Virus genome (UHGV): UHGV-1351772 | Strand: one strand, 5' to 3' | Length of the DNA: 64,000 bases | From: a virus | The notes under the pieces: generated by a model | Seen by the model: only the letters and a program-made list of their open reading frames with translations | Databases searched by the model: none | Told to the model about the DNA's origin: nothing | Shown here: positions 1-64,000 of the stretch, piece by piece | Layout of the letters: each line of letters begins with the position of its first letter | How positions within the stretch are numbered: the stretch's first letter is position 1 | Made by a program: the position numbers and the translations under genes

Positions 1-646
1 AAGTAATGTCGTCAAATTCAAAATGAATCATTCGACTGCCTTCCACCCTCGTTCCACCTCCTATTATCATGTAAACGCCCGGTTCATAATAGCGTGACGT
101 TATTGGCTCGATTTTCATTTTCGTGCCGTAGAAACGTAGCCACCGATAGTTGTCAGGCTCATCGTAGCGCTGCACAACAACAACACCCAATGTAAATTCA
201 GTGCGCTCACCTCCAGGGCGCATAGTTGGGGGTTTACTATCTAAGCGTATTGGTGTTGTTGAGAAAGCAAAGCCTAATTGCTTTAGTACAACCAAATCTC
301 CTCGCAGCAACGCGCCAACATCGTTTACTGCATACTCTAACGTTACCTCTCCTTTTTCTTTCAATTGGGCGCAAAAGCGAGAAAATTGTTTTCCCGGCAT
401 CAGTTCAGCAAACCCATTGAGATTCGCGCATCTTCCGTATGATTGATACGTCACGTAAACGATAACCCCATGCTCATCAGCGGGGTTTTTCGAAGCATTT
501 AAAATAAAGCTACCGCCACTGGTTTCAGTGACGTGGATAGGCACGCCAGTGTTATTTTCAAACGTAACAAGTTTCCTCAATCCAGACGTTTGACATAACG
601 AGCGTTCAGAGATACTGGGCACCACATCAATATCAAGACGTTTCAT
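1..646 (-). CDS. hypothetical protein, partial (gene runs off window start); possible virion protein
   Basis: Manual translation from ATG at 646 down to base 1 gives an open frame with no stop (MKRLDIDVVPSISERS...); lies after the terminator of the large structural-like gene. Confidence 0.45.
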   Translation of the reverse strand, partial: MKRLDIDVVPSISERSLCQTSGLRKLVTFENNTGVPIHVTETSGGSFILNASKNPADEHGVIVYVTYQSYGRCANLNGFAELMPGKQFSRFCAQLKEKGEVTLEYAVNDVGALLRGDLVVLKQLGFAFSTTPIRLDSKPPTMRPGGERTEFTLGVVVVQRYDEPDNYRWLRFYGTKMKIEPITSRYYEPGVYMIIGGGTRVEGSRMIHFEFDDIT

Positions 647-743
647 GGGAACCCAAGCTAAATTTTAATGATGACACATATCTTTAGTTTAAACTGTATT
701 TTTTCCATACATACTCCTTTAAAACCAACTGGCCGTCTCCCAT

Positions 744-758
744 TAATAATATCTATCC
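744..758. promoter_or_regulatory. palindromic promoter-like motif TAATAATATCTATCC followed by AT-rich box
   Basis: Variant of recurring AGATAATATCT element; intergenic, next to terminator. Confidence 0.4.
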
Positions 759-780
759 AAAAAATAATAGAAAGAAAAAA

Positions 781-816
781 AATAAAAGGTCTAAGCCCCG
801 AAGGGCTTAGACACTT
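781..816. terminator. rho-independent terminator hairpin (UUCG-type loop) with flanking A/T runs
   Basis: ggtctaagccc-cgaa-gggcttagac stem-loop then T-run; sits just after stop of 828..3122. Confidence 0.6.
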
Positions 817-827
817 TTTATTCGGTA

Positions 828-3122
828 TTATTTACCAGCAGCAGCTTTGCCTTCGCCAGCAACGTTACCTGCTACACCACCTTCGGTTTGTTTCTGACCG
901 TTCTGTTCAACAGAAACATTGTAAGCCAGTTTTTCTTCAACCAGTTTGGTGATGCCTTTAACCCAGATCAGACCAGTGATCGGGCAGTGGCAGATGTGCG
1001 CGTTACGTGGCTGTACGGCCAGCTCTTTAGAGGTAGAACCGTTACGCTGAATGTTGATGTTGGTAACCATGATCGGAGACCAGAAGTGGTTACCCCAGTT
1101 CAGCACGTTGTAGGAACCATCGTCCGCAGTCGGAACTTTCAGGAACCATTGCAGACGACGAGTCCAGGAACCGTCAGCTGCGTTGTAGATACGCCAGCGG
1201 TCATCGTTGGTGGTGATCACTTCGTATTCGTAGCGATCGCCCAGCAGACGTTGGTCGCCCTGTACCAGCAGCAGCATAGATGCAGTCGGTTCGTCAGTTG
1301 CAATAACAACTTTCGGCAGAATGTCCGGATCGGCAGTGTACAGACGCAGCGCAGGAATGAAGCGAGATTCCTGGATAGCCTGAGTTACCTGATTACCGAT
1401 ACGCTGTACCAGGCCCTGACGAGCGTTGATCAGTGCATCTTTGGTATCCAGGGACTGTACAACTTCATCAACGTTGTAGTCAGACTCTTTGAACCACGGA
1501 GCAACCCAGTGACGTCCCAGACCACGAATGGCCGGTTTGTCCCACGGAGTGATCATGCTTGCAGCAGCGTTACGTACCGCTTCGGTGTAAGACAGCGTCT
1601 GAGTGATAGCCAGCTGTTCGTTACGGATGTTAACTGCGGAAATCAGGTCGTCCAGACGTTCGGTATCGTCGTATTCAACTCCAACCGGAGACTTGGTCAG
1701 GATCGGAGAACCGTATTGCAGTTTGTAGTTTTCTTGTTCCCAGATTGGGTCAAGCAGCAGACCCTGGGTACGACGGTTTTCGTTGGTACGAGTACCATCG
1801 AAGCGCCAGCCCATCAGTTCAAGTTTCAGACCGTCCAGGATAACTTTGCCGGTACCAGATTTGGTATCAACTTTGTTACCGGTAGCGTCGTACAGACCTT
1901 CGATTTCCAGTTTGTGACCAGCGATGTCAACTTTACCACCGAACTGACCGGTAGTGAACAGAGACATGTTGATGGTGATCACATAACGCAGGGTGTAGGA
2001 GTTCTGACCAAGCGCTTGCAGTGCCGGAATAGCCGCACCAGTCCAGTCGGTAGTTTTCGCGTTCAGAGAGAACGCAGTACGACGGAATTGCAGTACCAGC
2101 TCACGGCCATCACCTTCAGCAGGACGCTGGAAGGTTGCGAACTGCATGTCACGAACGTGCAGTTTGATGAATTTACCTGCTTTTGCTTCTTCGGTCGGTT
2201 TACGTACGGAAATCAGCAGGCTGCCCAGAGCACAACCCGGTGCGATTTCATCAGTTTCGTCGTAACCTTCCTGAACGATACCCGGATGCGCAGACAGCTG
2301 GAACAGGTTCAGAGTGTCTTTAGCAAAGCTCAGGTAGTTAGTCGGGTACGGAGGTACACGACCCAGGCGAACAGATTCGTTCGGTACCAGTTCTTCGCTT
2401 ACGAAGTATTCAGCGTTTTCACCGGTTTCCATTACGTAAGGAACGATGTTGATCGCTTCGTCCTGAAGAACGGTGTGGTCAGTCAGCGCTTCGTGCAGGT
2501 TACGACGATGATCTTCAACAACGTCTTTGGTCAGTAACGCGTGCATGACACCACGAGAAACGGTGGTCACTTTGGTACGTACGGTAATACCAACGTCATT
2601 GGTGTCAACGGTGATGGTCGGGAACAGAGTCTCAGCGAAACGAGACTGAGTTTCCAGAGCACGTACGTTCAGCGTCCAGGTCAGACCCAGGTTTTTGTCG
2701 TAATCTTTGTTGGTGTAGTATTCCTGAGCAACAACCATACGCTCTTTGCCCCAGTCGCCGTTACCAGCTTGGGAACCAGGAATCGCAACGTCCAGGTTAA
2801 AACGGCTATGGAATTCTGGCTTAGCGTATTCTTGCGCTACTTTTTCTTGCAGGTCCATACCGTGACCAGCAGCACCCAGAATCATTGCAGAAGCAACTTC
2901 CGCAGCGTGGGACATTTTCTTGCCGCCAGCAAACGCGTTTGCGTAGTGCTGTGCAGCATCGTCACGCAGGGTACCAAAAACTTTCGTGTTGCTACGTACA
3001 GACTCACCAGCAACGATGGTGTTCCACATTTCGCCAGCACTGTTGTTACTAATGACGCTTTGTACCAGCGAGTTACCAGCTTGTACGAGTTTCTCCAGAT
3101 TAGAGATTCGGGTATCTTTCAT
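828..3122 (-). CDS. major virion structural protein, putative (major capsid or tail sheath)
   Basis: 764-aa ORF with strongly biased, highly-expressed-like codon usage; natural-looking composition; own terminator; size typical of jumbo-phage capsid/sheath proteins; product is inference. Confidence 0.55.
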   Translation of the reverse strand: MKDTRISNLEKLVQAGNSLVQSVISNNSAGEMWNTIVAGESVRSNTKVFGTLRDDAAQHYANAFAGGKKMSHAAEVASAMILGAAGHGMDLQEKVAQEYAKPEFHSRFNLDVAIPGSQAGNGDWGKERMVVAQEYYTNKDYDKNLGLTWTLNVRALETQSRFAETLFPTITVDTNDVGITVRTKVTTVSRGVMHALLTKDVVEDHRRNLHEALTDHTVLQDEAINIVPYVMETGENAEYFVSEELVPNESVRLGRVPPYPTNYLSFAKDTLNLFQLSAHPGIVQEGYDETDEIAPGCALGSLLISVRKPTEEAKAGKFIKLHVRDMQFATFQRPAEGDGRELVLQFRRTAFSLNAKTTDWTGAAIPALQALGQNSYTLRYVITINMSLFTTGQFGGKVDIAGHKLEIEGLYDATGNKVDTKSGTGKVILDGLKLELMGWRFDGTRTNENRRTQGLLLDPIWEQENYKLQYGSPILTKSPVGVEYDDTERLDDLISAVNIRNEQLAITQTLSYTEAVRNAAASMITPWDKPAIRGLGRHWVAPWFKESDYNVDEVVQSLDTKDALINARQGLVQRIGNQVTQAIQESRFIPALRLYTADPDILPKVVIATDEPTASMLLLVQGDQRLLGDRYEYEVITTNDDRWRIYNAADGSWTRRLQWFLKVPTADDGSYNVLNWGNHFWSPIMVTNINIQRNGSTSKELAVQPRNAHICHCPITGLIWVKGITKLVEEKLAYNVSVEQNGQKQTEGGVAGNVAGEGKAAAGK

Positions 3123-3134
3123 TTGTTTAATACC

Positions 3135-3659
3135 TTAATGAGATAAATGACATGCGTATAATTGCGTCAGCACTTCGTTAGCGGCAAACTGCGTTGAGGT
3201 ACTGAAGCAGTCATCCACGACGCGAGTCTTGGTACGCATATATTTAAAAAGTTCTGCGCAGAACATCTTTTTCGCAGCGTGGTCTTCACCCGAAGAAAAA
3301 CCCGAACCGGACTTCGCTTCTGCAAATGACGCCACAATCGTATCACCACGTTGAGTAAACACCCAACGTACGCGACAAGGAATTGTTTCCCCATATAAAT
3401 CGTCAAGGGAAACCTTTTCGCCTGATTCGACCAGACGTAACACCTGATCATAATATTTACCTGGAAGCACAGGCGGAGCCATTAACGCTTTATAAATAGC
3501 AGAACGACTTACTTCAGGTAAGATAATAGAACTGAAACCATTCGGACAGTCATATAACCAGTTAAAGAACCCTGCCTGGAGCAATTCTATACTTTTAACG
3601 GCAGCGCCTTTATCTATGTTAGGTTGAACTTCCCACGGTGGACTAAAACGAATTTGCAT
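3135..3659 (-). CDS. hypothetical protein
   Basis: 174-aa ORF, same strand as and tightly spaced with neighbours. Confidence 0.5.
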   Translation of the reverse strand: MQIRFSPPWEVQPNIDKGAAVKSIELLQAGFFNWLYDCPNGFSSIILPEVSRSAIYKALMAPPVLPGKYYDQVLRLVESGEKVSLDDLYGETIPCRVRWVFTQRGDTIVASFAEAKSGSGFSSGEDHAAKKMFCAELFKYMRTKTRVVDDCFSTSTQFAANEVLTQLYACHLSH

Positions 3660-3672
3660 TTAAGGATGCTCC

Positions 3673-5235
3673 ATGAATAACAAAATGATGTTGATAACCG
3701 CCTTAGCCACATTATACGCTGAAAGTCTTCTGACCGATCCTGAAAAGGACCACGACATCATAAGAAAAGTGCTGTTAGAGGCTAAGCTTCCTGATTACGC
3801 AGAAGAAGGTGACGAACGTGCCGCCCTCGTCGAAATCAAGGATATCATCACATCCATCATAGACGGCGGTATGCCTTACGACCACACAAACGTCATGAAA
3901 CGTTTGAAACTGGCCACTACGCAAATACGTCCTCTATACGATACGATTACCAAATTCCTGGAAGATGATATTCCAGAAGAACCAGAAGCACGCATCGAGC
4001 ATCTTAATCGCCAAGTAGCACAATACTACTTTCAGTTACGTCAAGCTATTCAAGGCGTACAACTGAAACAAAAATTGGGTCGTACGTTAGGCGCACTGAA
4101 CGGCACTGAAACGCGTGTTGATTTACAAACGGCGCTCAACGACCTTAAGGATACCTTATCCACGTTCAGTGAACGCTCTCATAATAAGATTCCTTCTCTG
4201 GTAGGGGAATTGATTACTGATAATAAAGCACCTTTCGTGCATGTATTCGACTCTATCAGTAAGAAAGCGGCAGGGAACGGGTTGCGTACGGGGTGGAAAG
4301 CAATTAACCAAATGCTCGGTTGTAACAAAGGGATCACCGAAGAACTCTGGCTGATGCCTGCTCTTCCCTTTAACTGTAAATCATTATTCAGTTTATTGCT
4401 CTCTATTAGCATTCCTGTATTCAACACTCCAGAAAAGGTGATGGCGAATGTTAAAGGTGACCTACAACCGGTTATTCTGGATTTAAGTTTAGAAAACGAA
4501 TTGGATGTTAACTTGGCTTACGCGTATCAAGCACTTTACGGACACTTTGAAGGTACAGCTCCGGTAATGGTTGCACCTGAAACGGCAACTGACGAAGAAA
4601 AAGCGCTACACAATGCACAAATGTCAGATTACCTCTGTAGTAAAATGCGGGCAAACGGTTGGGAGTATATTTTCCAAAAACACACAAACTCCGATTTTAA
4701 AATTCACTATTTGAATGATTTGATTTTAGATTTAAAACGTCGAGGTTATCATGTAGCTGGAATACGCGGAGACTATTTCGGTACTATCAGCAAAGCAGGA
4801 CACGGTAACGGCATTGCGGGTAGTGACATTAAAGAAATTTATCGTATCGCGCGAAACATCCAAGTGGTACGTAATCGTGGTTTCCTCTTAGCACCACACC
4901 AAATCTCACCTGAAGGCAAAAAATTAAAAGCACTCGACCCAGCAAGTTTCTGTAAGAGCTTACCTGGTCGTGGTCTTTACGACAACTGCTCTAGCTTAGA
5001 CAACGAAGCTGACGGTGAGATGTATTTTAACAAACGTGTCGTCAGCGGACACAGCTATTTAGAAGTACAACGCGGTAAACACCGTACCATTATTGATACC
5101 AAAGAAGCTTATCATTATACTGTAATACCTTTCCGTGATGTTGGCATTTTGCCATGGGATTGTGATAAAGAAGAAACTGTAACAGCCTCGTCGATTAACG
5201 TATTTACCGGCGGCATGGGTGACGAACTCTTTTGA
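3673..5235 (+). CDS. hypothetical protein
   Basis: 520-aa ORF divergent from 3659; followed by hairpin terminator at 5236..5262. Confidence 0.6.
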   Translation: MNNKMMLITALATLYAESLLTDPEKDHDIIRKVLLEAKLPDYAEEGDERAALVEIKDIITSIIDGGMPYDHTNVMKRLKLATTQIRPLYDTITKFLEDDIPEEPEARIEHLNRQVAQYYFQLRQAIQGVQLKQKLGRTLGALNGTETRVDLQTALNDLKDTLSTFSERSHNKIPSLVGELITDNKAPFVHVFDSISKKAAGNGLRTGWKAINQMLGCNKGITEELWLMPALPFNCKSLFSLLLSISIPVFNTPEKVMANVKGDLQPVILDLSLENELDVNLAYAYQALYGHFEGTAPVMVAPETATDEEKALHNAQMSDYLCSKMRANGWEYIFQKHTNSDFKIHYLNDLILDLKRRGYHVAGIRGDYFGTISKAGHGNGIAGSDIKEIYRIARNIQVVRNRGFLLAPHQISPEGKKLKALDPASFCKSLPGRGLYDNCSSLDNEADGEMYFNKRVVSGHSYLEVQRGKHRTIIDTKEAYHYTVIPFRDVGILPWDCDKEETVTASSINVFTGGMGDELF

Positions 5236-5262
5236 GTCTGGGGAGCTTCGGCTCCCCCTTAT
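5236..5262 (+). terminator. rho-independent terminator
   Basis: ggggagc-ttcg-gctcccc hairpin directly after stop of 3673..5235. Confidence 0.5.
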
Positions 5263-5378
5263 GACCCCTTATGCGTCTCGAAAAACAAAAAAAAACAGAA
5301 GGCTATTAATTATGAACGGGAAACAACTACTGAACTAAGTAGGGGGTGGTGACAACACCCCCTTTATTAGTTAGTAAC

Positions 5379-5540
5379 TTATCTCCTTACAGGTGGTTGG
5401 TGAACATTGTGGTTGTTAACCGTTTTCGGTGCCGCAACGAGGCCGAGACGAACATATTCGTCCATGCGTTGGTTAAACTGAATTTGTTTTTCACGATTTC
5501 GCATCGCGGTATTGGACATCTGTATTTGATATTCGTTCAT
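5379..5540 (-). CDS. small protein, paralog 1 of 3 (about 53 aa)
   Basis: Below ORF-track size cutoff; manual translation MNEYQIQMSNTAMRNREKQIQFNQRMDEYVRLGLVAAPK...; shares xFNxRxxExxxLGL core with 5695..5865; RBS-like aaagg upstream. Confidence 0.4.
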   Translation of the reverse strand: MNEYQIQMSNTAMRNREKQIQFNQRMDEYVRLGLVAAPKTVNNHNVHQPPVRR

Positions 5541-5600
5541 TTTTCATTACCTTTCGTAATGTTGTAAAAACGTCAACAACTTTATGTGTTGACACCGTAC

Positions 5601-5690
5601 AGCAGAGACTGTTCCGCCAGTCTCTGCTGCTTTAACTTCTCTTTCGAAAAGTTAAAGCTATGAAAAGGGGTGCTTCACCACCCCTTTATT
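5601..5690 (-). repeat. three-hairpin RNA module, copy 1
   Basis: Tandem stem-loops: cagcagagactg/cagtctctgctg, gctttaac...gttaaagc (loop ttctctttcgaaaa), ggggtg/cacccc + T-run. Confidence 0.55.
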
Positions 5691-5694
5691 TTAT

Positions 5695-5865
5695 TTAGTA
5701 GTTACTTCTCCTTTCGGTGAAGATTTGTACTCGAGGATTATTAGAAGGTTTAAGCCTTTTATTTAATCCTAGCTGTTGAACTTCTCTTAATCGTTCATTA
5801 AACCTCGCTTGTTCTGCATAGCTGTTTGAGATAGAAGTAAAGATACGTGTATTGTTGTTAGTCAT
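5695..5865 (-). CDS. small protein, paralog 2 of 3 (about 56 aa)
   Basis: Manual translation MTNNNTRIFTSISNSYAEQARFNERLREVQQLGLNKRL...; similar core to paralog 1. Confidence 0.4.
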   Translation of the reverse strand: MTNNNTRIFTSISNSYAEQARFNERLREVQQLGLNKRLKPSNNPRVQIFTERRSNY

Positions 5866-5922
5866 GTTAAAACCTCACACGAGTTGGGGATTAAGCTATT
5901 ACGCGGGTGTAATAGCAACAAG

Positions 5923-6005
5923 TAGGGACTGTACCGGCAGTCCCTACTGCTTTATCTTCTCTTTCGAAAAGATAAAGCGCCTATGGGGAGTGTTGGCGCA
6001 CTCCC
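5923..6005 (-). repeat. three-hairpin RNA module, copy 2
   Basis: Same architecture as copy 1; middle hairpin gctttatc...gataaagc has the identical loop with compensatory stem change (aac/gtt to atc/gat). Confidence 0.55.
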
Positions 6006-6015
6006 CTTTAGGTTG

Positions 6016-6168
6016 TTACCTCCTCTCAACTGCCAACTGGGTGTTTCTTGAATATGCAACTTTGGGCTGTGTTAACGTTGGTTGCGCTATTTCACTAACC
6101 CTTCGCTGAAACTCAAGTTGTTTTGTTGACAACTCGTTTAACCGTCGAAACAGCAGTTCATGTTTCAT
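6016..6168 (-). CDS. small protein, paralog 3 of 3 (about 50 aa)
   Basis: Manual translation MKHELLFRRLNELSTKQLEFQRRVSEIAQ...; weaker similarity to paralogs 1 and 2. Confidence 0.3.
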   Translation of the reverse strand: MKHELLFRRLNELSTKQLEFQRRVSEIAQPTLTQPKVAYSRNTQLAVERR

Positions 6169-6244
6169 GAACTCATCACCTATGTCGATTTTGCGAAAAT
6201 AAATAAAGTGTACCCCTAATCCTTTTCGGGATTAGGGGTTGCTT

Positions 6245-7060
6245 TTATTTAGTCGCTACGTATTGAACATGGCCACATTCCTTACATTCCACGTTGGCTT
6301 TCGGGATTGTCAGGCCGGTTAAAGGAACACGTATTTGGTACTGTGCTCCACATTCTTCACAAACAAAATCGTGTTCTGGATAAACACGACCTTCTAATTT
6401 CTCTTCTTTCCTTAGTGTGCCTGCTAAGAACAGCATCGCACCTAACGCTTCATTAATCTGCTGTTCCCATTCTCCGTCTAACGGGTAAGCGAACGCACGA
6501 GTCAACGTTTCCACCATCTCTGGAGTATTACTTACATAAACGTGTTTCAGTTCAAACTCAACACGCTGTAAGCCAAACAATACGCGTGCTGTTACAGTAA
6601 CATTATCCAACGTTTGTGCAAATACAACGGGATTATCGTCGCCGTACATCGCGAATAACGCAGCACGTTCGTATTCGATATCACTCCACTCGATTAGTTC
6701 TACAGATTTAATCTCTTCCGCAATCGTAGCATTACCGAACGTTTCATGTTCCAATAATCCGACGATAACTTCATTCAACGATTTCAATTGCTGTAAACGA
6801 ATCACAGGATCGGTGTTCACGATAAGCAAACGATGCATTCTGGATTTCAACCAATTAATCGTTCCTTCTACACCGCCCCCAAACGAGCAGATGCTTATCA
6901 CTTCAGGTTCGCGAAGGATAAGAGTGGATTTTCCTGCTGCCGTACTCAAGTAGAGTTTAAAAGACTTATCGCTGGACTCTGCAACGATGGCAATGTCTTC
7001 AGTTGGAACAAAGTTTTCATTGCTCAGTCCACGCGGAAAATAATCTTTAATGGTAATCAT
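6245..7060 (-). CDS. hypothetical protein with C-terminal CxxC...CxxC zinc-ribbon; possible P-loop-like segment
   Basis: 271 aa; CEECG...CKECG near C-terminus; STAAGKST segment resembles a deviant Walker A but is not canonical. Confidence 0.5.
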   Translation of the reverse strand: MITIKDYFPRGLSNENFVPTEDIAIVAESSDKSFKLYLSTAAGKSTLILREPEVISICSFGGGVEGTINWLKSRMHRLLIVNTDPVIRLQQLKSLNEVIVGLLEHETFGNATIAEEIKSVELIEWSDIEYERAALFAMYGDDNPVVFAQTLDNVTVTARVLFGLQRVEFELKHVYVSNTPEMVETLTRAFAYPLDGEWEQQINEALGAMLFLAGTLRKEEKLEGRVYPEHDFVCEECGAQYQIRVPLTGLTIPKANVECKECGHVQYVATK

Positions 7061-7113
7061 CTTTTATGCTCCAATTAATAAAAAATTAAGGGCACCCGAA
7101 GGTGCCTTATACA

Positions 7114-7257
7114 TTAACCACGACCAGTGCACTGTGCAACGGAGTTACCGTTGTCGATGCAAGTGTCGTAGCCTTTGTCGATGTCCAGATACAGGCAACC
7201 CAGAACAACAGCGATAACAACAGCGAAAATAGCTTTTTTGTGTTTTACAGAAATCAT
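7114..7257 (-). CDS. small putative lipoprotein (47 aa)
   Basis: Manual translation MISVKHKKAIFAVVIAVVLGCLYLDIDKGYDTCIDNGNSVAQCTGRG; hydrophobic signal-like segment ending in lipobox-like VLGC; followed by hairpin terminator 7089..7105. Confidence 0.45.
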   Translation of the reverse strand: MISVKHKKAIFAVVIAVVLGCLYLDIDKGYDTCIDNGNSVAQCTGRG

Positions 7258-7460
7258 GATATAACTCCTAATTAGGTATTCGATAAATGAGTATTACGTA
7301 AACTCTCACCTAGGTAATATATATCTGAAATCTTTTTGAATCCATATACCCTCTAGAACGCTCTAAAACGCATTCTGACGCAATTTTCTTTTTAAAGGGT
7401 AATTAGTCGTCTTAGCGGTTAAATGACTTCTGCGTGTCGTTTAGGAATAAATAAAAGGTA

Positions 7461-7494
7461 TTCCCGTTACCCATAGAGGTAACGGGAAGTTTTT
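7461..7494. terminator. rho-independent terminator
   Basis: ttcccgttacc-catagag-gtaacgggaa hairpin plus T-run just after stop of 7493..8299. Confidence 0.55.
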
Positions 7495-8299
7495 ACAGAC
7501 CTTGCATCTTATCCATTACAGCGATTTCAGGATCGTTAATGCCCGTCTTCGAAGAAATCATAAAGCGCTTATCGCTAATAGCTTCTACAGATTCGCGAAT
7601 AAACAATGACTTTTCTTCCGCAACAGGGAGAATAGAATCGTTATCCTGCGGACCCACAAGCTGACAACTGAATGGCACATAGCTGTTGAAAGTCACATAA
7701 GGACCTAACTGCAAGACCGGATACACTTCATTAAAGTTATTTGATGTACCGCTGTCTGTAGAAATAACAGAATAGCGCACCACCGCACGAACCGCTGTTG
7801 TGTATTCAGGATCGCGGGCTTCACCCACCACGGTAAAACGAAACGCATTGAAGTCGTAGTCTTCCGACTCACTAAAGTGTGAAGGGAGAATACGTTCAAT
7901 ATACTGAGGATAGGTTTCTTGTTGCCCTGGAATAACCGCTGCAGCTAATTTCTGAGCATAGAAGTAACAATAAGCAAAGCCGTATTGCGCTTCTAAAGCA
8001 CCAGACACCACGGCAGTTGTGATCGCGTGCAGGAACAACAAATGGCCTAACGTCCCTTTTTCTTCGATTGGTAATAAGCGACAATTCTGTACACCGTCTA
8101 CGGTATAAATAACAGAAATCGTTTTGTCAGCACTGGACGCCATGATGTAGTCCAACTGGCGTTGTTCGCCACCAGGAATAACATTAAGGCAACGTTCTAA
8201 CAACTTCGACGGTTTCGAAAAATTCTCTTCTTCGAACTTGTCGATTTGAATTAACGTTTGGCCAGACATTCTGAAAGTAAGTAGATTACTCATTAACAA
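7493..8299 (-). CDS. hypothetical protein
   Basis: 268-aa ORF. Confidence 0.55.
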   Translation of the reverse strand: MLMSNLLTFRMSGQTLIQIDKFEEENFSKPSKLLERCLNVIPGGEQRQLDYIMASSADKTISVIYTVDGVQNCRLLPIEEKGTLGHLLFLHAITTAVVSGALEAQYGFAYCYFYAQKLAAAVIPGQQETYPQYIERILPSHFSESEDYDFNAFRFTVVGEARDPEYTTAVRAVVRYSVISTDSGTSNNFNEVYPVLQLGPYVTFNSYVPFSCQLVGPQDNDSILPVAEEKSLFIRESVEAISDKRFMISSKTGINDPEIAVMDKMQGL

Positions 8300-8325
8300 A
8301 TCCTTTAGGTTACGGACGACATAAT

Positions 8326-9645
8326 TTACGTAGCGGTTGTAAATTTTTCATTAGTCAACCACAACGTCAATTGACTAATGGTATTAAATTGTGGGGACGC
8401 CATCGAACCACCGTCAACGGCAGCTTGGAAAACTTCACCAACCAACGTCCCATAACGAGTGTATACACCGTAATTATTCGCATACAGATATTTTACTGCC
8501 ATACCCGGCTGCAATAAACCGTACGCTGAACGGTTCCAGGTCGTTGCGGTCAGTGTCCCTCTGGCGGCAGCCAACTTAGAACGACGAGGCTTATCTGTGT
8601 CGCTGAAGTGCTCATTTGGATCAATAGGCGCATTAACAACACCACCGGGGTACTGTGTAGGGTCTGCTGCCGAAACAAACGAATCTGACGTCGTTGCTGA
8701 AACGTCGCCTGGAGAGAAAGAACTTGCACGACCATCTAAGGCACGGATTGAACCCACGCGGTAACCCGTTCCCTGGTTTAACGCAAGAGCGTCTTTGTCT
8801 TCGAAGGTGTGAACATCACCACCACAAATCAGATAAATGACGTCACCTGCAATGTGACACGTTTTATCTAAATAGGCAACTTTCTCTCTTGGAAGGTTAA
8901 TTACCACCAGTTTCTTTTTTGCCGTAGAGAATTTCTTAGAATCCCACGGTTGAAAGATATGCCAACGGTGTTTATACAAAAAGACACCTAATCCTTGGCT
9001 ATACACACCGTAGCGGTTTTGAATGAAATCGAAAACCGAAAGAAAACTTTGCGAATCGGGAATCAAAATGTCGCGATAAGGCTGTTGTTCTTCTTCCTCG
9101 TATTCCACACCAACCAACTGACCTTCTGGTGCATCCCCAGTAGGTAACGTATCAGCAAGTAATGCACGAACGACACTTAATCCGTCGGTTTCGTGATAAA
9201 TCCCTCCTACCTGACGGCAACGAAGGAACCACATCGATTCGTCCATCAACTCCAACGTCACCACACCCAACCCTTTTTGGTCAGATTCACCCAAGAACAT
9301 CGTGGGCGATTCCATATCAGGATCGTGATTGTTAACTACGATTCCTCGGTAGTTCAGTTGCGCAATGGTTTTCTTGTTCATTGTCCGCATCAGGATTTTA
9401 ACTGATAAATCCCCTTCTGCCGACGACGTAAGAATACGTTGCTGGCTCAGTGGAATCACCACACTGAGGTGCGTGATGGTCGTTAAATCCTGAGCGAAAT
9501 TACTGGCATGGATTATCGACATGGTTTTGTAAACGTCAATCGTCACCCCACGAACCGTGATAAGGGGTACGTAGTCGATGGCCGGTAATCCCGCCGCTTG
9601 TGCAATGTGCACGTTTGCTATGTTCTGTAACCGACCAAACGACAT
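8326..9645 (-). CDS. hypothetical protein
   Basis: 439-aa ORF. Confidence 0.55.
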   Translation of the reverse strand: MSFGRLQNIANVHIAQAAGLPAIDYVPLITVRGVTIDVYKTMSIIHASNFAQDLTTITHLSVVIPLSQQRILTSSAEGDLSVKILMRTMNKKTIAQLNYRGIVVNNHDPDMESPTMFLGESDQKGLGVVTLELMDESMWFLRCRQVGGIYHETDGLSVVRALLADTLPTGDAPEGQLVGVEYEEEEQQPYRDILIPDSQSFLSVFDFIQNRYGVYSQGLGVFLYKHRWHIFQPWDSKKFSTAKKKLVVINLPREKVAYLDKTCHIAGDVIYLICGGDVHTFEDKDALALNQGTGYRVGSIRALDGRASSFSPGDVSATTSDSFVSAADPTQYPGGVVNAPIDPNEHFSDTDKPRRSKLAAARGTLTATTWNRSAYGLLQPGMAVKYLYANNYGVYTRYGTLVGEVFQAAVDGGSMASPQFNTISQLTLWLTNEKFTTAT

Positions 9646-10286
9646 TACAGAATTCCTCCACGTCTACGGTATATCTGTTCAATACGGTGCATAATCGTAT
9701 CGTTGAACTGATGCCGCTCTGTTTCCAATCGGACTTCGCCAAATAACGCTTGTACGGAAACCGCCATTGTTACTTCAGGTTTCTTAAAGTAACCGTAACG
9801 GTTCGCTACCGGGAACAGTTTACGCGCTAACGCATTAAACTGACGCAAGCCCTCCATAGGGACTTTACGTGTTGTCAGGTGTGGGGTCTGCATGTAATTT
9901 AGCCAATCGGCTAAGTGTTCCATGATATACCCGTACACGATAATCCCGTCATGTGGGTCGTGGACGTCTAACGCCGCGCCAGATTCTGCATAAACCGCAA
10001 CTTCGAAAGGTCGCATGTATACGGTCTTTTTATTGAGCAGTATCGCGCGTGCTTTTTTCTCGTCTTCCGGTAAGAACAACCCATGTTCCTGAGACATGTA
10101 CGTTGAAATCGTCGTCCATTCAGGGACACGCCACCCCACCCACTTGTGAAACAGCATAAATGCTGCGCTACGTTTTTCAGCCACGTTAATCCCTCGCATA
10201 CCGTAACAACAAATACACCATCGGAATATAGTAGAACTGCGCATCCTTCGGCAAACGGTAAACTTCTTCAAACAACCGTAATGCAA
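9645..10286 (-). CDS. hypothetical protein (true start possibly internal Met near 10199)
   Basis: 213-aa ORF; longest-ORF start overlaps upstream gene by about 100 nt. Confidence 0.45.
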   Translation of the reverse strand: MHYGCLKKFTVCRRMRSSTIFRWCICCYGMRGINVAEKRSAAFMLFHKWVGWRVPEWTTISTYMSQEHGLFLPEDEKKARAILLNKKTVYMRPFEVAVYAESGAALDVHDPHDGIIVYGYIMEHLADWLNYMQTPHLTTRKVPMEGLRQFNALARKLFPVANRYGYFKKPEVTMAVSVQALFGEVRLETERHQFNDTIMHRIEQIYRRRGGIL

Positions 10287-11556
10287 TTACCGTTGACAGT
10301 GGGCGTTTATTCAGATAGAGATATAAACCGTATTCTAATAACGAACTGTACGAACCCTCGTAGAACGTTGGGCTTAACAAATACGGTTCGTAAGTCAGTG
10401 GTAGAAATGCAGGGATTGATTCACCTTCATTACCCCGATAATTCTCCACTTCAACCGGTTCAAACTCCGTCCACTTCGGCCACTGTCCAGGGAAACGTTG
10501 CGCCATCCCATAGCCCGGTTTTAATTCATCGGTAAAGAATCGGGTATCCGAAATTAATGACCAGGTCACAGAATTCCGATGCTGCATCGTACGGAAGGTT
10601 TTTACCTGCCAGACACTAGAATCACGTTTGTAATCCGCTAAGAACGTTGGCGATTGATTTAACAACGCAGTCCAGACCGTTTCAATATCTTCCACACGCA
10701 TTGGTGGATGCGGATAAATTTGAATATCTTTACCAACGGTGCGTAAGCCTACAGAGCGTACGAACTGTGCCAAGAACACATCGTAGTACGCACGACTACG
10801 CAACCCATCGCTGTGTCGATCGTGCGGGAAAAGCAACGTTGCCGTTTCCCCATCGTAAAACCGTTTTACGTAAGTCTGTTCAATGTCTGCAATCGCATCA
10901 ACGACCTTCAAAAACGCACGATATTCTTTCGGTGTCAGTAACGTATCACCGCCCGTCCAGGCACGCTCAGAAACGTAATAATACTCACGGACCGTACACC
11001 GGCGAATGGTTTCTGCAACTTCTGGATCAACTTCAAACAACAGCGTATATTCAATGTTATACGTTGCAATTTTGTTATTGGACATCCGTATGACGTTCGT
11101 GACATTGAACAACGCGAACCGTCCGTCTCCAATCGGTGCAACGAAAAAACACCCTTCGTTGGGAATCACCGAGTTCGCCATTGTTGCGGCACCGGACATG
11201 GTAAACGTTTTGTTTGTTGTGTCCTGAGAACGATCTAACGGTGTGGTAACCCGCAATTCTAACCCGATGATTTTCTCTACTTGCTGGTCAGGCGTAAGTA
11301 CCTTCGAATCGAAGAATTTCTTCGCGTCGTTACGCCCTTTCAGGAAATTAAAGAAATCCACTGTCCAGGAAGACCCTTCCAGGTATTTCATCAGGTACTG
11401 TTTCGGTATACGCTCTAAATCCGTCACCGTTGTACGTGTCGGTTGTGTCACCACGTTCGTGGTTTCCTTCACACCGTCTTGTGGTTTATTCAACTCAGGG
11501 ATCGGGCGTTCCACCGGTTCGAAAGAAGACGGTTTATCACGCTTCGCTTTGAGCAT
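10186..11556 (-). CDS. hypothetical protein
   Basis: 456-aa ORF. Confidence 0.55.
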   Translation of the reverse strand: MLKAKRDKPSSFEPVERPIPELNKPQDGVKETTNVVTQPTRTTVTDLERIPKQYLMKYLEGSSWTVDFFNFLKGRNDAKKFFDSKVLTPDQQVEKIIGLELRVTTPLDRSQDTTNKTFTMSGAATMANSVIPNEGCFFVAPIGDGRFALFNVTNVIRMSNNKIATYNIEYTLLFEVDPEVAETIRRCTVREYYYVSERAWTGGDTLLTPKEYRAFLKVVDAIADIEQTYVKRFYDGETATLLFPHDRHSDGLRSRAYYDVFLAQFVRSVGLRTVGKDIQIYPHPPMRVEDIETVWTALLNQSPTFLADYKRDSSVWQVKTFRTMQHRNSVTWSLISDTRFFTDELKPGYGMAQRFPGQWPKWTEFEPVEVENYRGNEGESIPAFLPLTYEPYLLSPTFYEGSYSSLLEYGLYLYLNKRPLSTVIALRLFEEVYRLPKDAQFYYIPMVYLLLRYARD

Positions 11557-13045
11557 TCTCTGTTCCTCGCATGGTAATAATGGTCGAGTTCAGCACCGTC
11601 AATAACACACGGGCTTCTACGTTCGGAATCAGTTTATTAATGTCATCGATAACACTCGGCGGTAACACCGGCTTATCCCACCACCAATCAGGAACGTCCC
11701 ATTTCGGGAATAACCACTCAATTAATACTTTCGCTGCCTTCGGATATAACTGTAATGGCCAGAGGTTCATTCCACGCCAGTCAAACATGACCGATTCGGT
11801 TAAGTAATAACCCTTATTTACTTTCAGGTCACGACCTTTAAGCGAAAACGTATTTCCTTCCCAATGGTAGAAACGCGGTTCGATAATCTGTCCCTCTTCG
11901 AACAGCTCGATACGGAAAACACCCGTCTGTCCTGTCGGGTCGATCGCACGACAATGTTCGATATACGGTAGCAACGCTTCGTTCCACTCGTAAGGTAAAT
12001 CTTCCGTAGACATCACCTTCGGCGATAACATGTTGTCCGGTTCAAAAACAACATCTGTACCGAAAATCGGTAGGAGTTTATCTTTCAACGGGGAATGTGT
12101 ACGGTGGAACTGTTCTGTCGGTGACAGTAAATACGGTAAACGAATATACTGACGGGTTTCGTTAATCCACCAGGTTGAATCGAGATTCTTCTGTTGTGGA
12201 TGACGATACACCAGTTCTTCGTTAGACACCCACGGTGGGTCTATCTCTGGCCAATATTCATCAGGCAGCGGTGTCTGATTGATGATATACGGATACGAAA
12301 CCACAATCTCTTCAGGGCGCTGATAAGAGAAACGGATAACGAACGTTGCTTCCCAGTGGTTTTCATCTTTATCCCAAGCCGGTGTTTGAACATCGTATAC
12401 CGTTTCTAAACGCGTAGGTGCGTAACGTACCGCAATGGTTTCCTGACCGCCAGCAACATTAGCTGCGCGAAATACATCGGGCGTAAAATACGCTTTCAAA
12501 TAGGCTTTAAAATCGTCAAACGTTGATACTCGCGTTCCCGCAGCAACGTAGCAGGCATTCAACAATTTTAAAGCAGGTTTAGGGATATAATAGAACGCTT
12601 CTGACTCCGTCATAGTCGAATAACGACCCATGTCCACTAACGAGTCTAAACGGTTCGTCCAGCGCAATAACTCGTCACGTGAGGCACTGGTACGTCGTAA
12701 CGTTACTGTTACGTTATACATCGTTCTAACGGGCCAGGCGCGTACCTGATCGACGGAGTTTTCAAAGAAGTACGGTTCAGCCTGCTGACCAACCTGACGA
12801 TTGATTCTGGCCCACTCATCGCGTTCTTCTTCTACTTCAACGTAAACCTTTTCAGGTGAACTGTACTCTACTTCAGTACCGTCACCTAAAGTAGAATCCG
12901 GTTGATGGGCGCTATTGAATTCATCGAGGAAAACAACCGCTGCTGTATCAATACCAGACTCATTAAGTACACGTTGTATAACACCATCGATTATTGGTTT
13001 GCGAATGGTCGCGTCTAACGACGGAATTTCAAAATACTGTTGCAT
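11537..13045 (-). CDS. hypothetical protein
   Basis: 502-aa ORF. Confidence 0.55.
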   Translation of the reverse strand: MQQYFEIPSLDATIRKPIIDGVIQRVLNESGIDTAAVVFLDEFNSAHQPDSTLGDGTEVEYSSPEKVYVEVEEERDEWARINRQVGQQAEPYFFENSVDQVRAWPVRTMYNVTVTLRRTSASRDELLRWTNRLDSLVDMGRYSTMTESEAFYYIPKPALKLLNACYVAAGTRVSTFDDFKAYLKAYFTPDVFRAANVAGGQETIAVRYAPTRLETVYDVQTPAWDKDENHWEATFVIRFSYQRPEEIVVSYPYIINQTPLPDEYWPEIDPPWVSNEELVYRHPQQKNLDSTWWINETRQYIRLPYLLSPTEQFHRTHSPLKDKLLPIFGTDVVFEPDNMLSPKVMSTEDLPYEWNEALLPYIEHCRAIDPTGQTGVFRIELFEEGQIIEPRFYHWEGNTFSLKGRDLKVNKGYYLTESVMFDWRGMNLWPLQLYPKAAKVLIEWLFPKWDVPDWWWDKPVLPPSVIDDINKLIPNVEARVLLTVLNSTIITMRGTENAQSEA

Positions 13046-13133
13046 TGGCTTGTTCCTTCGTTATAGTCATATCACAGGCGCGAAATGAAAAAAAATAAAA
13101 GGGAACCGAAGTCCCCTTTTACGTTTATCCTAC

Positions 13134-13466
13134 CTATAACAGATAAGGTATACCTTCAAAGATAATCTCGTCGTTAGCGAAGCCAACAGACGCTTCCTCA
13201 CCCCCAGAGGTGGTTGCCCAAATCTCTGCCGCAAAACGCTGATTGTTAATCAACAGCCCACGGTTGTTTTCGAACAACACTATCAAGACCAACCTGACGC
13301 TTTTATCTTGATGTAAACGGCGTATAAAGGCGTGCTTTACAGAGGAAGGATACCAGGTGAAGCGTGCTATTTTCCCTTTCGCAACTCTACCTAAAAAGAG
13401 CTTTTCTAAGGTTACAAACTCAGTGCCCATCTCTTTTCCAAATCTGATAATGCCAACGTGGGACAT
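13134..13466 (-). CDS. hypothetical small protein (start uncertain)
   Basis: 110-aa ORF overlapping 3-prime end of DHFR gene; internal Met at about 13430 would remove most of the overlap. Confidence 0.3.
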   Translation of the reverse strand: MSHVGIIRFGKEMGTEFVTLEKLFLGRVAKGKIARFTWYPSSVKHAFIRRLHQDKSVRLVLIVLFENNRGLLINNQRFAAEIWATTSGGEEASVGFANDEIIFEGIPYLL

Positions 13467-13956
13467 CGCTATCCGGTTTGGAAGCGTGCGTTAAGTTATA
13501 AACCAGTCTAAACTTGTTACGATCGATTTCAGGAAAGAACGCATCTGCACCATCGACTTTAACTTCTACGCGTGACAAGTAAATCTTATCCACATAAGGT
13601 AACGCCTGATGGTAAATTTCTGCGCCGCCGATAATAAAGATTTCCTTAGGATAACCCTTTTTCTCAACCTCGGTTTTGAGGAATTCAATAATCGAACCCA
13701 TTTCACCCTTAAGGTTAAGCACCCCATCGATATCGGGCACACCACCAGGTCTTCTCGTTAACACGACATGGTGGCGATTTGGTAGGGGTTTATACCCTAA
13801 CGATTCCCATGTCTTGCTTCCCATCACAATAACTTTACCTGACGTAAGAGCCTTAAAATTCTTTAAGTCATCGGGAATACGCCACGGCAGTTTATTGTCT
13901 TTCCCAATTTCGTTATTCAACCCAGCAGCAGCTATCATCGAAACTGTAATTGTCAT
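13420..13956 (-). CDS. folA: dihydrofolate reductase
   Basis: Classic DHFR sequence: MTITVSMIAAAGLNNEIGKDNKLPWRIPDDLKNF...VIVMGSKTWESLG...PLPNRHHVVLTR...IFIIGGAEIYHQALPYVDKIYLSRVEV; start moved from ORF-track 14145 to ATG at 13954..13956, which has a GGAG RBS. Confidence 0.85.
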   Translation of the reverse strand: MTITVSMIAAAGLNNEIGKDNKLPWRIPDDLKNFKALTSGKVIVMGSKTWESLGYKPLPNRHHVVLTRRPGGVPDIDGVLNLKGEMGSIIEFLKTEVEKKGYPKEIFIIGGAEIYHQALPYVDKIYLSRVEVKVDGADAFFPEIDRNKFRLVYNLTHASKPDSDVPRWHYQIWKRDGH

Positions 13957-14258
13957 TTCTTTATCTCCAGTGAGCCTCTTAAATGGCGTATAAAATCTTT
14001 TCGGGTATACCGACTCGTTTTGTACTGATCGGCTAAATGGTAAACGGTAACGTACCGCCCTTTGGCTTCCATATGCAAATGCGTTATATTGCCATCGTTC
14101 GTAGGGAGTGGTCTGATCAGAGGAATCATCAAATCCCCATTCCAACCAGGTTCATTAAGTCTCGGTATCAGTAATCGAATGTCTAGCCGTTTTACGCAGT
14201 ACACCACATTACTTTCCGGCAACTTAACAACACATATCGCATCGGCTTTGAGTTTCAT
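13953..14258 (-). CDS. hypothetical protein
   Basis: 101-aa ORF; stop overlaps DHFR start (coupled ATGA-type junction). Confidence 0.5.
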   Translation of the reverse strand: MKLKADAICVVKLPESNVVYCVKRLDIRLLIPRLNEPGWNGDLMIPLIRPLPTNDGNITHLHMEAKGRYVTVYHLADQYKTSRYTRKDFIRHLRGSLEIKK

Positions 14259-14260
14259 TT

Positions 14261-14812
14261 TTAACCTTCCTGGTATTGTCTAATTCCGTAATCAGGTAGA
14301 ATGTTTTCTACTGTGGTTTTCGGTACAACTGAAAGCTGGTTGTATAAATTCAACAAATCCTCGCGCAGTAACTTCTGCTCGATATCAAGTTTATAACAAG
14401 CCAGTTCTTTTTCTAGCGGTTTAAGTAATACAACGCGTGTTTGAAAACCGTCAATAGGCTCAGGAACACGATAACCGCGACGACGATAGAACGTTTCCAG
14501 CTTCGAATAATCACGAATGTATGTTTTCGTCAGTGTAGAATAACCTGCGTCTAACATAAACTTGTAGAACGGACGTAAAGCGATGAAACGATTATATTCC
14601 AGGTGCACCGGAATATAGAATTCGTAATTGCCGTAAGTGAGCGTGGAGAGTTGGGAACCATTACAATGCACACAGTTAATAAAAATAGCCAGTCCAATCA
14701 TTACCGGGCGTGGGACGATAAGAGTTTTATCGCCAAACTGAATGCGGAAAATTTCCTGCTGCAGGCTGGTTTCAGATACGACTTCAGCGTCTAAGATATT
14801 AAATTTGTTCAT
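14261..14812 (-). CDS. hypothetical protein
   Basis: 183-aa ORF upstream of DHFR operon. Confidence 0.5.
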   Translation of the reverse strand: MNKFNILDAEVVSETSLQQEIFRIQFGDKTLIVPRPVMIGLAIFINCVHCNGSQLSTLTYGNYEFYIPVHLEYNRFIALRPFYKFMLDAGYSTLTKTYIRDYSKLETFYRRRGYRVPEPIDGFQTRVVLLKPLEKELACYKLDIEQKLLREDLLNLYNQLSVVPKTTVENILPDYGIRQYQEG

Positions 14813-14870
14813 TTCTATTCTCCTAAAGGTAATAAACTGGTCGTTAAAAGATTACAATGTAATCTCACTA

Positions 14871-14886
14871 AGATAATATCTATCTG
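14871..14886. promoter_or_regulatory. palindromic promoter-like motif AGATAATATCTATCTG with AT-rich box
   Basis: Consensus copy in intergenic region between minus-strand genes. Confidence 0.45.
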
Positions 14887-14919
14887 TGATTATTTTTAAT
14901 AGAAAAAAAAAAGAAAAGG

Positions 14920-14952
14920 GAGAACCACCCCATTACAAGGTGGTTCTCTTAC
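14920..14952. terminator. rho-independent terminator
   Basis: gagaaccacc-ccattacaa-ggtggttctc hairpin flanked by A-run and T-run; just after stop of 14967..16229. Confidence 0.6.
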
Positions 14953-14966
14953 TAAACAATCAGGGA

Positions 14967-16229
14967 TTATTTAGATTTTTCGTAAGCAGCGATACCTGCG
15001 GAGATATAGCCGTTCAGACCGCTGGCCAGGTGTTTCTGGGTAGAAGCAATAATTTTCTCATTAAAAGAGAGACTACGTTGAACACTGGTAATGTGGCGAC
15101 GTAACTTACGCACATTGTCGGTCAGTTCTGGTTTTTCATCGATCTTGACTTTATCGATTTCTTTCAACAGATTACCGATTTTATCTTCAAAGGACTTACG
15201 TGCGCTTTCGACTTTACGATAAGCCTGAACGTTTTTCTCGATCTGTTTACCCACTTCGTTGAAGAAGGCATTGATCTTAGCCAGTTCGCCAACAGACGGA
15301 GTTTTCACGCTGGTTTCAACGCTTTTCTCAGCTTCGACAAAGGTATAACTAAAGCCACCTTCTTCATCGTACTCGACTTTCGCAGAGACGTTGCCGAGAT
15401 GATATTCGATAACTTCTTTTTTGGCGATCGCTTCGAAAACTTTCTTCAGTTCTCCATCAAAAGAAGCATCGCCTTTAAGGGCTTTATCAACCATGCCAGC
15501 AGCATCAGTGGCTAAAGAAGGGACTTCATTACTATAGAAATTAGAAACTCTGTGCAGATCGTCTTTCAGTGACGGGATATCGTTGCCAACGAACTTGCCA
15601 TCGATAGACAGAGACTTGATAAAGCCACCAGAGATTTCATCTTTCTTCTGTTTGCCCAGCTTACGAATAACTTCATCGTATTTCTTAGCACGCGCCTGGA
15701 TAGATTTACCCTGGTTGTGGAATTTCAGCCAGCGATCTTTGATCTTACGACCCTGTTCTTTCAGCCAATCCCAGATACGACCAATGAAGGCTTTAATGTC
15801 TTCCCACAGGGATTCACGAGCAACCTGACGACGGTTACGAGAACCGTAGGATTCGTGAGCAACAGAAGAACGGTGTTCGAAGTTCCAACGAGAACGGATA
15901 GATTCCTGAGCAACGTCCAGCGCAGTCGCAGCGTCGTCCGGCATATCTTCTTCGGCGTCCATCGGTTCTTCACCGTCTTCGCCAGCACCTTCACCGTCAG
16001 CAGCAGCCTGAGCTTCATCCAGAACATCCAGCTGAGCGTCAGTTTCGTCGCCGTCTTCTGCCAGCAGTTCAGCGTCAGCGTCCAGAGCTTCGATCGGTTT
16101 GGTGTCATGCTCGATATCGGCCAGAGTGCCTTCTACGGATTCTGCTGGCAGTTCGATGCCGTCTGGAACTACAGTAGAAGTAGACTCCATAGACTCACGA
16201 GCAATTTTGTTTTTGTAGAAATTCGCCAT
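14967..16229 (-). CDS. acidic protein, tandem paralog A (possible scaffold or internal virion protein)
   Basis: 420 aa; MANFYKNKIARESMEST N-terminus, acidic D/E-rich region, shared LRKLGKQKKDEISGGFI motif and ...NGYISAGIAAYEKSK C-terminus with 16312..17583; biased codon usage; GAGGA RBS. Confidence 0.6.
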   Translation of the reverse strand: MANFYKNKIARESMESTSTVVPDGIELPAESVEGTLADIEHDTKPIEALDADAELLAEDGDETDAQLDVLDEAQAAADGEGAGEDGEEPMDAEEDMPDDAATALDVAQESIRSRWNFEHRSSVAHESYGSRNRRQVARESLWEDIKAFIGRIWDWLKEQGRKIKDRWLKFHNQGKSIQARAKKYDEVIRKLGKQKKDEISGGFIKSLSIDGKFVGNDIPSLKDDLHRVSNFYSNEVPSLATDAAGMVDKALKGDASFDGELKKVFEAIAKKEVIEYHLGNVSAKVEYDEEGGFSYTFVEAEKSVETSVKTPSVGELAKINAFFNEVGKQIEKNVQAYRKVESARKSFEDKIGNLLKEIDKVKIDEKPELTDNVRKLRRHITSVQRSLSFNEKIIASTQKHLASGLNGYISAGIAAYEKSK

Positions 16230-16247
16230 TTTAAGCTTTTCCTCTAA

Positions 16248-16270
16248 GGGGAACGTATTGTTCCCCTGAT
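16248..16270. terminator. terminator hairpin between the tandem paralogs
   Basis: ggggaac-gtatt-gttcccc. Confidence 0.45.
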
Positions 16271-16311
16271 GATTTATTTCAAGAACTGTACGGAACTACG
16301 AATCTAAATGA

Positions 16312-17583
16312 TTATTTAGATTTTTCGTAAGCACCGATACCAGCACCCAGGTAGCCATTCAGACCGCTAATAACGGTGTTAGCAACATAGCTAACTGCGC
16401 GGTTCAGGGTCTGGTAGTTCTTAACAGACCAATCGGCAGCTTGACGTGCGTTACGCAGGCCATCCCACTTGCTATCGTCTTTTTCGTTGTTCAGCGCCTT
16501 AGCAGCATTCTCAGCAGCCTGTTGCAGCTTCACGATTTCAGAATCGTAAGCACGGAAATCTTTCAGTACGGCTTCGAAGCCTTTACCGATCGCTTCCAGA
16601 GCAGAAGCAGCGCCAGCCATTTCAGAAACAGACGGAGTTTTCACGTCTTTATCGTCAGAAGCGTCGCCGGTGCTCATGAATGCGATTGCAGTGAACTTGT
16701 GGCCGCCAGCCAGTTCTTTAGTACCAGCCTGAATGTAAGCGTTGCCCGGCAGTGCCAGCAGTTTAGACGCATCACCTTTTTCAAAGTTCGGCAGAGTGTG
16801 TAGTTTAGAAGCAGCTTTACCAAACAGTTCTACCGGCTGATCACCACGCATTGCCTTGAATGCGTCATCGTCACCTTTGGTAACGGCAGTCACAGCTTCA
16901 CCAGCTTGTTTTTCCAGAGCACCGATGGAACCTTTAGCTTTACCAGCGGTAACTTCTTTCGCAATAGCGATAGAGCCAGCAGCATCGAATTTACCTTCGA
17001 TAGACAGCTTGGTGATAAAGCCACCAGAGATTTCATCTTTCTTCTGTTTGCCCAGCTTACGCAGCATTTCCTGATATTTCTTCGCACGTTTCTGTGCGGT
17101 CTTACCGACGTTGAAATATTTCAGTTTCAGGTCTTTGATCTTCGCAATCACTTCTTTACAGAACTGAATGAAACGATCGTAAAGATCTTTCAGGGTTTCT
17201 TTCCAACCTTCCTGTGCAGCAGCAGTCATACCACGACCACGGCGATAGGATTCGCGAGCCAGTTTAGTACGTTCCAGGCACCAACGACGTGCGATGGATT
17301 CCTGTGCCACTTCGTGCAGGGCAACCGCTTCTTCCGGCATTTCTTCACCGTTAGCAACGGCTTCTTCCGCCTGTTCGATAGCGTCTTCAGTACGCTCGGT
17401 ATCGGCAGCCAGGGTTTCACCGTCGGTTTCCAGCTGATCGAGCTGACCGTCGATAGATGCTACGTCCGCAAGTTGGACGTCCAGGTTCTCTTCTGCCGGT
17501 TCAACGTTGCTGATACCGTCGATTACTTCATCGGCCGCTTCCATCGATTCACGAGCGGCGCGAGTTTTTGCGAAATTTGCCAT
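16312..17583 (-). CDS. acidic protein, tandem paralog B
   Basis: 423 aa; MANFAKTRAARESMEAAD..., same shared motifs and C-terminus ...NGYLGAGIGAYEKSK. Confidence 0.6.
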   Translation of the reverse strand: MANFAKTRAARESMEAADEVIDGISNVEPAEENLDVQLADVASIDGQLDQLETDGETLAADTERTEDAIEQAEEAVANGEEMPEEAVALHEVAQESIARRWCLERTKLARESYRRGRGMTAAAQEGWKETLKDLYDRFIQFCKEVIAKIKDLKLKYFNVGKTAQKRAKKYQEMLRKLGKQKKDEISGGFITKLSIEGKFDAAGSIAIAKEVTAGKAKGSIGALEKQAGEAVTAVTKGDDDAFKAMRGDQPVELFGKAASKLHTLPNFEKGDASKLLALPGNAYIQAGTKELAGGHKFTAIAFMSTGDASDDKDVKTPSVSEMAGAASALEAIGKGFEAVLKDFRAYDSEIVKLQQAAENAAKALNNEKDDSKWDGLRNARQAADWSVKNYQTLNRAVSYVANTVISGLNGYLGAGIGAYEKSK

Positions 17584-17642
17584 TTCGTTTATTTCCTTTG
17601 GTTATATAACCCAATTACACGCCCCTAGAATGAGGGGCCCCC

Positions 17643-18203
17643 TTAGGGACGTGCGATTTTCAAAAACACTGCTAACGACGAGATCATGTCGGACAACCCG
17701 TTCGGGCGCGTCATCCAGCGTGCCAGCAGTTCATGGTCTGCATAAGATAAAAGACGTTTGCTACACTCAACGGATTGGTGAGCAGAGCCCATATTACGTA
17801 CAGTACCTCGGCGACCAAACGCAGCAGCTAATAGACGCGAGCCTAATGCACCCGTCTGTTCAACATTCTTCGTGTTACGAACATCGTTCATATACGACGA
17901 CAGCAAAGTCGACCACTGCCCTAACGTCACATTACGTCGCTTACCATCCAGCAAGAAATCTACACTTTCGTTATAAAACGTATTAAAGGTAAATCCGACC
18001 TGCGGATATTCGTCATATAATACTTGCTGCAAAGAATCAGCAGCCATCAGACGAAAGTACGGTAAAATAACGGCGGCGGCTTCCAGTGTTTTGTGAATAA
18101 CCTCGTCATCGTGTGTGTCGATTGGGTTTTTCGATAAAATCGACATGTAGGATTTAATGCGCTCTACAGCAACATTAAATTCAGGACTATCGTGCTCAAA
18201 CAT
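17643..18203 (-). CDS. hypothetical protein
   Basis: 186-aa ORF. Confidence 0.5.
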   Translation of the reverse strand: MFEHDSPEFNVAVERIKSYMSILSKNPIDTHDDEVIHKTLEAAAVILPYFRLMAADSLQQVLYDEYPQVGFTFNTFYNESVDFLLDGKRRNVTLGQWSTLLSSYMNDVRNTKNVEQTGALGSRLLAAAFGRRGTVRNMGSAHQSVECSKRLLSYADHELLARWMTRPNGLSDMISSLAVFLKIARP

Positions 18204-18220
18204 TCGCCTCTCCTAACGGT

Positions 18221-19156
18221 TTACGCTAAACCGTATTTCTTTTCAAGACGCTCACGCTTGTGCTTGAGTTCCATCAGATGCTTTTCACTGATTTCAATCA
18301 GTTTCTCAATGTAGGCATCACCCTTACCTTCTGCGACTTGCTTTTTGTAAAGTAAGATACGCAGTTCCGCCGCTTTCGCCGCTTCTACACACTCGTCGTA
18401 CTTATCCATCTGCCGTTCAGCGATATTCAAACGTACGCGCAATATCAGCGAGATTGGGAACGGTACACTGCTCATTCCCAGTGGGTCAACGGAGCTCGAA
18501 CCGAACTGTTGCGCCAACTCACCGTAAGTTTCGTCGTTAAAGATCGCTTCAGGAATTTCCGCATAATCCGCTTTCAGTTTATTCAGCGGCGTTGCCAGCA
18601 CACGGACAGCAATGCAGTAAGAAATAGAACGAGTATTGAGGTATTGAAGGTCATTCGGACCGACGCCTTTTACTTCAATATTCGAGCCTTCTACGGCGGC
18701 TATTTCTTCCGCGGTTACGTAGTTAAGTAAGGTGGCACTGTAACCTGTAAAGAAGTCAATCAGGTCAAGCAGTCTGAGCACCGTTAATTTATTAAACGTC
18801 ATTGAAGACGTGACTAACGCTTTACCAATGTCACGCGTAATACATTGGTCTAAGAAAGAACGCAATTGTAGCGTGTTTTCCATCGAGGCAACGATGTATT
18901 CCAGCATCGAAGGATTACGGAGACCTTTGGCTTCCAGACCGGAATTCCGCAGGTATTTAACCAAATCATCCGACATGTCCTGCACCGTTTTCGATTTAAA
19001 CGGCTTGCCTTCTTTCGACGCTACCAGCTCTTGCAGAGACTGGAAACGCGGTAAAAGTTGTTCACCAATCGCATCGCAGTTTGATGAGAGTTGGTTTTTC
19101 AAGTTTGTTGCTTCAAAGCTCGGCAACAACATAGCGAGCATATTCGGGATTGCCAT
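18221..19156 (-). CDS. hypothetical protein
   Basis: 311-aa ORF. Confidence 0.55.
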   Translation of the reverse strand: MAIPNMLAMLLPSFEATNLKNQLSSNCDAIGEQLLPRFQSLQELVASKEGKPFKSKTVQDMSDDLVKYLRNSGLEAKGLRNPSMLEYIVASMENTLQLRSFLDQCITRDIGKALVTSSMTFNKLTVLRLLDLIDFFTGYSATLLNYVTAEEIAAVEGSNIEVKGVGPNDLQYLNTRSISYCIAVRVLATPLNKLKADYAEIPEAIFNDETYGELAQQFGSSSVDPLGMSSVPFPISLILRVRLNIAERQMDKYDECVEAAKAAELRILLYKKQVAEGKGDAYIEKLIEISEKHLMELKHKRERLEKKYGLA

Positions 19157-19166
19157 GCCTTACCCC

Positions 19167-20273
19167 TTAAAGAACTGGCTGAGCGCCAGAGCGATACGCT
19201 TCGATGATTTTATTTACATCGGCGCTACCAGACTTCGATTTACTAAAGTCAGATTTATCGAGTTCCTGAGAGCCGTTCTGACCACGGGTATAAATAGTGA
19301 CGCGATTCCAGGTGGTGTCCACAACAACGTAGTAGACGGTCAAGGTGTCTTTGAACACACGCTGACGGATATTGAAATCGTCAAATTCGCCACCTAGCTG
19401 TGCGGTCAAACCGTCGATGGTGTCTTGAGAAACCACCATAACGGAAGAAGCGTTATTGATAGACGGTGCCAGAGACAGCAAACCAGATAACCAGTTACCG
19501 TTCTTCTTCTCCACCATCTTACGGTAATAACCGGACTTATCGCGATAACGGTTCTTACGATATTCTTCTACCAGGTCGTTACAGAACGCAATGTCTTTTA
19601 CGTAACTCAACGCGCCAACGCGTGCACGCAGCCAACGTTCCCAGAATGTTTTCGTCTGGTCACTGAACGCAATCAGTGTTTCAATTTGTTCGGTCGGTAA
19701 GGATTTCACATCCAAACGTAAACGCATTGGGAGTTCGACTTTATTACCGTCACGTTCGAATGTTACTGAGAACATCTTCCCGTTGGACAACCCTTCTTGA
19801 TCGAAAAGCTGTTTAATCGGATCACCTTTCCCACCACTGACTGAACCTTTTGATTCTTGGGCAACCCGTCGGGAAGATTCACCGACCGCAATGCCGATTT
19901 TATCGTATGACGGTAAACCATAACGGGCAGATTCGCCGACCGCAAGCGCTGCTAAGCGGGAACCGCTGCGGACTGCATTATCGAGCGCACTACGACGTGT
20001 GCTGACCTGATCCAGTGTGCCGATAATATCGACATCCGGTACACCAGTTAACAGGGAGATAGCCGTTAGTTGGTTTCCTGCCAGCAAAATTTGGATTTTC
20101 TCCAGAATTCCCGGAAGGTAATCTAAACCCAGCAGGCTTTGTTCGACTAAGGTAATGTGCTCGTTATAGAGCACTGAGTTAAATTCCTCCATCGACTCCG
20201 CACGTGAACGAAACAGCATGGGAAGTCTGGAGAGGAAAGAGACAACGCTTGTCTCAAACGTTTTTTCTAACAT
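19167..20273 (-). CDS. hypothetical protein
   Basis: 368-aa ORF. Confidence 0.55.
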   Translation of the reverse strand: MLEKTFETSVVSFLSRLPMLFRSRAESMEEFNSVLYNEHITLVEQSLLGLDYLPGILEKIQILLAGNQLTAISLLTGVPDVDIIGTLDQVSTRRSALDNAVRSGSRLAALAVGESARYGLPSYDKIGIAVGESSRRVAQESKGSVSGGKGDPIKQLFDQEGLSNGKMFSVTFERDGNKVELPMRLRLDVKSLPTEQIETLIAFSDQTKTFWERWLRARVGALSYVKDIAFCNDLVEEYRKNRYRDKSGYYRKMVEKKNGNWLSGLLSLAPSINNASSVMVVSQDTIDGLTAQLGGEFDDFNIRQRVFKDTLTVYYVVVDTTWNRVTIYTRGQNGSQELDKSDFSKSKSGSADVNKIIEAYRSGAQPVL

Positions 20274-20299
20274 TTTCCTAATGAACTCCGGAGTTAAAG

Positions 20300-21598
20300 A
20301 TGAGTGACGAGACAGATAAGAACGATCCGGGGTATGACCCGAATACTGATTACGACGATTCTCTCCACAATCCGAATAATGCGGACGCAGTGCCTTCGGT
20401 CGCAGGGTATTTCGACGGACGGATTAGTAATGCTAACCCCCCGACGCCTTACGACGCTAATACTGAACTTACGGCATGGAACGATCGTATCCGTCTTACT
20501 GTAGGTTTGGGTCTTGCTGCGCAGCGTTTGACCAACCCCTACATGGGGTTCAACCATATGATGGCGTCTAACCCCACGCCAATCAACCGAGAATACGGTG
20601 GACTAACTTTTATTACCCGGCCCGATTTTAACCTGTGCTACGACAACATTGCTAAGTCTCGTAAAATGTCGAACATGGCAATGCAGCCAAAGGACTCCAT
20701 AGATTATTCGATTTTAGCTGCGCTTGACCCCGATTTTGAACTCGGATTTACGGACGCACCTATGGAAAACGGTAGGCGGAAGAATCGCTTAGGTACGCCG
20801 TTTATGCCTCAAGTAAAATTCGATAATCTACAAGCGTTCATACCAATACTCAGTACGCAGCTGATTAGCCTTAGTGGTGCACCCGATCAATCTATTGATA
20901 ACTGGATGGCAAGTGAAGGTTTAATGCGTGAACAGTGGGGGATGGTTGACTCTACCCACGAAGTTAACAACAGCTTTTCCATCAGCATGTCATTAAACAA
21001 CCCCTATGGCGACCCATTGATGAAAATGATGGGTGTGTGGCTGGAGTATATGTCTGGTGTGAAAATGGGTAAATTCCGTCCGAAAATGCGTAACTCCATT
21101 CAACGCAGAATCGATTATCAGTCGCGAATCTACGGGATGCGTTACGATGCCTTAGGGAACATCACCCGTTTCTGGACGATTTGCGTCGCTTGGCCGATGA
21201 ACGATAACGCGGGACAAATGGCGAACGTTGATAACTCCAAACCGCAGTTAAACGACGACGTTACGATTACTATTAACTGGCAAGCTATCGGTGCGCGGTT
21301 TAACGATCCATTATACATGGAAATGTTTAACCGCACCGTTTCCATTTTTAATCCGGATATGCTCCCGCAGCCAGGCTCTATTCAATCGGGCAACTTCATC
21401 CCGATTGCTAGTGACCAATTAGTACCCATCGCGCCACAATTGCTGCCGTTGTTTAACTATTACGGTTATCCACACATCGATTCCGTGCGACGCAAACTTA
21501 CCTGGTATGTTTACCAGGCAGACTACCAACATATTCTCAAGAAAGCGGGATTACTGGATAACGCTAATGCCGCTTCACTACCGACAGGTAATAACTGA
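20300..21598 (+). CDS. hypothetical protein (possible virion protein)
   Basis: 432-aa ORF; divergent from 20273; stop overlaps start of next gene. Confidence 0.6.
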   Translation: MSDETDKNDPGYDPNTDYDDSLHNPNNADAVPSVAGYFDGRISNANPPTPYDANTELTAWNDRIRLTVGLGLAAQRLTNPYMGFNHMMASNPTPINREYGGLTFITRPDFNLCYDNIAKSRKMSNMAMQPKDSIDYSILAALDPDFELGFTDAPMENGRRKNRLGTPFMPQVKFDNLQAFIPILSTQLISLSGAPDQSIDNWMASEGLMREQWGMVDSTHEVNNSFSISMSLNNPYGDPLMKMMGVWLEYMSGVKMGKFRPKMRNSIQRRIDYQSRIYGMRYDALGNITRFWTICVAWPMNDNAGQMANVDNSKPQLNDDVTITINWQAIGARFNDPLYMEMFNRTVSIFNPDMLPQPGSIQSGNFIPIASDQLVPIAPQLLPLFNYYGYPHIDSVRRKLTWYVYQADYQHILKKAGLLDNANAASLPTGNN

Positions 21599-24552
21599 TG
21601 AGTTCTACGACTTACGATACTTTGGCAAAGAACATATTGTTGTTTGCCCACCATCCGGCAGCGATGCAAACACTGCTCTTGAATCAGCTTCTGGATGTAG
21701 AAGACGCCGAAGGCCAAATAGTGTTACGTGACCCAACAGACCCTGTTGTTTATTTGGCGGAAATGGGGACAATGTTGGGCCATGCAACGCTTATGGGGTT
21801 GCAGGAATCAGTGCCAAAGACATTTCCATCGATGGCGCAAACGTACGATGACCTGTTCCGACATATGTCCGATGTGGACTACGTTGATGTGTTCGCCCAA
21901 CCTTCAACCACCGAGCTGTTGTTATTAATCGATGTTGATAGTTTAATCTCCAAGGCGTACCCTTTACAGATTGCGGGTGTGCGTAAAGTTGTTATCCCAC
22001 GAGACACAGTTTTCACGGTGTCAGGTTACACCTTTGCCATCCAGTACCCGATTGAAATCAGGGTACTTCCTTACGGTACCAATGAAAACCCGGCGTTTCA
22101 GGTTCTTTGGATTACCGAAACACAGTCACCTATTTCTCCTGTGTCGACGAATGCGCTGGATTGGGAGTTGACGTCGTCTAACACCACGGCCTCGCAACTA
22201 CTGGCAATCCATATCCCGGTCATGCAGTATGCGGTGAAAAACGAAAGTGACACCGTTGCTGGGAAAAATACCTTTGTCATGACCCGTCATTACACTAACA
22301 AATTTTTCTACGTAAGGGTATGGATGAAATCAACCAACGATAACAAGTGGGTTGAAATTCAGCATACGCACAGTCGTGACGTTTACGACCCCAACACCCC
22401 AACCGCGTTAATCCAGGTCGGTGACGGTGTTATACGGTGTACTATCCCCTCGATCTACATGGCGAAGAACTTGGTCAGCGGCGAAATTCGTATGGATATC
22501 TACACGACCTTAGGGCCTTTAAGTGTCGATATCTCGGCTTATCCGTCTGACGAATACACGTTCACGTTGCGTGATTTAAACGGCGAATATGACGAAAACT
22601 ACGTTAACCCGATTAAGAGTTTTTCCATCAAACAGATGGCTGCAAAAGCAGGTAAAATGTTGTCAGGTGGTCGTAGCCAGCTCACCTTCGAAGATTTACG
22701 TACACGTGTAGTCAATAACGCTGTAGGTGCACGAAAACTCCCTGTAACGGAGAAACAATTAGAAGCAACGGTTTCTGACTACGGTCTAACGTTGTCGAAA
22801 CCAAACGACTATGTTACTAGCCGTACATACTTCTTAACGGCACCGATGCTCGAATCGACAATTCCCAATGTCAGTTCTCCCATCGGGACAATCACGGCAC
22901 CGTTCTATTTCTCCTGGAATGAATTGGTTAATCTACCAACGGTAAAGGTTAACGGTAATCGCCTGACGATTCTTCCTGACACACTTTATCGGTTCACCGA
23001 CACCAGCTTGACGGTTGATGCGGAGATGACGGTCTTGGCAAAAACCATGCGTAAAGAAGATTTGATTAATGCGGCCAACGCTAATCGTTATCTCTTTACA
23101 CCATTCCATTACGTTGTGGATATCAACAACAAAGCCATTGACGTTCGTATTTATCAATTAGATAAACCGACGTTAAACTCCAAACGCTTTATCGCCACTA
23201 ACGTAAGCACGGAACTCAGTGTGGTAACAGCCGACTACACTATCGAAAAGACCGAAGCCGGTTATGTATTGCGTACCGTAACGAAGTCAGAGGCACCTTA
23301 TCAAGCACTGACCGACGATCAAGTTTTTGCACAGCTATCGTTCCGTCCACGTAACGCAGACAACACTTTAGCGTACATCAACGGTACGTTAGTCGGTAAA
23401 CAGGGTAGTGAGCGCGTATGGGAATTCCTGCTGGAAACCAACCTAGACGTTGACCGTAACGACGAATTAATGCTAACGAATACACGCATTAGTAGTAGCA
23501 CACCCACGGAAACGCCTGTACCGCTGATGACGGACTTCAACCTGTTCTACGGCTGCACCGGTTATTATCCTGGTAATTACGAACGTGCGGAAATGGATGC
23601 GTTAATCACTGCCCCGTCACGCGATGCTATTGGTATTACTCACGAGATTTTCAAAATCGAATTGGGTAAAGCAATGACGTACTACTGGCGTAAAGCGCGT
23701 GCTGTTACTGACAGCATTAACTACCAGTATTACGAAAAAGACGTGATGGCAACGTGGGAAATCGATGTGGTTAAACGCGATGAGAACGGTGTACCAATCT
23801 ACACCTACGACGCAGGTCGCACGCCACCACTTCAGATTACGTACGAGCATCGTAAAGGTGATCCTAAACTTGACGAGGCTGGACAACAGATCGTCCTACA
23901 TCGTGAAGGAGACTTAGTTAAAGACGAATTCGGCAATCCGAAAATTGCGAAATCGCGTTCTATCAAATTCCGTAGTGAGATGGCGGTATTCGATGCGCGA
24001 TATAAATTCGCGACGACGCCTTCTGCAAAATCGTATCTGAACGAGGTTATCGAAAACATCGTTAACTACGTTACGGTAATACTGCCAACTTTGAAGCCTA
24101 TGTTGTTAGAACGTACCGAAGGTTACTTTGTGCCGATTACAACAATGGGGTATATCGACGCCCGTACCGAGGACGGGGTAGTAACGCCTGTCCCTGCGGA
24201 AAACCAGTTCACCGTGCGTTATTACCTAACAGCTGCTAACCGTAATAACACCGAGCTCTTAACGCAGATTCGTAAGAAAACGTCTCAGGTTATCAATGAT
24301 TACTTGGGTAGTCATCTAACAATCTCTGCAACAGAAATCGGTAATGCATTGAGTGAAACCCTCGATGCGTCTATTATCGGTGTTGAACTCGATGCTATGG
24401 GACCAGATAAAGACATGCGTCTCTTTACCGTTGTTTCGGAAGCATCAAGAGCAACTATAGGTAAAAAGCTGGACATTGAGGCCAGCGGCGACATCGGACT
24501 TAAAGACGATATCGTTATTGTCTATAACCGTCACGATACTACCGCCGATTAA
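21598..24552 (+). CDS. hypothetical large protein (possible virion structural protein)
   Basis: 984-aa ORF translationally coupled to 20300..21598; followed by strong terminator. Confidence 0.6.
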   Translation: MSSTTYDTLAKNILLFAHHPAAMQTLLLNQLLDVEDAEGQIVLRDPTDPVVYLAEMGTMLGHATLMGLQESVPKTFPSMAQTYDDLFRHMSDVDYVDVFAQPSTTELLLLIDVDSLISKAYPLQIAGVRKVVIPRDTVFTVSGYTFAIQYPIEIRVLPYGTNENPAFQVLWITETQSPISPVSTNALDWELTSSNTTASQLLAIHIPVMQYAVKNESDTVAGKNTFVMTRHYTNKFFYVRVWMKSTNDNKWVEIQHTHSRDVYDPNTPTALIQVGDGVIRCTIPSIYMAKNLVSGEIRMDIYTTLGPLSVDISAYPSDEYTFTLRDLNGEYDENYVNPIKSFSIKQMAAKAGKMLSGGRSQLTFEDLRTRVVNNAVGARKLPVTEKQLEATVSDYGLTLSKPNDYVTSRTYFLTAPMLESTIPNVSSPIGTITAPFYFSWNELVNLPTVKVNGNRLTILPDTLYRFTDTSLTVDAEMTVLAKTMRKEDLINAANANRYLFTPFHYVVDINNKAIDVRIYQLDKPTLNSKRFIATNVSTELSVVTADYTIEKTEAGYVLRTVTKSEAPYQALTDDQVFAQLSFRPRNADNTLAYINGTLVGKQGSERVWEFLLETNLDVDRNDELMLTNTRISSSTPTETPVPLMTDFNLFYGCTGYYPGNYERAEMDALITAPSRDAIGITHEIFKIELGKAMTYYWRKARAVTDSINYQYYEKDVMATWEIDVVKRDENGVPIYTYDAGRTPPLQITYEHRKGDPKLDEAGQQIVLHREGDLVKDEFGNPKIAKSRSIKFRSEMAVFDARYKFATTPSAKSYLNEVIENIVNYVTVILPTLKPMLLERTEGYFVPITTMGYIDARTEDGVVTPVPAENQFTVRYYLTAANRNNTELLTQIRKKTSQVINDYLGSHLTISATEIGNALSETLDASIIGVELDAMGPDKDMRLFTVVSEASRATIGKKLDIEASGDIGLKDDIVIVYNRHDTTAD

Positions 24553-24568
24553 GAAAAAAATAATAAAA

Positions 24569-24606
24569 GTTACCCTACTCCTTCGGGAGTAGGGTAATCT
24601 TTTTTA
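24569..24606. terminator. bidirectional terminator, repeated element copy 1
   Basis: gttaccctactcc-ttcg-ggagtagggtaat, UUCG loop, T-run; between convergent genes; identical 30-nt copy at 29929. Confidence 0.65.
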
Positions 24607-26337
24607 ATCAATCAATTTATTGAACTTCCCACCTTTCACAAGTGGGTTGGACTTGGCACGCTTCAACACCGTTGCCATAGACCCTGCGGCCTTGCACCAC
24701 ATGTTAATCATGTTTGCACTGTGCGCAACAGAATCCCAGACATTGCGGTCAGGGTTTAACACCATCATCGTGGTCAGCTCACGACCGTGAAGGTTAAAGT
24801 TTTCCCCTCGCGTCACTTGGTCTTTAAACGCCTGTTCCATCGCCTGCCATTTCTGACTGTCGACGCCAGAACGTGATTGGCGTGCCATCTCTTTCAAGGT
24901 TTTTACAACCTGATCGACACGTTTCTCCAACACCTTATACTTGTCTAGCGCAGTATTCGCTACGCCATCAGAGATACCACTACGTGCCAGTGTAATCAGA
25001 CATGCCAACAGCTCACGGTAATCCCCGTTACTTAAGCTCAACTCCTGGCGCATCATCTCCAGGTTTGTTGTGGAGCCAAAGAAAGAGTTAGCACCGATTG
25101 ATGCAATCATCCAACCGTTGTCTAATTCACGTGTGGTATAACCGAGAAGCTCAACCTTGTCTTTTACACGCAAAATTGGACCAGGACTACCTTTCTGTCG
25201 TCCAAATTCCGTGGCAGTATATTCAATTCGGCCATTGATCTCGCCTAACGCACGAACCAGATGCACAGCGGCGACTTGGTTCTCTTGCGATGTGCCTACC
25301 TTCGGATTATTCGACAGGTAATACGTTTTGATGTCTTTCAGCGACTGGTCTAAGTCCTGAAGCGCACCGGCAAAACTGTCAAGAATCGTGCTCATTAAGT
25401 TGAACTGAATATCTGACGGAATGTTCACCCCAGCACGTTTCACATCAGGCGGCAAACCGTTATAGACTTCCTCAGCAACCCCGAAGTCAAATACACCGTA
25501 ACCGATGTTCGTCCGAAGCAGCGTATCGAGCAGATCCTGAATAACCTGCAGCTCATTCTGCCGACGTTTAAGATGGTTCTTAAACGTATCGATAAACGGT
25601 GATTTACCTAACGCAGCGGCGAGTTTATTTAGAAACTCTTCAGCTTCCATGTTCACGAAAACGTCGTCAGCCAGCGAAAGAGATAACTCCAGGTTGCTTA
25701 ACTCGCTGTCTTTCAAACCTTTTGACAGTACCAGATAAACTTCTTTCAGTACGGTTGTTTTCAGGCGCTCTGTGAAAGGAACATCGGCCAACTTCTCTTC
25801 CAGTTTCTCGCGATAGTCGTTCCCGTCAATGTTCGCAGCACCTGCAAAAGGAACGGCGTTGCTGATAATCCAACTGAGGATTTTCATTATCCCCATCATC
25901 ACCATCACGATGAGGCTAATCTTACCAAAATTAGCGTAAGACTCTAATGCCACCACCGTTTCTTTCTGGTGTGTTTTGGAATAATTCGACGTCAGGACAC
26001 TTTGTACAGCCTTTGGGATCGTACCAGGACGCAACGATTCAGTCGCTACAGCAACATCACGGTTCAACCCTGCTTTACGTATTTCCCGTAAGATCGCTTC
26101 AATCTGCGCGATAAGGCGAGAGCCGTAAATCAGGTCTGCTTCATTACGTTGCATGTAGAGATTGAGTTGGCTAACAGAATCGATGCGTTCTTCCATGCGC
26201 TGTTCTAACAGTGCAGGAAGTTCATCGAGTTTCCATTGCGGTTGCGCAATGTTTGCTGTCATCTCCATACTCATACCAGCTCGCCTCGCGTTTCTTCCAT
26301 ATAGAATTTCACCGTTTCCATGAAACGTTCCAGCCAC
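24604..26337 (-). CDS. hypothetical protein with one predicted hydrophobic (membrane-like) segment
   Basis: 577 aa; hydrophobic stretch ISLIVMVMMGIMKILSWIISNAV. Confidence 0.55.
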   Translation of the reverse strand: MAGTFHGNGEILYGRNARRAGMSMEMTANIAQPQWKLDELPALLEQRMEERIDSVSQLNLYMQRNEADLIYGSRLIAQIEAILREIRKAGLNRDVAVATESLRPGTIPKAVQSVLTSNYSKTHQKETVVALESYANFGKISLIVMVMMGIMKILSWIISNAVPFAGAANIDGNDYREKLEEKLADVPFTERLKTTVLKEVYLVLSKGLKDSELSNLELSLSLADDVFVNMEAEEFLNKLAAALGKSPFIDTFKNHLKRRQNELQVIQDLLDTLLRTNIGYGVFDFGVAEEVYNGLPPDVKRAGVNIPSDIQFNLMSTILDSFAGALQDLDQSLKDIKTYYLSNNPKVGTSQENQVAAVHLVRALGEINGRIEYTATEFGRQKGSPGPILRVKDKVELLGYTTRELDNGWMIASIGANSFFGSTTNLEMMRQELSLSNGDYRELLACLITLARSGISDGVANTALDKYKVLEKRVDQVVKTLKEMARQSRSGVDSQKWQAMEQAFKDQVTRGENFNLHGRELTTMMVLNPDRNVWDSVAHSANMINMWCKAAGSMATVLKRAKSNPLVKGGKFNKLID

Positions 26338-26714
26338 AGATTAACGGTATCCCATACATCGTCGCCCAAGGCTTCATTGAAAATCTCACGGACAGAGAAG
26401 TTTTCAATAGCGCGACGGCCGCCCCAAGCGCTATCGTAGCGGTTACAAAACAGTGCCACTGTCAAATCTTCAATACTGCCCAGATCGACACAATAAAGCT
26501 CGTTTACGTCCGAAACAACATTTTTCATCAGCGGGCGAAGCTTTAGCTGCGACACTTCATTCGACCCAAACGGGCCATTATCGGGCATATCGGTATTATA
26601 AGCCAAAGCGAATGCGACCAGGCCAGTCAGCGCGCGTTGTGCCTGTACACCTTTACCCTCGTTCGTACGTTTAAAGTCCAGAACCAGGGAATTTAAAGAA
26701 ACTTTATGCGTCAT
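26271..26714 (-). CDS. hypothetical protein
   Basis: 147-aa ORF. Confidence 0.45.
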   Translation of the reverse strand: MTHKVSLNSLVLDFKRTNEGKGVQAQRALTGLVAFALAYNTDMPDNGPFGSNEVSQLKLRPLMKNVVSDVNELYCVDLGSIEDLTVALFCNRYDSAWGGRRAIENFSVREIFNEALGDDVWDTVNLWLERFMETVKFYMEETRGELV

Positions 26715-26728
26715 GATTTTACCTTTAC

Positions 26729-28096
26729 TTATTCGACATTAAACATGGCTGAAGCAATACGAAGATCGTTCGACATATACTTCCCAATCGCACGCTGGTA
26801 ATCAACTGCAGCACGTGAGCGACGACCCTTCGGCGTTAAAGTATTCCAGATAAACTGATACAAGTTATCTTTATCTTTTACGGTTTCTAATAACTTGTCG
26901 ATAACCGCAATACCATCTAAAATACGTTTACGTTGCTCGTTAGCCGCCTTCGTATTTTTGTCTTTAATCGTATTGAGTTCTTCAACGAGTGTACGTCGCA
27001 TTGCCTCAAAACGCTGCTGCGGCGGATCGTAAATGGTGTTATCCGGGTCATTTAAGATCATTCCGAACGTCACGGAAATCACTGGAATAATTGGAATCGT
27101 AGAAGAGACTATTAACGCGGTCACGCGGAAAAGTTCTACTGTCAAATGGACACCCATGTTCATATACGCTGAGTTCCGCAGCAAATAGAACGAACTGGTT
27201 TCCATTTTATACAGTGCAGAGGCCAGATAAGGAGCGCCTCCGAAACGGGAAGCAAAATCATCCGCAGCACGTTCCCACGTCCTGTTAGCAAAGCCTTGAC
27301 TACCGCTAATGAACGGACGATCTAATAACAGCTGTGTGACCAAGTGCATGTAGACGTTTTCTTTTTTGTACTCAGTACAAATCGTTTCTGGCTGATTCAC
27401 TTTCGTGTTCAGCATCTTCTCTACGTCTTTAACAATGCGCAAGCGGACAGTTTGGTCTTCTGTTTCCATGATGCGGTTAGCCGCAGCATCTGCCAGCAAA
27501 TCAGTCACCACGGTACGCATTAGCGTACGGAAATAATAATAGATGTGGCCGACTTCATGAAGAATCACCGAGGCGATTTCCAGATCGGTCAGATTTAATT
27601 TTTCCAGCAGCACCGGGGTAAGATAAAGCGGAGAACCCACTTTGCTTAAATCGCCACTGATTTTTGCGCTGCTGTCATCGATTGATGTGTTCAGTTCGTT
27701 TTCTTTGATGAACTTACTGTACATATCCAGGTCTTTGTTACCTGCGTACAGTGCGCGAGTCATCGATGCAATGATTGGACTGTTTGCATCCAATTTCGGT
27801 GGTTCTACGCCTGCAAAAGCAACGTCAACAAGACCCAGTTCGCTACCGTTCTTAAAGTGAATCGTAATGCCGATATTCTTAAATACCCAATCCGAAACCC
27901 CGGCACTTTCGTAGCCAGCAGGACTGAAATCGCCTGCTCCACGAAACTTAGCAATAATATCAGCCAATTCTGCCAGCTTCTTTTTGTCTTGGAATTTAAT
28001 CGATTCTGCGGCTACAACCTTTGCATCCGCAACTGATGCAATGTGATTTTGCCAATATCCCATTTGTGTTTCCTTTTGAGAAATTACATTACCCAC
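26729..28096 (-). CDS. hypothetical protein
   Basis: 455-aa ORF. Confidence 0.55.
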   Translation of the reverse strand: MGNVISQKETQMGYWQNHIASVADAKVVAAESIKFQDKKKLAELADIIAKFRGAGDFSPAGYESAGVSDWVFKNIGITIHFKNGSELGLVDVAFAGVEPPKLDANSPIIASMTRALYAGNKDLDMYSKFIKENELNTSIDDSSAKISGDLSKVGSPLYLTPVLLEKLNLTDLEIASVILHEVGHIYYYFRTLMRTVVTDLLADAAANRIMETEDQTVRLRIVKDVEKMLNTKVNQPETICTEYKKENVYMHLVTQLLLDRPFISGSQGFANRTWERAADDFASRFGGAPYLASALYKMETSSFYLLRNSAYMNMGVHLTVELFRVTALIVSSTIPIIPVISVTFGMILNDPDNTIYDPPQQRFEAMRRTLVEELNTIKDKNTKAANEQRKRILDGIAVIDKLLETVKDKDNLYQFIWNTLTPKGRRSRAAVDYQRAIGKYMSNDLRIASAMFNVE

Positions 28097-28134
28097 AAAT
28101 CAGTATAGCAGCCGCTAGATTTGAGAGTGAAATC

Positions 28135-29916
28135 ATGAATAACTATTACGCACCGGAAGACGTTATTGCCAAGGAGTGCAAGTTTGTTTCTTACGCAACC
28201 GATCAGCAGAAAGAAAACGACTTCGTGCTCATAAAGGAGGTCGTCCATACTAAAGATGGCAGATATATCCCACGAATTGTCATGCGTGAAAATCTGAAAC
28301 GGCCCATCTACATTACTTTACCACAACATCGTAACCACAAGGAAAAGAAAGAATACGAAGAACGTAGTAAGTGCCAGGAATATTTAACAACGGACGTAAT
28401 GATGTCCTCAACCATACAGATGGGTCTGGGGATTCGTTTTCCCGATAAAAAGAAACCACTCCGTCAGGTTTGTACTTCACCGTATGTTTACTGGGCTGAT
28501 TTGCCCATTACTAGCTGGATTAAAGAAAAGTACATACGTAAATGGCCTAATGCTGTTTCACCTAACCGCATCTGTGTATACGACGTGGAAACTCGAGAAG
28601 AAGACAAGTCTCGAGACCCCTGGATTATGAGTTTTGTTTTAGACGACGAAATTCATTTCTTTGCTACGAAAGACTACGTCACCCGTTGCGGACGTGAAAA
28701 CTTTGAAGCGCGACTCGTCAAACGTGCTCAAGAATTGCTTTCTAAAATCGCTTTTCGTGGAAAAGACGAGAACGACAACCCTATCGTTAAATACAAAAAC
28801 GTTATCGACGGTTACAAAATCTTCGTTTACGAATGTCTCAATTCGGGTTGTTGTATTCAACGGATGTTTGAGGAAATTCACCCTCGTCTCCCTGACTTAC
28901 TCGTCGCATGGAACCACGAGTTCGATATTTCACGTATGTTAGAAGCTTTAGAAGCAGCGGGCATTCCACCGGAAGACGTCTTCTGTCATCCAGACGTGCC
29001 GAAACAGTACCGTCGTGTCTACTTTAAGAAAGACGAAGCATCGAAGAAAACGGAATCAAAGTCATTAACAAAAGCGCCTTCGCAACAGTGGCACATTCTT
29101 TATTGTACGGCGTCATTCTACTGTGTAGATGCAATGTGTCTATTCCGTTCATTGCGTGTACACGAGGGACAACGCCCCTCTTACAAACTTAACGCGATAC
29201 TGGAAACCGAGTTGGGTTTAAACAAGTTGGACTTACCAGAACTACCCTACGAGGAAAAGTTGGAATGGCACTTAAAGGCGCAGAAAGATTTCCCGTTAGA
29301 ATACTGCGTTTATAACATCTTCGATAACTTGATGATTGTTCTGCTGGATAAAAAGACGAACGATCTGTCTTCTGCTATTTCAGTTTTGGCGGGTTATTCG
29401 ATGTATGATATTTTCCCTTCTCTACCGAAGCGAATCTGTATTGCATACACGTATTACCTCTATGAACAGGGTCTGGTTATCGGTTGTGTGGGTAGCGCGA
29501 TGCGTAACGATTTCGACAATGAAGTCATTGGGACGGATGGTTGGATTGTTACATTGACTGCGTGTATGAACGCAGAGAATGGGCTACGAAACATCATCAA
29601 GGAAGTTGATGATTTCTACACGGCTTTCCGTGGGCAAACTGCGGATGCTGACTTAACCCAGGCATACCCATCTGCAACGAACATGATGAACCAGTCTCGT
29701 GAAACAACGTTAATCGAGCTATTGAGCATTCACGGTGTTCCTGAAGAGGTGCGGCGTCGTGTCGGTATTAACCTTACTGCGGGGCGTGTCAATGCAATGG
29801 AAATCGCGACAGATTTCTTCCTGTTGCCCGATAAAAACGACGTCTTAGAAGCTTTTCTACGTAGACAAGGAGAAACGATTACCGATCCTTTTGAATATAT
29901 CAAAGCTGCAAAGTAA
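28135..29916 (+). CDS. family-B DNA polymerase, N-terminal part (3-5 exonuclease domain plus motif A)
   Basis: Exo I VYDVETRE, Exo II WNHEFDI, YKLNAILETELGLNKLDL block, Exo III YCVYNIFDNL, motif A DLTQAYPS; start moved to ATG 28135 to avoid overlap with convergent gene. Confidence 0.7.
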   Translation: MNNYYAPEDVIAKECKFVSYATDQQKENDFVLIKEVVHTKDGRYIPRIVMRENLKRPIYITLPQHRNHKEKKEYEERSKCQEYLTTDVMMSSTIQMGLGIRFPDKKKPLRQVCTSPYVYWADLPITSWIKEKYIRKWPNAVSPNRICVYDVETREEDKSRDPWIMSFVLDDEIHFFATKDYVTRCGRENFEARLVKRAQELLSKIAFRGKDENDNPIVKYKNVIDGYKIFVYECLNSGCCIQRMFEEIHPRLPDLLVAWNHEFDISRMLEALEAAGIPPEDVFCHPDVPKQYRRVYFKKDEASKKTESKSLTKAPSQQWHILYCTASFYCVDAMCLFRSLRVHEGQRPSYKLNAILETELGLNKLDLPELPYEEKLEWHLKAQKDFPLEYCVYNIFDNLMIVLLDKKTNDLSSAISVLAGYSMYDIFPSLPKRICIAYTYYLYEQGLVIGCVGSAMRNDFDNEVIGTDGWIVTLTACMNAENGLRNIIKEVDDFYTAFRGQTADADLTQAYPSATNMMNQSRETTLIELLSIHGVPEEVRRRVGINLTAGRVNAMEIATDFFLLPDKNDVLEAFLRRQGETITDPFEYIKAAK

Positions 29917-29928
29917 AAAAAAATAAAC

Positions 29929-29966
29929 GTTACCCTACTCCTTCGGGAGTAGGGTAATACTTTTAT
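29929..29966. terminator. bidirectional terminator, repeated element copy 2
   Basis: Identical gttaccctactccttcgggagtagggtaat; between convergent genes. Confidence 0.65.
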
Positions 29967-30472
29967 GCCGCGTTGAAGCAGTAAGCCAGTAAGTGTTGCA
30001 GCTCTGGATCGGTCACACGTTGTACCAAACGTCCAACGTTGTCACGCTGAGCAAAGTTTGCTTTATCCTGAGAATTTGCGAAACGTACTAACATGTTGAT
30101 AAACACGACGTATGTTTCACGTTCAGCGGAATCGTAAAACCAATCTAAATGGTAGTTCACATTCGGATAGTAGAAGATACCACGTTTGTGTTTAATTGCA
30201 GCTTCAACGAACACGTTGAACGCATCAATGAATGCTTGGCCACGCAGTTCAAATAACGTACGGAACGATTGATGCAGCTTACGGAAAGCGTCGTCAGCTT
30301 CTGGGGTATCTTTCGGTTTATTTTGGCTAATTGCCCCGCCAGCCTCATCGAGCTGAGTAGCAATAAGTCGCACCTGGTACGCATCATCCTGACTGTAAGT
30401 TACCGCATTTTCCTCAGCGCGTCTTACCGCTGATGGGCGTTCATCTTGTGTCGAAATATCTTTAGTTGCCAT
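29963..30472 (-). CDS. hypothetical protein
   Basis: 169-aa ORF. Confidence 0.5.
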   Translation of the reverse strand: MATKDISTQDERPSAVRRAEENAVTYSQDDAYQVRLIATQLDEAGGAISQNKPKDTPEADDAFRKLHQSFRTLFELRGQAFIDAFNVFVEAAIKHKRGIFYYPNVNYHLDWFYDSAERETYVVFINMLVRFANSQDKANFAQRDNVGRLVQRVTDPELQHLLAYCFNAA

Positions 30473-30485
30473 TGGCTAATAATCC

Positions 30486-31805
30486 TTACGTAATGTGGAT
30501 CGATGGATTAAATTCGTGTACCACTGTCTCTTTACCGTGCATCGCGGCCATTGCCACGGACATAACGTTAGAGAACGCCGAGGATATATCCGCAGCGATT
30601 GCGCGAGGTTCTTCCCCTTTATTCGCAGACGAACACGCTGTGCAGGTGTCGATGTGGCCATACTGACATAAGATGGGTCGGCGTAACCGCACCACTTTAC
30701 CTAACTGCTGTTTTAAATATTCCTCAGTCAGTGGTGTCAGTTTACCATTAACCATCGCATTCATCCCAACGTAACGTTTTACGTTATCATCGGTAATCAC
30801 AACCGGATACGTTAGTTTCGTTCCACAGTCACCAGGGACGATTCGGTGGTTCTGGAAAATCATCTGGATAATACGTACCTGCTCACCCCCTTTCGCTGTT
30901 TCCGCACCACGAGAGAACGAACCTTCACGGATAGAGTTGAATTTCGCGACCAGGTTTTCCATCCCCGCCTTATCAACTTCAACTAATGCGTTCGGAATGA
31001 GCGTGTAATGGCCCCCTTCCTGAAAAGACGATTCAATACCGTACATCAGCATTAATTTACGTCGACGCATCCGCGATTTCGGCGAGTTATAAAACTCAAT
31101 AGATTGGTCACCCGACAACCACTCTTTATCTAACTCATCCAGCGCTTTTTCAATCTTAACGATAACGGCAGGATCGTCTAACTCGTCTTTGTGCTTCAAC
31201 AGTAACGCATCGCGGATTTTATACGCATCAGGATGCACCGTGAGGCTTCGTAACGTACCTGTTGGTGCAATACCTGACGTGAGCGGTGCGAGCTCGTGTA
31301 AGCCGCTTACAAAGCGCTCAATCATACTCGGTCGAATTGCACCTTCGTTTTCTGGCTCATCGGTTTCATGGTCTAAACAACGACGATGCATCTCTTTGCG
31401 ATATTCCAACGGGTTTTGTGAAATCGCCAGATAAGGTAAGCGTGTACCAAATGCATACCAGATAACAATCCAGTTAAAAACGTATCGTCCTACTGTCGTG
31501 GGAATAGGACCGTCTAAACCGGGATAATCGTCAGGGCGTAGCTCGAACTGTTCTTCAGGGACAAACAGCTCCTGGTCCTTTACACCGTCAGTAATCGGTT
31601 CCCAACTGCCCTTACCGTCTTCTACAGCGTAATAATGCGGTAAGCCGTCGATATACGTTATATCAAACACTTCGGGTTCTTCGCGCCCTGTTGGAAACAC
31701 CGACATGTTAAAAATAGCAATACGCCAAACCAATCGACGCCAAGCTTCTGCTTTACATGCCGCTACTAAGAACTCAAACCTCGTCATCGTGCTCTGCCTC
31801 CTCAA
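30486..31805 (-). CDS. hypothetical protein
   Basis: 439-aa ORF. Confidence 0.55.
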   Translation of the reverse strand: MRRQSTMTRFEFLVAACKAEAWRRLVWRIAIFNMSVFPTGREEPEVFDITYIDGLPHYYAVEDGKGSWEPITDGVKDQELFVPEEQFELRPDDYPGLDGPIPTTVGRYVFNWIVIWYAFGTRLPYLAISQNPLEYRKEMHRRCLDHETDEPENEGAIRPSMIERFVSGLHELAPLTSGIAPTGTLRSLTVHPDAYKIRDALLLKHKDELDDPAVIVKIEKALDELDKEWLSGDQSIEFYNSPKSRMRRRKLMLMYGIESSFQEGGHYTLIPNALVEVDKAGMENLVAKFNSIREGSFSRGAETAKGGEQVRIIQMIFQNHRIVPGDCGTKLTYPVVITDDNVKRYVGMNAMVNGKLTPLTEEYLKQQLGKVVRLRRPILCQYGHIDTCTACSSANKGEEPRAIAADISSAFSNVMSVAMAAMHGKETVVHEFNPSIHIT

Positions 31806-32640
31806 CCTGATAAATCAGCCGTAGGCTTTTTAATGCAGGTTGTAAAACAGTAATGGGTTGTAACCCATCATTATTAAGTTTCTCTAAGTTCGTCGAAAGA
31901 TCGGCATAGGCGTCATCGAAGTCATCGTTATCGATAATCGAAAGCCCTACCGTGTACATCTCGAGCAATTCTGTTTCGCTATAATCCTCGACGTCAAACA
32001 CTAACGATTGTTGAACAACCGTCAAATCGGGATCTTCAGGTAAGTTTAGGAATACGAACGCAGAGGGGTTTTGCGGATAAAGGCGCAAGTATTCTGCAAT
32101 ACGTGACAGACGTGCATCGTTACCTACTGCGAGTTGTTCATCCACAACCATAGCTGAGAGATAGTTACGCATCACTGTCATTACACGGGGTGAAACACGA
32201 ATGACCAAATCTTCAAAATGGATATTGTCATCGCCGTATACGTAACGGCAGATACTTTCCAGGATAAACTCTGGCGTCTCTCCAGACATCACGAGACCGT
32301 ATAGCGTATCGGTGTCTTCGAACTCTTCGAATTTAGACGTAATGCCATCCAGAATACGCACGGTCTCTTTCGGTTTACGGAAAACTTCTTGTGGGTTTAA
32401 AGCGACGCCTAAACGGTTGCCTAACGCCACGGCACATTTTACAATAATCCCTTCCAGTCTTACGGTTTCGTCGGCAGGATCAGACGACGGTTGCCAATAC
32501 ACATCGCTTAGCGCAACATCGTAACCGTAATCCATGCACAGCGTTACTAAGTCCAGGAAAGGCGCAGCACGTTCTTCCGCACGATTGACGGTAAGAACGG
32601 CGGCGTAATCGGTATAAATGTCAATCATAGCCTTTTCCAA
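31774..32640 (-). CDS. hypothetical protein
   Basis: 288-aa ORF. Confidence 0.5.
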   Translation of the reverse strand: MEKAMIDIYTDYAAVLTVNRAEERAAPFLDLVTLCMDYGYDVALSDVYWQPSSDPADETVRLEGIIVKCAVALGNRLGVALNPQEVFRKPKETVRILDGITSKFEEFEDTDTLYGLVMSGETPEFILESICRYVYGDDNIHFEDLVIRVSPRVMTVMRNYLSAMVVDEQLAVGNDARLSRIAEYLRLYPQNPSAFVFLNLPEDPDLTVVQQSLVFDVEDYSETELLEMYTVGLSIIDNDDFDDAYADLSTNLEKLNNDGLQPITVLQPALKSLRLIYQVEEAEHDDEV

Positions 32641-32707
32641 TACAAGGGGTTCATACCAAAGCGAAAAAAAAGAAAAAGCTAAGGGAGTCGTAAAGACTCC
32701 CTTACAT

Positions 32708-33013
32708 TTAATTTTTCAGCTTAAGTTCTTTCTCCAAACCTTGTAGCTCTGGGTCACCGGCAGTAACGTCACTCATGACTTTCTTAATCGCGGCTTTACG
32801 ACGATTAAGCACACGGAGCATCATCATAATCTCCCACCGTGGCCGATCTAACCACTCGTCGAAGGTCATTCTGAAATGCTCGCCTATCTGCTCACGCAGA
32901 TACACTTCCATCCAGATTTCATACAGACTCCCGTATTCGGGGTTTTCAAAATCTGATAAGCCAACGTGTCTCGTCCCGGTGTCTAGGCCGACCGATAAGT
33001 CGTACGCACCCAA
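32708..33013 (-). CDS. hypothetical protein
   Basis: 101-aa ORF. Confidence 0.45.
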   Translation of the reverse strand: MGAYDLSVGLDTGTRHVGLSDFENPEYGSLYEIWMEVYLREQIGEHFRMTFDEWLDRPRWEIMMMLRVLNRRKAAIKKVMSDVTAGDPELQGLEKELKLKN

Positions 33014-33129
33014 AAGCTCATCGTGAGCTTCCTGATAAGTTATCGGGCGCGTGCTACGTTGTTTGAACAGAGAGGTGGTATCAAGCTTAAGCGTATTAAT
33101 GACGTGATCCGAAGGAATCTCGTTCGGGT

Positions 33130-35088
33130 CTAGCCAATAACGGCGTATTGATCCCTCAGATACCGCTGAATCTCGGACACCACTCGAGATAGCTCGAAAA
33201 AAACGCGGTCCGGTGAGATCGTCACGATACCACGGTAAGTTCCTTCTTTTTCGCCCTCATGGGTTTTACCGCAAGACGGACATTTCTGACCCATATATCC
33301 GAACACCGCCAAACGACTACGTTCGTTATAGTTCGCCGCAGCCGCCTCAAACTCGTACACATAGTGACGATCGGAAGACAGCTCCTCCAGAATCTGGATA
33401 ATCTTATCGGTATCCGTTTCTGTGGTGCTTACCTCACGAATTTCATCGTCCTGCATAACTTCTTCAGTTACCGTAATGGATTCCACCATATACGCATAAC
33501 GTGTTAAGCGACGTGCTTCGGTAATGAGGCGAAGGTGATCTTCACGCTCCCGCTCGGTGCCTTTCTCAGCCAACGCAGATGTAGACGCGGTGTTGTTCTC
33601 TTCCACCCAACGTTCTGTATTATCAAAGAACTTACCTAACGTCGAACGACCGAATTTAACGGTAATACCGTCGCTTACGAATGTCGCAGACGGATCTTTC
33701 AGGTGTTCTTCAACAAACTTACGTTGTTCCAAACGACTGATCGTAACGTCTTCTTTACCACGCTGTTGGGCCCACAGGCTACGCTGCATATCGGTGTAAA
33801 GCGACGTACCCATGCGGATACAACGGGCCAGGTTCAGACGAATATCTTCTTGATAACCACATCCCTCATGACCACAGATTAACGTCCATGGCAAACCGCC
33901 GGGATATTTCGCTTGCATCACACCAATCAGCAACAGCCAATAATCCGCAAGATCGATAGTATCCAGCAACACGGTCTTCATGTCGTTCCCTTCGCAATCC
34001 AACGTGCAGTCGGTAACGAAGCGTAACGCAAATTCAACCATATGGCTTAAATAGATACCCGAAGATGCGGATAACATCAGACCGTAGGTCTGCATACCGA
34101 TTTTTGCAGTTTCCAGGGTCAGCTGAATATCAAAATCACAGATTTCGCGTTCTAACGGTGCACGGAAGCCTACAAAGATACCCGTTGCGGGTAACCATAC
34201 CCAGTTAGGGATACCTGACTTACGACGACGACGAAGTGCCGCAATAGCACCAGTGTGCTGACTGTTACGTGGTGTAATGAAGCCAACCGGCTTAGACATT
34301 CCCGGCAACTGTACACGCTGTTCCCAGGCGGTATCTTCACGAGACAATGCACCATCGAATGCTTGCTGTTGGTTTTGTAAACGCGGTGGCATCATGTTCA
34401 GGGCGCGATACAAACGCTCGTACAGGTCACGCTGTTCTTCCGATTTAAACAGGAGCCGACCGTCACTACCGCGCGGAACACTGGAAAAGAATTTCTTCAG
34501 TTCACTACCGATGAGATTCGGGTCTTCACGCAAACCAATCAGTGTATTGAACTCCGTCAGAACTCGACCTGGATCGTCTTCGGGCAATTCACTGATTTCC
34601 TCGTGTGGTGCTTGCGTACCAAAATTCACATGGTGCTCAGCTGGTTGTTCTTTCACTGCCGGGGATGCTTCAGGTTCGTGATCAGCGGCAATCTGTGAAC
34701 CTTCGATCGCTTGAGGAACGTAAGGTTCTTCGGCTTTCTTCTCTACCACCGGCGCAGGTTTGTCTGCGACAGGGGCAGGATCAGGTTGCTGAATAACCGG
34801 CTCAACGACAACGGGTTCTGGCTCAGCAATCGTTACTACCGGAGCAGGCTCTTCTTCATAAACCGGTTTAGGTAGAACGGGTTCTTCAGCAGGTTTCACT
34901 TTTACGAGATTGTGATACATCTCTTCTGCTTGGGCAAATGAAAAATGGGGATTACTGCGTTTGATTGCCATAATCCCATCGTCGGCGGACATCGTAGACA
35001 AGTCAGCCTCAGGTACGACGACATGAGGTGTGTCTTCCTGAACCCGACGACGCCCATTACCTGGGCGTTGGTCTAAAGTATCTGACAT
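33130..35088 (-). CDS. hypothetical protein with Pro/Glu/Val-rich N-terminal linker and Cys clusters
   Basis: 652 aa; PEPVxxEP repeats in first third; CGHEGCG and CPSCGKTHEG motifs. Confidence 0.55.
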   Translation of the reverse strand: MSDTLDQRPGNGRRRVQEDTPHVVVPEADLSTMSADDGIMAIKRSNPHFSFAQAEEMYHNLVKVKPAEEPVLPKPVYEEEPAPVVTIAEPEPVVVEPVIQQPDPAPVADKPAPVVEKKAEEPYVPQAIEGSQIAADHEPEASPAVKEQPAEHHVNFGTQAPHEEISELPEDDPGRVLTEFNTLIGLREDPNLIGSELKKFFSSVPRGSDGRLLFKSEEQRDLYERLYRALNMMPPRLQNQQQAFDGALSREDTAWEQRVQLPGMSKPVGFITPRNSQHTGAIAALRRRRKSGIPNWVWLPATGIFVGFRAPLEREICDFDIQLTLETAKIGMQTYGLMLSASSGIYLSHMVEFALRFVTDCTLDCEGNDMKTVLLDTIDLADYWLLLIGVMQAKYPGGLPWTLICGHEGCGYQEDIRLNLARCIRMGTSLYTDMQRSLWAQQRGKEDVTISRLEQRKFVEEHLKDPSATFVSDGITVKFGRSTLGKFFDNTERWVEENNTASTSALAEKGTEREREDHLRLITEARRLTRYAYMVESITVTEEVMQDDEIREVSTTETDTDKIIQILEELSSDRHYVYEFEAAAANYNERSRLAVFGYMGQKCPSCGKTHEGEKEGTYRGIVTISPDRVFFELSRVVSEIQRYLRDQYAVIG

Positions 35089-35091
35089 TAA

Positions 35092-35664
35092 TTAACCCTC
35101 TGCTTCAACGACGGTGTCTGGTTGTTTTACAGCCTGCTCAGCCTGCTGTAGAAGTTCGTACGCTTCGGCGAACGTGCTACCTTGCTGCATTGCACGTTTT
35201 ACAAAATCGGCGCGACTATTGTACAATGACAAGATTTCAATCGCGGCACCCTGAATATCTTTGCCCAGGAAGATCGCATCGGTTTCCAGGTTAGTCACCA
35301 GCAGAGTATCCAGCTCGTATTGCTCTTTGACATTGGCCCAATTTGTGCTTTCCAACATCGTTTTGGTTTTGGTTGCCACTTCATCGATCGCAATCAATTT
35401 AGCACCCAGCTTTTCTTTCCCCTCTGCCATCAGTCCCACGAAAGCCGCTTTCGCTTCGTCTAACGCGTTAATGGCAAACTCTTTGTATTCTGGTTCTTGC
35501 AGCGCGTCCAGAATCTCGCGTTCTTTGTCGATACGCTCAGCCAAAATTTTCATTTGGTCTTCGAACAGAATGACCAGTTTATACACGTTCTTCACGCTAT
35601 CACGAAGGGTTTTCTTCGCCAGAGCACGTGGATTATAAGCGGGTTTCTTTTTACGACGTGACAT
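35092..35664 (-). CDS. hypothetical protein
   Basis: 190-aa ORF, charged and helical-looking. Confidence 0.5.
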   Translation of the reverse strand: MSRRKKKPAYNPRALAKKTLRDSVKNVYKLVILFEDQMKILAERIDKEREILDALQEPEYKEFAINALDEAKAAFVGLMAEGKEKLGAKLIAIDEVATKTKTMLESTNWANVKEQYELDTLLVTNLETDAIFLGKDIQGAAIEILSLYNSRADFVKRAMQQGSTFAEAYELLQQAEQAVKQPDTVVEAEG

Positions 35665-35725
35665 TTTTATATTCCTTTAGCAAAAAAAGAAAGGGTGTAC
35701 ACAATATACACCCGTTCTGTTCTTT

Positions 35726-36109
35726 TTAACCGTTATCATGAGGAACGGTTACCCAACTGTGCCATTTCTCGGAGTATAACCGATAGGCCACTTTCGGGTT
35801 TTGGTCTACATTACCTGCGGGGTTTTCAGACCACAGAACCCAACTGTACAATTCATAAGACGAAGTATTACGAATACTGGAGTTACGTGTGATATAATAG
35901 CATTTACCACGTTGGAAAATCTGCATTCCTGCATAGTGTTCATTCACCATGTAATAGTGAAATGCGACACTCATTACAGGATCGGTACAGAGTCTATTTA
36001 CGACGTCTAAAACGTCGGGATACGCCTTTAAAACTTTTTCGAGAAAACTTGCTAAGTTCAGACCGGCATACGGCGCGGTTGGCTCTGTTGGCTGCGGCGG
36101 TAGTAACAT
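35726..36109 (-). CDS. hypothetical protein (start probably internal Met near 35974)
   Basis: 127-aa ORF; longest form overlaps helicase 3-prime end. Confidence 0.4.
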   Translation of the reverse strand: MLLPPQPTEPTAPYAGLNLASFLEKVLKAYPDVLDVVNRLCTDPVMSVAFHYYMVNEHYAGMQIFQRGKCYYITRNSSIRNTSSYELYSWVLWSENPAGNVDQNPKVAYRLYSEKWHSWVTVPHDNG

Positions 36110-37703
36110 CAGCTTTCCTTACAATATACGGTGAGGTGGCTATCTTAAACGACAACACAGAATCACTCAGTGATTTTTGACGCGCATTCAAGTAATTGCA
36201 ATGCTTCGGTATCGAATAAGAATGGAATAACCACACAACGGGATCGAGTTCACCCCAGTCGTTGTGGAGAATCTTACGTGGACGTCCGGCCATCTGGCGG
36301 TTTAACTGCTGGTCTTCCACAGGAGTAGTAATGTACATGTGCACCAGCCCCGGTTTGTCAACCGCAGTACCTGCTTTCCCTGGTGTTGAAATAGAGAAAT
36401 CCGCTTGAATAAAGTCGTCATACGAATCCCCTGCGTTATATTTCGCAACCATCAACGCATGGAACTTATCAGATTGTGCAAGCTTCTCTCGCACGTAATC
36501 CGTAAAGAACTCACACATTGCGACAGTTGCGAACAACACCAACACTTTCTGACCAGGTTGATAACCTGCCAGATACGTCCGTTCTATTACATCCCAGACC
36601 ATATCCGCGTACGACTGATGAAGGTTTTCGCTAATCAGCTTCCCTTCAAACAGTTTGTGGTTATACGGGGTCATCTTCGTTGCCCACCACGCAAACCGTT
36701 TATTCTCAATTCGGTAATACAACGCTTTCACATGTACCGCAGGAATAATCGGAATGGTGATACGTGCCTCTTGTGGGAAACGTTCTTTATACCGTTCTGC
36801 CAAGAACGCTTTCGATTCACCCGGTTGGAGTGTAGCCGACATCTCAACAGAGGGCGGCGGATTCAACATAATTCCAGCCATGTACACCAAGTGGAAATGT
36901 TCGTGCACTTCATCCATCGATAAGAACCCAACACCTAGCGTGTTATAGAAATCATCGATGTTCACTGGGTTAGTCGCAGCGGTGTTGATATATTCTTTCA
37001 AAAACCGCTGTAACGTCACTGTAGAGACGATAATAACTTTGATGCCACGTTTATCCAACTCACCACTTTCACCCATTTCTAGCGCTTCGTAGACCGCTTG
37101 TACGCCCTGTATAACCAAGACGTCCTCTTTCGATTCACGAAGTCCAGTAGGATCTTCCGTTAAGTCGAATAACCATTTAGAGATGTACGTGGGTCGATGA
37201 ATCAATAACGTTCTTACCCCTTTACGAACCATCACTTTCATGTTCGTCTTCGACTTACCCATCCCTGTACCAATCTCAAAGATGGTTTGTAAGCGGTTAG
37301 GCTGGCACGCCGTTTCTACAACGCCATTCTGATAAAAGAAGCGTGACGACTCATCTTCTTCTATCATGTTAAAGCCGTAGTTTTCAAACGTACAGCGGTA
37401 AGGTGTTCCCTGGGTTAAGTGATGCTCGTAGAGTTTAAAGTCAATTGCAAACTCAGCGGCCGTTCGGTTAATAATGATTCGTAAACGTTCGGAAAAATTC
37501 CGGTGGAATATAAAGGTACGGATAGAAGGAATATGTGCGTAATACGGATCGCCACGTTCGGTGATGATTCTTCCGTATTGTTTACCCATTTTCGGGGCGT
37601 GCATATTCTCTTCTGCCCACTTTAGGATTGCCGACTCTATAGGTCGACAAGGGACTTCGACCCTCACACCCATACTCGTAAAGGTCATGTGGAATTCGTA
37701 CAT
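35994..37703 (-). CDS. SF2 (DExH-type) helicase, putative
   Basis: Walker A GTGMGKSKT and DEVH box (FLSMDEVHEHFH) in correct order. Confidence 0.65.
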   Translation of the reverse strand: MYEFHMTFTSMGVRVEVPCRPIESAILKWAEENMHAPKMGKQYGRIITERGDPYYAHIPSIRTFIFHRNFSERLRIIINRTAAEFAIDFKLYEHHLTQGTPYRCTFENYGFNMIEEDESSRFFYQNGVVETACQPNRLQTIFEIGTGMGKSKTNMKVMVRKGVRTLLIHRPTYISKWLFDLTEDPTGLRESKEDVLVIQGVQAVYEALEMGESGELDKRGIKVIIVSTVTLQRFLKEYINTAATNPVNIDDFYNTLGVGFLSMDEVHEHFHLVYMAGIMLNPPPSVEMSATLQPGESKAFLAERYKERFPQEARITIPIIPAVHVKALYYRIENKRFAWWATKMTPYNHKLFEGKLISENLHQSYADMVWDVIERTYLAGYQPGQKVLVLFATVAMCEFFTDYVREKLAQSDKFHALMVAKYNAGDSYDDFIQADFSISTPGKAGTAVDKPGLVHMYITTPVEDQQLNRQMAGRPRKILHNDWGELDPVVWLFHSYSIPKHCNYLNARQKSLSDSVLSFKIATSPYIVRKADVTTAAANRANRAVCRSELSKFSRKSFKGVSRRFRRRK

Positions 37704-37745
37704 GCTCCCCTCTTACAAAAAAAGAGGGGCGCAGGCCCCTCTCGT

Positions 37746-39845
37746 TTACTCAATGATAGTCGCGGCCACCGTATTGTCGTATAACGACGCCGGACGTTTA
37801 CGTGACGTGTAGAAACGCACGTTGTCCAGGTTTTTCTGTTGGCCTTCGAATAACAACATCGGTACAGCTGAACGCATCGCAATCAACGTGTTGTGATCCT
37901 CGAAACGTTTGCCATCCATCACATCAGCATCTTCACTATCAAACCCAACCGCCGGGAAAGGATTGGTCGGTGATTCAACGCGTGATATCGCCAGCATAAT
38001 CGCGATGTGTGTCATCGGAATACCACCGAGCTTACGTTGGATATATTTAAACACATCAAATAACGCGTGCGTACATTGTTTCTCCGTAGCACCGCGCATC
38101 TGAACCAGTGTCGTTGGTTTTACCTTACCTGACTTCTTGCTCAAACGCATTGAGTCATCAGAGAACTGTTCGAAAGTATCCGATTTATCAGACGCAACCG
38201 AACGAAGTTTCAATTCTAACCCTGCTACAAACTCCGCCATAGATTCAGACCGATTCGTATAAATTAGTATCGGCCAACTCGGTTTCCATCCTTTCAGGGG
38301 AATCCGTACCAGCTTCTTCGACGGGAAGGTAATGTTATCGCGCTGTTTCAGGAAGAAATGTAAGAAGGCTTTCGAGAAGTTACCACAAACCCCCATACGG
38401 ACGTCAATGGGATCTTCGGCCAACACATTCCCAGCTTCATCCAACCGCAAAAAGGTCAGTTCGTTAATCTCCGGCAATGCCGTTTCGTCGATCACTTCCA
38501 AATCATCGTGATACGCGATTTGGCTGATTTCAGAATAGACTTCATCGGAAATAACGAGTTGGTATTCATCCCAATTACCGTACTGCGGTTTCTCCCGTAA
38601 ACTCAATCCTTTTACGGAGTTGTGTTTATACTCACCAAGATAATCCCGCATTCTTGGAGTCAGCACCAGATTCAGCAGATAGCGTAAGAAGTCCAGGTGT
38701 TTCGTTGAGAGAATCCCCTGTGTACCCTTTTCAGATATCGAGGTTGAGGCCAAGTGGCCTGGTGACGTTCCCGGCGAAAGGTTATAAATCAAATCACCCA
38801 TGCAGGTTGCACAAATGCTTTGACGCGCCATCCCCTTACAACACATCGCGGTACGAAACTCAATAGGTTTGCCTAAGACTTTCTCAAACTCCCCTTTCTC
38901 GAATCGTAACCACGGGCCACCCACACCTTCAAAACGATAACGCATTCCCACCATCGCATCGTACTTCTTACGCTCCAGTTTACTTTCTGTAAACGTGTGG
39001 CGATGAACGTGATGTGTACCACAATCGTCGTATTCGAAATACATTAACACGTTGGCTGCTAACTGTAGCTTACGTGACGCATATTCCGCATCGGCGATTT
39101 TATCGGTATTATACAGGTGAGTACGTGACGTCGCTCCCGCTTCTTTCAGACGGCTAATTACAGAATGTAGACCCGTAAAGAAACCTTCCCATACCTGGTT
39201 GGAATAAACGCGAGAATCAATCTCTGATGTTTTCCCACGTATATACGCCTGAAGAACCTGGTTCATTTTGATGGTCTTATCCAAGACCGACATCACCACA
39301 GGGTTTAAACGAAGTTGTGGGTCTTTGAAGATATCTTCGATAAGAAGATACGCTTCTTCGATCATATCCCGACCTTCTTCGTCGTACCCAGTAGGATACA
39401 TTTGTGCCCACTGATGAATCTGCGTAAAATTTCGGTGTTGGTAAATTTCCATCATCGTATCGTAGTCAATCGTGACGCAATACGACAACAGATTTTTCAC
39501 CGATAAGTTAAACGCATCCGCATAGACGTGCTGCTGCAATAAATAGCGGGTATCTGCTAAATCCACACCCGCTTTACGTGCTGCCACAGCTGCCAATGAC
39601 ATAAACTTCAGATGTGCGTCATCTGTAGCGGTGTCGCCATGTTTATACGCCATTTGCGAACTGATTGGGATCTGCGGATAAAATCGTGTTAGCCCCCAAT
39701 AAGGCCAACTGATTTTAATGTGGCGTCCTGACATGTTTAAGGTTATCCCGTCATCGAACGTCACTTCATATCTGCCGCGCAATAGCCACACCTGATCCGA
39801 GTTCAGTTTACACAGATCACGCACGTGAACTGGAGTGCCCTTCAT
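37746..39845 (-). CDS. multisubunit RNA polymerase beta-prime-like subunit, C-terminal portion
   Basis: CATCMGDL...ISEKGTQGILSTKHLD resembles bacterial beta-prime CAKCYGRDL...IGEPGTQLTMRTFHIG region; immediately downstream of and coupled to the beta-like gene. Confidence 0.6.
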   Translation of the reverse strand: MKGTPVHVRDLCKLNSDQVWLLRGRYEVTFDDGITLNMSGRHIKISWPYWGLTRFYPQIPISSQMAYKHGDTATDDAHLKFMSLAAVAARKAGVDLADTRYLLQQHVYADAFNLSVKNLLSYCVTIDYDTMMEIYQHRNFTQIHQWAQMYPTGYDEEGRDMIEEAYLLIEDIFKDPQLRLNPVVMSVLDKTIKMNQVLQAYIRGKTSEIDSRVYSNQVWEGFFTGLHSVISRLKEAGATSRTHLYNTDKIADAEYASRKLQLAANVLMYFEYDDCGTHHVHRHTFTESKLERKKYDAMVGMRYRFEGVGGPWLRFEKGEFEKVLGKPIEFRTAMCCKGMARQSICATCMGDLIYNLSPGTSPGHLASTSISEKGTQGILSTKHLDFLRYLLNLVLTPRMRDYLGEYKHNSVKGLSLREKPQYGNWDEYQLVISDEVYSEISQIAYHDDLEVIDETALPEINELTFLRLDEAGNVLAEDPIDVRMGVCGNFSKAFLHFFLKQRDNITFPSKKLVRIPLKGWKPSWPILIYTNRSESMAEFVAGLELKLRSVASDKSDTFEQFSDDSMRLSKKSGKVKPTTLVQMRGATEKQCTHALFDVFKYIQRKLGGIPMTHIAIMLAISRVESPTNPFPAVGFDSEDADVMDGKRFEDHNTLIAMRSAVPMLLFEGQQKNLDNVRFYTSRKRPASLYDNTVAATIIE

Positions 39846-42082
39846 TATTCATCGCCCCTTTTCATTTTCACCAATTCAAACCCTTCACAGCTGTGAATGT
39901 TTTTCATCATCCTGTCAATCTGTGAATCCCCTAACGGGAATTTATTTCGGTCTACCAGTGGACCCGGATTAGACGGGGTTTGAGATCGATAAAGCCCTAC
40001 TAAAATCTCACGATGCACCGCAGGGTTATTTGCCCTGTCGTGAACTTCTTCGTAGTTACCTGGACCATAACCCGCTAACAGTCGTTCTTCCGAAGGACCA
40101 GCCCATTTTAGCGTTTTATAGTTTATCGGATACGAACCGCGGCCTTGGTTAGACGCGTCTATCGTACCCAGATAATTCAGATACATTGACGAGATACTGG
40201 AAAACTCACGACCTGTTTTATCCAGACGTAATGTTTCCACACCACCTACGTAAAACTCATTTTTTGTCCATTCCTGTTTACCATCGAAATTAGTAATCAG
40301 GAGTTTGGATTTACGCGGTTTAAATTCACCCAACCGTTCACTGATATCGACTGGCGTGTCGTCAAGTTCATGTGGTAAGTAAATACGGATTGTAAAATCG
40401 TAAATCTCTTTGAAAAGTTCGCGTTGTAAATCCTCCGTAGGATGCGTTGCCTGTAGTGTATTGGCCCATTCTGGATTATAGCGTGATAGATAATCCATCA
40501 GGATTTCCCAGCTCTCGCTGATACGTCCTTCATCCAGCAATGGTTTGAGACGCATTTTCAACTGTTCAGACGCAGCTGACCAATACATGTGGAATAATGC
40601 TGCATAAGTCGAGCGACGAATTACAGCGTTCATCGAACGTAAAACGTGAACACGTTCACCGAATTCGTTAATCGGCATCTGTTCAACGGGTAATACACGT
40701 CCAACAATCCCTTTCGTACCCGAGCGGTCGGTAATCTTAGACGACACCGTTACCGGGATCGGATAACGAACAGCAATACGAATGGTATACGTGTTGATGG
40801 GATCGCTGAGTCCACGTTGTACTGGCGAGGTCAACTTAGAAAGAATCTGCTGACTGACATTTTCTTTACCGTATTCACCACGACGAATTGCTTCATCAAT
40901 CACCACGCGTATCTCTTCACGAAACTCGTGATAGACCTCGTACGTTTCAGAAGCGAACGCTTTTTCCAACAACACACACGCTTTCGGCGACCAGATAATA
41001 TTTTTGTCACGGGACATCGAGAAATAGAATCGTACGATGGCATTGTAATAGTCTTTCAATGCTAATGCGTATTTATCCAGTTCTCGTTTGTTCTCTTCGG
41101 TACAAGAAATATTGTTAGCACCATTCGCGCAAGACGTTTCATCACGCCACACCTGGATATCGACGATACGTGTACCGCTACGCTCCATCAGTTCTTTGTC
41201 GCCTGCAAGACGTGCTTTATAATGGACGGGATCGGCATCCACATATTCGCAACTATCAAAGAACGGAGAGACGTGTTGAGTTTCCCCAAGCGACGCATCA
41301 ATTGCACCGTAAAGCTCATCGAAACGACGCGATGCAATGACCAACCCATCGTCACGAATAGCCTCTCCTACATCCGGGAAATACCGTGGGACGCGATTAC
41401 CGTTCGGATCGATGTAACCGTAAGTATCCAGTAAAAACTCGTCTTCACGTAGCGTCTTTTCAACGATTTTCAAACCATAACCGTGGAGTTTTTGGGCGGC
41501 GTACTCAGAGATGGTGTAAGAATCCTCGATGATATCAGAATGCGAAATCGTAACGGTTGGTAGCACGACGCTATCGGCGTACTCGCCTTCCACCATACAC
41601 GACATCGTTGTAAGGATTTCATCCTTTTCCAACTGATCGGTTTCGCCACGTAAAATACTACGCAGTTTCATCGACTCACGTTTCTCAGATGAGAAGATGT
41701 TGTCGTGGTTAGTATAGAAGTTAATCTCTAGCACATCTATCATGGTTTTACCGCCCTTCATTTCTGCACGGCGGAAGAAGATAGCATGTTCTAACGCTTT
41801 AGAATCCCCACGACGACCATAACGTGTAAACGTCGCGCGGCGCTGACGACCGTCTTTGGTCATATAGTGGCAGATGCTACCGGGATCTTCTACAACGTCG
41901 TTGAACAGAAAATCGTGGTAGTTTATATCTGCCCCTGTAAAATGCGGCGATGGTTCAGGATTGTCGATAGGGACCGCAGACTTCATATGGTTGCCTACCA
42001 TCGATGCCCTTGCACCTGATACTTCGGTGATATTAATCTCACGGTCAGCCACACTGCTCATTAGCTCTACTGGCGTTTTCAT
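39845..42082 (-). CDS. multisubunit RNA polymerase beta-like subunit, C-terminal portion
   Basis: DRSGTKGIVG...MP matches beta GDK..GRHGNKGV...MP motif; PDVGEAIRDDGLVIA matches PNVGEAALSKLDESGIV. Confidence 0.8.
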   Translation of the reverse strand: MKTPVELMSSVADREINITEVSGARASMVGNHMKSAVPIDNPEPSPHFTGADINYHDFLFNDVVEDPGSICHYMTKDGRQRRATFTRYGRRGDSKALEHAIFFRRAEMKGGKTMIDVLEINFYTNHDNIFSSEKRESMKLRSILRGETDQLEKDEILTTMSCMVEGEYADSVVLPTVTISHSDIIEDSYTISEYAAQKLHGYGLKIVEKTLREDEFLLDTYGYIDPNGNRVPRYFPDVGEAIRDDGLVIASRRFDELYGAIDASLGETQHVSPFFDSCEYVDADPVHYKARLAGDKELMERSGTRIVDIQVWRDETSCANGANNISCTEENKRELDKYALALKDYYNAIVRFYFSMSRDKNIIWSPKACVLLEKAFASETYEVYHEFREEIRVVIDEAIRRGEYGKENVSQQILSKLTSPVQRGLSDPINTYTIRIAVRYPIPVTVSSKITDRSGTKGIVGRVLPVEQMPINEFGERVHVLRSMNAVIRRSTYAALFHMYWSAASEQLKMRLKPLLDEGRISESWEILMDYLSRYNPEWANTLQATHPTEDLQRELFKEIYDFTIRIYLPHELDDTPVDISERLGEFKPRKSKLLITNFDGKQEWTKNEFYVGGVETLRLDKTGREFSSISSMYLNYLGTIDASNQGRGSYPINYKTLKWAGPSEERLLAGYGPGNYEEVHDRANNPAVHREILVGLYRSQTPSNPGPLVDRNKFPLGDSQIDRMMKNIHSCEGFELVKMKRGDE

Positions 42083-42110
42083 TTTAATGCTCCTTTAGGT
42101 TGAATCAGTA

Positions 42111-42126
42111 GGATAATATCTATCTC
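42111..42126. promoter_or_regulatory. palindromic promoter-like motif GGATAATATCTATCTC with AT-rich box
   Basis: In divergent intergenic region, upstream of ATG 42146. Confidence 0.5.
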
Positions 42127-42145
42127 ACTTATTTTAGGAACGATT

Positions 42146-42469
42146 ATGTTAGACAATTTTATTACCCTAGAAGAATTCATACCTGCGCCTTACACCACGA
42201 CGTGGAAAGTGATGCACGATTACACAGACTATCTGCGTAAACACCCGAAAACTAAAATAGAAAATGTTGACCCACGCTACAGTTGGCCTGAGGTCCACAA
42301 TTTCTACGCCTACTGTAAACTCAAAGGTTACGCCGATATCATTATCTATCCGATGATGCTATTAAACGGGCTAGAAGACCCCATGAATTTCACCCCTGAA
42401 ATCACGCAACTAATCGTACCCGACGTCGGAACGGTTAGTGAGATTATTAGCACCATCGGTAATGATTAA
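42146..42469 (+). CDS. hypothetical protein
   Basis: 107-aa ORF preceded by motif, followed by terminator. Confidence 0.5.
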   Translation: MLDNFITLEEFIPAPYTTTWKVMHDYTDYLRKHPKTKIENVDPRYSWPEVHNFYAYCKLKGYADIIIYPMMLLNGLEDPMNFTPEITQLIVPDVGTVSEIISTIGND

Positions 42470-42473
42470 AAAA

Positions 42474-42497
42474 AGAAGGGACCGAGTCCCTTCTTTT
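42474..42497. terminator. bidirectional terminator
   Basis: gaaggga-ccga-gtcccttc with A-run before and T-run after; between convergent genes. Confidence 0.6.
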
Positions 42498-42506
42498 ATA
42501 CTTCAC

Positions 42507-43886
42507 TTAGCGCGTAAATGGCGAAGTTGCAAATCCACCGAAGCTGCTTTGCGGCTGTCCGCCAAAACTGCTATTCGTTGCAAATGCTGAACTCGTGCTA
42601 AACGCGCTAGTCCCTCCTACGTTCCCGCTAAAAGAATTATTCCCTCCGCCAAAGGTACTTGCCAAAGAACCTCCGGTATTCCCTACACCGAAGTTACTCT
42701 GACCACCGAAAGGTGACACCTTGCGCTCTCCACCAAACGCATCCACAACAGAAATTCGACTTACCATACCGTTGGCAGGGTTAGTTGTTCCGTGCTGCTC
42801 GGCGTAACGTTGCATCGCTGGCGTCAAATTCCCATAAGGACTATGCGTGGCCATGTTACGTTCACGTGCGCGGAAGAATTCCATCGGATCGGACTTATCT
42901 GCTTTATCTGCATCCGATGCACGTTTTTGTGGAATCTGCTGTGGTGCCTGTGCACGATCAATACGGAAATCATGCGCCGTGGTATCACGTTCAGGGCTGT
43001 CAGAACGTGGGCCGGTGTTATACGGTAAGGTCTGAATGACGTTATCGTAAATATCCATATTGTCCAGCTGAGAAATCCATTCATCTTCCAACGGACGTAA
43101 AGAAGTGTGGTCGCGCAATCCCTTAACGACGTTGTTATAGTTCACAACGTACTGCGCCCAACCACGCGCTAAGCAACCGAAATACGGACGCGAATCATTA
43201 GACCCCGTTACGCTCGGATACCAACCGAACACGGTGGTCAATAAACGATGGATAATGATTTTGTCTTGTTTACGTTGAAGCTTCGCAGAGAAGTACATTG
43301 CAGTACCATCTAACGATTCTTCTTCGAACATATTCCGATAATTAGCTACACGGTTAAACTTCACGCCGTCGATAACTAAATCAGACGCAATAAAAAGCTG
43401 GGTGATCTTGTGCTTTTTATCTTTTTCCAATTGTGCATAAACGAACGCCTTAACCGCTTCCCAGGATTTTACCAAACGTTCATCGAACGTCGGATCTTTC
43501 ATCCCTTCGCAAATCTGTTCTGTTAAGAATTTCTTGTAGGATGCAGAACGTACTGCTTTACCACTTGCCCCCGTTTCCAGAATCGCGTCGATTAATGCAA
43601 AGGAACGAATGAACAGGTTCGCATTAATGGATTTCTTCAGGAAACGAATTGTACCTGATTCACCTGCCAGTACCGATTCACACAGCGGATGAAATGCCTG
43701 ACATTCACGACCATCGTCGTCTTCCATGCCACGCTTAATCATCGCTGGGGTGGGAAGCGCCAAACGGCGCTTCACTTTGTTATACGTAAACTCTGCCGGT
43801 TCACCACCGTCACGAGTGAGTAAATCGTTTTCAAAATCGAATCCTTGTGATTTAAGAAACGATTTGTAGAATTCAATAATTTTCAT
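42507..43886 (-). CDS. hypothetical protein with C-terminal FG(G)-repeat low-complexity tail
   Basis: 459 aa; C-terminal ~70 aa contain AFGG, PFGG, NFG, TFGG, SFGG, SFGGF repeats in a Gly/Ser/Asn-rich context. Confidence 0.55.
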   Translation of the reverse strand: MKIIEFYKSFLKSQGFDFENDLLTRDGGEPAEFTYNKVKRRLALPTPAMIKRGMEDDDGRECQAFHPLCESVLAGESGTIRFLKKSINANLFIRSFALIDAILETGASGKAVRSASYKKFLTEQICEGMKDPTFDERLVKSWEAVKAFVYAQLEKDKKHKITQLFIASDLVIDGVKFNRVANYRNMFEEESLDGTAMYFSAKLQRKQDKIIIHRLLTTVFGWYPSVTGSNDSRPYFGCLARGWAQYVVNYNNVVKGLRDHTSLRPLEDEWISQLDNMDIYDNVIQTLPYNTGPRSDSPERDTTAHDFRIDRAQAPQQIPQKRASDADKADKSDPMEFFRARERNMATHSPYGNLTPAMQRYAEQHGTTNPANGMVSRISVVDAFGGERKVSPFGGQSNFGVGNTGGSLASTFGGGNNSFSGNVGGTSAFSTSSAFATNSSFGGQPQSSFGGFATSPFTR

Positions 43887-43908
43887 TTAAGAGTCCTTGA
43901 TTAATCTT

Positions 43909-45615
43909 TTACTCGCCGAATGCACCAAAACCAGACACTGGCGCAGGAGTTGACATATCGCTGCCGCCAAAGCTACCGAAGCTACCCAGGCTCGTAGGTG
44001 CAGACACAGGGGCAGTTGGAATATTCGACAGGATATTCGAACGGTTCTGACCACGGTTGAATTCTTGGTACCCTTCTTCCACTTTATTCATCAGCTGCGC
44101 TGTTTCTGCAGCTAACTGGTTCGTGTACTGAAGGTCAGTTGTTGTACCACAATGCAGACGTGCTTTCATGAACGACGCATGAGTATAATACTCAGGCAGC
44201 TCACCATCGATTTCAATTTCAATACGTGAAACCACCCCGACGATACATGTTACGGTCATCTTACAACGAATACGGTTGTGTTTAGTCACTTGCAAGAATA
44301 CGCCTTGTAAGTCACTTAAGAAGCGACGCGCTAACACATCCGGTAATCCGTCTTCAGTTAATGCCCCAACGTTGTGTTTTGACACTTGCAGCAGAGGAGG
44401 TGTTGCAATATCCGCCATACGGTTATCGTAGAAGAAAGTCACTTCACCGATAAGGTTACGAGTGACCACAGGCCCCAGTAACATGGCTAAATCAAATGCC
44501 ACCAACGAACCCTGAGTAGAATAGTTATTACGTCCTACCCAATCATCGGTGCGTTCAATTTCACCAAAACCACGACGAGCCGCGACAGCCAGCGAGTGCG
44601 CAATTGCAGCGTCCACGTCTTCGGGATTAATCACCGCATTACGCAAGTCGCACAGTTTGAATGCTGCACGGTTCGCAACGTTCCAACCGCTAGTCATATC
44701 GGACGTGGCGTTGGATATGGCTGTTCTAAAAGCCTTCACCAACTCGTAACTGTTGAAATTACGCATCACACCGATCTGGCTAAGTTCAGATTCTACCCCA
44801 AGAGAATGATCTCCTGCGAAGAAACTGTCTACTGCGCTCAACTCCGTTTCAATCCCCATGGTATTAATGAAGGAATTGGAGATCGCTGTCACGAAAGATT
44901 CTGGTCGGGTTAATTGACTAGACATCAACTGTGGCGCACGCTGGCAATTAGCGGAGATAACGGTGTTGTTATCCAGCTCAATCTGCTCACCAGCTTTCAC
45001 CACTTTACGTACCATATCAGCTGCTTTCGCGGTAGAAATAACGTCAATGGTGTGCTCTACATAGCTGTCTGCGGTTAATGTCTTGGACAACACATAGTTG
45101 TCTATCAAACGGAAGGAATCCGGGTTGATACGACGTCCACCGAACGCATCAGTGATATACGTACATTGTAACCCGTATATTTCGTTGATATACAGAACCA
45201 TGTCGTCCGGCAGGTGATTAAACATGGATCGCTCTGCCTGGGACGTATACCCGGAAACAACATAACGCGTTTCCTGAGTCCGTGTGTCGTTTAACGAGTT
45301 CGAAACAATAATCGCCACGAAGTTATACACACCAGTATCGCGAGAATTATACGCAAATTGGATTGGTTGCGATTCGTTATCACTCACGTTAATGAATGGA
45401 CGTTCAATGCCTGTTGGGGTATTGTCGAAACCCACAATCTGCCCCAGGGCTTCTTGATAAGCCCGAGAACCTGTTGCTTTATCACCGTGTTCTGCAACCA
45501 CATCCACTAACTCATCCAAAGCGTGCTGCGATTCAAAGAACCCAATACGACGACGAATCTGCTCTGGGATTTCGTACACTGGATACATTTGTAGTTTCAA
45601 AAGTTTCATTGCCAT
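43909..45615 (-). CDS. hypothetical protein with C-terminal FG-repeat tail
   Basis: 568 aa; C-terminus ...SLGSFGSFGGSDMSTPAPVSGFGAFGE. Confidence 0.55.
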   Translation of the reverse strand: MAMKLLKLQMYPVYEIPEQIRRRIGFFESQHALDELVDVVAEHGDKATGSRAYQEALGQIVGFDNTPTGIERPFINVSDNESQPIQFAYNSRDTGVYNFVAIIVSNSLNDTRTQETRYVVSGYTSQAERSMFNHLPDDMVLYINEIYGLQCTYITDAFGGRRINPDSFRLIDNYVLSKTLTADSYVEHTIDVISTAKAADMVRKVVKAGEQIELDNNTVISANCQRAPQLMSSQLTRPESFVTAISNSFINTMGIETELSAVDSFFAGDHSLGVESELSQIGVMRNFNSYELVKAFRTAISNATSDMTSGWNVANRAAFKLCDLRNAVINPEDVDAAIAHSLAVAARRGFGEIERTDDWVGRNNYSTQGSLVAFDLAMLLGPVVTRNLIGEVTFFYDNRMADIATPPLLQVSKHNVGALTEDGLPDVLARRFLSDLQGVFLQVTKHNRIRCKMTVTCIVGVVSRIEIEIDGELPEYYTHASFMKARLHCGTTTDLQYTNQLAAETAQLMNKVEEGYQEFNRGQNRSNILSNIPTAPVSAPTSLGSFGSFGGSDMSTPAPVSGFGAFGE

Positions 45616-45645
45616 TGTAAATGCTCCTTTAGGTCAAGCCGAAAA

Positions 45646-47358
45646 TTATTGATTAAACCATGCTACTTCTTCGCATTTCTTTCTGTTTTGAATTAACAGA
45701 AATTCTGCTAACATGTTCTGAAGTCGCGGATGAGGTGAATAGTCCAACATCACTGTCCCACACCGTAACATTCTGGCTGCTTCCGGTGTTGCCCTGAGAT
45801 TGAAGTTGAACGGTGCAATATGTTCACGAACCAACAAGCTGAGAGAATCCTTCAATGTTGATTGTTCGTAAGTATTACGATGCTTACGGTATGCTTGTGG
45901 ATAATATCTATCCGTTTTTATTTTAATCTCATTATCGATTGGCTCGATAGGATACCCGCCATTTAGCGGTGCCCGGATCATTTCACAACTTAACAACTGT
46001 GCAATCTCAGGCATTCCGTAATAGATGTAAACGGCTTGGGATATACCCATCGCGTTCTTAAACGCTTCTGCGTCGATTTCCTTGTATGTACGACGATCTG
46101 CAAATCGGTGCATCACTGCCGCCACCAACCATTCGTAGAGTTCGTAGAAAGGATATTGATGGTTAATGTTGATGGAATCTATCAACACTTTCACATCAGC
46201 GGGAGCAATATCGAGATTCAAAGCACGCACCGCACGACGATAGTCATTAAAGAATTCTTGAGTACGAACGAATTCCTTCATTGGTGCTTTAGTCCGAGCT
46301 TGAACCAGGTCAATCGACGAAGTTTTCCCCTTCTCGCCGTTGAACATGATTTTCTCAGGATTCGCTTTTAGCATCACGTTTTGACCGGAAATTTTTCCCG
46401 CGAAGCCCGTTTCAATTTCTTGCCGAATATTGAAATACATCCCCGCCACGATGTTGTTTTCAACCATCGTACCTGGTGGTAGTTCGGCACCGATTAACTT
46501 CATCGCAATTAAACGGATAACGGCGAACGCTATGATGTATTCCTCTACCATATCCGTACCGTAGCCGCAGATAGATGCCAGGACGGTAAGGTTTGCAGTA
46601 TTAGGTCCTTTACTCCCCCCGTCCTGAACTTTCGAAATCACCGACACTAAAAACTCACGCAACTTTGTAATGGCTGGCAGTGTAGCAATCTCGGTATCAG
46701 ACAACAGTTCCATGCAGTAGGTCAGGTTATAAACACTTTTGCGCTTCGACTCAACAGAAGCACGTGTTGCAGGAAAAGCGTCCAAAATCAAGAATACGGG
46801 AATAAACGGTTTTGTCATCAAAGACAAAATCACCAATTCGTAATAATCTTGTACGATATACGTCATCTCTTTTGGATAATTCGACGACATCTCTTCGTAC
46901 GTTTCGTGGACGTTTTGAGGAATCCACACCGAACCGTGTGGATAAAGCTGGCGGAATCTATCTGCGTGATGAAATTTAGCAATTCTCGCGACGAGCGTGG
47001 GGACGTGTTCACGAATAACTTCTGGGGGTTCATTAGCTAACAACTCTAATTCTTCGTAAACTGAAAACAGTTCGCTTTTCTCTTCAGGTGTTAAAGTTGA
47101 CCAATAACGCTCGATTTCCATGAACATGATTTTATCGTGCGTTACGATCTGTCCGAAACTATCGCGTACGTCTGGCACATTCACGTCTTTACGTCCATTT
47201 CGGAAACCATTAAACGCGACCTCTTTTTCGCCGTACTTTATCACTAAACGGTCACGATTCTTTTCAATGCGCATTTTAAAATCTCCAGGAATAACATAGT
47301 CGTCCACTAAGATAAAATCTATCTCAGATAACTTCGACTGTATTCTACACACATACAC
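45646..47358 (-). CDS. hypothetical protein
   Basis: 570-aa ORF. Confidence 0.55.
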   Translation of the reverse strand: MYVCRIQSKLSEIDFILVDDYVIPGDFKMRIEKNRDRLVIKYGEKEVAFNGFRNGRKDVNVPDVRDSFGQIVTHDKIMFMEIERYWSTLTPEEKSELFSVYEELELLANEPPEVIREHVPTLVARIAKFHHADRFRQLYPHGSVWIPQNVHETYEEMSSNYPKEMTYIVQDYYELVILSLMTKPFIPVFLILDAFPATRASVESKRKSVYNLTYCMELLSDTEIATLPAITKLREFLVSVISKVQDGGSKGPNTANLTVLASICGYGTDMVEEYIIAFAVIRLIAMKLIGAELPPGTMVENNIVAGMYFNIRQEIETGFAGKISGQNVMLKANPEKIMFNGEKGKTSSIDLVQARTKAPMKEFVRTQEFFNDYRRAVRALNLDIAPADVKVLIDSININHQYPFYELYEWLVAAVMHRFADRRTYKEIDAEAFKNAMGISQAVYIYYGMPEIAQLLSCEMIRAPLNGGYPIEPIDNEIKIKTDRYYPQAYRKHRNTYEQSTLKDSLSLLVREHIAPFNFNLRATPEAARMLRCGTVMLDYSPHPRLQNMLAEFLLIQNRKKCEEVAWFNQ

Positions 47359-47407
47359 GATAAAGAGCCCCAGGATATCCTGGGGCTATGTTATAGTTTT
47401 ACATTAT

Positions 47408-48052
47408 TTAGATAATATCGTCAAAATCGTTAGTTGGTGTTGGGGCTTTTGCAGCAGATTGGTTGTTATAACCTCCGCCGTTGCCGCCGTTATTGTAACC
47501 GCCGCGACCGTAACTACCACCACCCGCATTATTAAACTCACGCGGTTTGTAGTTGTCACGGAAATCTTCCAGGAATACATCCGCATTTTTCAGGAACGCG
47601 CGTAGCTGACGCTCTGCCAGTTCCAGATCGGAGACCAGTTGTCCATTACGGAAAACACGATAACCTTTCGGATAAGTGAAATAGAATTTCTTCTGACGCG
47701 CACCAACCCCTGGGATCTCGCCGCTCAGTGCAAAGAACGGTGTCAGATTTTCATCACGACCTACGTGTAAGCTAACCGGTGCCTTCTTACCTTTTGTATC
47801 TTCCCATTTGAAAACAACTTTTTCGGGTTTCTGCATCACCGTACGCAGGGTTTCAAAGATATCAACACAGACAGTATAACCTGCGGTGAAATAAAGACCT
47901 TCGCCTTTACCAAAGGAATAGTGGAATTTCATCAGTTCCACATCACCATTGAACTCGTTCAATTCAATGCCCAGTTTACGAGTACGGCCCTGTTGATCCG
48001 GCTCAGTCTGCGGGTAAAGCCATTTCTCTTTAAGGAAGTTTTTATTGACCAT
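47408..48052 (-). CDS. hypothetical protein; possibly SSB-like (Gly-rich linker plus acidic C-terminal tip)
   Basis: 214 aa; C-terminus GGGSYGRGGYNNGGNGGGYNN...NDFDDII resembles the Gly-rich linker and DFDDDIPF-type tip of bacterial SSB; N-terminal fold not verifiable by eye. Confidence 0.35.
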   Translation of the reverse strand: MVNKNFLKEKWLYPQTEPDQQGRTRKLGIELNEFNGDVELMKFHYSFGKGEGLYFTAGYTVCVDIFETLRTVMQKPEKVVFKWEDTKGKKAPVSLHVGRDENLTPFFALSGEIPGVGARQKKFYFTYPKGYRVFRNGQLVSDLELAERQLRAFLKNADVFLEDFRDNYKPREFNNAGGGSYGRGGYNNGGNGGGYNNQSAAKAPTPTNDFDDII

Positions 48053-48110
48053 TTACTTATCCTATTTTTACATTTTCGGAGTGCTCAAACTAACAAAACG
48101 ATCTGTAAAA

Positions 48111-48947
48111 TTAGCGAGACAATCTACGAAGGAACTCAATGACAAAGGGCTCGTTAACCAACTTCAAGCAACTGTAAATACGATCCATGGTCGTATCTTG
48201 TCGCCAGTGGTATTTCTCGGCGGTATTCAACACCACCTTACGAACCTTTCTGTCAAGTGGGGAGAACATATACCCATCGCCAAATAGCGTTAGAAACGCC
48301 TTGTTAAACGGGATCTGTTCGGGTTTACCGTAAAGCTTCGTGTACCATTCTAACCGACCTTTAATCTTGCCCGTGTGTGATTCTAGCAGATTCAACAGCG
48401 GGAAATCTTTGTAGGCCAGCAGATCGGCGGGGTAATGGGTTAAAATCAATGTGTCATGCTGCCCTTTCGGAAACACATCGAAGCTTTTGAATTGCTCAGG
48501 GTATTTTTCACCGTATAACTTTAACGTATCGTGTTCTAACGCATTAAAGTGGTGCTGGTTAGGTGTCATCTTTTCCTGCCCTCCCGCAATCGTACGGAAC
48601 GCTGCTTCGGGGAAGATTCTGTTCGCACTTTTATACGTACAGATATAGGGGACACATAGCACCGAAGGCGCTACCGCTTTCGCGGTAGCGTTAATAGAAG
48701 CAATATCTTCTTCAATCGATGCCAGCAACACTTCAGGTGTTAATCGTTCACGATTCGTTTCAAACGCGTAAAACGCGTTACGGAACAACGTCCGTAGATT
48801 CAGGTAAATATCCTGATACTTGTGGATAGGGACAGGACCCTTCCAATCGGCATATTCTCCTTCATGGAGAAGCCCTTCAAAAGCCAACGATGTAGCAATT
48901 GACATTTGATAAAACCCAAACGTGCGATCAACACTGATTGGGGTCAT
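48111..48947 (-). CDS. hypothetical protein
   Basis: 278-aa ORF. Confidence 0.5.
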   Translation of the reverse strand: MTPISVDRTFGFYQMSIATSLAFEGLLHEGEYADWKGPVPIHKYQDIYLNLRTLFRNAFYAFETNRERLTPEVLLASIEEDIASINATAKAVAPSVLCVPYICTYKSANRIFPEAAFRTIAGGQEKMTPNQHHFNALEHDTLKLYGEKYPEQFKSFDVFPKGQHDTLILTHYPADLLAYKDFPLLNLLESHTGKIKGRLEWYTKLYGKPEQIPFNKAFLTLFGDGYMFSPLDRKVRKVVLNTAEKYHWRQDTTMDRIYSCLKLVNEPFVIEFLRRLSR

Positions 48948-50092
48948 TTGATGCTCCTGATAATGTCAGTGACAATTTGTGCATCGTATTTAAACGGCAC
49001 TAATGCTTCTAACAAAATCGCTTCCACATTCTCTTCAGAGATGGTTTCCTCGACCTCTGCGTCGATGGCAAAACCGGCTGCGAGAATTTGCTCCTCTTCA
49101 GGCGTACGTATACGCGTACCTGAAATATGGAATGAATATTGTGATTTCCAACGAGTGATGGCTTCCGCCAATGGAGAATCAGGGTAATATTCAATTTCCA
49201 ATCGTCCTATCATTGAGGACGGATGAGTATCGATGTACTCAAGCGCAGAGAGACATTTCGCGTACTGCGATTCATAGTCCTCCTCCGCAGCAATTTTAAT
49301 CTGCGGGCAAGCGCGTTCATTAACCAAGAAATAATCTCTGGCTAAATCAGGAGTGAAATCGACAATAGCAAAGCCTTTGTCCTCTTCTTCACCCATTGCC
49401 AGGCGATCAGGGCTGCCTGGTACACGAATCTTACCCAATTGTTTCCTACGATGATCGTGATGGATGATAATCAAATGCTTGACTAACGGTTCCCAAAAAT
49501 CCGTATGGAAAAAGCGGGTAGACTCAACGGGAACTTGGAACTGAAAGCAGCCATGCATAAAGCAGAAATCCATCTGCTGTATACCACGCGTGGCTAATAA
49601 TTCAGCCATTTCCTGTTCTGTTGCGGTAGCATCAATGGATTCAGAACCCAGGGCTTTATACTCGTCCTGGACCCAACCGACTGTCGCTTCTAACGCCTCG
49701 TCGTAAAACACGCCAATCTTATCCAGATACAAACAATCTGCACCCACCGCCTGATTTAACTCTTCGACGATTTTCGATTGTTTGTGATCGTGGGAGGGTG
49801 TTCCTTCCAAGACACGAATAGCAGTATTCGTCTGTTTGGCCCAGAGCAATAACCAAGTTAAAAACCCTATGGCTTCCTGAGAATCTTCTTGCCGCAAATG
49901 CCGGGAATCATCAAATAAATCACCAGCTATATAAATAGCGTCAATCGTATTATCGAACCGTTCTAAGGTTTCCTTGAGCACGTTAACAATGTGCCACGTC
50001 GGTACACGACGGTGCAGTAAATGTACATCGCCCGTTGAGAAAATGCGCTTAACGCCAACTGGTTTCGGTGGCGGATTAGTAATCCTCTTCAT
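48944..50092 (-). CDS. calcineurin-like metallophosphoesterase, Mre11/SbcD-like nuclease (putative)
   Basis: Phosphoesterase motifs in order: GDVHL, GDLFDD, SHDH, HGCF, HHDH. Confidence 0.55.
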   Translation of the reverse strand: MKRITNPPPKPVGVKRIFSTGDVHLLHRRVPTWHIVNVLKETLERFDNTIDAIYIAGDLFDDSRHLRQEDSQEAIGFLTWLLLWAKQTNTAIRVLEGTPSHDHKQSKIVEELNQAVGADCLYLDKIGVFYDEALEATVGWVQDEYKALGSESIDATATEQEMAELLATRGIQQMDFCFMHGCFQFQVPVESTRFFHTDFWEPLVKHLIIIHHDHRRKQLGKIRVPGSPDRLAMGEEEDKGFAIVDFTPDLARDYFLVNERACPQIKIAAEEDYESQYAKCLSALEYIDTHPSSMIGRLEIEYYPDSPLAEAITRWKSQYSFHISGTRIRTPEEEQILAAGFAIDAEVEETISEENVEAILLEALVPFKYDAQIVTDIIRSIK

Positions 50093-50744
50093 CGATGATT
50101 CTTCTTCCCTTAGCAGGGGAGGACTGTTCAGGTTGTGCCGCCGTTACAGATTTCTTTTGTCCCTGGATACGATTGCACAATTCTTCAAGTCCTTCAGGAT
50201 AAGGTAATTGTCCTGACACGTTATAACGACGGAAGATCCAGTTTAACAGGTCGATAGTCTGTTTCGCACGAAGTGCATTTTCTTCGTACGACAACTGCTC
50301 GATACCGTCCAACGTATAGTCGATCATCTGATACATCTGCCGTTCACCGACCTCGGAAATGATATCGGCTTGTTGGCGAATCATCTCTGTTTCTTCAGTG
50401 AGCGACGGTTGACCGTCGACGTGTTGGAGTGACCGACCAGTATTAAGCAGAGGCGGGATCGTAAAGAGTAGTTTTGAATTATCCGAATCCGAAACAATCT
50501 GTAACGGAACGAAAGCACTACCTACATAATCCGTCCAGGTATCTTCGTTAAACGTACCGTCCAACATCCCCGACAACAACGGCAAACCTTGTCGACGGAA
50601 CATCGATTCAGTAAACACGCTGCACACACCCTGGCCCTGTTTAAGCATCTCTTCCATTTCAAGAAGTTTCTCAAACTCAAACTTAGCACGGCCAGAAAGT
50701 TCTTCAATGGGTACACCATTAAATTTTCCCGGTTCTTGATCCAT
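50076..50744 (-). CDS. hypothetical protein
   Basis: 222-aa ORF. Confidence 0.5.
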   Translation of the reverse strand: MDQEPGKFNGVPIEELSGRAKFEFEKLLEMEEMLKQGQGVCSVFTESMFRRQGLPLLSGMLDGTFNEDTWTDYVGSAFVPLQIVSDSDNSKLLFTIPPLLNTGRSLQHVDGQPSLTEETEMIRQQADIISEVGERQMYQMIDYTLDGIEQLSYEENALRAKQTIDLLNWIFRRYNVSGQLPYPEGLEELCNRIQGQKKSVTAAQPEQSSPAKGRRIIDEEDY

Positions 50745-50746
50745 CC

Positions 50747-51130
50747 TTACTCATCCTCAATGACTGATGATTCAGTTTCAACGTATCGTTCCACATCATA
50801 CCACACCCCGCCCGACATAACGCGAGCTTGGATGATGATACGGTAACGTACATCGGTATCCGGCAAATATTCCCAGGTTGTCTCTACTTCAACCCCCTCA
50901 GGAAAAATATGTTCGTAAAGCGTGGTTAAGTCTGTTTTCACCCGATTGGCTAAACCGTCGGGATCTTGAGCAAACATTTGCTTTGCTTTCGCAAGTGACC
51001 GGACATTGCCTTGATAAATTTGCGATTGGCTGTACCCTGCTTCCGTGTAATGATTCATCATCTCACGAATACGTTCACGGGGAGTTTTTGCCCAGCCGCG
51101 TGTAGAAACCGTGCCTACTGCAATCGCCAT
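50747..51130 (-). CDS. hypothetical protein
   Basis: 127-aa ORF. Confidence 0.5.
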   Translation of the reverse strand: MAIAVGTVSTRGWAKTPRERIREMMNHYTEAGYSQSQIYQGNVRSLAKAKQMFAQDPDGLANRVKTDLTTLYEHIFPEGVEVETTWEYLPDTDVRYRIIIQARVMSGGVWYDVERYVETESSVIEDE

Positions 51131-51177
51131 TCTCTACTCCTATCACATTGATAGCTGCTGCTGTAAATAAGAAAAAA

Positions 51178-51204
51178 GAAGGGGGTGCCCAATCCCCTTC
51201 TTTT
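51178..51204. terminator. bidirectional terminator
   Basis: gaagggg-tgcccaat-ccccttc with A-run and T-run. Confidence 0.5.
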
Positions 51205-51207
51205 CGA

Positions 51208-51795
51208 TTAACACGAAGCGCCGAGTTCAGAACACGGATCTTCGTCTTCCCAATCAAAACTCCGCATACGTGCCCAGTTGATTTGCATGTCAACTTGCTC
51301 TACACGCGTGAGTTTGTTGGATCGATCTTCGTTGGATACCCAGTTCCAAATACGATCTTCATCGTACTCGTTGGACATACCCGACGTTACTTCGCGGAAG
51401 TTATCGTCCGTATGCATATACGCCGAACCACGGAAGTTATCGATTTTCGAATACCCGTTCTCGTAACCGGTCGCCATGTTGTTATTGTACAATTGTCGAT
51501 ATTCCGGCAACGCCATTAGCAACGGCTGTAAGGTTGCGTTTGCAAACTGGAATTGTCCTATCTTCTCCAATTGTCGTACAACGTCAGTCGCATCGCTGTG
51601 CTGTACTTTGCGTGCGGCTGCATACATCTCGCGGAAACGCTCTAATGAAATTAACTCATTACATTTTCGTTTAACGCTTTCGATCATGTCAGGAGCAAAG
51701 GCGTTAATATCGAAATTGTCTCTGAAATAGCGATACATCCCGCTATTTTCAGTTTGTCGCGTCCAGATGGTTCCGCCTAAGTTCCACATGCCCAT
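51208..51795 (-). CDS. hypothetical protein
   Basis: 195-aa ORF immediately downstream of beta-prime exon 2, in a different frame. Confidence 0.5.
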   Translation of the reverse strand: MGMWNLGGTIWTRQTENSGMYRYFRDNFDINAFAPDMIESVKRKCNELISLERFREMYAAARKVQHSDATDVVRQLEKIGQFQFANATLQPLLMALPEYRQLYNNNMATGYENGYSKIDNFRGSAYMHTDDNFREVTSGMSNEYDEDRIWNWVSNEDRSNKLTRVEQVDMQINWARMRSFDWEDEDPCSELGASC

Positions 51796-51801
51796 GTTTC
51801 A

Positions 51802-53759
51802 TTACCCCGCCAATTTTAATAATTCCGAGTCAAGCGCGATACCGGCTTCCAAGTCCTCTTCAGTATCCTGGAAGAAACTGTTTATGTTGCTGATATTCTC
51901 GTTATGGAGAATCATGCAACTCGAAACCTCGTCCACATTCGTGCTTGACATAAACCCGTTGTCTGGGCGATAAGCCATGCCCAGTTCCATTTCAATCTGG
52001 TCGATTGCCAATCTACATTGTAACTGGTCGCCATCGAAATCCTGTTTGTCCACTCCATTCCTTTTGGAGCAGGTGTGCAATGACACCCTCCCATGCTTTC
52101 ACATGGGCACAGACTATATCATAACCGTAGGTATTGCTACCCGTAGGTCTCCCCCACTTCGCCGCTAAACTAAGCAGCTACTCTACTCGGTTTTACCCTT
52201 TCGATAGTCGTTGAACGATTTTCATCGCTGCTGGTTATCCATTATCACAACCCTTAGCATTATTGGTTAGCATAGGTTATCTTACGAATTGTTTCTGACT
52301 TTCGCCACCCTGTCGGGATCGTAAGCTTTAGGGGTTTCCAGCAATTCGAGGGATACGCACTAGAGGTTTCCCGTCTAGTGGGCCAGTGTTTAGCATTAGG
52401 TGCTTTGATGACGCGATCAGAAATACGCAGAGAACATTGTGTTACATCTGTCAGTACCGCTGAGATGAACAATGTCTGAATAGAAAGTTGAACCAATGTT
52501 GGGTTACGCAGAACTTCCAACATTAAGCCGAATCCGCCGGGGGATTCTTTAATCAACTCATTAATAATTTCATGTACCAACGGTACATACTGCATTGCCG
52601 CAAATGCAATGATGCGCTCACATTGTCGAGGTGTATAATCACGTCGACCTAACTTGTTCTCAATGTGAACACTCGCCAACGGAACCAACCAACGCCAAGG
52701 CGCAATAACTTTCAACGCATCATGAGGTTCAGAGATAGGAGAGATAGTCACACGTCCGCCCCACGGTACGTGTGTTGACCCGAGTTTTGCCCGATAGAAC
52801 CCAGGTTTACCTTCCATCACTTCCTGACGATGGTCAATATAGAAATACGCAAGCTGTCGATTCGCTTTGATCGCACGACGAATAATAAATCGTGGTTCGA
52901 TACGGCGTGCATTCGTGTACAACAACGCCACATTTTTTACTGCGTCGATAGCGCTGGTATAAACCGGATCGATAAAAATACCTTGTCGGCGCTCCTCCGT
53001 AACGATCAGTTTTGATGAAATAATCGGAAGGTGTCTTGGAAAGAATGAGAACGATTGTTCCTGAAAGAACTCACGCCATTCTAAGCGCACGCGCTCACTC
53101 TCATAACGGTTATTTTTCGTTGGTGGATAAATCTCCTTCCAAGCTTCCGGAGACGTAAGGATATTAAAGACGGTTCGATGGTGGTCGATAAAGTTTCGAA
53201 TTCCCCGTTCGAAGCCATGTTCGCCGAGTATTCTTTTCACCACGCGAGCACGTGTTCCCTCGTCCTTTTCTGGATGGTAGTACGGATCGATTAGCCACAG
53301 CAGTAAATCAGACCCGCGTTCTACCGTCACTTTGTTACGATTAAATTTTTTCAGCTTAGAGCCAAAGAAGGCATTAAAGAGAGACCAAAAACGTGGATTG
53401 ATAAAGTTACCCATCTCATCGGGAGCGCGTAACCAGACATCAGACGTAATCCGATGTTCAGAAACAACATGTCCGCAATGTGGGCAACGAAGCCCAAGAT
53501 TATAACGATGGGTAATAGGTGATTCGCAGGTCAGACTGCAAATAGGAGCCGAGTTGAGTGTTTCATCAACGATTCGGTTTTGGAGTATTTGGTTAATCAT
53601 CTCCGACGCTTCGATGGTATCCATCGTTGCAGCAACGTCATTGATAATAATCGGTGGTTTGTAGCCTTTTTCCTCCGCTTCTTGTATACAGTCACGTAAC
53701 ATCTTGTCGTGACTAATTAGTCGCCCCGAAATCCCGTAATATTCTAGTTTATGTTCCAC
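51802..53759 (-). CDS. multisubunit RNA polymerase beta-prime-like subunit, N-terminal portion with catalytic DFDGD; interrupted by a group I intron (exon 1 about 52446..53759, exon 2 about 51802..52087)
   Basis: Exon 1 has zinc ribbon CSLTCESPITHRYNLGLRCPHCG, GKPGFYRAKLG...GGRVTISP (cf. [20 protein letters not shown]) and LRNPTLVQLSIQ (cf. [12 protein letters not shown]); exon 2 has LHTCSKRNGVDKQDFDGDQL (cf. [18 protein letters not shown]); ORF-track splits this into two ORFs and reads through the intron. Confidence 0.75.
52088..52446 (-). other. group I self-splicing intron (ORF-less), boundaries approximate within about 10 nt
   Basis: On the gene strand, in order: P-like gaattgctggaaac (52331..52350), Q-like aaccagcagcg (52226..52236), R-like gttcaacgactat (52204..52216), S-like gatatagtctg (52110..52120), then a P9-like hairpin cccatg-tgaaag-catggg; P3 (ctgg/ccag) and P7 (gacta/tagtc) pairings possible. 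Confidence 0.7.
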
Positions 53760-53789
53760 GCCGAATCCTCAACAAAAAAAGAGAGGGAA

Positions 53790-53814
53790 GGGACAGGGGG
53801 TTTTCCCCTGTCCC
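53790..53814 (-). terminator. rho-independent terminator after 53844..55691
   Basis: gggacagggg-gtttt-cccctgtccc hairpin followed by T-run on minus strand. Confidence 0.6.
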
Positions 53815-53843
53815 TCAACTACTGCTTACTACTTACCAACTTA

Positions 53844-55691
53844 TTAGAAAGTCGGACGCCAGTCAGTTGCAGCGAAGGACATACCGAAATCGCTACCAAA
53901 TGCGTTAGGACCGCTACCAGACAGCGCGAAGTTCTCATTACCCGTGTTAACAAACACAGAGTGAGTGAGGCTGTTCGCTGCGGTAACACCATTCACCTGG
54001 AAGTTGCAGTTTTCAGTAATGTATTCCACCAGTGCTTTACCAAACAGCGGATTGATCGCCAGGTCAGACGCTTCACCCGTTACCTGCGGCTGTTTGCTAC
54101 CGAACATGGACGCAGCCATTTTCAGCAGGTACAGACGCTGGTCACGCGCATTCAGATAGCGGTGAGAGTAGGACTGTGCACTGATGTAGTCGATCGCATC
54201 GCGTTGGTTATCACCCACTTTAGTCAGAGCGGAAACCAAGTCCATATCCTGGAAGCTGCGTTTCTGGCTGTTGCTGAAATACTGACCAGAGATGGTCGGG
54301 CAACCGGCAATAACAACGTGTTTGCACTCGAAGTTGGTGACATTGCCCAGCAGTGCTTTGAAGCGAGTGCTGAACTTAGTCGCGCCGTTGCTGGCCATGT
54401 TATCCAGGATATTGAACAGGGTGTACAGTGCGTTGGTGTTACCCATCCCGATTTCGCTCAGGAGAGTAGACAGGCCACCGATACCGTTACCTGCACGATG
54501 GTTCACCACCAGGGCCGCAGTCGGGTTAGCGAAGGTGTCCAGGCATTTCTCGATAACTTCACGGTTACCGTCGATTTTGCTCAGGTCAGGTTTTTCGCTG
54601 CCCCATTCTACATACTCCAGAACGCGGGAGAAGCGGCGATCGGTTTTGTTCAGCGACTGCATGAAACGTTCACGCCAGCCACCAATAGTGGCGATTTGTG
54701 CGAACGCGGCCAGTTCAATCAGCTGACGCTCGATAGGTGCCATTGCCCCAGAGGACTGAGAATCCATCAGGGAAACAACCACTTCGGCTTCCAGCTGACG
54801 CAGGTCCTGAGTACCGTTAGTCAGGGTTTGAGGTTTACCTTTATGGCGGAGGTTGATGTAACCAACACCTGCAACGCTCGGATAATTCTGGAGGCGTTCA
54901 GAAGAGAACAGCGTCGGGTTATTATCGTTGTTGCCAGTGCGAGTGTGGTCAACCACAACCATCAGGTCAGCACGTTGTGCAGAACCGTTAACGTCAGTTA
55001 CAGAACCTTCTTCAACTACGCTGACTTGCGCGGTGAAGCGATCAGAACGGGTCATTTTCAGGTAGCCCAGGTAGCCGGAATGACGACCGAAGATACCCAA
55101 TGCAATCTGGCCCATGAGCTGGTTAGCCCATTCTTCGTTCATGGTTTTACCCAGTTCCGGTACGCAGTTCATTACCATGAACTGTACGCTTGGCAGATTG
55201 TGCTGAGTTGCAATCTGGTTAGTGATGTTGTTCATCACACCTTCTTGACTGAACAGCTGCGCCAGGGTGTAGTAGTTTTCTTTACCGTTGATTTCGTAGA
55301 AACGGATGGACTGGCCATGTTCAAAGAACAGGATACCATAGAGCCATTCGTTATGGTTATCGCCGGACGGACCAGCCACGTATGCAGCAGAACCCATTTC
55401 AGAGTTGATGCCGTCAATAACACCCCAACGGAAGTTACGCAGGTATGTGTTCTTCTCCGCCATCTTCTCAATCAGGCTAGTGAACTGAGAAGCAGTGGAC
55501 ACGAAAGACATGTATCCGAAAGCTTTATCGAAAGTAGAGATGTTTTTAGACATCCCACCAAAAGCGTTGGCCGCATTGGTATTATCCACAGTAGCAGCTC
55601 CCGCGCCACCGAAAGACGGAATTGGATCTGCAGCGGAACCAGCAGCACCAGTCACAACGTCGTTTTGATTGTCAATAAACTCTTTAGCCAT
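53844..55691 (-). CDS. abundant 615-aa protein; candidate phage nuclear-shell protein (chimallin), alternatively a virion structural protein
   Basis: Strong codon bias; AAGGA RBS; two tandem consensus promoter motifs upstream; own terminator; size and extended N/C tails are compatible with chimallin, but no direct sequence verification is possible here. Confidence 0.4.
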   Translation of the reverse strand: MAKEFIDNQNDVVTGAAGSAADPIPSFGGAGAATVDNTNAANAFGGMSKNISTFDKAFGYMSFVSTASQFTSLIEKMAEKNTYLRNFRWGVIDGINSEMGSAAYVAGPSGDNHNEWLYGILFFEHGQSIRFYEINGKENYYTLAQLFSQEGVMNNITNQIATQHNLPSVQFMVMNCVPELGKTMNEEWANQLMGQIALGIFGRHSGYLGYLKMTRSDRFTAQVSVVEEGSVTDVNGSAQRADLMVVVDHTRTGNNDNNPTLFSSERLQNYPSVAGVGYINLRHKGKPQTLTNGTQDLRQLEAEVVVSLMDSQSSGAMAPIERQLIELAAFAQIATIGGWRERFMQSLNKTDRRFSRVLEYVEWGSEKPDLSKIDGNREVIEKCLDTFANPTAALVVNHRAGNGIGGLSTLLSEIGMGNTNALYTLFNILDNMASNGATKFSTRFKALLGNVTNFECKHVVIAGCPTISGQYFSNSQKRSFQDMDLVSALTKVGDNQRDAIDYISAQSYSHRYLNARDQRLYLLKMAASMFGSKQPQVTGEASDLAINPLFGKALVEYITENCNFQVNGVTAANSLTHSVFVNTGNENFALSGSGPNAFGSDFGMSFAATDWRPTF

Positions 55692-55740
55692 TTTACTTAA
55701 TCCTTATAAGGTTTAATACAATTGTAGTGTTGGTTCACGT

Positions 55741-55754
55741 AGATAATATCTAGC
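55741..55754. promoter_or_regulatory. palindromic promoter-like motif AGATAATATCTAGC with downstream GATATTTT
   Basis: First of two tandem copies in the divergent region between 55691 and 55900. Confidence 0.55.
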
Positions 55755-55820
55755 TAAGATATTTTAGAATACACGTAAAACACACATAGCTTAAAATGAT
55801 TAACTACCGAACCATCACAT

Positions 55821-55834
55821 AGATAATATCTTTC
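55821..55834. promoter_or_regulatory. palindromic promoter-like motif AGATAATATCTTTC with downstream GATATTTT
   Basis: Second tandem copy, 80 nt from the first. Confidence 0.55.
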
Positions 55835-55899
55835 TCAGATATTTTTCAATGTGAGTGAGACTGTGACCGTTTCCTATGTGTAACCCCAAGGAGTAAGTC

Positions 55900-56961
55900 A
55901 TGTTCAGTCAAGCCGAGTTAAACCAAGCAGCCATAAAGGGTAAATTCGAAGACCCTTCCGCTATACAATTGGTCAGTGCCGTAAAAAATAATAATCAGCG
56001 CATTCGCAACTATTTAGAGTCCATTCAAACCCGTGTTGTTTCAGGCCATCTGGTACTCAAAATCTTAGCGGCTATCGGATATGCGGGTGAACCCAGCTAC
56101 GAAGAGATCGAGTGGGCATGTCGACGCAAGCTTTCCGATATCGGTAATGCGCTACACCTAACTTCTGTGGGGGAGTATGGTCAAGTTTTCAACGGGATCT
56201 TTATCGAGGGGCAAGATGAGATTATTTCACTCGTCGCACGTCCTATTGATCCTGAACTGTCTTTTCGTGACTACACACCTGCAGTTTATCTTTATCACGA
56301 GTACACGAATCTTAACTGGAGTCTCGGGAACGGCAAACCCCGTGGCATCAGTATTATTGAAATTAATCTGGTTGCACTGCTATGGCAATACGTTCTTGCA
56401 GAACAATACTACCGAACGCAATCCGAACCGATTAACCGTGTAGTTTACGCGCAACGACACATCATTTACCGTATGTTACCCAGCTACATGAATATTGCTT
56501 TTTTAAATATTCATCGCGCTGTCGCAACGGGTAAAGAAGTCGAACCCGAAACGCCACTTCGTGTTATCCCTACACCACCTTTGCGTGAACTTTCAATTAA
56601 ACACGCAACGCAAGTTTGTAAAGCACTTCGTGCAGGTAAACCTTTACCTGGTGTGGTCATGGCACACATTCCACAGTTCTTTGATGATCCGACACACCCT
56701 ACCACTGCGGTAGACCGCATCCTTTTTAAAGACCCAGGCTCAACCATTCAAGGTAGTTGGCATCGAAACATCGTGAACTGGTATTGGGCGTTGTTCTGCT
56801 TACAGTTCGACAATTCGAGTATGAGCAAATACAAATCCAATTTAATGGTGCGTATAGCCAGATTCGAAGATGCGAAGATATTGGAAAAACTTACACGGTC
56901 GGCTAGAAATTACTATCGACACGAGTTAATTTTACCATTATATCACGCATTAGAAAATTAA
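55900..56961 (+). CDS. hypothetical protein
   Basis: 353-aa ORF downstream of the tandem motifs; terminator hairpin at 57014..57040. Confidence 0.6.
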   Translation: MFSQAELNQAAIKGKFEDPSAIQLVSAVKNNNQRIRNYLESIQTRVVSGHLVLKILAAIGYAGEPSYEEIEWACRRKLSDIGNALHLTSVGEYGQVFNGIFIEGQDEIISLVARPIDPELSFRDYTPAVYLYHEYTNLNWSLGNGKPRGISIIEINLVALLWQYVLAEQYYRTQSEPINRVVYAQRHIIYRMLPSYMNIAFLNIHRAVATGKEVEPETPLRVIPTPPLRELSIKHATQVCKALRAGKPLPGVVMAHIPQFFDDPTHPTTAVDRILFKDPGSTIQGSWHRNIVNWYWALFCLQFDNSSMSKYKSNLMVRIARFEDAKILEKLTRSARNYYRHELILPLYHALEN

Positions 56962-57013
56962 GACTTACTCTCCCCCGCTGAGGATTCTTTCGAATCCCCA
57001 TATAATAGAGTTA

Positions 57014-57045
57014 AAACGTTGCACCAAAGTGCAACGTTTACTTTC
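57014..57045. terminator. bidirectional terminator
   Basis: aaacgttgcac-caaa-gtgcaacgttt plus T-run; between convergent genes. Confidence 0.55.
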
Positions 57046-57193
57046 TTTTTACCGTAATTCGTATCCCATGACAAAAACATTCTGTCCGGTTACGTGAGCT
57101 AACCACCCGTTTAACTGATCGTCATAGTAGATTTCGAAACTGACAACGGGCTTCAGTCGGAACCAACGTTCGTTACACGGGATCGAATTAATC

Positions 57194-59506
57194 TCATTCG
57201 TCGTCAAAAACCTCTTCTTCGTCTTCATCTTCTTCGTCATCCCCTGCCCTCTCCGATTTCTTAACGTATTGTACTTCCGCCAATTCCTTGTACAATTCGT
57301 CTTTCTCCTCGGCCTTGTCGTAGAAATCTGACAACAACCTCATCCTGTTTTTATCCATCATGAACACACCTAAGCATTCGAGAATGTGATAGTACGGTTC
57401 AACCGTAGAGAAAGCAGTACGACGGATATCTGCAATATCGATCAGTTCTTTAGGGATACCATAGTTTTCCACCAAATGTTCTGGCAGAATCAGTGTTTTA
57501 TATTTACGGAAGTTTGTCTCCTCAAACCACGCCGATGCACCGTTCTTGATAATCGGATCTTCGATACTGTCAATCCACTCTTTAATCTTCGTTTTGTTTT
57601 CCAATGTTACCGGAAGCTTCACTGCATCATACGGCGGTTCTTCCAAATAACCAAACTTCGGACCAAAGATAGCATTATACATTCGGTGGTAATGGTAGTT
57701 CTTCTCATCCTTCTCGTTATAAGCGCTACGTTCCTTGATGTTCGTCGTTTTCAAATACCCTGGATTCCCAGAACGAATAGAATCCATAATCGTGTGTTCG
57801 ATTTGGGCAACCTTTTCCAGCAACGGAATGATTTCGATCTGATCGCCACGGGCAACAACTTCACATAACCCTTTGATGGTGTTCTTAAACTCCTTCATGA
57901 TAATCGGAGGAATGTTAGACGTACGTAAAGACACACCTTTTACTTCCAGCTCGGGATCTTTTTTCAGCTGGCCTTCCTGTCCAGTAATCAATGAGAAGTA
58001 ATGTTTTGCTTTAGTGGTTAATGCAAACGAATCAAACTTAAATTCATTCTTCATTGCATACAGGAACAAACGCTCCTTCGCCACACCGATGTTTGCTGAC
58101 ATACTCGCCATCAAGTGCCGTAAGTGCTGTGTCGCAATATAGATCATCGCATTGGAAACACGGGTAGCTACCTCACCGTAATGTTTACCGGTGTACCAGA
58201 TTGCCCACCATTGCGCAGTCATCATTGTAGAGTCAGTATCAGATACTACCCCTACACGACGAACCACATCCGGCATTCGAGCAATATTGATTGGTAAGTT
58301 TTTCGTGGTAAGAATATTGCGAATCAGTAGCGCGTATTTACCGATCGTTTTCTGTAAGAACACTGCGGAACGAATTAATTCTTTATACCCATCCTGCTGT
58401 TCCCACGGCAACGGTTTTTTATTACCATCAAGTTTCTTAACGTCACTGAACGCTTTACCCATCGGTACTACGTCGGTACGGAACTGCGAGATAATAATCT
58501 GCATATCACCATCGATGGTCTTCTCAGCAGCAACCCAGTCCGTATCAGTCCAGCCTTCGGTATCAACACGCACATCTGGGGTAATTAATGCGCCAATAAA
58601 GTCGCGCATGAATTTATCGTTGTATTTAGCCAGGTGGAAAAAATCACCCATGTAAACAAACGCCGCTCGCGTCAACGCTGATACATTACTAACGTAATGC
58701 TCAACGAACTCCATCCCCTCTTCGTTCTTAAAGTAGAAATCGGCAGAATAATGAATAACCTCCATCACCTCTTCTACCGACGGATAATGAAGCTCATACG
58801 TCTCCATACATTTCTTAAAGCTATTCCAATCGGTTAAAGTACCGATAGATAAGAAATGATCGATAATGCGTGACGGGGTTTCGTAATGTCTATTACCTCC
58901 TAATAAACGCTCATTTCCAGCATTGCCGAACGAAGTTGCAGTACGACAAGTGGACGTCAGTGTGGAGTGTGAGGACTGATTAAAAAGGATCGTGAACGGG
59001 GAGGAAAATGCGCCCGACATACCGTTGTTCAGCGTCTTGACCGCATTCTGTTCGTTCTTTTTGTTGATATTTAATACTACATTGCCCGCTGCTGCTGCTG
59101 CAAACATTTCCTTTTTTACCGCATCACGTTTCGCTACGTTAGCTGCTGTGAATTCAGACAACTTAGAACGTTTGACATGTTCGGGCAAATAAAAAGTTAA
59201 CGAAGGTGCGGAGATAATCTGTTTGTCAATGACGGTTTTAAATAACTTATCGACGGTAGTGTATTTTTCCTCACGATCGCCCGTTTTCTGATTACGCACC
59301 CACATCTTACACACGGGTGATTCGGTTGCTAACTCACCGCCAGGTGCAATAAGAGCATCAACTTCCTGACGACAAAACTCTAAAGGGTATTTTTGTGCGG
59401 TCACGTTATGAATGTATAACGCGACTTGTTCGCGGTAGGCATCGTTGACATCGATATCACGATGGTATTCATCTACCGTTAAACGAAAAGGAGAAATGTA
59501 TTCCAC
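57194..59506 (-). CDS. family-B DNA polymerase, C-terminal (polymerase) part, putative
   Basis: Motif C-like VVSDTDS, downstream KxY-like TKAKHYF, possible motif B-like KTLNNGMSGAF; highly acidic C-terminal tail; complements the exonuclease/motif A gene at 28135..29916. Confidence 0.5.
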   Translation of the reverse strand: MEYISPFRLTVDEYHRDIDVNDAYREQVALYIHNVTAQKYPLEFCRQEVDALIAPGGELATESPVCKMWVRNQKTGDREEKYTTVDKLFKTVIDKQIISAPSLTFYLPEHVKRSKLSEFTAANVAKRDAVKKEMFAAAAAGNVVLNINKKNEQNAVKTLNNGMSGAFSSPFTILFNQSSHSTLTSTCRTATSFGNAGNERLLGGNRHYETPSRIIDHFLSIGTLTDWNSFKKCMETYELHYPSVEEVMEVIHYSADFYFKNEEGMEFVEHYVSNVSALTRAAFVYMGDFFHLAKYNDKFMRDFIGALITPDVRVDTEGWTDTDWVAAEKTIDGDMQIIISQFRTDVVPMGKAFSDVKKLDGNKKPLPWEQQDGYKELIRSAVFLQKTIGKYALLIRNILTTKNLPINIARMPDVVRRVGVVSDTDSTMMTAQWWAIWYTGKHYGEVATRVSNAMIYIATQHLRHLMASMSANIGVAKERLFLYAMKNEFKFDSFALTTKAKHYFSLITGQEGQLKKDPELEVKGVSLRTSNIPPIIMKEFKNTIKGLCEVVARGDQIEIIPLLEKVAQIEHTIMDSIRSGNPGYLKTTNIKERSAYNEKDEKNYHYHRMYNAIFGPKFGYLEEPPYDAVKLPVTLENKTKIKEWIDSIEDPIIKNGASAWFEETNFRKYKTLILPEHLVENYGIPKELIDIADIRRTAFSTVEPYYHILECLGVFMMDKNRMRLLSDFYDKAEEKDELYKELAEVQYVKKSERAGDDEEDEDEEEVFDDE

Positions 59507-59580
59507 GGCTGACCTCTAAAAAGGCAGTTTAACTCGGCTATAAGGAGGGTGGGTAACGTGAAAAAAAAAGAAAGAAGTAT

Positions 59581-59604
59581 GTCCTCTCCGAAGAGAGGAC
59601 ATTT
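59581..59604. terminator. bidirectional terminator
   Basis: gtcctctc-cgaa-gagaggac flanked by A-run and T-run. Confidence 0.55.
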
Positions 59605-59608
59605 TCGA

Positions 59609-60028
59609 TTAACCCGCAGCGTTTTCAATGATCTCGATTTCCACATCATTAAACCCGCGTGCTGCCAACGCAGCTTCCAGGTCTTCTTTCTCTTGCTTGT
59701 TATCGAGCTGTACAACAAAACGTGCTGTCAAACTGGTAATTACCCTTACTTCGCGTACCCACGCATCAGCCGCAACGCCTACCTTACCTGTAGAATCGCG
59801 GAACAGCATATAGTTATACGCAGTGAGGTCATTTGAAGGTTGTGCTACTAACGACGAATAAATATTCTTCTGGATAGCAGCCAGATCTTCGCCTGCGGTT
59901 TTTGCAAACTCATAGCCGACTTTAGACGCGAGTACACGCACTCGCGTTTCATTACCTTTTAACGGAGTATCGTAAACAATATTTACGATAGACCCTGGTT
60001 CAATGTTACTAAAATCAAACATTATCAC
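59609..60028 (-). CDS. hypothetical small protein
   Basis: 139-aa ORF; first of a same-strand array of short genes. Confidence 0.45.
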   Translation of the reverse strand: MIMFDFSNIEPGSIVNIVYDTPLKGNETRVRVLASKVGYEFAKTAGEDLAAIQKNIYSSLVAQPSNDLTAYNYMLFRDSTGKVGVAADAWVREVRVITSLTARFVVQLDNKQEKEDLEAALAARGFNDVEIEIIENAAG

Positions 60029-60629
60029 TCCTCAACATTGTGATGTCCAGATGGAACGTAGCGTAAACACCTGAAACGGTACCTAAGTCATCATGTAACG
60101 ATAAGTTTAAACACAGGCTCTCAATACCACATTTGTGTGCGGTACGAAAGAGCTGGATAGCGGGTTCGCAATCATTCTCGTAAATCTGGAGAATATTATC
60201 GCGAAGAATTTCTATCGCGTGTTCACGCAACACGTCCCAAGAAGACCCGCCTTGTATTTTACATAACTCATAGATTTCCAGGAGTGGTCGCATATCCTCA
60301 ATCATGTCTTCCGTATAACTGGTTTCCATCATTGAGTTAAATTCCCACTGCCGGTATTCGTCGTTTAACCGTTTCAGGTAACTGTCTAACTCTTTCAGTT
60401 CCCTTTTATTGCCAGGAAAGTTACACGCTTTCGATAACTCGCTAATCGCGGTATTGATATATCGCGTTGCTTCATCCGTCGTCTCTATCGTTGTAGGAAA
60501 AGACACTCGCATACAGCGAAAGCGCATTAGGGTTCTTACTAACTTATCTTTATAGAAATCGCCATCTGTGGCGTATTCCAGTAACCCTAAGTTCGGACGG
60601 ATGAAATGATCACCCCGTACTTTGTACAT
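60015..60629 (-). CDS. hypothetical protein
   Basis: 204-aa ORF. Confidence 0.45.
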   Translation of the reverse strand: MYKVRGDHFIRPNLGLLEYATDGDFYKDKLVRTLMRFRCMRVSFPTTIETTDEATRYINTAISELSKACNFPGNKRELKELDSYLKRLNDEYRQWEFNSMMETSYTEDMIEDMRPLLEIYELCKIQGGSSWDVLREHAIEILRDNILQIYENDCEPAIQLFRTAHKCGIESLCLNLSLHDDLGTVSGVYATFHLDITMLRSDNV

Positions 60630-61097
60630 TCAAACCTCTATGCAAATAAAACCACTCCCAATCTCATTCATAAACAAAGATACTTTGGTTTTCTTCGATC
60701 CTTCTTCCGGCGTTAACCCAGACTGTTGCCAGAGCGTTTCGACCAGATTACGGATACGAAAATAGTCCACATCCTTTTCTATTTCAAACTGCAACAAAGA
60801 ATGGGAGAATATACGCACTTCATCGACTGAGAACAGTTGTGCTAGTTGTGTGAAAATAAATTGGTGATTGGGTGGGATGAACGTCAGAAACGTTTCACCC
60901 TCACCCAAACGACGCACCACCGAACGTACAGATTCCTCTGCATACTTCGCCAGGAACCAGTACGCCATATACGGTGCTACCGAACCAATATCCGCATTCT
61001 CAACCCGCGAATGTAGGCGTTCCGGGAGATACACTTCCGAAATTTCCATAAACAGTTTCATAGCAGACCAACACCAGATCGCTGAATGTTTCCCCAA
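60630..61097 (-). CDS. hypothetical protein
   Basis: 155-aa ORF. Confidence 0.45.
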   Translation of the reverse strand: MGKHSAIWCWSAMKLFMEISEVYLPERLHSRVENADIGSVAPYMAYWFLAKYAEESVRSVVRRLGEGETFLTFIPPNHQFIFTQLAQLFSVDEVRIFSHSLLQFEIEKDVDYFRIRNLVETLWQQSGLTPEEGSKKTKVSLFMNEIGSGFICIEV

Positions 61098-61506
61098 TCC
61101 AACGTGTCAATGAACCAGGAAACATCGAATTAATTAACGCAGCCAATCCTGTCTGCGACAGAAGTTCACGCTGTAGAATATCCGCCGCGTGACAAATTGC
61201 CGCCAGATGACTGTCTTCATCACCTATCGTAGAAAGGAAGGTGATACTTTCTACAGTTTCGCCTGGAATAGCATTTTCGTCGTATGCAGTGACAGTAAGC
61301 AGTTCTTTTAACAACTCAGGATTATGGGACTTCGCCGCGATAATGTATGCGGTACCGAAGTCTTCATAGAGTCGCCGAATATCGTGCTCGAAAACGTCTA
61401 AACGATTCGTTTCTAAAACGTCCACCAACACGTCACGTACTGCTTCGTAAAAACGGGTTCTACCGTAACTTTGTACCTCTTGCGCGACGTAATAAACATA
61501 CTGCAT
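61000..61506 (-). CDS. hypothetical protein
   Basis: 168-aa ORF; overlaps next gene start by 98 nt. Confidence 0.4.
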   Translation of the reverse strand: MQYVYYVAQEVQSYGRTRFYEAVRDVLVDVLETNRLDVFEHDIRRLYEDFGTAYIIAAKSHNPELLKELLTVTAYDENAIPGETVESITFLSTIGDEDSHLAAICHAADILQRELLSQTGLAALINSMFPGSLTRWIGETFSDLVLVCYETVYGNFGSVSPGTPTFAG

Positions 61507-62015
61507 TATAAAACCTTCCCAGCCAGATTACCCAGCAACATTTCTGTAAGCGTTTGTATTTTTGGGGTGATTTGTTGTAACAAAGCGGGTTCCTCGTATT
61601 CAGGATACTTCACCTCCTCGTACCTTACAAGGAACTCTACCGCGCCAGGCTTTTGTGCACAATAACGTGCACCTATCCACTGGCCGTATCGTGTAAACCA
61701 GTACGGCTCTGTCGACACCGCTGTCACAAAAGCCTTCGCCACTTCCTGCGTCGCCTTTACATACTCCAACGCACGCTCACCCTCCAACAAGACGCCATGG
61801 CTGTTAAGTTCCCGTCCAATAAAATCAAACGTTTCTTGTAACGCGTAACGATCTAACCGCGGGAAGTACCCCGTTAACGCGTACTCCCAGACATAATTCA
61901 GTACCGTATTTAAATCGGTACAGACTTCGCGCAATATCGCATTCGGATCAAACTCCGTCAGCGGTCCGCAAATAAATTGATAGTCAGGTATGATAAAATA
62001 ACTCTCACGCACCAT
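61506..62015 (-). CDS. hypothetical protein
   Basis: 169-aa ORF. Confidence 0.45.
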   Translation of the reverse strand: MVRESYFIIPDYQFICGPLTEFDPNAILREVCTDLNTVLNYVWEYALTGYFPRLDRYALQETFDFIGRELNSHGVLLEGERALEYVKATQEVAKAFVTAVSTEPYWFTRYGQWIGARYCAQKPGAVEFLVRYEEVKYPEYEEPALLQQITPKIQTLTEMLLGNLAGKVL

Positions 62016-62412
62016 ACGCTACCCCTCCTGTTGTAAACATTCGCCAAACGCCAGAACCTGTGTGGAACAGAAGAAAACCTTCATTCGGTAAAACGACCAC
62101 TTCTTCTTCAAGTCGCGCCCATAACGACACTGAATTCAGAAGCTCAACTTCAATAACATGATTAATACAGTAACTGTTCGGACTCTCCGATTCTACAATC
62201 GGATACCGCCGAATAATGTCCGCAAACAGCTCACGTACTGTAAGTTCGTCGATGCAATACTTTCGACGTAACACCTCCAGCCTAACGAGCTGTTCTACGT
62301 AATAATCTACTGTATCCGAAACATCCAGGTATTGAAGATACGCGGCGCGTTTTATTACCTTCAGAATTTCTGCAGTTGTCCACGGAAACTCAATAAAGAT
62401 CGTCATAAACAT
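62005..62412 (-). CDS. hypothetical protein
   Basis: 135-aa ORF. Confidence 0.45.
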   Translation of the reverse strand: MFMTIFIEFPWTTAEILKVIKRAAYLQYLDVSDTVDYYVEQLVRLEVLRRKYCIDELTVRELFADIIRRYPIVESESPNSYCINHVIEVELLNSVSLWARLEEEVVVLPNEGFLLFHTGSGVWRMFTTGGVAYGA

Positions 62413-62821
62413 CCGTTACCTTCTTTGGAATAAAACGAAGAAAATGTCCGTCTATCCGATAATAAAAACGCCACCCTTTGGGAGGAATGCCCATTTCCTC
62501 ACATAGAGCACCACGGACGTAAGATGTTATCAGACGAACATCTTCCTCTGTAGACCGAGGTCGATAAGACCGTACTATCGTTGCAGCACAGTTAGCATCC
62601 CACATTCCCGATTCCGTAAAATTAGGAATGAGATACTCCAGTAGGGACAGTATGACATATTTTAACTGTTCAGCATCTGTCCCTGAATACGATGACAACC
62701 TTTCGTCCGCGAGTATACGCTGGTACGCCTTATACGTCACGTGATCGAGTAAGGTAATCCGGATCGTATCTTTTATCCGGGAAACAGTTCCGGTAGTGGA
62801 TAAATCGGATATCTTCTCCAA
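62390..62821 (-). CDS. hypothetical protein
   Basis: 143-aa ORF. Confidence 0.45.
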   Translation of the reverse strand: MEKISDLSTTGTVSRIKDTIRITLLDHVTYKAYQRILADERLSSYSGTDAEQLKYVILSLLEYLIPNFTESGMWDANCAATIVRSYRPRSTEEDVRLITSYVRGALCEEMGIPPKGWRFYYRIDGHFLRFIPKKVTDVYDDLY

Positions 62822-63356
62822 GACGAAGCTCCATCATCGCAATTTGACCTCTCGGTGTAAGGTGTGGTTCAATCTCAACCGTTAAATAAGGATTGAAAAC
62901 TTCCCCGACAGCCTCAAACCCTTCCCTAACTAAAGATTCGACCTCACACAACAAACCGTCGTAACAGTCATCAAACGCCAACCCCAGGAGATATGTCTTC
63001 GAACGTAGGACACAAACCTCACGTTCCTGTTCTGTTGCAACTTCACCAAACGCTGAACGATGGACAAGAACCTGACGACACTTCATGGTTTTAGGTGGTT
63101 TTACACGACCATCTGCAACCAGTAAATTCGTTAGGGTGTAAGCATCCGTGAACTGGTCTAAAAAATCCGGCAGCCGACTATTCGGCATTCTGGGAATTGA
63201 GTGAAAAATATCCTCTAATGCTGTGTGTATCAGTTGTACAGTAACGGCCTGTTTTTCTTTTACTGTCATCCGCAAAGCGGAAGCGTAGGATGTTTTTTCC
63301 ATCGCTGCCCAGAAGTTATGATAAACTGTAGCTGGATTGAAGTGTATTTTGACCAC
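62730..63356 (-). CDS. hypothetical protein (start possibly internal)
   Basis: 208-aa ORF; overlaps next gene start by 92 nt. Confidence 0.4.
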   Translation of the reverse strand: MVKIHFNPATVYHNFWAAMEKTSYASALRMTVKEKQAVTVQLIHTALEDIFHSIPRMPNSRLPDFLDQFTDAYTLTNLLVADGRVKPPKTMKCRQVLVHRSAFGEVATEQEREVCVLRSKTYLLGLAFDDCYDGLLCEVESLVREGFEAVGEVFNPYLTVEIEPHLTPRGQIAMMELRLGEDIRFIHYRNCFPDKRYDPDYLTRSRDV

Positions 63357-63589
63357 GTTTGCACAACTCCATTTTTATAAGAGAAAGGACTACTGTGGTC
63401 ACGACCCAACGCACTGATCATAAACCACGCATCCGAACCAAAATATCTTTCTGCCACCTTCAACCGATCTCCAGGTAAATTGTGAACACCCGGAAAAATC
63501 AGTTCTTGTATCGCTTCTAAAATCTCCTCAGGACGATAGCGAACTGAATGGCTAGAGTCTAGCAGAAAACCAAATAGCACGCGCGTCAT
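63266..63589 (-). CDS. hypothetical protein
   Basis: 107-aa ORF. Confidence 0.4.
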   Translation of the reverse strand: MTRVLFGFLLDSSHSVRYRPEEILEAIQELIFPGVHNLPGDRLKVAERYFGSDAWFMISALGRDHSSPFSYKNGVVQTWSKYTSIQLQFIITSGQRWKKHPTLPLCG

Positions 63590-63622
63590 TAACGTTAATA
63601 CTCCTTTAAGGGAACATCATTA

Positions 63623-63637
63623 AGATAATATCTATAC
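63623..63637. promoter_or_regulatory. palindromic promoter-like motif AGATAATATCTATAC with downstream AAATATT
   Basis: Consensus copy in divergent region upstream of ATG 63756. Confidence 0.5.
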
Positions 63638-63755
63638 AAAAAATATTCGAGTATAGTGCGCACAGGAAGGGCACAGAGTGTATTTTTTAGTAAGGCAGGG
63701 TTGGACTATTACCCGATCCTATGAACCGTTTTACAGAGCCTATTAGGAGCACGCA

Positions 63756-64000
63756 ATGAGCGTCATCGACTACTGTCTACGGAGAATACGTCGCGAAATT
63801 CCCGAACCGATTCTTCGTGCGGCTTTTGTACCTCAAAATCTTCGCAACTTTGGTGTTGCCAGTTCGCTGGACAATGAAATCACTCAAAAGGTTTTTCGAG
63901 AATACTTAATTCCTGAAGTCTCTCGTTTAGGTCAGTACACAGAGATCGATTTACAGGGTCTCCCTTTTGAAAATGACACACAGGATTACTATTCACGCAT
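63756..64000 (+). CDS. hypothetical protein, partial (runs off window end)
   Basis: ATG at 63756 with AGGAG RBS about 7 nt upstream; open to end of window (MSVIDYCLRRIRREIPEPILRAAF...). Confidence 0.5.
   Translation, partial: MSVIDYCLRRIRREIPEPILRAAFVPQNLRNFGVASSLDNEITQKVFREYLIPEVSRLGQYTEIDLQGLPFENDTQDYYSR

Follow-up and report, generated by a model that had tools for sequence, protein, structure and literature searches.

Our analysis of a 64,000-nt stretch of viral DNA (virus genome UHGV-1351772; hereafter the window) indicates that two tandem genes on its minus strand are, very probably, the PF12699 genes of an SPN3US-like jumbo phage, orthologous to gp53 and gp54 of Salmonella phage SPN3US, with a proposed mechanism of precursor synthesis, cleavage and injection. 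The two genes are of an already known and well-documented kind, and recognizing them adds little by itself. Each gene would be expressed at the level of the capsid protein as a two-module precursor of about 46 kDa. The N-terminal module is an acidic propeptide, 125 or 139 residues long, with four conserved A-x-E(S) sites, and the C-terminal module is a basic domain of about 31 kDa, predicted to be rich in helices. By homology, the precursors would co-assemble under the capsid shell of the prohead, with the N-terminal module docking the protein to the shell. The prohead protease would then cut at the A-x-E sites and free the C-terminal domain. Hundreds of copies of this domain would remain with the DNA inside the head and be ejected into the host together with the genome.

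16312..17583, minus strand: gp53-like gene, 423 aa, ATG start; PF12699 internal head/ejection protein precursor, SPN3US gp53 ortholog
14967..16229, minus strand: gp54-like gene, 420 aa, ATG start; PF12699 internal head/ejection protein precursor, SPN3US gp54 ortholog

Family membership, orthologs and gene context

The sequence-only reading had described two tandem genes of about 420 aa, and both ORFs (423 and 420 aa) lie on the minus strand exactly where it placed them. Pairwise alignment bore out their paralogy (BLASTP, 33% identity over the full length, E 9e-53), and both proteins carry the common N-terminus MANF.K..ARESME, the internal motif RKLGKQKKDEISGGFI and the common C-terminus GLNGY..AGI.AYEKSK that it had listed. 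They match Pfam family PF12699, ‘phiKZ-like phage internal head proteins’, with 243.6 bits (E 5e-72) for the gp53-like and 187.8 bits (E 5e-55) for the gp54-like protein at a gathering cut-off of 27, covering profile positions 2-387 of 387, as well as PHROG 2497, ‘internal head protein’ (E 5e-147 and 1e-120, respectively). A profile built from 64 homologs matched only these two genes among the 53 ORFs of the window.

The gp53-like protein is 68% identical to SPN3US gp53 and 74% to Asesino gp70, and the gp54-like protein is 61% identical to SPN3US gp54; identity across paralogs, i.e. between a window gene and the other SPN3US paralog, is 33-37%. The flanks are syntenic with SPN3US, with gp49- to gp52-like genes on one side and DHFR on the other, and the syntenic genes of SPN3US and Asesino are annotated as internal head proteins in RefSeq. 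Moreover, the upstream neighbour matches PF25618 (PhiKZ gp91 vertex-binding protein), which recalls the gp91-gp97 block of phiKZ. The internal-head (inner-body) assignment that had been proposed earlier is thus supported, because both proteins belong to PF12699 and are orthologs of SPN3US gp53 and gp54, the studied ‘paralog family A’ ejection proteins.

The pair resembles SPN3US gp53/gp54 in tandem order, size (425 and 419 aa in SPN3US), flanking genes, the PF12699 domain and a near-identical N-terminus common to both paralogs. Furthermore, the A-x-E positions are the same, including the maturation sites AQE↓GWKETLKDL and ARE↓SLW(E/D)DIK, as are the acidic propeptide and basic mature domain, a like intergenic hairpin and a near-identical upstream leader. 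The two phages differ in that the proteins are only 68% and 61% identical and the DNA about 75%, in that the gene following gp54 in SPN3US is absent from the window, and in a 49-nt tract identical between the paralogs of the window but lacking in SPN3US.

Proteomics and cryo-EM have shown that gp53, gp54 and the capsid protein are the three most abundant head proteins of SPN3US, and that gp53 and gp54 are substrates of the prohead protease and, as presumed ejection proteins, remain inside the mature head (PMC5694885, PMC7552025, PMC10052503). Each is present in more than 600 copies per head and is cut by gp245 (PMC5694885, PMC10052503). The ejection of SPN3US gp53/gp54 itself is largely inferred; injection has been directly evidenced by microscopy for phiKZ gp93, gp95 and gp97 and for Goslar gp58, and phiKZ gp162, also a PF12699 protein, has been reported to remain in the head. 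In the window, the two genes show the expression-type codon bias that had been noted before, with ENC values of 31.7 for the gp53-like and 36.8 for the gp54-like gene (ranks 1 and 3 of 53; the 45 ORFs that are 150 aa or longer have a median of 50.1). The gene of the major capsid protein (828..3122) has a similar ENC of 32.4. The codon bias of the two genes is a proxy for a high copy number in the mature head, which itself has been shown for the orthologs.

The inner-body/PF12699 proteins of Pseudomonas phage phiKZ (gp92-97, gp162 and gp163) share with the window pair the Pfam family, a predicted helix-rich fold, an adjoining gp91-like vertex protein gene, a high head copy number (for the window pair expected from its orthologs) and the removal of an N-terminal region by the prohead protease at S/A/G-x-E sites (here predicted). 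However, phiKZ has eight or nine paralogs with about 100-200 copies each, whereas the window has two and their SPN3US orthologs exceed 600 copies each. In addition, similarity is too low for a phmmer match to any solved phiKZ capsid chain, and a phmmer search of PDB sequences, which include these chains, found no solved relative of either protein. Escherichia phage Goslar likewise has abundant virion proteins with the PF12699 fold, gp58 and gp53-57, of which gp58 is present in about 2150 copies and injected. Goslar has one dominant and five minor paralogs, in contrast to two genes with similar codon bias here and roughly equimolar orthologs in SPN3US.

Propeptides, cleavage sites and mature domains

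The proteins had been described as acidic, which holds for their N-terminal third only (pI 4.2 for the gp53-like protein and 4.05 for residues 1-138 of the gp54-like protein), whereas the remainder is basic (pI 9.3 and 9.2). The same arrangement of an acidic N-terminal part and a basic remainder was found in 64 of the 64 homologs examined.

17209..17583, minus strand: gp53-like acidic propeptide, residues 1-125, pI 4.2; A-x-E sites ARE-12, AQE-95, ARE-111 and AQE-125
15813..16229, minus strand: gp54-like acidic propeptide, residues 1-139; A-x-E sites ARE-12, AQE-109, AHE-126 and ARE-139
16315..17208, minus strand: gp53-like predicted mature domain, residues 126-423, 32 kDa, pI 9.3, helix-rich; AlphaFold2 pLDDT 84, pTM 0.82
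14970..15812, minus strand: gp54-like predicted mature domain, residues 140-420, pI about 9.2; AlphaFold2 pLDDT 83, pTM 0.80

Cleavages of the SPN3US proteins have been mapped by mass spectrometry at ARE-12, AQE-95 and AQE-125 in gp53 and at AQE-124 and ARE-137 in gp54 (PMC10052503 Table 2). Three sites of the gp53-like protein (ARE-12, AQE-95 and AQE-125) coincide with these gp53 cleavages, and GWKETLKDL after its AQE-125 matches the SPN3US semi-tryptic peptide (E)GWKETLKDLFER; ARE↓SLWEDIK of the gp54-like protein corresponds to the SPN3US gp54 product (E)SLWDDIK. A-x-E (S/A/G-x-E), the substrate motif of the S80-type prohead protease (SPN3US gp245/phiKZ gp175), is therefore present where the orthologs are cut, and [A/S/G]-x-E occurs at the four aligned positions in 64, 64, 64 and 58 of 64 homologs. 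Moreover, compared with shuffled sequences the propeptides have an excess of A.ES (P 0.0004 and 0.001), and this motif does not occur in the mature parts. Two further proteins of the window retain such sites, namely the capsid protein, where the motif corresponds to ATE-130 of SPN3US, and the gp50-like protein, at residue 140 (ATE-127 in SPN3US; the two positions are not aligned). [quoted passage not shown]

No part of the protein is more constrained than the propeptide (dN/dS about 0.07), which agrees with a role in docking to the capsid such as the N-terminus of phiKZ gp93 has. In phiKZ, residues 14-84 of gp93 are bound to the inner face of the capsid, and the protein is injected together with the DNA, with which it also co-pellets (PMC11297242, bioRxiv 2024.03.24.586471, PMC12676376). 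The window pair may be likened to this arrangement, in which an N-terminal segment is wedged against the capsid and a C-terminal domain is freed and injected. A functional analogy also exists with the T4 internal proteins IPI, IPII and IPIII, which are packaged in the head through an N-terminal capsid-targeting sequence that the prohead protease removes, and which leave the head with the DNA on ejection; this comparison has been drawn for the SPN3US ejection proteins (PMC5694885). The T4 proteins are unrelated in sequence and fold, however, and they are small, with targeting peptides of about 10-20 residues as opposed to 125-139.

Long propeptides that are cut into several fragments, together with the long helices of the models, would also be expected of classical scaffolding or core proteins, which template the prohead and are then degraded and expelled, leaving nothing functional in the virion. 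The sequence-only reading had offered a scaffold as one interpretation. In protease-deficient SPN3US capsids, gp53/gp54 form an ordered T=1 inner shell beneath the T=27 shell (PMC7552025), and a separate scaffold gene was not identified in the neighbourhood. We nevertheless regard this explanation as very improbable. Mature heads keep more than 600 copies of each of the 30-31-kDa mature domains of the orthologs. Moreover, phiKZ and Goslar inject PF12699 proteins into the host, and several of the phiKZ genes of this family are individually dispensable, unlike an essential scaffold. The term is only partly apt, because the mature domains of the orthologs remain in the virion and are not expelled.

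The structural homology to internal proteins that had been anticipated was found with the AlphaFold models, which match predicted internal-head or virion structures of many jumbo phages. The helix-rich fold gave 98 matches in BFVD (E <= 1e-3, TM 0.4-0.87), and all named matches among the 50 listed are from jumbo phages (201phi2-1, PhiPA3, Psa21, RSF1, RP12, PhiEaH1 and others). The score of phiKZ gp86 (PDB 8y6v chain G), an inner-capsid vertex-complex protein not annotated as PF12699, lies within the range of generic helical bundles and so does not establish homology. A Foldseek search of the PDB revealed no significant similarity to ClyA-family toxins, although such toxins (SmhA/B, MakA/B/E, Hbl, NheA and AhlB) dominate its non-significant list. 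Since injected phiKZ gp93 co-localises with membrane-derived lipid puncta, one might imagine membrane-active domains, related to ClyA-type alpha-pore-forming toxins, that help to build a lipid vesicle round the injected genome. With every match at E >= 0.7 and TM <= 0.25, and with domains that are basic and highly charged, we consider this the least credible of the explanations discussed here.

Another explanation starts from the charge of the mature domains, which are basic in all 64 homologs (pI 8.9-9.5). They could act mainly inside the capsid in association with DNA, either organising or spooling a genome of 220-240 kb as an inner body or aiding its ejection, and entry into the host would then be incidental. 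The co-pelleting of phiKZ gp93 with phage DNA and the combined mass of more than 40 MDa in SPN3US heads agree with such a role, which we regard as a real possibility, if not the favoured one. On the other hand, an ordered inner body was not seen in recent reconstructions of Goslar or phiKZ, and a purely packing role does not obviously explain why alleles of the central subdomain of the gp54-like protein are exchanged between near-identical genomes (see below). The processing, packaging and ejection expected of the window pair from its orthologs would place the freed domains in the host together with the genome.

RNA elements around the two genes

The two genes had been proposed to end in a terminator each. 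This applies to the downstream, gp54-like gene, which is followed by a canonical intrinsic terminator with the T-rich tail CCTTTTCTTTTTTTTTTCT after its stem; the hairpin between the genes lacks a T-run.

14901..14948, minus strand: canonical intrinsic terminator after the gp54-like gene; G+C-rich stem of 12-13 bp at 14920-14948, followed by a T-rich tail
16247..16267, minus strand: conserved intergenic stem-loop of 8 bp with a 5-nt loop, directly next to the ribosome-binding site of the gp54-like gene; no canonical terminator
17584..17690, minus strand: ultra-conserved leader preceding the gp53-like gene; contains a hairpin at 17617-17654 that spans the gp52-like stop codon

A 77-nt stretch containing the terminator folds with -20.1 kcal/mol (z -2.8). 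An Rfam match to frnS over the terminator reached 31.6 bits where 60 are needed and was taken as chance; across 14800-17800, Rfam gave nothing at gathering score.

The intergenic stem-loop was aligned in the window and 10 relatives. In these 11 sequences, 100% of the cells are paired, four of the eight pairs show compensatory changes, and the covariation score of 0.603 was reached in none of 500 shuffles (0.207 in shuffles). Directly after the stem, where the sequence reads TTAGAGGAAAAG, stands the ribosome-binding site TAGAGGA, and a U-tract is present in 0 of the 11 sequences. Phages of this kind rely on RNA polymerases of their own, for which termination signals are little understood, and a G+C-rich 8-bp stem located 44 nt past the gp53-like stop codon and kept with compensatory changes could therefore still act as an intrinsic terminator that makes each gene its own transcription unit. 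We consider this unlikely in view of the missing U-tract and the adjacent ribosome-binding site, and a call on the coding strand was absent in a terminator scan. Moreover, SPN3US gp53 and gp54 are roughly equimolar (spectral count per mass 21.0 versus 20.2), which fits co-transcription, and a 5′ stabilising or processing stem-loop of the gp54-like message would account at least equally well for its constant location beside the ribosome-binding site.

The leader upstream of the gp53-like gene has a mean column identity of 90% across 8 phages from at least 4 lineages, whose coding DNA is only about 71-77% identical, and folds with -24.7 kcal/mol. A search for leader repeats found its core motif once in the window. 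A scan for sigma-70 promoters returned fewer sites than in shuffles and was uninformative.

Gene conversion and the variable core of the gp54-like protein

Although the paralogs are largely diverged, they share a 49-nt tract that is identical at the DNA level.

17013..17061, minus strand: 49-nt tract, gp53-like copy, identical to 15617-15665; encodes RKLGKQKKDEISGGFI
15617..15665, minus strand: 49-nt tract, gp54-like copy, identical to 17013-17061; probable gene-conversion tract
15330..15590, minus strand: gp54-like mature domain, hypervariable core (residues about 214-300); helical hairpin and small beta sheet

From codon usage alone, this identity has a probability of about 2e-4. No equivalent identical tract was found in SPN3US or Asesino, and the gp54-like tract of the window is closer to SPN3US gp53 than to SPN3US gp54. 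Short gene-conversion tracts thus probably link the paralogs and keep them partly alike.

Within a clade of relatives of about 222-227 kb, the gp54-like propeptide is nearly invariant, whereas the core occurs as at least 10 divergent alleles, which are exchanged between genomes that are identical otherwise. In the core, the DNA shares 53-57% identity with L004, whereas the 2.4 kb upstream are 100% identical. Across 10 allele groups, entropy peaks at 0.9-1.35 bits in the core versus 0.02-0.28 bits in the propeptide. The core shows pS 0.62 (synonymous difference) and pN 0.33 (non-synonymous). Positive selection as the source of the variability was rejected, given a Nei-Gojobori dN/dS of about 0.3 in the core and nearly saturated synonymous sites; the alleles are therefore old and were moved by recombination rather than recently diversified. 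A diversity-generating retroelement was not indicated. Judged from these comparisons, one subdomain of the predicted mature gp54-like protein is a recombination-shuffled variable cassette. Within this clade, variability is far greater in the gp54-like mature domain than in its gp53-like counterpart, whereas gp54 and gp53 of cultured Seoulvirus phages show about the same degree of conservation, so that hypervariability is not a general property of gp54.

As an observation in its own right, the presumably injected part of one of the two copies, the gp54-like one, differs sharply between otherwise near-identical phages. It is conceivable, although we think it improbable, that the gp54-like protein is a two-module delivery device, with a fixed, capsid-docking and cleavable propeptide and an exchangeable injected cargo whose distal subdomain (residues about 215-300) is swapped by recombination because it meets the host. 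Host immunity might target such a subdomain, or the subdomain might serve in counter-defence or in taking over the host. T4 IPI is an anti-restriction effector, and, by analogy, this protein and phiKZ gp184/Tad1, with the same wedge-and-release delivery, may serve as models for a host-facing subdomain.

In nucleus-forming jumbo phages, PF12699 proteins, with hundreds to thousands of copies, belong to the most abundant components of the virion, and a 2026 structural study called their role ‘a key unsolved mystery’. The constraint on the propeptide, the shuffled gp54-like cassette and the gene-conversion tracts point to residues that could be mutated and alleles that could be swapped in tests of what the injected domain does. 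If the gp54-like protein indeed delivers an exchangeable cargo, its natural allelic variation would be a direct genetic handle on the function of PF12699 proteins.

Two internal head protein genes

The two genes and their upstream neighbour are:
16312-17583, minus strand: gp53-like gene (423 aa)
14967-16229, minus strand: gp54-like gene (420 aa)
17643-18203, minus strand: gene directly upstream of the pair, matching PF25618 (phiKZ vertex-binding protein gp91; 29.8 bits, Pfam threshold 27 bits)

The sequence-only reading had suggested scaffold or internal-head proteins, and our analysis supports the internal-head reading: both proteins are new members of a known, experimentally studied internal head protein family. 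The two ORFs were confirmed with ATG starts, each preceded by a purine-rich ribosome-binding site. Their products match PF12699, "phiKZ-like phage internal head proteins", end to end (243.6 bits for the gp53-like and 187.8 bits for the gp54-like protein; Pfam threshold 27 bits) as well as PHROG 2497, "internal head protein". Among phage records, SPN3US-like Salmonella phages and Erwinia phages come closest (~71-77% DNA identity), and their syntenic genes carry the annotation internal head protein. Alignments identify 16312-17583 as the ortholog of SPN3US gp53 (68% identity) and 14967-16229 as that of gp54 (61%), and synteny with SPN3US extends to both flanks, with gp49- to gp52-like genes upstream and a dihydrofolate reductase gene downstream. 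Since the gene directly upstream matches PF25618, the block is the counterpart of the phiKZ gp91-gp97 inner-capsid region. With a profile of 64 homologs, only these two family members were found among the window ORFs, and SPN3US also carries just two (PMC5694885). The pair belongs to an apparently uncultured SPN3US-like clade. The dihydrofolate reductase ORF (13420-14145, minus strand) is mechanically called as 241 aa with a TTG start, while the called product of relatives has 178 aa; its true start is probably internal and lies a few bases inside the upstream 101-aa ORF.

In SPN3US, gp53 and gp54 form "paralog family A", which is similar to pfam12699, and with more than 600 copies each per head they and the capsid protein rank as the top three head proteins by abundance (PMC5694885, PMC7552025). 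The codon bias reported for the pair was borne out: among 53 crude ORFs in the window (median ENC 50.1), the gp53-like gene has the lowest ENC (31.7) and the gp54-like gene the third-lowest (36.8), with the major capsid protein gene in second place (828-3122, ENC 32.4; PHROG 3231, E 8.5e-280). The fourth-lowest value (39.5) belongs to a 649-aa ORF at 53751-55700 (plus strand), which lacks a PHROG match and any significant Pfam match and may encode a highly expressed protein of no recognised family.

Pairwise alignment established the paralogy (BLASTP, 33% identity over the full length, E 9e-53), and both proteins contain the N-terminal MANF.K..ARESME, the internal RKLGKQKKDEISGGFI and the C-terminal GLNGY..AGI.AYEKSK. 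The internal motif is encoded by a 49-nt tract which is perfectly identical between the paralogs (17013-17061 and 15617-15665), despite an overall DNA identity of 52%; from codon usage, 16 of 16 identical codons has a P of about 2e-4. The gp54-like copy is closer to SPN3US gp53 than to SPN3US gp54, and the paralogs of SPN3US and Asesino, unlike those of the window, share no such identical tract. In two related loci, L006 and L012, the gp54-like gene starts with 38-47 nt that equal the gp53-like gene; in the window and other relatives its 5′ end is distinct. Because of these identical tracts in the window, L006 and L012, we infer that short gene-conversion tracts contribute to maintaining the "conserved termini" of the paralogs. 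Identity of the first 15 residues between the SPN3US paralogs has previously been noted and compared to T4 capsid-targeting sequences (PMC5694885).

Predicted propeptides, maturation sites and fold

The description of both proteins as acidic holds for the N-terminal third only (pI 4.2 in the gp53-like and 4.05 in the gp54-like protein), whereas the remainder is basic (pI 9.3 and 9.2). This charge dipole is general, with an acidic propeptide (pI 4.05-4.62) and a basic mature domain (pI 8.88-9.53) in 64 of 64 homologs. In SPN3US, the prohead protease gp245 cuts after A-x-E and thereby removes the long N-terminal propeptides of gp53 (sites ARE-12, AQE-95 and AQE-125) and gp54 (AQE-124 and ARE-137), leaving N-termini (E)GWKETLKDLFER and (E)SLWDDIK, respectively (PMC10052503).

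Predicted A-x-E sites in the window proteins
gp53-like (propeptide 1-125): ARE-12, AQE-95, ARE-111, AQE-125 (then GWKETLKDL)
gp54-like (propeptide 1-139): ARE-12, AQE-109, AHE-126, ARE-139 (then SLWEDIK)

The three SPN3US gp53 sites are also present in the gp53-like protein, and the "ARESME" highlighted earlier contains ARE-12 and is thus a predicted protease site. At the four aligned positions of these sites, [A/S/G]-x-E occurs in 64, 64, 64 and 58 of the 64 homologs. Compared to shuffled sequences, the two propeptides are enriched in A.ES (P 0.0004 and 0.001), which does not occur in the predicted mature parts. An A-x-E site is also kept in the other known protease substrates, since the window capsid protein has the equivalent motif, AQE-134 followed by YYTNKD, at the position of SPN3US ATE-130, and the gp50-like protein has AQE-140 followed by S (the cut in SPN3US gp50 is at ATE-127). 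A further A-x-E motif lies within the conserved C-terminus itself (AYE followed by KSK; 14970-14981 and 16315-16326), where A is invariant and Y nearly invariant in the 64-homolog alignment; the SPN3US sites of PMC10052503 Table 2 include no such site.

AlphaFold2 models of both proteins are confident (pLDDT 84 and 83, pTM 0.82 and 0.80 for the gp53-like and gp54-like protein, respectively). They comprise a helical propeptide, a long three-helix bundle (gp54-like residues 133-189, 313-358 and 367-414), short beta strands made up by the region of the conserved ISGGFI motif and by the conserved C-terminus, and an inserted subdomain (gp54-like about 218-309) that combines helices with a small sheet. 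Foldseek revealed no significant match in the PDB and 98 matches (E at or below 1e-3) among predicted viral structures, where every named match among the 50 listed is a jumbo-phage protein. Thus, structural similarity to internal head proteins, whose lack was part of what the sequence-only reading named as refutation, is present.

What the window itself shows is the structure of the genes, their family and orthology, the conserved motifs, the charge dipole, the codon bias and the predicted fold; the proposed mechanism is drawn by homology in every step. The precursors would be made at capsid-protein level and co-assemble under the capsid shell, docked through their N-terminal modules; the prohead protease would cleave the A-x-E sites of both, and the basic domain would be kept with the DNA in the head and then ejected into the host. 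In protease-deficient "mottled" SPN3US capsids, uncleaved gp53/gp54 form a T=1 inner shell, which is lost during maturation, yet gp53/gp54 stay inside the head (PMC7552025). Cryo-EM of phiKZ revealed that the capsid inner face binds gp93 residues 14-84, which bridge hexamers, while the helix-rich C-terminal part is released by the protease (PMC11297242). Moreover, phiKZ gp93, gp95 and gp97 as well as Goslar gp58 are injected along with the DNA. The same layout, with a wedged N-terminus and a liberated and injected C-terminus, is found in phiKZ gp184/Tad1, and transposon insertions are tolerated in several phiKZ PF12699 genes (PMC12676376).

Intergenic stem-loop and upstream leader

The proposal that each gene has its own terminator stood for the gp54-like gene, which is followed by a canonical one (12-13-bp stem at 14920-14948, then a T-run), but not for the gp53-like gene, whose hairpin (16247-16267) lacks a T-run and adjoins the gp54-like ribosome-binding site. 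This stem-loop is kept in 11 phages as an 8-bp stem with 100% pairing and compensatory changes at four of eight pairs; its covariation score of 0.603 was reached in 0 of 500 shuffles (0.207), and slid controls gave 0.03-0.17. It invariably adjoins TAGAGG and is followed by a U-tract in none of the 11 phages. These features suggest a role in processing, stability or non-canonical termination; the stem-loop probably serves RNA processing or stability and is not an intrinsic terminator.

17584-17690 (hairpin 17617-17654): conserved leader of ~110 nt upstream of the gp53-like ATG, 90% column identity

The leader, which occurs once in the window, contains a strong hairpin as well as the final codons and stop of the gp52-like gene. 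Across 8 phages from at least four lineages its identity is 90%, compared to about 71-77% for their coding DNA. It may act as late promoter or leader of the most highly expressed genes of the window.

Relatives and the variable gp54-like mature domain

Close relatives exist as ~222-227-kb contigs from metagenomes. Others come from assemblies labelled Salmonella, Shigella, E. coli or Enterobacter, and under the first three labels these genes recur on many contigs of ~220-227 kb (proteins P0002, P0063, P0072, P0075 and others). INPHARED (August 2025) contains no phage record above about 77% over any substantial alignment. Two relatives were deposited as plasmids, NZ_CP173450.1 (L013; circular, 221,873 bp, E. 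coli strain 98232, urine, Egypt) and NZ_CP134650.1 (222,441 bp, Enterobacter ludwigii, gull cloaca), with 92% DNA identity over a 2.9-kb query (16300-19200). Such plasmid and assembly records might be explained by a carrier state or pseudolysogeny, or by phage that came along with the isolates. Between the gp54-like gene and orf183, five related loci (L003-L006 and L012) contain a 213-aa gene (e.g. L004 7421-8062) with neither Pfam nor PHROG matches, which has shrunk to a 58-59-aa ORF in L007-L010 and the E. coli plasmid record and is missing in the window (about 14813-14966; junction near 14830). At this position, SPN3US has a gene of 251 aa and Asesino one of 218 aa.

14970-15812 (core 15330-15590): gp54-like mature domain, mosaic hot spot across loci L003-L012

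From 18270 down to about 15811 (~2.4 kb), the window is 100% identical to L004 at the DNA level, spanning the gp52-like and gp53-like genes, the hairpin and the gp54-like propeptide. Directly past the ARE-139 maturation site identity starts to fall, reaching 53-57% at 15400-15570 within the mature domain, and it recovers at the 3′ end. Likewise, protein identity to close relatives is mostly 97-100% in flanking genes (orf110 93.6% in L003) and 83% in the gp54-like protein, for which 56 clade proteins form at least 10 allele groups. Entropy is near zero in the propeptide and highest in the inserted subdomain (residues about 215-300). The propeptide has a dN/dS of 0.07 and the variable core one of about 0.3; the latter value and a core pS of 0.62 indicate that the alleles are old and were moved by recombination. 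This asymmetry in variability between the gp53-like and gp54-like proteins is not seen among cultured Seoulvirus phages. The pattern of an invariant propeptide with a variable cargo offers a testable handle on the molecular function of this family.

What the first reader, a model, noticed from the sequence alone, without database searches (positions are those of the whole stretch)
24569..24598. Identical 30-nt UUCG-loop terminator used twice between convergent genes
The sequence gttaccctactccttcgggagtagggtaat occurs at 24569..24598 and again at 29929..29958, both times between a plus-strand gene end and a minus-strand gene end, flanked by A-runs and T-runs. Exact reuse of a long bidirectional terminator suggests a propagated cassette or a protein or RNase recognition site beyond simple termination.
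Basis: seen in the sequence. Interest (0 to 1): 0.4.

Follow-up and report, generated by a model that had tools for sequence, protein, structure and literature searches.

The report
Recycled terminator hairpin in jumbo phage
The two identical 30-base hairpins are ordinary two-way transcription stop signals between converging genes of a giant phage, identical because this phage group copies one favoured hairpin stem from stop signal to stop signal.

Summary
In detail: GTTACCCTACTCCTTCGGGAGTAGGGTAAT occurs exactly twice (24569-24598, 29929-29958), each between convergent gene ends, with A-runs upstream and T-runs downstream.

The window comes from an SPN3US/phiEaH2-like (phiKZ-related) jumbo phage. 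Both copies have the anatomy of bidirectional intrinsic terminators: a 12-13 bp stem, about -21 to -24 kcal/mol on either strand, and U-rich "YUUAU" tails like the mapped terminators of phiKZ and 201phi2-1.

They are not unique. A 99.94%-identical metagenomic genome has five copies of the 11-bp stem, and Erwinia phage Huxley has an 11-13-member family. The 22-nt core occurs in many SPN3US-like phages and in no bacterial genome.

At three orthologous terminators the flanks align but the stem is a different sequence. Stems are therefore swapped between sites, probably by ectopic gene conversion or template switching.

Loops differ in nearly every genome and are often reverse-complemented between 97%-identical genomes. 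Stems change by paired substitutions. This argues against a sequence-specific protein or RNase site.

Verdict: a new member of a known kind (conserved terminator families of jumbo phages; T4 PeSL-like cassettes), with a modestly interesting evolutionary twist. No transcript data were available.

The parts
24569..24598 (.). Copy A of the terminator palindrome (13 pairs counting a terminal G-T, 12 Watson-Crick; loop TTCG on +, CGAA on -)
   Evidence: Exact match. Scored as terminator-like on both strands. RNA fold -23.9 kcal/mol on + and -23.5 on -, z -6.5 and -6.0.
29929..29958 (.). Copy B of the same palindrome, identical over 30 nt
   Evidence: Exact match. Terminator-like on both strands. 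RNA fold -23.2 kcal/mol on + and -21.2 on -.
24553..24568 (.). A-rich tract upstream of copy A. It templates the U-tract CUUUUAUUAUUUUUUUC for minus-strand transcripts.
   Evidence: Sequence. The minus-strand tail contains TTAT.
24599..24609 (.). T-tract CTTTTTTAATC after copy A (U-tract for plus-strand transcripts). It overlaps the stop codon (24604-24606) of the minus-strand gene.
   Evidence: Sequence; ORF coordinates.
29917..29928 (.). A-rich tract upstream of copy B. It templates CGUUUAUUUUUUUUU for minus-strand transcripts.
   Evidence: Sequence.
29959..29966 (.). Short tail ACTTTTAT after copy B (a YTTAT-type tail). It overlaps the stop codon (29963-29965) of the minus-strand gene.
   Evidence: Sequence; ORF coordinates. 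The YTTAT motif is described for phiKZ terminators in PMC10914365.
21598..24552 (+). 984-aa gene ending 16 nt before copy A. It is the syntenic counterpart of Huxley gp65, annotated 'putative virion structural protein'.
   Evidence: phrog_3248, E=0; synteny with Huxley annotation.
24604..26337 (-). 577-aa gene of unknown function ending 5 nt after copy A (convergent partner)
   Evidence: phrog_8131, 2.4e-144.
28135..29916 (+). Family B-type DNA polymerase gene ending 12 nt before copy B. The start is inferred at the ATG in frame with the 28021 ORF.
   Evidence: phrog_3011 DNA polymerase, 1.8e-250. Huxley gp61 is annotated 'putative B family DNA polymerase'.
29963..30472 (-). 169-aa gene of unknown function ending 4 nt after copy B (convergent partner). 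A phage RNA polymerase beta-subunit gene lies upstream of it on the minus strand.
   Evidence: phrog_7825, and phrog_2962 for 30486..31805.

Best explanation
Each 30-mer is a bidirectional, factor-independent transcription terminator that also caps the mRNA 3' end. Each serves a pair of convergent genes in an SPN3US-like, phiKZ-related jumbo phage that transcribes with its own multisubunit RNA polymerases. On either strand the RNA forms a 12-13 bp hairpin followed by a U-rich (YUUAU-type) tail. The A-run on one side is simply the template of the U-tract for the opposite strand. The two copies belong to a clade-specific paralogous family of terminator palindromes with stem core CC(C)(T)ACTCC/GGAGT(A)(G)GG. 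This genome holds five copies. Their identity is best explained by ectopic copying between terminators rather than by any requirement for that exact sequence. The copying could be non-allelic gene conversion or template switching, helped by the shared A/T tracts and by the self-templating nature of a palindrome. Shown here: the anatomy, the copy number, the clade distribution, stem swaps at orthologous sites, loop flipping and compensatory stem changes. Inferred: that termination actually happens at these sites, which polymerase is involved, and the molecular mechanism of copying.
For: Anatomy:
- The hairpin is stable on both strands, -21 to -24 kcal/mol against about -8 to -10 for shuffles.
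- T-rich tails follow it on both strands, and each copy sits 4-16 nt from the stop codons of convergent genes.

Genomic setting:
- The window has 23 strong hairpins. 37% of their tails contain TTAT against 5.7% background, and 39% are T-rich against 2%.
- Terminator-like sites exceed shuffles in two of the three 20-kb sections scanned: 50 vs 19 and 34 vs 19, but 16 vs 19 in the third.
- Sigma-70-like promoters are below chance expectation, consistent with transcription that does not use the host polymerase.

Experimental precedent in relatives:
- phiKZ has 133 mapped termination regions. Most of its intrinsic terminators share a stem-loop plus YTTAT motif, and 6 are bidirectional between convergent genes (PMC10914365).
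- 201phi2-1 has 132 mapped 3' ends, 15 bidirectional, conserved motifs, and 8 terminators validated in vivo (PMC11512511).
- AR9 RNA-seq shows strong termination at predicted terminators (PMC5312081).

Family membership:
- The 22-nt core is exact in 6 viral contigs at non-orthologous positions.
- 82 GenBank phage records match, mostly (59 of 82) Salmonella and Erwinia phages; the strong matches are SPN3US-like jumbo phages, with up to 9 places per genome.
- There are 0 hits in 185,579 bacterial and archaeal genomes.
- Contig CYGL01000001.1 is 99.94% identical to the window over 14.85 kb and has 5 copies of the 11-bp stem.
- In Huxley the family has 11 of 66 strong hairpins, and the next family has 3. 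I observed 43 near-identical arm pairs against a maximum of 10 or 30 in 1000 permutations of each kind.

Copying:
- At three orthologous terminators the loop, T-run, promoter-like motif and RBS align, but the stem is a different sequence. These are window 789-812, 14920-14948 and 5341-5363, compared with the family stem in Huxley, L007, phiEaH2 and L002.
- Huxley's site-B ortholog is identical, including a rare ATCG loop and about 47 nt in all, to another Huxley terminator 141 kb away.
- The TTACCC vs CTACCC difference between two sublineages occurs at both A and B.

Structure rather than sequence is selected:
- 9 of 11 pairs show compensatory double changes, with the inner 9 pairs almost never broken.
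Against: - There are no transcript 3'-end data for this phage or for any SPN3US-like phage (one search found no such paper), so termination itself is inferred.
- The published phiKZ terminator consensus does not match anywhere in the window at up to 3 mismatches. The link to the mapped phiKZ terminators is by architecture, not by sequence.
- The + strand tail of copy B has only four consecutive T residues.
- The statistical test for within-genome A-B similarity is weak (P about 0.025) and is confounded by phylogeny.
- The shared T/C change at A and B could be parallel selection for one extra base pair.
- Part of the covariation evidence is circular, because the paralogs were chosen as perfect hairpins.
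Confidence: 0.7

Rival explanations
1. The conserved stem is a sequence-specific recognition element for a phage or host factor (a termination or antitermination factor, an RNase, or an RNA-handling protein). Its reuse would reflect the need for that exact sequence.
For: - The 11-bp stem is 100% identical at five sites in one genome, and it stays identical in relatives whose flanks are only about 80% identical.
- The exact 22-mer recurs in phages that are only 66-70% identical to the window.
- The family is far larger than base composition predicts.
Against: - Loops differ in nearly every genome (TTCG, TCCG, CGGA, CGATG, CGAGA, TCTCG, TTTTCG, CGAAAA, CGATAA, TGACTA and more) and are often inverted.
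- Across the clade the stem changes through paired substitutions and paired indels (CCCACTCC, CCTACTCC, CCCTCTCC, CCTACTCTCC) while pairing is kept.
- Most other terminators in the same genomes use unrelated stems.
- Unrelated hairpin stems, for example at site C, are equally conserved at about 80% divergence. Orthologous stem conservation is therefore ordinary purifying selection on pairing.
Confidence: 0.08
2. No recent copying took place. The copies descend from an old duplication, or arose by convergence on an optimal terminator sequence, and have stayed identical purely through purifying selection on a bidirectional hairpin.
For: - Bidirectional terminators are doubly constrained, because a G-U wobble on one strand is an A-C mismatch on the other. 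Stems therefore evolve slowly, and other stems are also unchanged at 80% identity.
- All terminators here share a grammar of C/T/A-only 5' arms and a CC-UUCG-GG closing, which shrinks sequence space.
Against: - Three orthologous terminators have conserved flanks but unrelated stems. Converting one into the other would need 7 or more double substitutions within otherwise roughly 80%-identical intergenic DNA.
- Near-identical paralogs of 26 to about 47 nt, including rare loops and flanks, occur within single genomes.
- The family size exceeds composition-preserving permutations.
Confidence: 0.12
3. The two copies act as a PeSL-like or MITE-like recombination module. As 30-bp repeats that are both direct and, being palindromes, inverted, they would mediate excision, inversion or exchange of the 5.36-kb segment between them.
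For: - In T4-type phages, repeated terminator/promoter cassettes do mediate modular shuffling and mini-circle formation (PMC2839356, PMC4122927).
- In relatives, tandem-context copies are followed by a conserved promoter-like motif, giving a composite terminator-promoter cassette.
Against: - The enclosed segment carries core genes (DNA polymerase, a virion protein homolog) and is collinear in all 12 relatives retrieved. No inversion or deletion is seen.
- Copies A and B have no promoter part.
- There are no target-site duplications, and no transposase or endonuclease gene was noted in the block between the two copies.
Confidence: 0.05
4. The hairpins act mainly as 3'-end stabilisers or processing stops against 3'-to-5' exonucleases. 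Transcription would actually end further downstream.
For: - C(UUCG)G hairpins are exceptionally stable and were first noticed in T4 intercistronic regions (Tuerk et al. 1988, from my own knowledge).
- The stems here are longer (12-13 bp) than typical intrinsic terminators.
- The + strand U-tract of copy B is short.
Against: - T-rich or YTTAT tails are strongly enriched directly after the hairpins on the transcribed strands.
- In convergent pairs, read-through would produce antisense RNA into essential genes.
- The two roles are not mutually exclusive.
Confidence: 0.1

Closest known systems
Conserved intrinsic-terminator motif families of phiKZ-like giant phages (phiKZ: Putzeys et al. 2024, PMC10914365; 201phi2-1: PMC11512511)
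   Same: - Many terminators in one jumbo-phage genome share a stem-loop sequence motif.
- The 5' arm is C-rich and the 3' arm G-rich, followed by a YTTAT-type tail.
- A subset are bidirectional and sit between convergent genes.
- The genomes encode their own multisubunit RNA polymerases.
   Different: - The stem sequence differs (CCCTACTCC here, CCYCCCC in phiKZ). The phiKZ consensus has no match in the window at up to 3 mismatches.
- The stem here is longer (11-13 bp vs about 7).
- The phage clade differs (SPN3US-like, on Enterobacterales).
- No 3'-end mapping exists here.
- As far as I read those papers, they do not report stem swapping or loop inversion.
PeSL (promoter-early stem-loop) composite terminator/promoter cassettes of T4-type phages (Arbiol et al. 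2010, PMC2839356; Comeau et al. 2014, PMC4122927)
   Same: - Short conserved terminator stem-loops are repeated many times in a large virulent phage genome.
- They serve as substrates for recombination between non-allelic sites.
- In relatives, tandem-context copies of this hairpin are followed by a conserved promoter-like motif.
   Different: - PeSLs contain a sigma-70-type early promoter, cluster in hyperplastic regions, and flank variable ORFans that they insert or delete.
- Copies A and B have no promoter, flank core genes, and no indel or mini-circle is evident.
- What moves here is the stem itself, not the genes between copies.
C(UUCG)G tetraloop hairpins of phage T4 intercistronic regions
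   Same: An extra-stable C(UUCG)G-closed hairpin at gene ends of a large virulent phage.
   Different: In this clade the UUCG loop is not conserved at these sites. It mutates and flips freely.
Hairpin-mediated small 'flip-flop' inversions in plastid genomes (Kim & Lee 2005, as summarised in PMC12928735)
   Same: Loops of 4-7 nt bounded by 11-13 bp inverted repeats are found in both orientations among very close relatives.
   Different: The setting is a phage genome. The hairpins are transcription terminators, and the same palindromes also appear to be copied between loci.
Bacterial REP/BIME extragenic palindromes (from my own knowledge)
   Same: Multi-copy extragenic palindromes at the 3' ends of genes that can stabilise upstream mRNA.
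   Different: REPs are imperfect palindromes mobilised by RAYT transposases and are present in hundreds of copies. This hairpin is absent from all bacterial genomes searched, and no RAYT-like gene was looked for or noticed.

Membership tests
Bidirectional intrinsic (factor-independent) terminator | Stable G+C-containing stem-loop in the RNA of both strands | tested here: met
   -23.9 and -23.5 kcal/mol for copy A, -23.2 and -21.2 for copy B. z-scores range from -4.4 to -6.5, and no shuffle folds as well.
Bidirectional intrinsic (factor-independent) terminator | U-rich tract immediately 3' of the stem on both strands | tested here: met
   All four tails passed the scan (at least 5 T in 8). The + strand tail of copy B is the weakest (ACTTTTAT).
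Bidirectional intrinsic (factor-independent) terminator | Located between the 3' ends of convergent genes | tested here: met
   Stop codons lie 4-16 nt from the hairpin on each side.
Bidirectional intrinsic (factor-independent) terminator | Transcript 3' ends and reduced read-through at the site | not testable with these tools
   No RNA data were available. Precedent exists only in phiKZ, 201phi2-1 and AR9 (PMC10914365, PMC11512511, PMC5312081).
phiKZ-type conserved terminator motif | Match to 5'-BCCYCCCCHWWDGGGRRGGBYTTATKYYGT-3' | tested here: not met
   0 matches in the window at up to 3 mismatches.
phiKZ-type conserved terminator motif | Architecture: C-rich 5' arm, G-rich 3' arm, tetraloop, then a YTTAT tail | tested here: met
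   The arms are CCCTACTCC / GGAGTAGGG. TTAT lies within 14 nt in 3 of the 4 tails of A and B, and in 37% of all hairpin tails against 5.7% background.
T4-type PeSL cassette | Stem-loop physically coupled to a strong early promoter | tested here: not met
   Copies A and B abut two stop codons with no room for a promoter. In relatives, tandem-context copies are followed by the motif GATAGATATTATC, so the coupling exists elsewhere in the family.
T4-type PeSL cassette | Copies flank variable genes, and recombination between copies creates indels or circles | tested here: not met
   The A-B interval holds core genes and is collinear in the 12 related loci.
REP/RAYT-type mobile extragenic palindrome | Associated RAYT (IS200/IS605-like) transposase and presence in bacterial chromosomes | tested here: not met
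   The core is absent from 185,579 bacterial and archaeal genomes. I did not search the whole phage genome for a RAYT gene.
Known Rfam RNA family | Covariance-model match | tested here: not met
   Nothing at E up to 1 overlaps either copy in 20000-34000.

The most novel reading that the evidence does not exclude
The CCCUACUCC hairpin may be more than a generic terminator that gets copied by accident. It could be an actively spreading regulatory module in nucleus-forming SPN3US-like phages. Its stem would be favoured because a phage factor (a termination, RNA-processing or RNA-export factor) reads it. Its rapid loop flip-flop would create population-level heterogeneity in which strand receives the ultra-stable UUCG loop, tuning directional termination or mRNA stability.
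Probability: 0.07. Interest if true: 0.7.

Novelty: new member of a known kind. Interest (0 to 1): 0.3.

Why it matters
For annotation, these sites can be marked as bidirectional terminators. The stem family, together with the YTTAT tail, gives a practical signature for finding transcription-unit ends in SPN3US-like jumbo phages, for which no transcript maps exist.

For evolution, the data show that terminator stems behave as interchangeable modules. They are swapped between non-allelic sites while loops, U-tracts and promoters stay in place, and their loops invert on a time scale of about 2-3% sequence divergence. If that holds generally, terminator palindromes are recombination and template-switch hotspots in giant phage genomes. 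They are also a caution for alignment-based phylogenetics of intergenic DNA.

It is not a new kind of system.

Tried and rejected
- **Rfam:** an E-value-threshold search over 20-34 kb found nothing at the sites. A search of the hairpin-dense 5-7.7 kb region gave only sub-threshold chance hits.
- **tRNA/tmRNA scan:** none in the window.
- **Host origin of the hairpin:** 0 exact cores in 185,579 bacterial and archaeal genomes.
- **Sequence membership in the phiKZ terminator motif:** no match.
- **Sigma-70 promoters near the copies:** none relevant, and counts are below shuffles across the window.
- **Concerted evolution of A and B by permutation of stem distances:** only P about 0.025, and not corrected for phylogeny, so I treat it as suggestive.
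- **'Site B was replaced in Huxley relative to its nearest relative L019':** dropped as a strong argument. L019 and Huxley are only 70.7% identical, and the two site-B stem types (CCTCACTACC vs CCCACTCC) are not clearly unrelated.
- **PeSL-like excision or inversion of the A-B interval:** no rearrangement in 12 related loci.
- **L005:** I first assumed L005 (closest IMG/VR relative) was the site-A ortholog. Its flanks do not match the window. It is a third site (D) outside the window, and the true site-A ortholog there has loop TCCG.

Full report
**1.

The 30-mer GTTACCCTACTCCTTCGGGAGTAGGGTAAT occurs exactly twice, at 24569-24598 and 29929-29958. No further copies appear at up to 3 mismatches, and none appear in 100 shuffles. 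The similarity extends to 54 nt at 91% (D8).

Copy A lies between the stop codon of a 984-aa plus-strand gene (21598..24552) and that of a 577-aa minus-strand gene (24604..26337). Copy B lies between the DNA polymerase gene (..29916, +) and a 169-aa minus-strand gene (29963..30472). The minus-strand stop codons sit inside the T-tracts, only 5 nt from the hairpin base, so the arrangement is very compact.

**2. What genome this is**

The window belongs to an SPN3US/phiEaH2-like jumbo phage, related to phiKZ and carrying split multisubunit RNA polymerase genes. It is only 71-77% identical in DNA to anything in GenBank's phage set.

A metagenomic contig, CYGL01000001.1 (228,572 bp), is 99.94% identical to the window over 14.85 kb. 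I treat it as effectively the same phage.

**3. Anatomy and likely function**

- On both strands the RNA folds into a 12-13 bp hairpin of -21 to -24 kcal/mol, with z-scores of -4.4 to -6.5.
- T-rich tails follow on both strands. The A-run on each side is the template of the opposite strand's U-tract.
- The window has 23 perfect hairpins of at least 8 bp. 37% of their tails contain TTAT against 5.7% background, and 39% are T-rich against 2%.
- Sigma-70-like promoters are under-represented.

This matches what has been mapped experimentally in phiKZ-like phages:
- In phiKZ, most intrinsic terminators share a stem-loop followed by YTTAT, and six are bidirectional between convergent genes (PMC10914365).
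- 201phi2-1 has 132 mapped 3' ends, 15 of them bidirectional, with shared sequence motifs and eight terminators validated in vivo (PMC11512511).
- AR9 shows strong termination at predicted terminators (PMC5312081).

The published phiKZ consensus itself does not match the window. The relation is therefore one of architecture, not sequence membership. Rfam has nothing at these sites.

**4. It is one of a family, not a unique pair**

- The 22-nt core CCCTACTCCTTCGGGAGTAGGG is exact in six IMG/VR contigs. These include the phiEaH2-, SPN3US- and Huxley-sized genomes, and the flanks differ.
- BLAST finds it or close variants in 82 GenBank phage records. Most (59 of 82) are Salmonella or Erwinia phages, the strong matches are SPN3US-like jumbo phages, and there are up to 9 places per genome.
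- It is absent from 185,579 bacterial and archaeal genomes.
- Allowing any loop, the closest relatives have 4-5 copies of the 11-bp stem TACCCTACTCC.
- The near-identical genome CYGL01000001.1 has five. A and B have loop TTCG. Three lie outside the window: D (convergent genes, loop CGAA, about 47 nt like A apart from one mismatch and the loop), E (CGATAA) and F (TGACTA, followed by an RBS and ATG).
- I fetched the complete Huxley genome. There the family has three exact cores plus variants such as TCCTACTCC/GGAGTAGGA and ACCCACTCC/GGAGTGGGT.
- It forms a cluster of 11 of 66 strong hairpins, and the next largest cluster has 3. I observed 43 near-identical arm pairs against a maximum of 10 (column shuffle) or 30 (within-arm shuffle) in 1000 permutations each.
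- Family members occur after tandem genes, including the major capsid gene, as well as between convergent genes.

**5. Orthologous sites: structure is kept, sequence drifts, loops are free**

I retrieved the DNA-polymerase neighbourhood, which spans sites A and B, from 12 relatives. A perfect hairpin is present at site A in all 12, and directly after the polymerase stop codon (site B) in 11 of 12.

- **Stems.** In genomes that are 80-98% identical, the stem is unchanged.
- **Loops.** The loops vary widely. Site A shows TTCG, TCCG, CGGA, TTTTCG and CGAAAA. Site B shows TTCG, CGATG, CGAGA and TCTCG.
- **Flips.** Many loop pairs are exact reverse complements. L016 and L025 are 97.0% identical, yet all three hairpins in the region (A, B and the unrelated site C at window 32680-32704) have flipped loops. 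The window and L017 (97.7%) differ by a flip at site C. Sites D, E and F show the same behaviour.
- **Not an assembly artefact.** The arms (11-13 bp) are much shorter than assembler k-mers, so I infer that these are real minute inversions. This kind of inversion is known from plastid hairpins (PMC12928735, citing Kim & Lee 2005).
- **More distant relatives.** There the stems change by paired substitutions or paired indels (CTACCCACTCC, CTACCTACTCC, CTACCCTCTCC, CCTACTCTCC and others).
- **Covariation.** An RNAalifold analysis of 35 family members gives 11 pairs. Nine show compensatory double changes and the inner nine are almost never broken. Part of this is circular, because the paralogs were chosen as perfect hairpins.

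Unrelated stems such as site C are equally conserved at 80% identity. Conservation at an orthologous site is therefore ordinary selection for pairing. Together with the free loops, this argues against a sequence-specific protein or RNase site.

**6. Why identical copies exist: stem swapping**

Three orthologous terminators show conserved flanks with an unrelated stem.

- **After the major capsid gene.** The window has GTCTAAGCCC-TTCG-GGGCTTAGAC (789-812) where Huxley has ACCCTACTCC-TTCG-GGAGTAGGGT. The loop, T-run, the promoter-like GATAGATATTAT motif and the RBS all align.
- **At window 14920-14948.** GAGAACCACC is replaced by the family stem in Huxley and L007, next to an identical CAGATAGATATTATC motif.
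- **At window 5341-5363.** AGGGGGTG is replaced by the family stem in phiEaH2 and L002.

Further support:
- Within Huxley, the site-B ortholog shares about 47 nt, including a rare ATCG loop, with a terminator 141 kb away.
- In the window's lineage, the TTACCC vs CTACCC difference between two sublineages is present at both A and B.
- A permutation test of within-genome against between-genome A-B stem distance is only weakly significant (P about 0.025) and is not corrected for phylogeny.

I conclude that stems are copied between non-allelic terminators, and that the A = B identity is a recent event of this kind.

The mechanism is inferred. It could be gene conversion or replication template switching, seeded by the shared A/T tracts and loop-proximal bases, with the palindrome able to correct its second arm from the first. 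The closest described analogue is the PeSL terminator/promoter cassette of T4-type phages (PMC2839356, PMC4122927). However, A and B lack a promoter, flank core genes, and show no associated indel or inversion in 12 relatives.

**7. Verdict**

'Propagated cassette' is right in spirit. 'Recognition site beyond termination' is not supported.

This is a new, undescribed member of a known kind. A search for SPN3US terminators in the paper library found nothing relevant. The stem-swap and loop-flip dynamics give it some added evolutionary interest. The main gap is the absence of any transcript 3'-end data.

Noticed in passing
window 32680-32704 (site C), also 24581-24584 and 29941-29944; loci L015-L017, L025, L016: Terminator loops are reverse-complemented between near-identical genomes. 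Site C reads GTAAA in the window but TTTAC in L017 (97.7% identical). L016 and L025 (97.0% identical) differ by flips at all three hairpins in the region. These look like hairpin-mediated minute inversions of the kind known from plastids.
   Followed up: partly
window 14868-14886(-), 42108-42126(-), 47307-47325(-); looser copies at 7312-7342, 45900-45924, 55741-55771, 55821-55851, 63623-63653: A repeated motif CAGATAGATATTATCTTAG (read on the minus strand) sits about 15-35 nt downstream of terminator T-runs and upstream of an RBS. It is conserved in the same position in Huxley. It is probably a phage RNA polymerase promoter, which would form terminator-promoter cassettes. 3 matches at up to 3 mismatches against 0.02 expected.
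   Followed up: partly
window 5240-6240: An ORF-poor, hairpin-dense stretch that does not align with relatives. It contains a roughly 320-nt tandem unit (5601-5658 vs 5921-5978, 86%), each unit with three consecutive hairpins next to a 50-56-aa minus-strand ORF. Only sub-threshold Rfam hits were found. It could be a variable small-gene or sRNA region.
   Followed up: partly
window 5240-5257: The hairpin GGGGAGC-TTCG-GCTCCCC lies right after the stop codon of the 520-aa gene (3673..5235) and is followed by CTTATG. It is conserved in phiEaH2, and in L002 it carries a compensatory change (GGGAGGC...GCCTCCC).
   Followed up: no
window 14965-15761 vs 16310-17157: Two adjacent segments share 74-87% identical stretches at about 1.34-1.40 kb spacing (repeat families D1, D6, D16). 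This suggests tandem paralogous genes on the minus strand.
   Followed up: no
whole window: Sigma-70-like promoter matches are fewer than in shuffles in all three 20-kb sections (19 vs 28, 26 vs 32, 17 vs 34). This is consistent with host-polymerase-independent transcription.
   Followed up: no
whole window; L048 (CYGL01000001.1), L017, L015: This phage lineage is represented only by metagenomic contigs of about 220-229 kb, at 94-99.9% identity. It is no more than 77% identical to any deposited phage genome, so it is probably an uncultured genus-level relative of the SPN3US and phiEaH2 groups.
   Followed up: partly
Huxley 73430-73455 (L011 23430-23455): Just upstream of Huxley's swapped-in family hairpin, the sequence CTAAGCCTTAGGC resembles the arms of the window's different hairpin at the orthologous site (CTAAGCCC...GGGCTTAG). 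It may be a remnant of the displaced terminator.
   Followed up: no

Follow-up and report, generated by a model that had tools for sequence, protein, structure and literature searches.

Motifs of a family-B DNA polymerase distributed over two distant genes in a phiKZ-like jumbo phage

INTRODUCTION

Where is the rest of a DNA polymerase to be found when the gene that begins it ends too early? The question is raised by the open reading frame (ORF) at positions 28135..29916 of the viral DNA analyzed here, which carries the 3'-5' exonuclease motifs and motif A of a family-B enzyme and then terminates. A first-pass annotation, made from the sequence alone, located further polymerase motifs in a gene at 57194..59506 and proposed a true split of the polymerase gene. 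Hereafter, the products of these two genes are called P1 and P2, and the window refers to the whole stretch of 64 kb that was analyzed.

A family-B DNA polymerase split in this manner has been described for the phages SPN3US, phiKZ and OBP (PMC5105663; PMC5694885; PMC7824862). In Thomas et al. (2016/2017), the name 'split subunit DNA polymerase' designates SPN3US gp44 together with gp18, and the observation is credited to the work of Cornelissen et al. (2012) on phage OBP. The corresponding enzyme of phiKZ was recognized ten years after the sequencing of its genome (Thomas et al.). A preprint dated 1 October 2026 describes phiKZ DNAP-N and DNAP-C as a stable 1:1 complex with family-B homology, visualized by cryo-EM at 2.1 Å (Basu et al., PMC13648687). 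The same source reports a third polymerase subunit, Rhc, combining an RNase H and a clamp-like domain, and mentions that no gp45-like clamp gene is known in the phiKZ-like phage family.

In the present study, we examine P1 and P2 from their motifs, folds, distribution and gene context. The two proteins can be regarded with high confidence as the two halves of one replicative family-B DNA polymerase of a phiKZ-like jumbo phage belonging to the SPN3US/Asesino lineage, likely operating as a noncovalent 1:1 heterodimer with a composite active site. The feature is a known and experimentally characterized hallmark of the phiKZ-like (chimallivirus) nucleus-forming phages, of which the window holds an ordinary member, and what is biologically significant about it comes from the studies published on OBP, SPN3US and phiKZ rather than from this window. 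The additions made here are modest and consist of evidence for a cut within the palm, implying a composite site, and of a clade-specific acidic tail on the DNAP-C subunit. The enzyme is the replicase of nucleus-forming phages now used in therapy and in defence-evasion research. The practical consequence of the present case concerns chiefly annotation: both genes are labeled 'hypothetical protein' in many deposited genomes, where the pair should be named as one replicative polymerase with an N-terminal and a C-terminal subunit.

THE N-TERMINAL SUBUNIT

The gene at 28135..29916 (+) encodes a family-B subunit of the DNAP-N type, 593 aa long from its ATG. A longer reading from a TTG at 28021 is possible; the ATG is favored because a database homologue with 95% identity over 100% coverage also counts 593 aa. 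P1 comprises the N-terminal and 3'-5' exonuclease domains of a family-B enzyme, followed by the initial portion of the palm, which bears motif A. The initial description of this ORF, with its exonuclease motif set, its motif A and its stop about 90 residues further, proved accurate: all motifs are present and conserved in 30 homologues, and P1 ends 87 residues past D506 of motif A.

Family alignment A1 (30 sequences, identity down to 29%) defines these motifs precisely. Exo I (D150-V-E152, or DVE 150-152; 28582..28590, +) aligns with DIE of RB69 and both its acidic residues are invariant. Exo II (N260-HEF-D264, within WNHEFD 259-264; 28912..28926, +) aligns with RB69 'WNvesFDi'; D264 is invariant and N260 nearly so (at least 90%). 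Exo III (Y393-NIF-D397, or YNIFD 393-397; 29311..29325, +), with Y393 and D397 invariant, corresponds to RB69 'YNiiD'. Motif A (D504-A-D506-LTQAYPS, with DLTQAYPS at 506-513; 29644..29673, +) is aligned with RB69 F-D411-LTSLYPS, and its residues D504, D506, Y511 and P512 do not vary across the family. The counterparts of motif A read DLDIVSTYPN in phiKZ and DYDMGAFYPS in a distant homologue, P0063.

P1 matches PHROG 3011 'DNA polymerase' over its full length (1.4e-250). Pfam, suggested earlier as a check on both proteins, gave no meaningful match with P1 alone, and 5 of the 30 family members reached PF03104 weakly. The A1 profile aligned with RB69 gp43 (whole-sequence E 3.3e-5) in colinear fashion at residues 90-231 for Exo I and Exo II, 270-380 for Exo III and 406-430 for motif A including D411. 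By itself, the motif A segment scores 1.0 bit and is not significant; motif A was assigned in P1 because it occurs in the same order as the other RB69 matches and because it is invariant. The AlphaFold2 (AF2) model of P1 has a mean pLDDT of 80.9, and its residues 1-450 mostly exceed 85. Residues 455-553, motif A included, remain below 50 in the chain folded alone, as expected for a segment needing the other chain. The top Foldseek match of this model is the N-terminal/exonuclease half of RB69 gp43 (E 3.6e-13, ~470 aligned columns), and P1 can be described as an RB69-like N-terminal and exonuclease module extended by the motif A segment.

THE C-TERMINAL SUBUNIT

P2 is a subunit of the DNAP-C type, comprising the fingers, the remaining palm and the thumb. 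Its gene (57194..59506, -) starts at a GTG preceded by the Shine-Dalgarno sequence AGAGG and yields a protein of 770 aa; this start is backed by a 770-aa homologue at 96% identity. The protein matches Pfam PF20286 (divDNApol, 'Divergent Family B DNA polymerase') throughout, over positions 3-705 of the 705 of the profile (4.5e-278, 924.7 bits for a cut-off of 25.7), and PHROG 2927 with E = 0. Residues 94-189 additionally show a weak similarity to PF00136 (E 1.3e-4), whose 21.4 bits lie just under the 23-bit cut-off. When single sequences were used to search the PDB sequences, neither P1 nor P2 found a match; only the family profiles reached RB69 and Pol zeta.

The assignment of motif C and of a KxY motif to this second gene, 27 kb away on the opposite strand, is borne out by family alignment A2 (32 sequences, identity down to 34%). 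Motif C (D423-T-D425-S, residues 423-426; 58229..58240, -) is invariant at all four positions. In the KxY motif (K501-H-Y503; 57998..58006, -), K501 and Y503 are invariant, and the A2 profile aligns this part of P2 with the KKRY region of RB69 (K705-KRY). Motif B, whose position had been considered uncertain, turns out to be real: it lies in the fingers as K157-TL-N160-N161-GM-S164-G165 (59012..59038, -), its five numbered residues are invariant, and the A2 profile aligns it with the fingers/motif B of Pol zeta, 'KLLANVTYG' (E 0.0016). The canonical Tyr of Kx3NSxYG is replaced in P2 by an invariant Ser (NNGMSG).

Motifs B and C are separated by 266 residues in P2 versus ~61 in RB69, in agreement with the unusually long insert that had been predicted before motif C. 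The additional length corresponds to a lineage-specific, multi-helical insert at residues ~177-398 (58313..58978, -), the helices of which are modeled mostly with pLDDT of 86-98; an insert at this place in this polymerase group has been described by Iyer et al. (2021, PMC7824862). Overall, the AF2 model of P2 (pLDDT 83.8) displays long finger helices, the helical insert and a beta-rich palm and thumb. Since P2 is modeled with this polymerase fold, its DTDS is not coincidental, and the alternative, raised at the outset, of a second gene with a different fold is eliminated.

The C-terminus of P2 carries an acidic tail, DDEEDEDEEEVFDDE, at residues 754-770 (57197..57247, -), modeled with pLDDT below 50. 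Comparison of the A2 tails shows that it sits on an extension of ~40 residues found in SPN3US-like members and in a few others. This tail may constitute a docking element for a replication partner.

CONSERVATION OF THE GENE SPLIT

The genes of P1 and P2 lie on opposite strands, 27.3 kb apart, and each possesses its own start, Shine-Dalgarno sequence and stop. Between them are found 18 ORFs of at least 150 aa on their own strand, among which RNAP subunits and a helicase. With tblastn, the two halves were retrieved from 300 and 299 phage records as separate genes, at distances of 27-93 kb in the nine records for which both positions were listed. Among the hosts are Pseudomonas, Erwinia, Salmonella, Vibrio, Serratia, Aeromonas, Klebsiella and Ralstonia.

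Separate genes could still give rise to a single polypeptide if a split intein or trans-splicing introns linked the two products at the protein or RNA level. Phages of this group do have active group I introns, with one present in the window and another in a relative's P1 homologue, and in MIJ3, which is a different jumbo phage, an intein interrupts the polymerase B gene. Such joining is nevertheless extremely improbable here. It would have to operate on genes with separate starts, Shine-Dalgarno sequences and stops, located 27 kb apart on opposite strands; Rfam detects no intron at either end of the P1 or P2 gene, and Pfam no Hint/intein domain in either protein. Furthermore, the C-terminus of P1 and the N-terminus of P2 consist of conserved family-specific sequence, and phiKZ DNAP-N and DNAP-C are reported as a two-subunit complex (PMC13648687). 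The claim of a true gene split, as opposed to an intron or a frameshift, is thus upheld by the opposite strands, by the lack of an intein or of end introns in these searches and by the maintenance of the split in ~300 records.

Fused ancestors were sought with the P1 profile among 1.84 billion representatives, of which 610 proteins matched at E<=1e-30. No DNAP-N/DNAP-C fusion occurs among the best 150 of the 610, because their lengths amount to only 489-894 aa. The longest, the metagenomic protein P0188 (894 aa), was considered as a candidate fusion and rejected, its C-terminal extension being unrelated to DNAP-C. This extension spans ~330 residues and is rich in acidic and alanine residues.

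A third split of the polymerase, suggested by P1 homologues of 478-492 aa, was likewise rejected. The DNAP-N gene of a relative (locus L002) contains a group I intron (5443..5864; RF00028, 51.4 bits) after an ORF of 478 aa and ~35 codons before motif A; the downstream ORF (5949..6266), read as exon 2, carries motif A. The short homologues are therefore attributed to interruption by an intron and not to a further split. Several further representatives, among them P0238, P0309 and P0314, end right at the aspartates of motif A (...GHVAD, ...THFGD), which suggests either a second recurrent interruption site at the catalytic motif or truncated contigs. P0063 is a very distant DNAP-N-like protein of 610 aa (25% identity, PF03104) from a contig of 281,782 bp and ends ~80 residues after its DYDMGAFYPS. 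Because P0063 also terminates soon after motif A, the same cut may extend beyond the close relatives of phiKZ and SPN3US.

POSITION OF THE BREAK AND A PROPOSED COMPOSITE ACTIVE SITE

Motif A is located on P1 whereas motifs B, C and KxY are located on P2. Upstream of motif B, residues 1-156 of P2 contain no invariant acidic residue across A2, the best column reaching 88% D/E. We place the break within the palm, after the motif A strand and before the fingers, on account of the invariant D504 and D506 in the tail of P1, of the lack of an equivalent in P2 1-156 and of the unfolded state of the P1 tail in the model. Summed over both chains, motifs A and B are ~244 residues apart versus 149 in RB69; ~95 extra residues consequently flank the junction.

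A cut at a domain boundary would lead to a different enzyme, in which P1 is a free-standing proofreading exonuclease, P2 is self-sufficient with a complete palm and DLTQAYPS is a relic or a coincidence. The description given by Iyer et al. (2021, PMC7824862) leans in this direction, since their group 1 polymerase has no exonuclease fused to it; the exonuclease, 'encoded elsewhere', could join it as a separate protein, and they do not place motif A on the exonuclease chain; the alignment of motif A to RB69 is, moreover, without significance by itself. Against this stand the invariance of D504, D506, Y511 and P512 across the family, phiKZ and the distant P0063, and the missing invariant acidic residue upstream of motif B in P2. 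Alignment of the A2 profile with family-B polymerases does not begin until the strand that immediately precedes the fingers. The predicted structures agree: the P1 tail does not fold by itself, and in P2 the residues leading up to motif C (~399-422) are modeled without regular secondary structure, as would fit a sheet that is not complete. A domain-boundary cut therefore appears very unlikely.

With a break inside the palm, the two-metal active site would be assembled from both chains, D506 of P1 acting together with D423 and D425 of P2. P1 contributes the proofreading 3'-5' exonuclease along with the N-terminal domain, as well as the opening segment of the palm, where the aspartate of motif A is found; P2 contributes the fingers with motif B, the helical insert of ~200 residues, the motif C (DTDS) hairpin of the palm, the KxY primer contact and the thumb. 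Physical assembly of P1 with P2, most likely in view of their orthology to phiKZ DNAP-N and DNAP-C, would then yield a noncovalent 1:1 heterodimer. The present data demonstrate the motif content, folds and orthology of the two proteins as well as the conservation of their split; the assembly and the composite site are deduced from these. A family-B active site can apparently be built from two polypeptides.

A more elaborate reading can be offered tentatively, and as a whole we hold it to be rather doubtful. In addition to the palm break with metal ligands from two polypeptides, it takes the ~95 extra junction residues (P1 ~515-593 and P2 1-95) as a family-specific docking module and supposes that the SPN3US-like clade added the acidic DNAP-C tail for docking to Rhc, the helicase, an SSB or a similar partner. 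The part concerning the palm break and the junction module is probably already visible in the unpublished cryo-EM structure of the phiKZ enzyme. If true, both parts of this reading would refine the published picture.

COMPARISON WITH KNOWN SPLIT AND SINGLE-CHAIN POLYMERASES

The closest phage records to P1 and P2 are those of Erwinia phage Asesino and Salmonella phage SPN3US, at 75-80% amino acid identity by tblastn; an E. coli-associated contig is nearer still, with 95-96% identity to the two proteins. The comparison with split polymerases of related jumbo phages, recommended along with the first-pass annotation, establishes orthology in both SPN3US and phiKZ. SPN3US is the closest characterized model phage, with gp44 (YP_009153338.1) orthologous to P1 at 75% and gp18 (YP_009153312.1) orthologous to P2 at ~79% amino acid identity, both named 'DNA polymerase' in RefSeq. 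It shares with the window the local gene order and the opposite-strand arrangement at ~27 kb, and differs only by a sequence divergence of ~20-25%.

The phiKZ orthologues of P1 and P2 are gp82 (PHIKZ082, DNAP-N) and gp50 (PHIKZ050, DNAP-C), both annotated as DNA polymerase. The alignments are colinear over the full length at 34-35% identity, the figure for P1 being that obtained with the phiKZ-type KTN4_108 protein. Both systems distribute the motifs between the chains in the same way, keep the genes separate and distant, and possess the helical insert ahead of motif C. Unlike P1, gp82 carries ~60 additional residues within its exonuclease region, which divide the alignment into two segments. 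Unlike P2, gp50 ends in ...SDFY and is devoid of the ~40-residue C-terminal extension bearing the acidic tail. Finally, the phiKZ genes occupy the same strand ~36 kb apart whereas those of the window lie on opposite strands at 27 kb.

Gp43 of RB69/T4 displays Exo I-III and motifs A, B, C and KxY in the same order and is the best structural match for both P1 and P2 in a PDB set that did not include the phiKZ split-polymerase structure. It differs from them in being a single polypeptide, in its spacings (A to B, 149 versus ~244 residues; B to C, ~61 versus 266) and in the Tyr of motif B, which is Ser in P2. Two-polypeptide family-B enzymes are also known from cellular genes in the euryarchaeal split PolB, e.g. 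Methanothermobacter PolB1, where the break falls in or near the polymerase domain. Both this enzyme and the engineered split Pfu polymerase are presumed to have origins independent of that of P1 and P2 and other break positions. In split Pfu, likewise composed of two polypeptides, the break is found at the fingertip (PMC3061061).

GENE NEIGHBORHOOD AND OTHER POLYMERASES

The window contains 56 ORFs with a length of 150 aa or more, of which 36 were scanned together with two shorter neighbors, the largest 20 against PHROGs only and most others against Pfam. The matches point, among others, to a major head protein of the phiKZ type and internal head proteins, to five RNAP subunits, to a DnaB-like helicase and to a dihydrofolate reductase. 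The gene of the last (13420..14145, -; PF00186, 2.6e-45) lies among the head-protein genes. No other DNA polymerase was encountered with PHROGs or Pfam among the ORFs scanned, and a complete single-chain polymerase, which had been envisaged as grounds against the split, is accordingly not among them in these 64 kb.

This census bears on the idea that P1 and P2 are decaying remnants in a phage replicated by another polymerase, its own or that of the host. The idea draws on the window showing just 64 kb of a genome of ~225-245 kb, and its probability is nonetheless negligible: none of the catalytic residues varies in the hundreds of divergent representatives, the ORFs of P1 and P2 are free of frameshifts and internal stops, the window ORFs scanned include no further polymerase, and the published abstract on chimalliviruses lists only DNAP-N and DNAP-C as polymerase proteins (PMC13648687).

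Immediately upstream of the DNAP-C gene lies a gene of 139 aa with an SH3 fold (59609..60028, -), which matches Pfam PF20287 SH3DP (1.1e-30), defined as 'SH3 fold domain associated with phage DNA polymerases'. The neighborhood of DNAP-C and SH3DP genes has been reported by Iyer et al. (2021, PMC7824862); the abstract of PMC13648687 names Rhc, and not an SH3DP protein, beside DNAP-N and DNAP-C. It is possible that the protein encoded at 59609..60028 is an accessory polymerase subunit. With this neighbor, the RNAP subunit genes, the DnaB-like helicase and the capsid gene, P1 and P2 have the genomic surroundings typical of a phiKZ-like phage. The RNase H domain that characterizes Rhc was not detected in Pfam scans of 28 further ORFs, mostly of 150-400 aa, those above 400 aa having been compared with PHROGs only and the window representing ~1/4 of the genome.

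The only Rfam intron of the window is a group I intron (52090..52407, -; RF00028, 56.9 bits, E 8.6e-12) in an RNAP subunit gene (PHROG 2987), flanked by the ORFs 52260..53759 (-) and 51802..52086 (-). In the former, upstream of the intron, homology ends at about residue 456. The latter carries 'KQDFDGDQL', with a beta-prime-like catalytic DFDGD, and the intron is therefore located just before the active-site motif. Introns in RNAP genes of the phiKZ group have been depicted by Thomas et al. (2016).

The gene adjoining that of P1 in the opposite direction (26729..28096, -) encodes a HExxH motif (ILHEVGH) and matches weakly the Pfam M48 peptidase family (E 0.0058). In locus L002, the same neighbor, again with a faint M48 match, is found two genes upstream of the DNAP-N gene, and the gene occupying this position in SPN3US is annotated 'putative virion structural protein 1'. 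Further along the window, ORFs 53751..55700 (+) and 53844..55691 (-) overlap almost fully on opposite strands; the first, of 649 aa, is probably a shadow ORF, because a family match was obtained only for the minus-strand ORF (PHROG 8316, 1.2e-232).

What the first reader, a model, noticed from the sequence alone, without database searches (positions are those of the whole stretch)
37746..42082. Phage-encoded multisubunit RNA polymerase split into separate genes (beta C-terminal and beta-prime C-terminal here, beta-prime N-terminal at 51802..53759)
The beta GDK...RHGNKGV-type motif (DRSGTKGIVG), the beta-prime CxxCxG...GEPGTQ-like region and the beta-prime zinc ribbon plus DFDGD are each recognisable but lie on separate polypeptides. 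This is the hallmark architecture of the virion and non-virion RNA polymerases of phiKZ-like jumbo phages. Which of the two polymerase sets these pieces belong to cannot be told from this window.
Basis: partly seen in the sequence, partly recalled or inferred. Interest (0 to 1): 0.55.

Follow-up and report, generated by a model that had tools for sequence, protein, structure and literature searches.

The report
Jumbo-phage non-virion RNA polymerase genes
These are ordinary subunit genes of the split, non-virion RNA polymerase of an SPN3US/phiKZ-type nucleus-forming jumbo phage; the one extra is that the gene for the catalytic piece is interrupted by a self-splicing group I intron just before its active-site codons.

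Summary
39845..42082(-) encodes a 745-aa RNA polymerase beta C-terminal piece. 37746..39845(-) encodes a 699-aa beta-prime C-terminal piece. 51802..53759(-) encodes the beta-prime N-terminal piece.

Two points in the finding need correcting.

1. The polymerase set can be told: all three pieces belong to the non-virion polymerase (nvRNAP). The window is gene-for-gene collinear with SPN3US gp13-gp76. The three proteins match the solved phiKZ nvRNAP chains gp71-73, gp74 and gp55 (E 2e-29 to 1e-38). They score 3 bits or less, or nothing, against the phiKZ virion paralogues tested.

2. The beta-prime N gene is not one ORF. It is exon 1 (53759..52392), a 350-nt ORF-less group I intron (52391..52042; Rfam 56.9 bits) and exon 2 (52041..51802). 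Splicing restores KAPNA|DFDGD.

The window also holds:
- the sigma-like fifth nvRNAP subunit, a phiKZ gp68 homologue (45646..47358);
- one virion-polymerase piece, a gp80/gp42 homologue (30489..31787).

The nvRNAP beta N-terminal gene is expected, by synteny, about 0.3 kb beyond the left edge.

The phage is an undescribed Seoulvirus-like chimallivirus, 70-77% amino-acid identical to SPN3US and Asesino. The architecture is well known, so interest is low.

The parts
39845..42082 (-). nvRNAP beta C-terminal subunit, 745 aa. It carries the beta double-psi beta-barrel: E186-D187 and lysines K449/K457 in KITDRSGTKG. Orthologue of SPN3US gp34 and phiKZ gp71-73.
   Evidence: PHROG 3295 E 1e-250. Pfam Rpb2_6 24.6 bits, above GA 23.4. 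PDB 7ogp_C phiKZ gp71-73 E 2.4e-29, and bacterial beta chains E 2e-5 over residues 430-514. 70.4% identity to SPN3US gp34.
37746..39845 (-). nvRNAP beta-prime C-terminal subunit, 699 aa. It carries the bridge-helix to trigger-loop region, four invariant Cys (C275, C336, C345, C348) and trigger-loop H383. Orthologue of SPN3US gp35 and phiKZ gp74. Its ATG shares one base with the beta-C stop (TAATG).
   Evidence: PHROG 3015 E 8e-223. PDB 7ogp_D gp74 E 1e-31, full length. Family profile to E. coli beta-prime 689-942 at E 7e-13 and to other beta-prime chains down to 6e-18. 74.8% identity to SPN3US gp35. Overlap shown.
52392..53759 (-). nvRNAP beta-prime N-terminal subunit, exon 1 (456 codons, GTG start). 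It holds the zinc ribbon C74/C78/C92/C95 and ends ...RVIKAPNA.
   Evidence: PHROG 2987 E 6e-141, profile positions 1-417 of 478. tblastn with SPN3US gp23 aa 6-456 ends exactly at 52392.
52042..52391 (-). Group I self-splicing intron, 350 nt, with no ORF. The 5' splice site follows U 52392 and the last intron base is G 52042.
   Evidence: Rfam RF00028 56.9 bits, above GA 50, E 8.6e-12. Intronless alleles in SPN3US and p98232 define the junction. RNAalifold gives 79 pairs, 18 with compensatory changes. The P1 guide sequence covaries with the exon codon.
51802..52041 (-). nvRNAP beta-prime N-terminal subunit, exon 2 (79 codons plus stop). It starts with the catalytic DFDGD.
   Evidence: PHROG 2987 positions 412-477. 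The spliced 535-aa product aligns without gaps, at 81% identity, to the intronless 535-aa homologue. It aligns to phiKZ gp55 across KAPNADFDGDQL.
45646..47358 (-). Fifth, sigma-like nvRNAP subunit (phiKZ gp68 / SPN3US gp30 homologue). The likely real start is ATG 47274, behind a GGAG, which gives 542 aa.
   Evidence: PDB 7ogp_B PHIKZ068 E 4.4e-10, residues 70-481 vs 34-433. Local phmmer 42 bits. 52.9% identity to SPN3US gp30. Start codon context.
30489..31787 (-). A subunit of the OTHER polymerase: virion RNAP beta-prime middle piece (SPN3US gp42 / phiKZ gp80 homologue), 433 aa.
   Evidence: PHROG 2962 E 6e-169. 148.7 bits to phiKZ gp80 vs 1.4 bits to gp74. 74.1% identity to SPN3US gp42, which was found in virions by mass spectrometry (PMC5105663).
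37722..37743 (-). Terminator-like GC-rich hairpin followed by a T-run, directly after the beta-prime C stop codon. Likely the end of the beta-C/beta-prime-C transcription unit.
   Evidence: 9-bp stem with 6 GC pairs, then TTTTTTTG. This is a pattern match only; total terminator-like counts do not exceed the shuffles.

Best explanation
The two genes at 37746..42082 and the split gene at 51802..53759 encode three of the five subunits of the non-virion RNA polymerase (nvRNAP) of a Seoulvirus-like, phiKZ-related jumbo phage.

What each piece supplies:
- Beta-C (745 aa) supplies one catalytic double-psi beta-barrel, with E186/D187 and lysines K449/K457.
- Beta-prime-N (535 aa after splicing) supplies the other barrel, with the Mg-binding DFDGD, plus the clamp zinc ribbon.
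- Beta-prime-C (699 aa) supplies the bridge helix, the zinc site and the trigger loop.
- The sigma-like gp68 homologue is encoded 3.5 kb upstream.
- The beta-N piece is expected just beyond the left window edge.

By analogy with phiKZ, these five assemble into an alpha/omega-less, rifampicin-insensitive enzyme that transcribes middle and late phage genes. The genes themselves would be transcribed early by the injected virion polymerase; one subunit of that enzyme, the gp42/gp80 homologue, is also in the window.

Beta-C and beta-prime-C are probably co-transcribed and translationally coupled (TAATG overlap, terminator-like hairpin after beta-prime-C).

The beta-prime-N mRNA must first lose a 350-nt group I intron. 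Unspliced, the ORF stops 43 codons into the intron and lacks DFDGD, so it would be catalytically dead.

Shown here: homology, orthology, motifs, intron family membership and the exact exon junction. Inferred: assembly, timing, absence from the virion and actual splicing.
For: Homology to RNA polymerase:
- Pfam Rpb2_6 above its cut-off.
- PHROG RNA-polymerase families at E 1e-141 to 1e-250.
- The beta-C piece matches bacterial beta chains at E 2e-5.
- A 58-member profile of the beta-prime-C family matches cellular beta-prime at E 1e-13 to 6e-18 over E. coli residues 689-942. Four Cys and the trigger-loop His are invariant.

Assignment to the non-virion enzyme:
- Best PDB hits are the phiKZ nvRNAP chains: gp71-73 at 2.4e-29, gp74 at 1.1e-31 and gp55/56.1 at 1.5e-38.
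- In a local phmmer matrix, beta-prime-N and beta-prime-C score 136 and 113 bits to the non-virion paralogues, against 0.4 and 3 bits to the virion ones. Beta-C scores 56 and 32 bits to gp73/gp71 and gets no hit to virion gp178.
- The window is collinear with SPN3US gp13-gp76, so these are the orthologues of gp23, gp34 and gp35.
- PMC5105663 calls gp35 the nvRNAP beta-prime and gp77 the nvRNAP beta-N. The virion enzyme is gp241/218/240/42/244 by mass spectrometry.
- The gene order is the same as phiKZ gp50...gp68, gp70, gp71-74, gp75, gp80.
- A gp68 homologue is present at E 4.4e-10.
- SPN3US gp77 matches phiKZ gp123 at E 3e-20. A gp77 homologue sits in an 80%-identical relative at the distance that places it about 0.3 kb off the window.

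Intron. In addition, a Pfam Rpb1_2 hit (19.8 bits, residues 418-465) appears only in the spliced product and spans the junction.
Against: - Nothing in the sequence shows that these proteins are absent from the virion. That rests on orthology to SPN3US and phiKZ proteomics.
- Pfam scores for both beta-prime pieces are below the gathering cut-offs (15.8 and 19.8 bits).
- The beta-N subunit is not in the window.
- ONT-cappable-seq did not detect splicing of the analogous predicted phiKZ introns under the conditions tested (PMC10914365). In-vivo splicing here therefore remains an inference, even though the solved phiKZ gp55 protein contains the joined sequence.
Confidence: 0.93

Rival explanations
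1. The three pieces belong to the virion-packaged RNA polymerase (vRNAP), the enzyme injected with the DNA to transcribe early genes.
For: Both polymerases share the split beta/beta-prime architecture. A genuine vRNAP subunit gene lies only 6 kb away, at 30489..31787.
Against: - Beta-prime-N and beta-prime-C score 0.4 and 3 bits against phiKZ gp180 and gp80, versus 136 and 113 bits against gp55 and gp74. Beta-C gets no hit to gp178, versus 56/32 bits to gp73/gp71.
- tblastn finds a single place per phage genome, always the non-virion locus.
- Beta-prime-C is one 699-aa protein containing the region that the virion enzyme splits between gp42 and gp244 (PMC5105663).
- A gp68-like subunit sits in the cluster.
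Confidence: 0.02
2. The beta-prime N gene is really two genes, a further split of the polymerase into a 499-aa and a 94-aa polypeptide as GenBank annotates phage EC001. Alternatively it is a disrupted pseudogene. In either case there is no spliced gene.
For: ORF callers find two ORFs, 52260..53759 and 51802..52086. EC001, JN03 and SaP7 are deposited with two CDSs or a truncated CDS. phiKZ intron splicing was not seen by ONT-cappable-seq (PMC10914365).
Against: - The insert matches the group I intron model above Rfam's curated threshold.
- 18 base pairs show compensatory changes between lineages.
- It starts after a U and ends in G.
- Its guide sequence covaries with the exon codon: GCU with GGC, GGU with GCC.
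- Removing exactly 350 nt gives a 535-aa protein that is collinear without gaps with intronless homologues.
- A two-polypeptide split would cut inside the invariant NADFDGD loop.
- The 15 residues that the exon-2 ORF borrows from the intron are not conserved in EC001.
Confidence: 0.04
3. The region is part of a large plasmid rather than a phage, because the closest DNA matches are records labelled 'plasmid'.
For: 80.6% nucleotide identity over all 4337 nt to a 221,873-bp E. coli 'plasmid' and a 222,441-bp Enterobacter ludwigii 'plasmid'.
Against: - The window encodes a phiKZ-type major head protein, internal head proteins and virion structural proteins, and is collinear with SPN3US.
- PLSDB types the record as non-mobilizable.
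- Seoul-like virulent jumbo phages persisting in isolate assemblies are already described (bioRxiv 10.1101/2024.12.31.630880).
Confidence: 0.01

Closest known systems
Salmonella phage SPN3US nvRNAP genes gp23 (beta-prime N), gp34 (beta C), gp35 (beta-prime C), gp30 and gp77 (Seoulvirus, Chimalliviridae)
   Same: Same gene order, orientation and sizes: 745 vs 745 aa, 699 vs 701 aa, 535 vs 531 aa. The one-base stop/start overlap of beta-C and beta-prime-C is the same. Amino-acid identity is 70%, 75% and about 68%.
   Different: Megablast finds no match for 37746..42082 in the phage collection, and only about 71% identity for the beta-prime-N region. SPN3US gp23 has no intron and reads NGDFDGD rather than NADFDGD. 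Relatives of the window's phage have genomes of about 222-226 kb, against 240 kb.
phiKZ non-virion RNA polymerase (gp55, gp68, gp71-73, gp74, gp123; PDB 7OGP, 7OGR, 8QUE)
   Same: Full-length homology of every piece, including the sigma-like gp68. Same catalytic motifs: DFDGD, two lysines in the beta barrel, trigger-loop His. Same local gene order.
   Different: Only 20-27% identity. phiKZ carries an intron in beta-C (gp72), where this phage has none. The phiKZ beta-prime-N intron is 1372 nt, carries an ORF (gp56), and by the U(-1)/terminal-G rule sits 3 nt upstream of the site used here.
Bacillus phage AR9 nvRNAP (PDB 7S00/7S01)
   Same: Split beta/beta-prime homologues detectable by sequence: E 2.7e-14, 3.3e-4 and 6e-7.
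   Different: Much more distant. AR9 recognises uracil-containing template-strand promoters and lacks the zinc-binding domain (PMC7618050), whereas the cysteines are conserved here.
Cyanobacterial split beta-prime (rpoC1/rpoC2)
   Same: The beta-prime split falls after the double-psi beta-barrel (PMC7598289). The beta-prime-C family profile matches cyanobacterial beta-prime chains near their N-terminus, residues 126-341.
   Different: Cellular enzymes keep beta unsplit and need alpha and omega.
Mobile group I introns in chimallivirus RNA polymerase genes (phiKZ gp56/gp72/gp179 loci; the PhiPA3 intron endonuclease of Birkholz et al. 2024, cited in PMC12908238)
   Same: A group I intron inserted at active-site codons of an essential polymerase subunit. 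A homologous intron in Salmonella phage SaP7 carries an HNH + NUMOD1 endonuclease ORF in its P1 loop.
   Different: The copy in this window has no ORF, so it cannot home by itself.

Membership tests
Multisubunit RNA polymerase beta subunit | Profile match to the beta catalytic domain (Pfam RNA_pol_Rpb2_6) above the curated threshold, with the ED pair and two lysines of the double-psi beta-barrel | tested here: met
   Rpb2_6 24.6 bits vs cut-off 23.4. Bacterial beta chains at E 2e-5. E186/D187 and K449/K457 present. The lysines align with the K386/K394 stretch of phiKZ gp71-73 (PMC7618050).
Multisubunit RNA polymerase beta-prime subunit | NADFDGD Mg-binding loop; N-terminal zinc ribbon; bridge helix/trigger loop region with a four-Cys zinc site; profile match to cellular beta-prime | tested here: met
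   NADFDGD is restored by splicing. Pfam Rpb1_2 and Rpb1_5 are only sub-threshold at 19.8 and 15.8 bits. However, the family profile hits cellular beta-prime at E 1e-13 to 6e-18, with invariant C275/C336/C345/C348 and H383.
phiKZ-type non-virion RNA polymerase (nvRNAP) | Orthology to the non-virion rather than the virion paralogues | tested here: met
   Score matrix. PDB best hits. Synteny with SPN3US gp23/34/35 and phiKZ gp55/71-74.
phiKZ-type non-virion RNA polymerase (nvRNAP) | A fifth, sigma-like promoter-recognition subunit (gp68 family) | tested here: met
   45646..47358(-) matches 7ogp_B PHIKZ068 at E 4.4e-10 and scores 42 bits in local phmmer.
phiKZ-type non-virion RNA polymerase (nvRNAP) | Four beta/beta-prime pieces, including beta-N (gp123/gp77 family) | tested here: inconclusive
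   Three of the four are in the window. The window ends inside the gp76 homologue. Beta-N is found at the expected distance in an 80%-identical relative. SPN3US gp77 matches phiKZ gp123 at E 3e-20.
phiKZ-type non-virion RNA polymerase (nvRNAP) | Not packaged in virions; transcribes middle/late genes; rifampicin-insensitive; no alpha or omega | not testable with these tools
   Needs proteomics and biochemistry. Inferred from SPN3US and phiKZ (PMC5105663, PMC7618050).
phiKZ-type virion RNA polymerase (vRNAP) | Orthology to phiKZ gp178/gp180/gp80/gp149/gp176 (SPN3US gp241/240/42/218/244) | tested here: not met
   Beta-prime-N and beta-prime-C score 0.4 and 3 bits to gp180 and gp80. Beta-C has no hit to gp178. 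gp149 was not in the test set. Only the separate gene 30489..31787 meets this feature (148.7 bits to gp80).
Group I intron (Rfam RF00028) | Covariance-model score above the gathering threshold; U before the 5' splice site and terminal G; P1 guide pairing; removal restores the reading frame; conserved base-paired core | tested here: met
   56.9 bits vs 50. U52392 and G52042. P1 of 4-5 bp, with the guide covarying with the exon codon. Gapless 535-aa product. 18 compensatory pairs.
Group I intron (Rfam RF00028) | Self-splicing activity | not testable with these tools
   Requires in-vitro transcription/splicing or cDNA sequencing.
Mobile (homing) intron | Intron-encoded homing endonuclease | tested here: not met
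   There is no ORF inside the 350 nt. The homologous SaP7 intron (1404 nt) has an HNH_3 + 3x NUMOD1 ORF.

The most novel reading that the evidence does not exclude
The ORF-less intron placed directly before the DFDGD codons may be functional rather than inert. By splitting the target sequence it could make this phage immune to the HNH homing endonuclease carried by the intron+ORF allele of co-infecting Seoulvirus relatives (SaP7 type). Splicing could also act as a checkpoint on production of the catalytic nvRNAP subunit. The co-variation of the intron guide sequence with the Ala/Gly codon shows that the intron has been kept splicing-competent while the exon changed.
Probability: 0.15. Interest if true: 0.45.

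Novelty: new member of a known kind. Interest (0 to 1): 0.2.

Why it matters
As a polymerase, it adds one more divergent set of nvRNAP subunit sequences to a family whose architecture, structure and function are already established for phiKZ, AR9 and SPN3US. This set is 70-77% identical to SPN3US and Asesino and comes from the 'Seoul-like' lineage that persists in enterobacterial isolates.

Its practical value lies in annotation.
- These proteins are deposited as 'hypothetical protein' in E. coli, Salmonella and Shigella assemblies.
- The intron-split beta-prime-N gene is mis-annotated in several phage genomes (EC001, JN03, SaP7) as two genes or as a truncated gene.

The three allelic states at one site (no intron, ORF-less intron, intron with HNH endonuclease) offer a natural system for studying intron-endonuclease competition in nucleus-forming phages of enterobacteria.

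Tried and rejected
- Megablast of 37746..42082 against the phage collection gave no hit, so identification had to go through proteins.
- Pfam alone is weak for both beta-prime pieces, which score below the cut-offs. This was resolved with a family profile searched against PDB.
- In the search for the fifth subunit among neighbours, the ORFs 35994..37703, 42507..43886 and 43909..45615 gave no PDB match. The first is a helicase by PHROG 16. Only 45646..47358 matched gp68.
- The sigma-70 promoter scan found fewer sites than shuffles (23 vs 32) and is irrelevant for a phage that uses its own polymerases. Terminator counts are not enriched overall.
- An exact-pattern scan of viral contigs for the 3' splice junction returned only one locus, a near-identical relative. 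Covariation therefore rests on two lineages plus SaP7.
- tblastn with phiKZ gp54 (chimallin) did not hit the window at E 1e-3. The chimallin label for 53844..55691 therefore rests on position and 50% identity to SPN3US gp22 only.
- Rejected readings: virion polymerase, a further gene split or pseudogene, and plasmid (see rivals).

Full report
**Observation.** One is 39845..42082(-), 745 aa; the other is 37746..39845(-), 699 aa. Both lie on the minus strand, like nearly all genes of this 46% GC window. The quoted motifs are there.
- The 745-aa protein has IEDSY (E186/D187) and KITDRSGTKGIVG (K449, K457).
- The 699-aa protein has CCKG...CATCMG (C336, C345, C348) and SEKGTQGILSTKH (H383).
- The third gene has a four-cysteine ribbon (C74, C78, C92, C95) and DFDGD.

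The beta-C stop and the beta-prime-C start share one base (TAATG).

**Are they RNA polymerase pieces?** Yes.
- PHROG profiles annotated as RNA polymerase subunits hit at E 1e-250, 8e-223 and 6e-141.
- Pfam Rpb2_6 is above its curated cut-off for the 745-aa protein (24.6 vs 23.4 bits). Rpb1_5 is only sub-threshold for the 699-aa protein.
- Against all PDB sequences, the 745-aa protein matches phiKZ gp71-73 (7ogp_C, 2.4e-29), AR9 nvRNAP and about 30 bacterial beta chains (E 2e-5 over residues 430-514).
- The 699-aa protein matches phiKZ gp74 over its full length (1.1e-31).
- An exhaustive HMMER search found 809 representative relatives of the 699-aa protein. A 58-sequence alignment of them has invariant R258, C275, C336, C345, C348, G350 and H383.
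- The profile of that alignment hits cellular beta-prime at E 1e-13 to 6e-18. The match covers E. coli beta-prime 689-942, that is bridge helix through trigger loop, and H383 aligns to the His of MRTFH.

**Which polymerase?** tblastn against 50,697 phage genomes shows that the nearest relatives are Erwinia phage Asesino (76.7%) and the Seoulvirus group (SPN3US, about 70-75%). There is one matching place per genome. The window is gene-for-gene collinear with SPN3US gp13 to gp76. The three genes are therefore the orthologues of gp34, gp35 and gp23.

Thomas et al. 2016 (PMC5105663) name gp35 the nvRNAP beta-prime and gp77 the nvRNAP beta-N. By virion mass spectrometry they showed that the virion enzyme consists of gp241, gp218, gp240, gp42 and gp244.

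I then extracted phiKZ paralogues of both enzymes and ran a phmmer matrix.

| Window protein | Non-virion paralogue | Virion paralogue |
|---|---|---|
| beta-prime-N | gp55: 135.9 bits | gp180: 0.4 bits |
| beta-prime-C | gp74: 113.1 bits | gp80: 3.0 bits |
| beta-C | gp73/gp71: 56.5/32.4 bits | gp178: no hit |

The assignment to the non-virion enzyme is unambiguous.

**What else of the polymerases is in the window?**
- ORF 45646..47358(-) is the SPN3US gp30 orthologue. Its likely start is ATG 47274 behind a GGAG. It matches phiKZ gp68, the sigma-like promoter-recognition subunit (7ogp_B, E 4.4e-10; 42 bits). Four of the five nvRNAP subunits are thus encoded in the window.
- The fifth, beta-N, is not. 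The window ends within the gp76 homologue (8..646). SPN3US gp77 matches phiKZ gp123 (3e-20). In an 80%-identical relative the gp77 homologue lies 38.0 kb from beta-prime-C, which corresponds to about 0.3 kb beyond the left window edge.
- Gene 30489..31787(-) is a virion-polymerase piece. It hits PHROG 2962 at E 6e-169, is 74% identical to SPN3US gp42, and scores 148.7 bits to phiKZ gp80 against 1.4 bits to gp74.

The local order is the same as in phiKZ: DNA polymerase..., beta-prime-N..., SbcD..., gp68-like, gp69, gp70, beta-C, beta-prime-C, helicase..., virion beta-prime-M. A strong terminator-like hairpin follows beta-prime-C directly (37743..37722).

**The intron.** 51802..53759 is not one ORF. 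A 499-aa ORF ends at 52260, and DFDGD lies in another frame within a 94-aa ORF. Several lines of evidence show a group I intron.
- Rfam finds a group I intron at 52090..52407(-), 56.9 bits against a gathering score of 50. It is the only Rfam hit in the window.
- Alignment with intronless SPN3US gp23 fixes the boundaries. Exon 1 ends ...CCT AAT GCT (U 52392), the intron is 52391..52042 (350 nt, last base G), and exon 2 starts GAT TTC GAT GGC GAC.
- The spliced 535-aa product aligns without a single gap, at 81% identity, to the uninterrupted 535-aa homologue on E. coli 'plasmid' p98232.
- It aligns to phiKZ gp55 across KAPNADFDGDQL (1.5e-38).
- A Pfam Rpb1_2 match spanning residues 418-465 appears only after splicing.
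- Homologous ORF-less introns of 356 nt sit at the same site in the Seoulvirus phages EC001 and JN03. The spacing of the split tblastn matches suggests the same in SPLA3, SPLA5c, 1252 and Lh1B. EC001 is deposited with two CDSs and JN03 with a truncated one.
- RNAalifold on the two lineages gives 79 pairs, 18 of them with compensatory double changes.
- The P1 guide covaries with the exon codon: exon GCU pairs with GGC here, and exon GGU pairs with GCC in Seoulvirus.
- In Salmonella phage SaP7 the same ribozyme is 73% identical over 344 nt. It carries about 1.05 kb in the P1 loop encoding an HNH_3 + NUMOD1 x3 endonuclease.

The locus therefore exists in three states: intronless, ORF-less intron, and intron with endonuclease.

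phiKZ also has a group I intron in this gene (Rfam 75.6 bits). It is 1372 nt and contains gp56. By the U(-1)/terminal-G rule it sits 3 nt upstream, between the Asn and Ala codons. It shares only short collinear core motifs with the intron here.

**Mechanism (inferred from the phiKZ and SPN3US literature).** The injected virion polymerase transcribes these genes early. The beta-prime-N transcript self-splices. The five subunits assemble into an alpha/omega-less enzyme in which beta-prime-N and beta-C contribute the two double-psi beta-barrels and the gp68-like protein occupies the sigma position. That enzyme transcribes middle and late genes (PMC7618050, PMC7598289, PMC5105663). Without splicing, the exon-1 ORF terminates 43 codons into the intron and lacks the Mg-binding aspartates.

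**Provenance and novelty.**
- The exact 745- and 699-aa sequences are on record only from a Logan assembly (ERR975218, a 52-kb contig).
- Their 90%-identity clusters are full of 'hypothetical proteins' from Salmonella, E. coli and Shigella isolate assemblies, on contigs of 222-226 kb.
- Two complete 'plasmids' of about 222 kb are 80.6% identical at the nucleotide level.
- A 220.8-kb IMG/VR contig carries a 98%-identical intron.
- Such 'Seoul-like' virulent jumbo phages persisting in isolates are already described (bioRxiv 10.1101/2024.12.31.630880).
- The split two-polymerase architecture, the solved nvRNAP structure and introns in chimallivirus polymerase genes are all established (PMC7598289, PMC7618050, PMC12908238).

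This is therefore a new member of a known kind. The finding is correct and ordinary. The intron and its allelic series are a modest bonus.

Noticed in passing
window 52042..52391 (-): A 350-nt ORF-less group I intron splits the beta-prime N gene between the Ala codon and DFDGD. Its P1 guide sequence covaries with the exon codon (GCU/GGC here, GGU/GCC in Seoulvirus).
   Followed up: yes
L002 (EC001) 1293..3244; L003 (JN03); L005 (SaP7) 3157..5985: Public phage genomes carry the same intron unannotated. EC001 is deposited with two CDSs, JN03 with a truncated CDS, and SaP7 with two CDSs flanking a 'hypothetical protein' that is an HNH + NUMOD1 homing endonuclease sitting in the intron's P1 loop. 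SPN3US, Asesino and p98232 are intronless.
   Followed up: yes
L004 (phiKZ) 9169..10540: The phiKZ gp55/gp56/gp56.1 intron lies in the same active-site codon block. By the U(-1)/terminal-G rule it sits 3 nt upstream of the site used in this window, and it shares only short core motifs with this intron. This suggests a separate or very old insertion.
   Followed up: partly
window 30489..31787 (-): A virion-RNA-polymerase subunit gene (beta-prime middle piece, SPN3US gp42 / phiKZ gp80 homologue) lies 6 kb from the non-virion genes. Both polymerases are therefore represented in the window.
   Followed up: yes
window 45646..47358 (-): Homologue of phiKZ gp68, the sigma-like fifth nvRNAP subunit. 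The mechanical ORF start (GTG 47358) is probably wrong; ATG 47274, preceded by GGAG, fits the SPN3US gp30 alignment better.
   Followed up: partly
whole window; L006 (NZ_CP173450.1), NZ_CP134650.1, L007, L011: The phage lineage has no close cultured representative in the phage collection. It is abundant as 222-226-kb contigs or 'plasmids' with all-hypothetical annotation in Salmonella, E. coli, Shigella and Enterobacter isolate genomes. This matches the 'persistent Seoul-like jumbo phages' of a 2025 preprint.
   Followed up: partly
window 53844..55691 (-) and 53751..55700 (+): The 615-aa gene just upstream of beta-prime N is the SPN3US gp22 orthologue (50% identity). It occupies the position of phiKZ gp54 (chimallin), but phiKZ gp54 gave no tblastn hit. 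A 649-aa antisense ORF over it looks like a shadow ORF. A 12-bp GC-rich hairpin (53816..53788) separates it from beta-prime N.
   Followed up: partly
window 14967..16229 and 16312..17583 (-): Two adjacent paralogous internal head protein genes (PHROG 2497). The major head protein is at 828..3122, the DnaB-like helicase at 3673..5235 and the DNA polymerase at 57194..59506.
   Followed up: no
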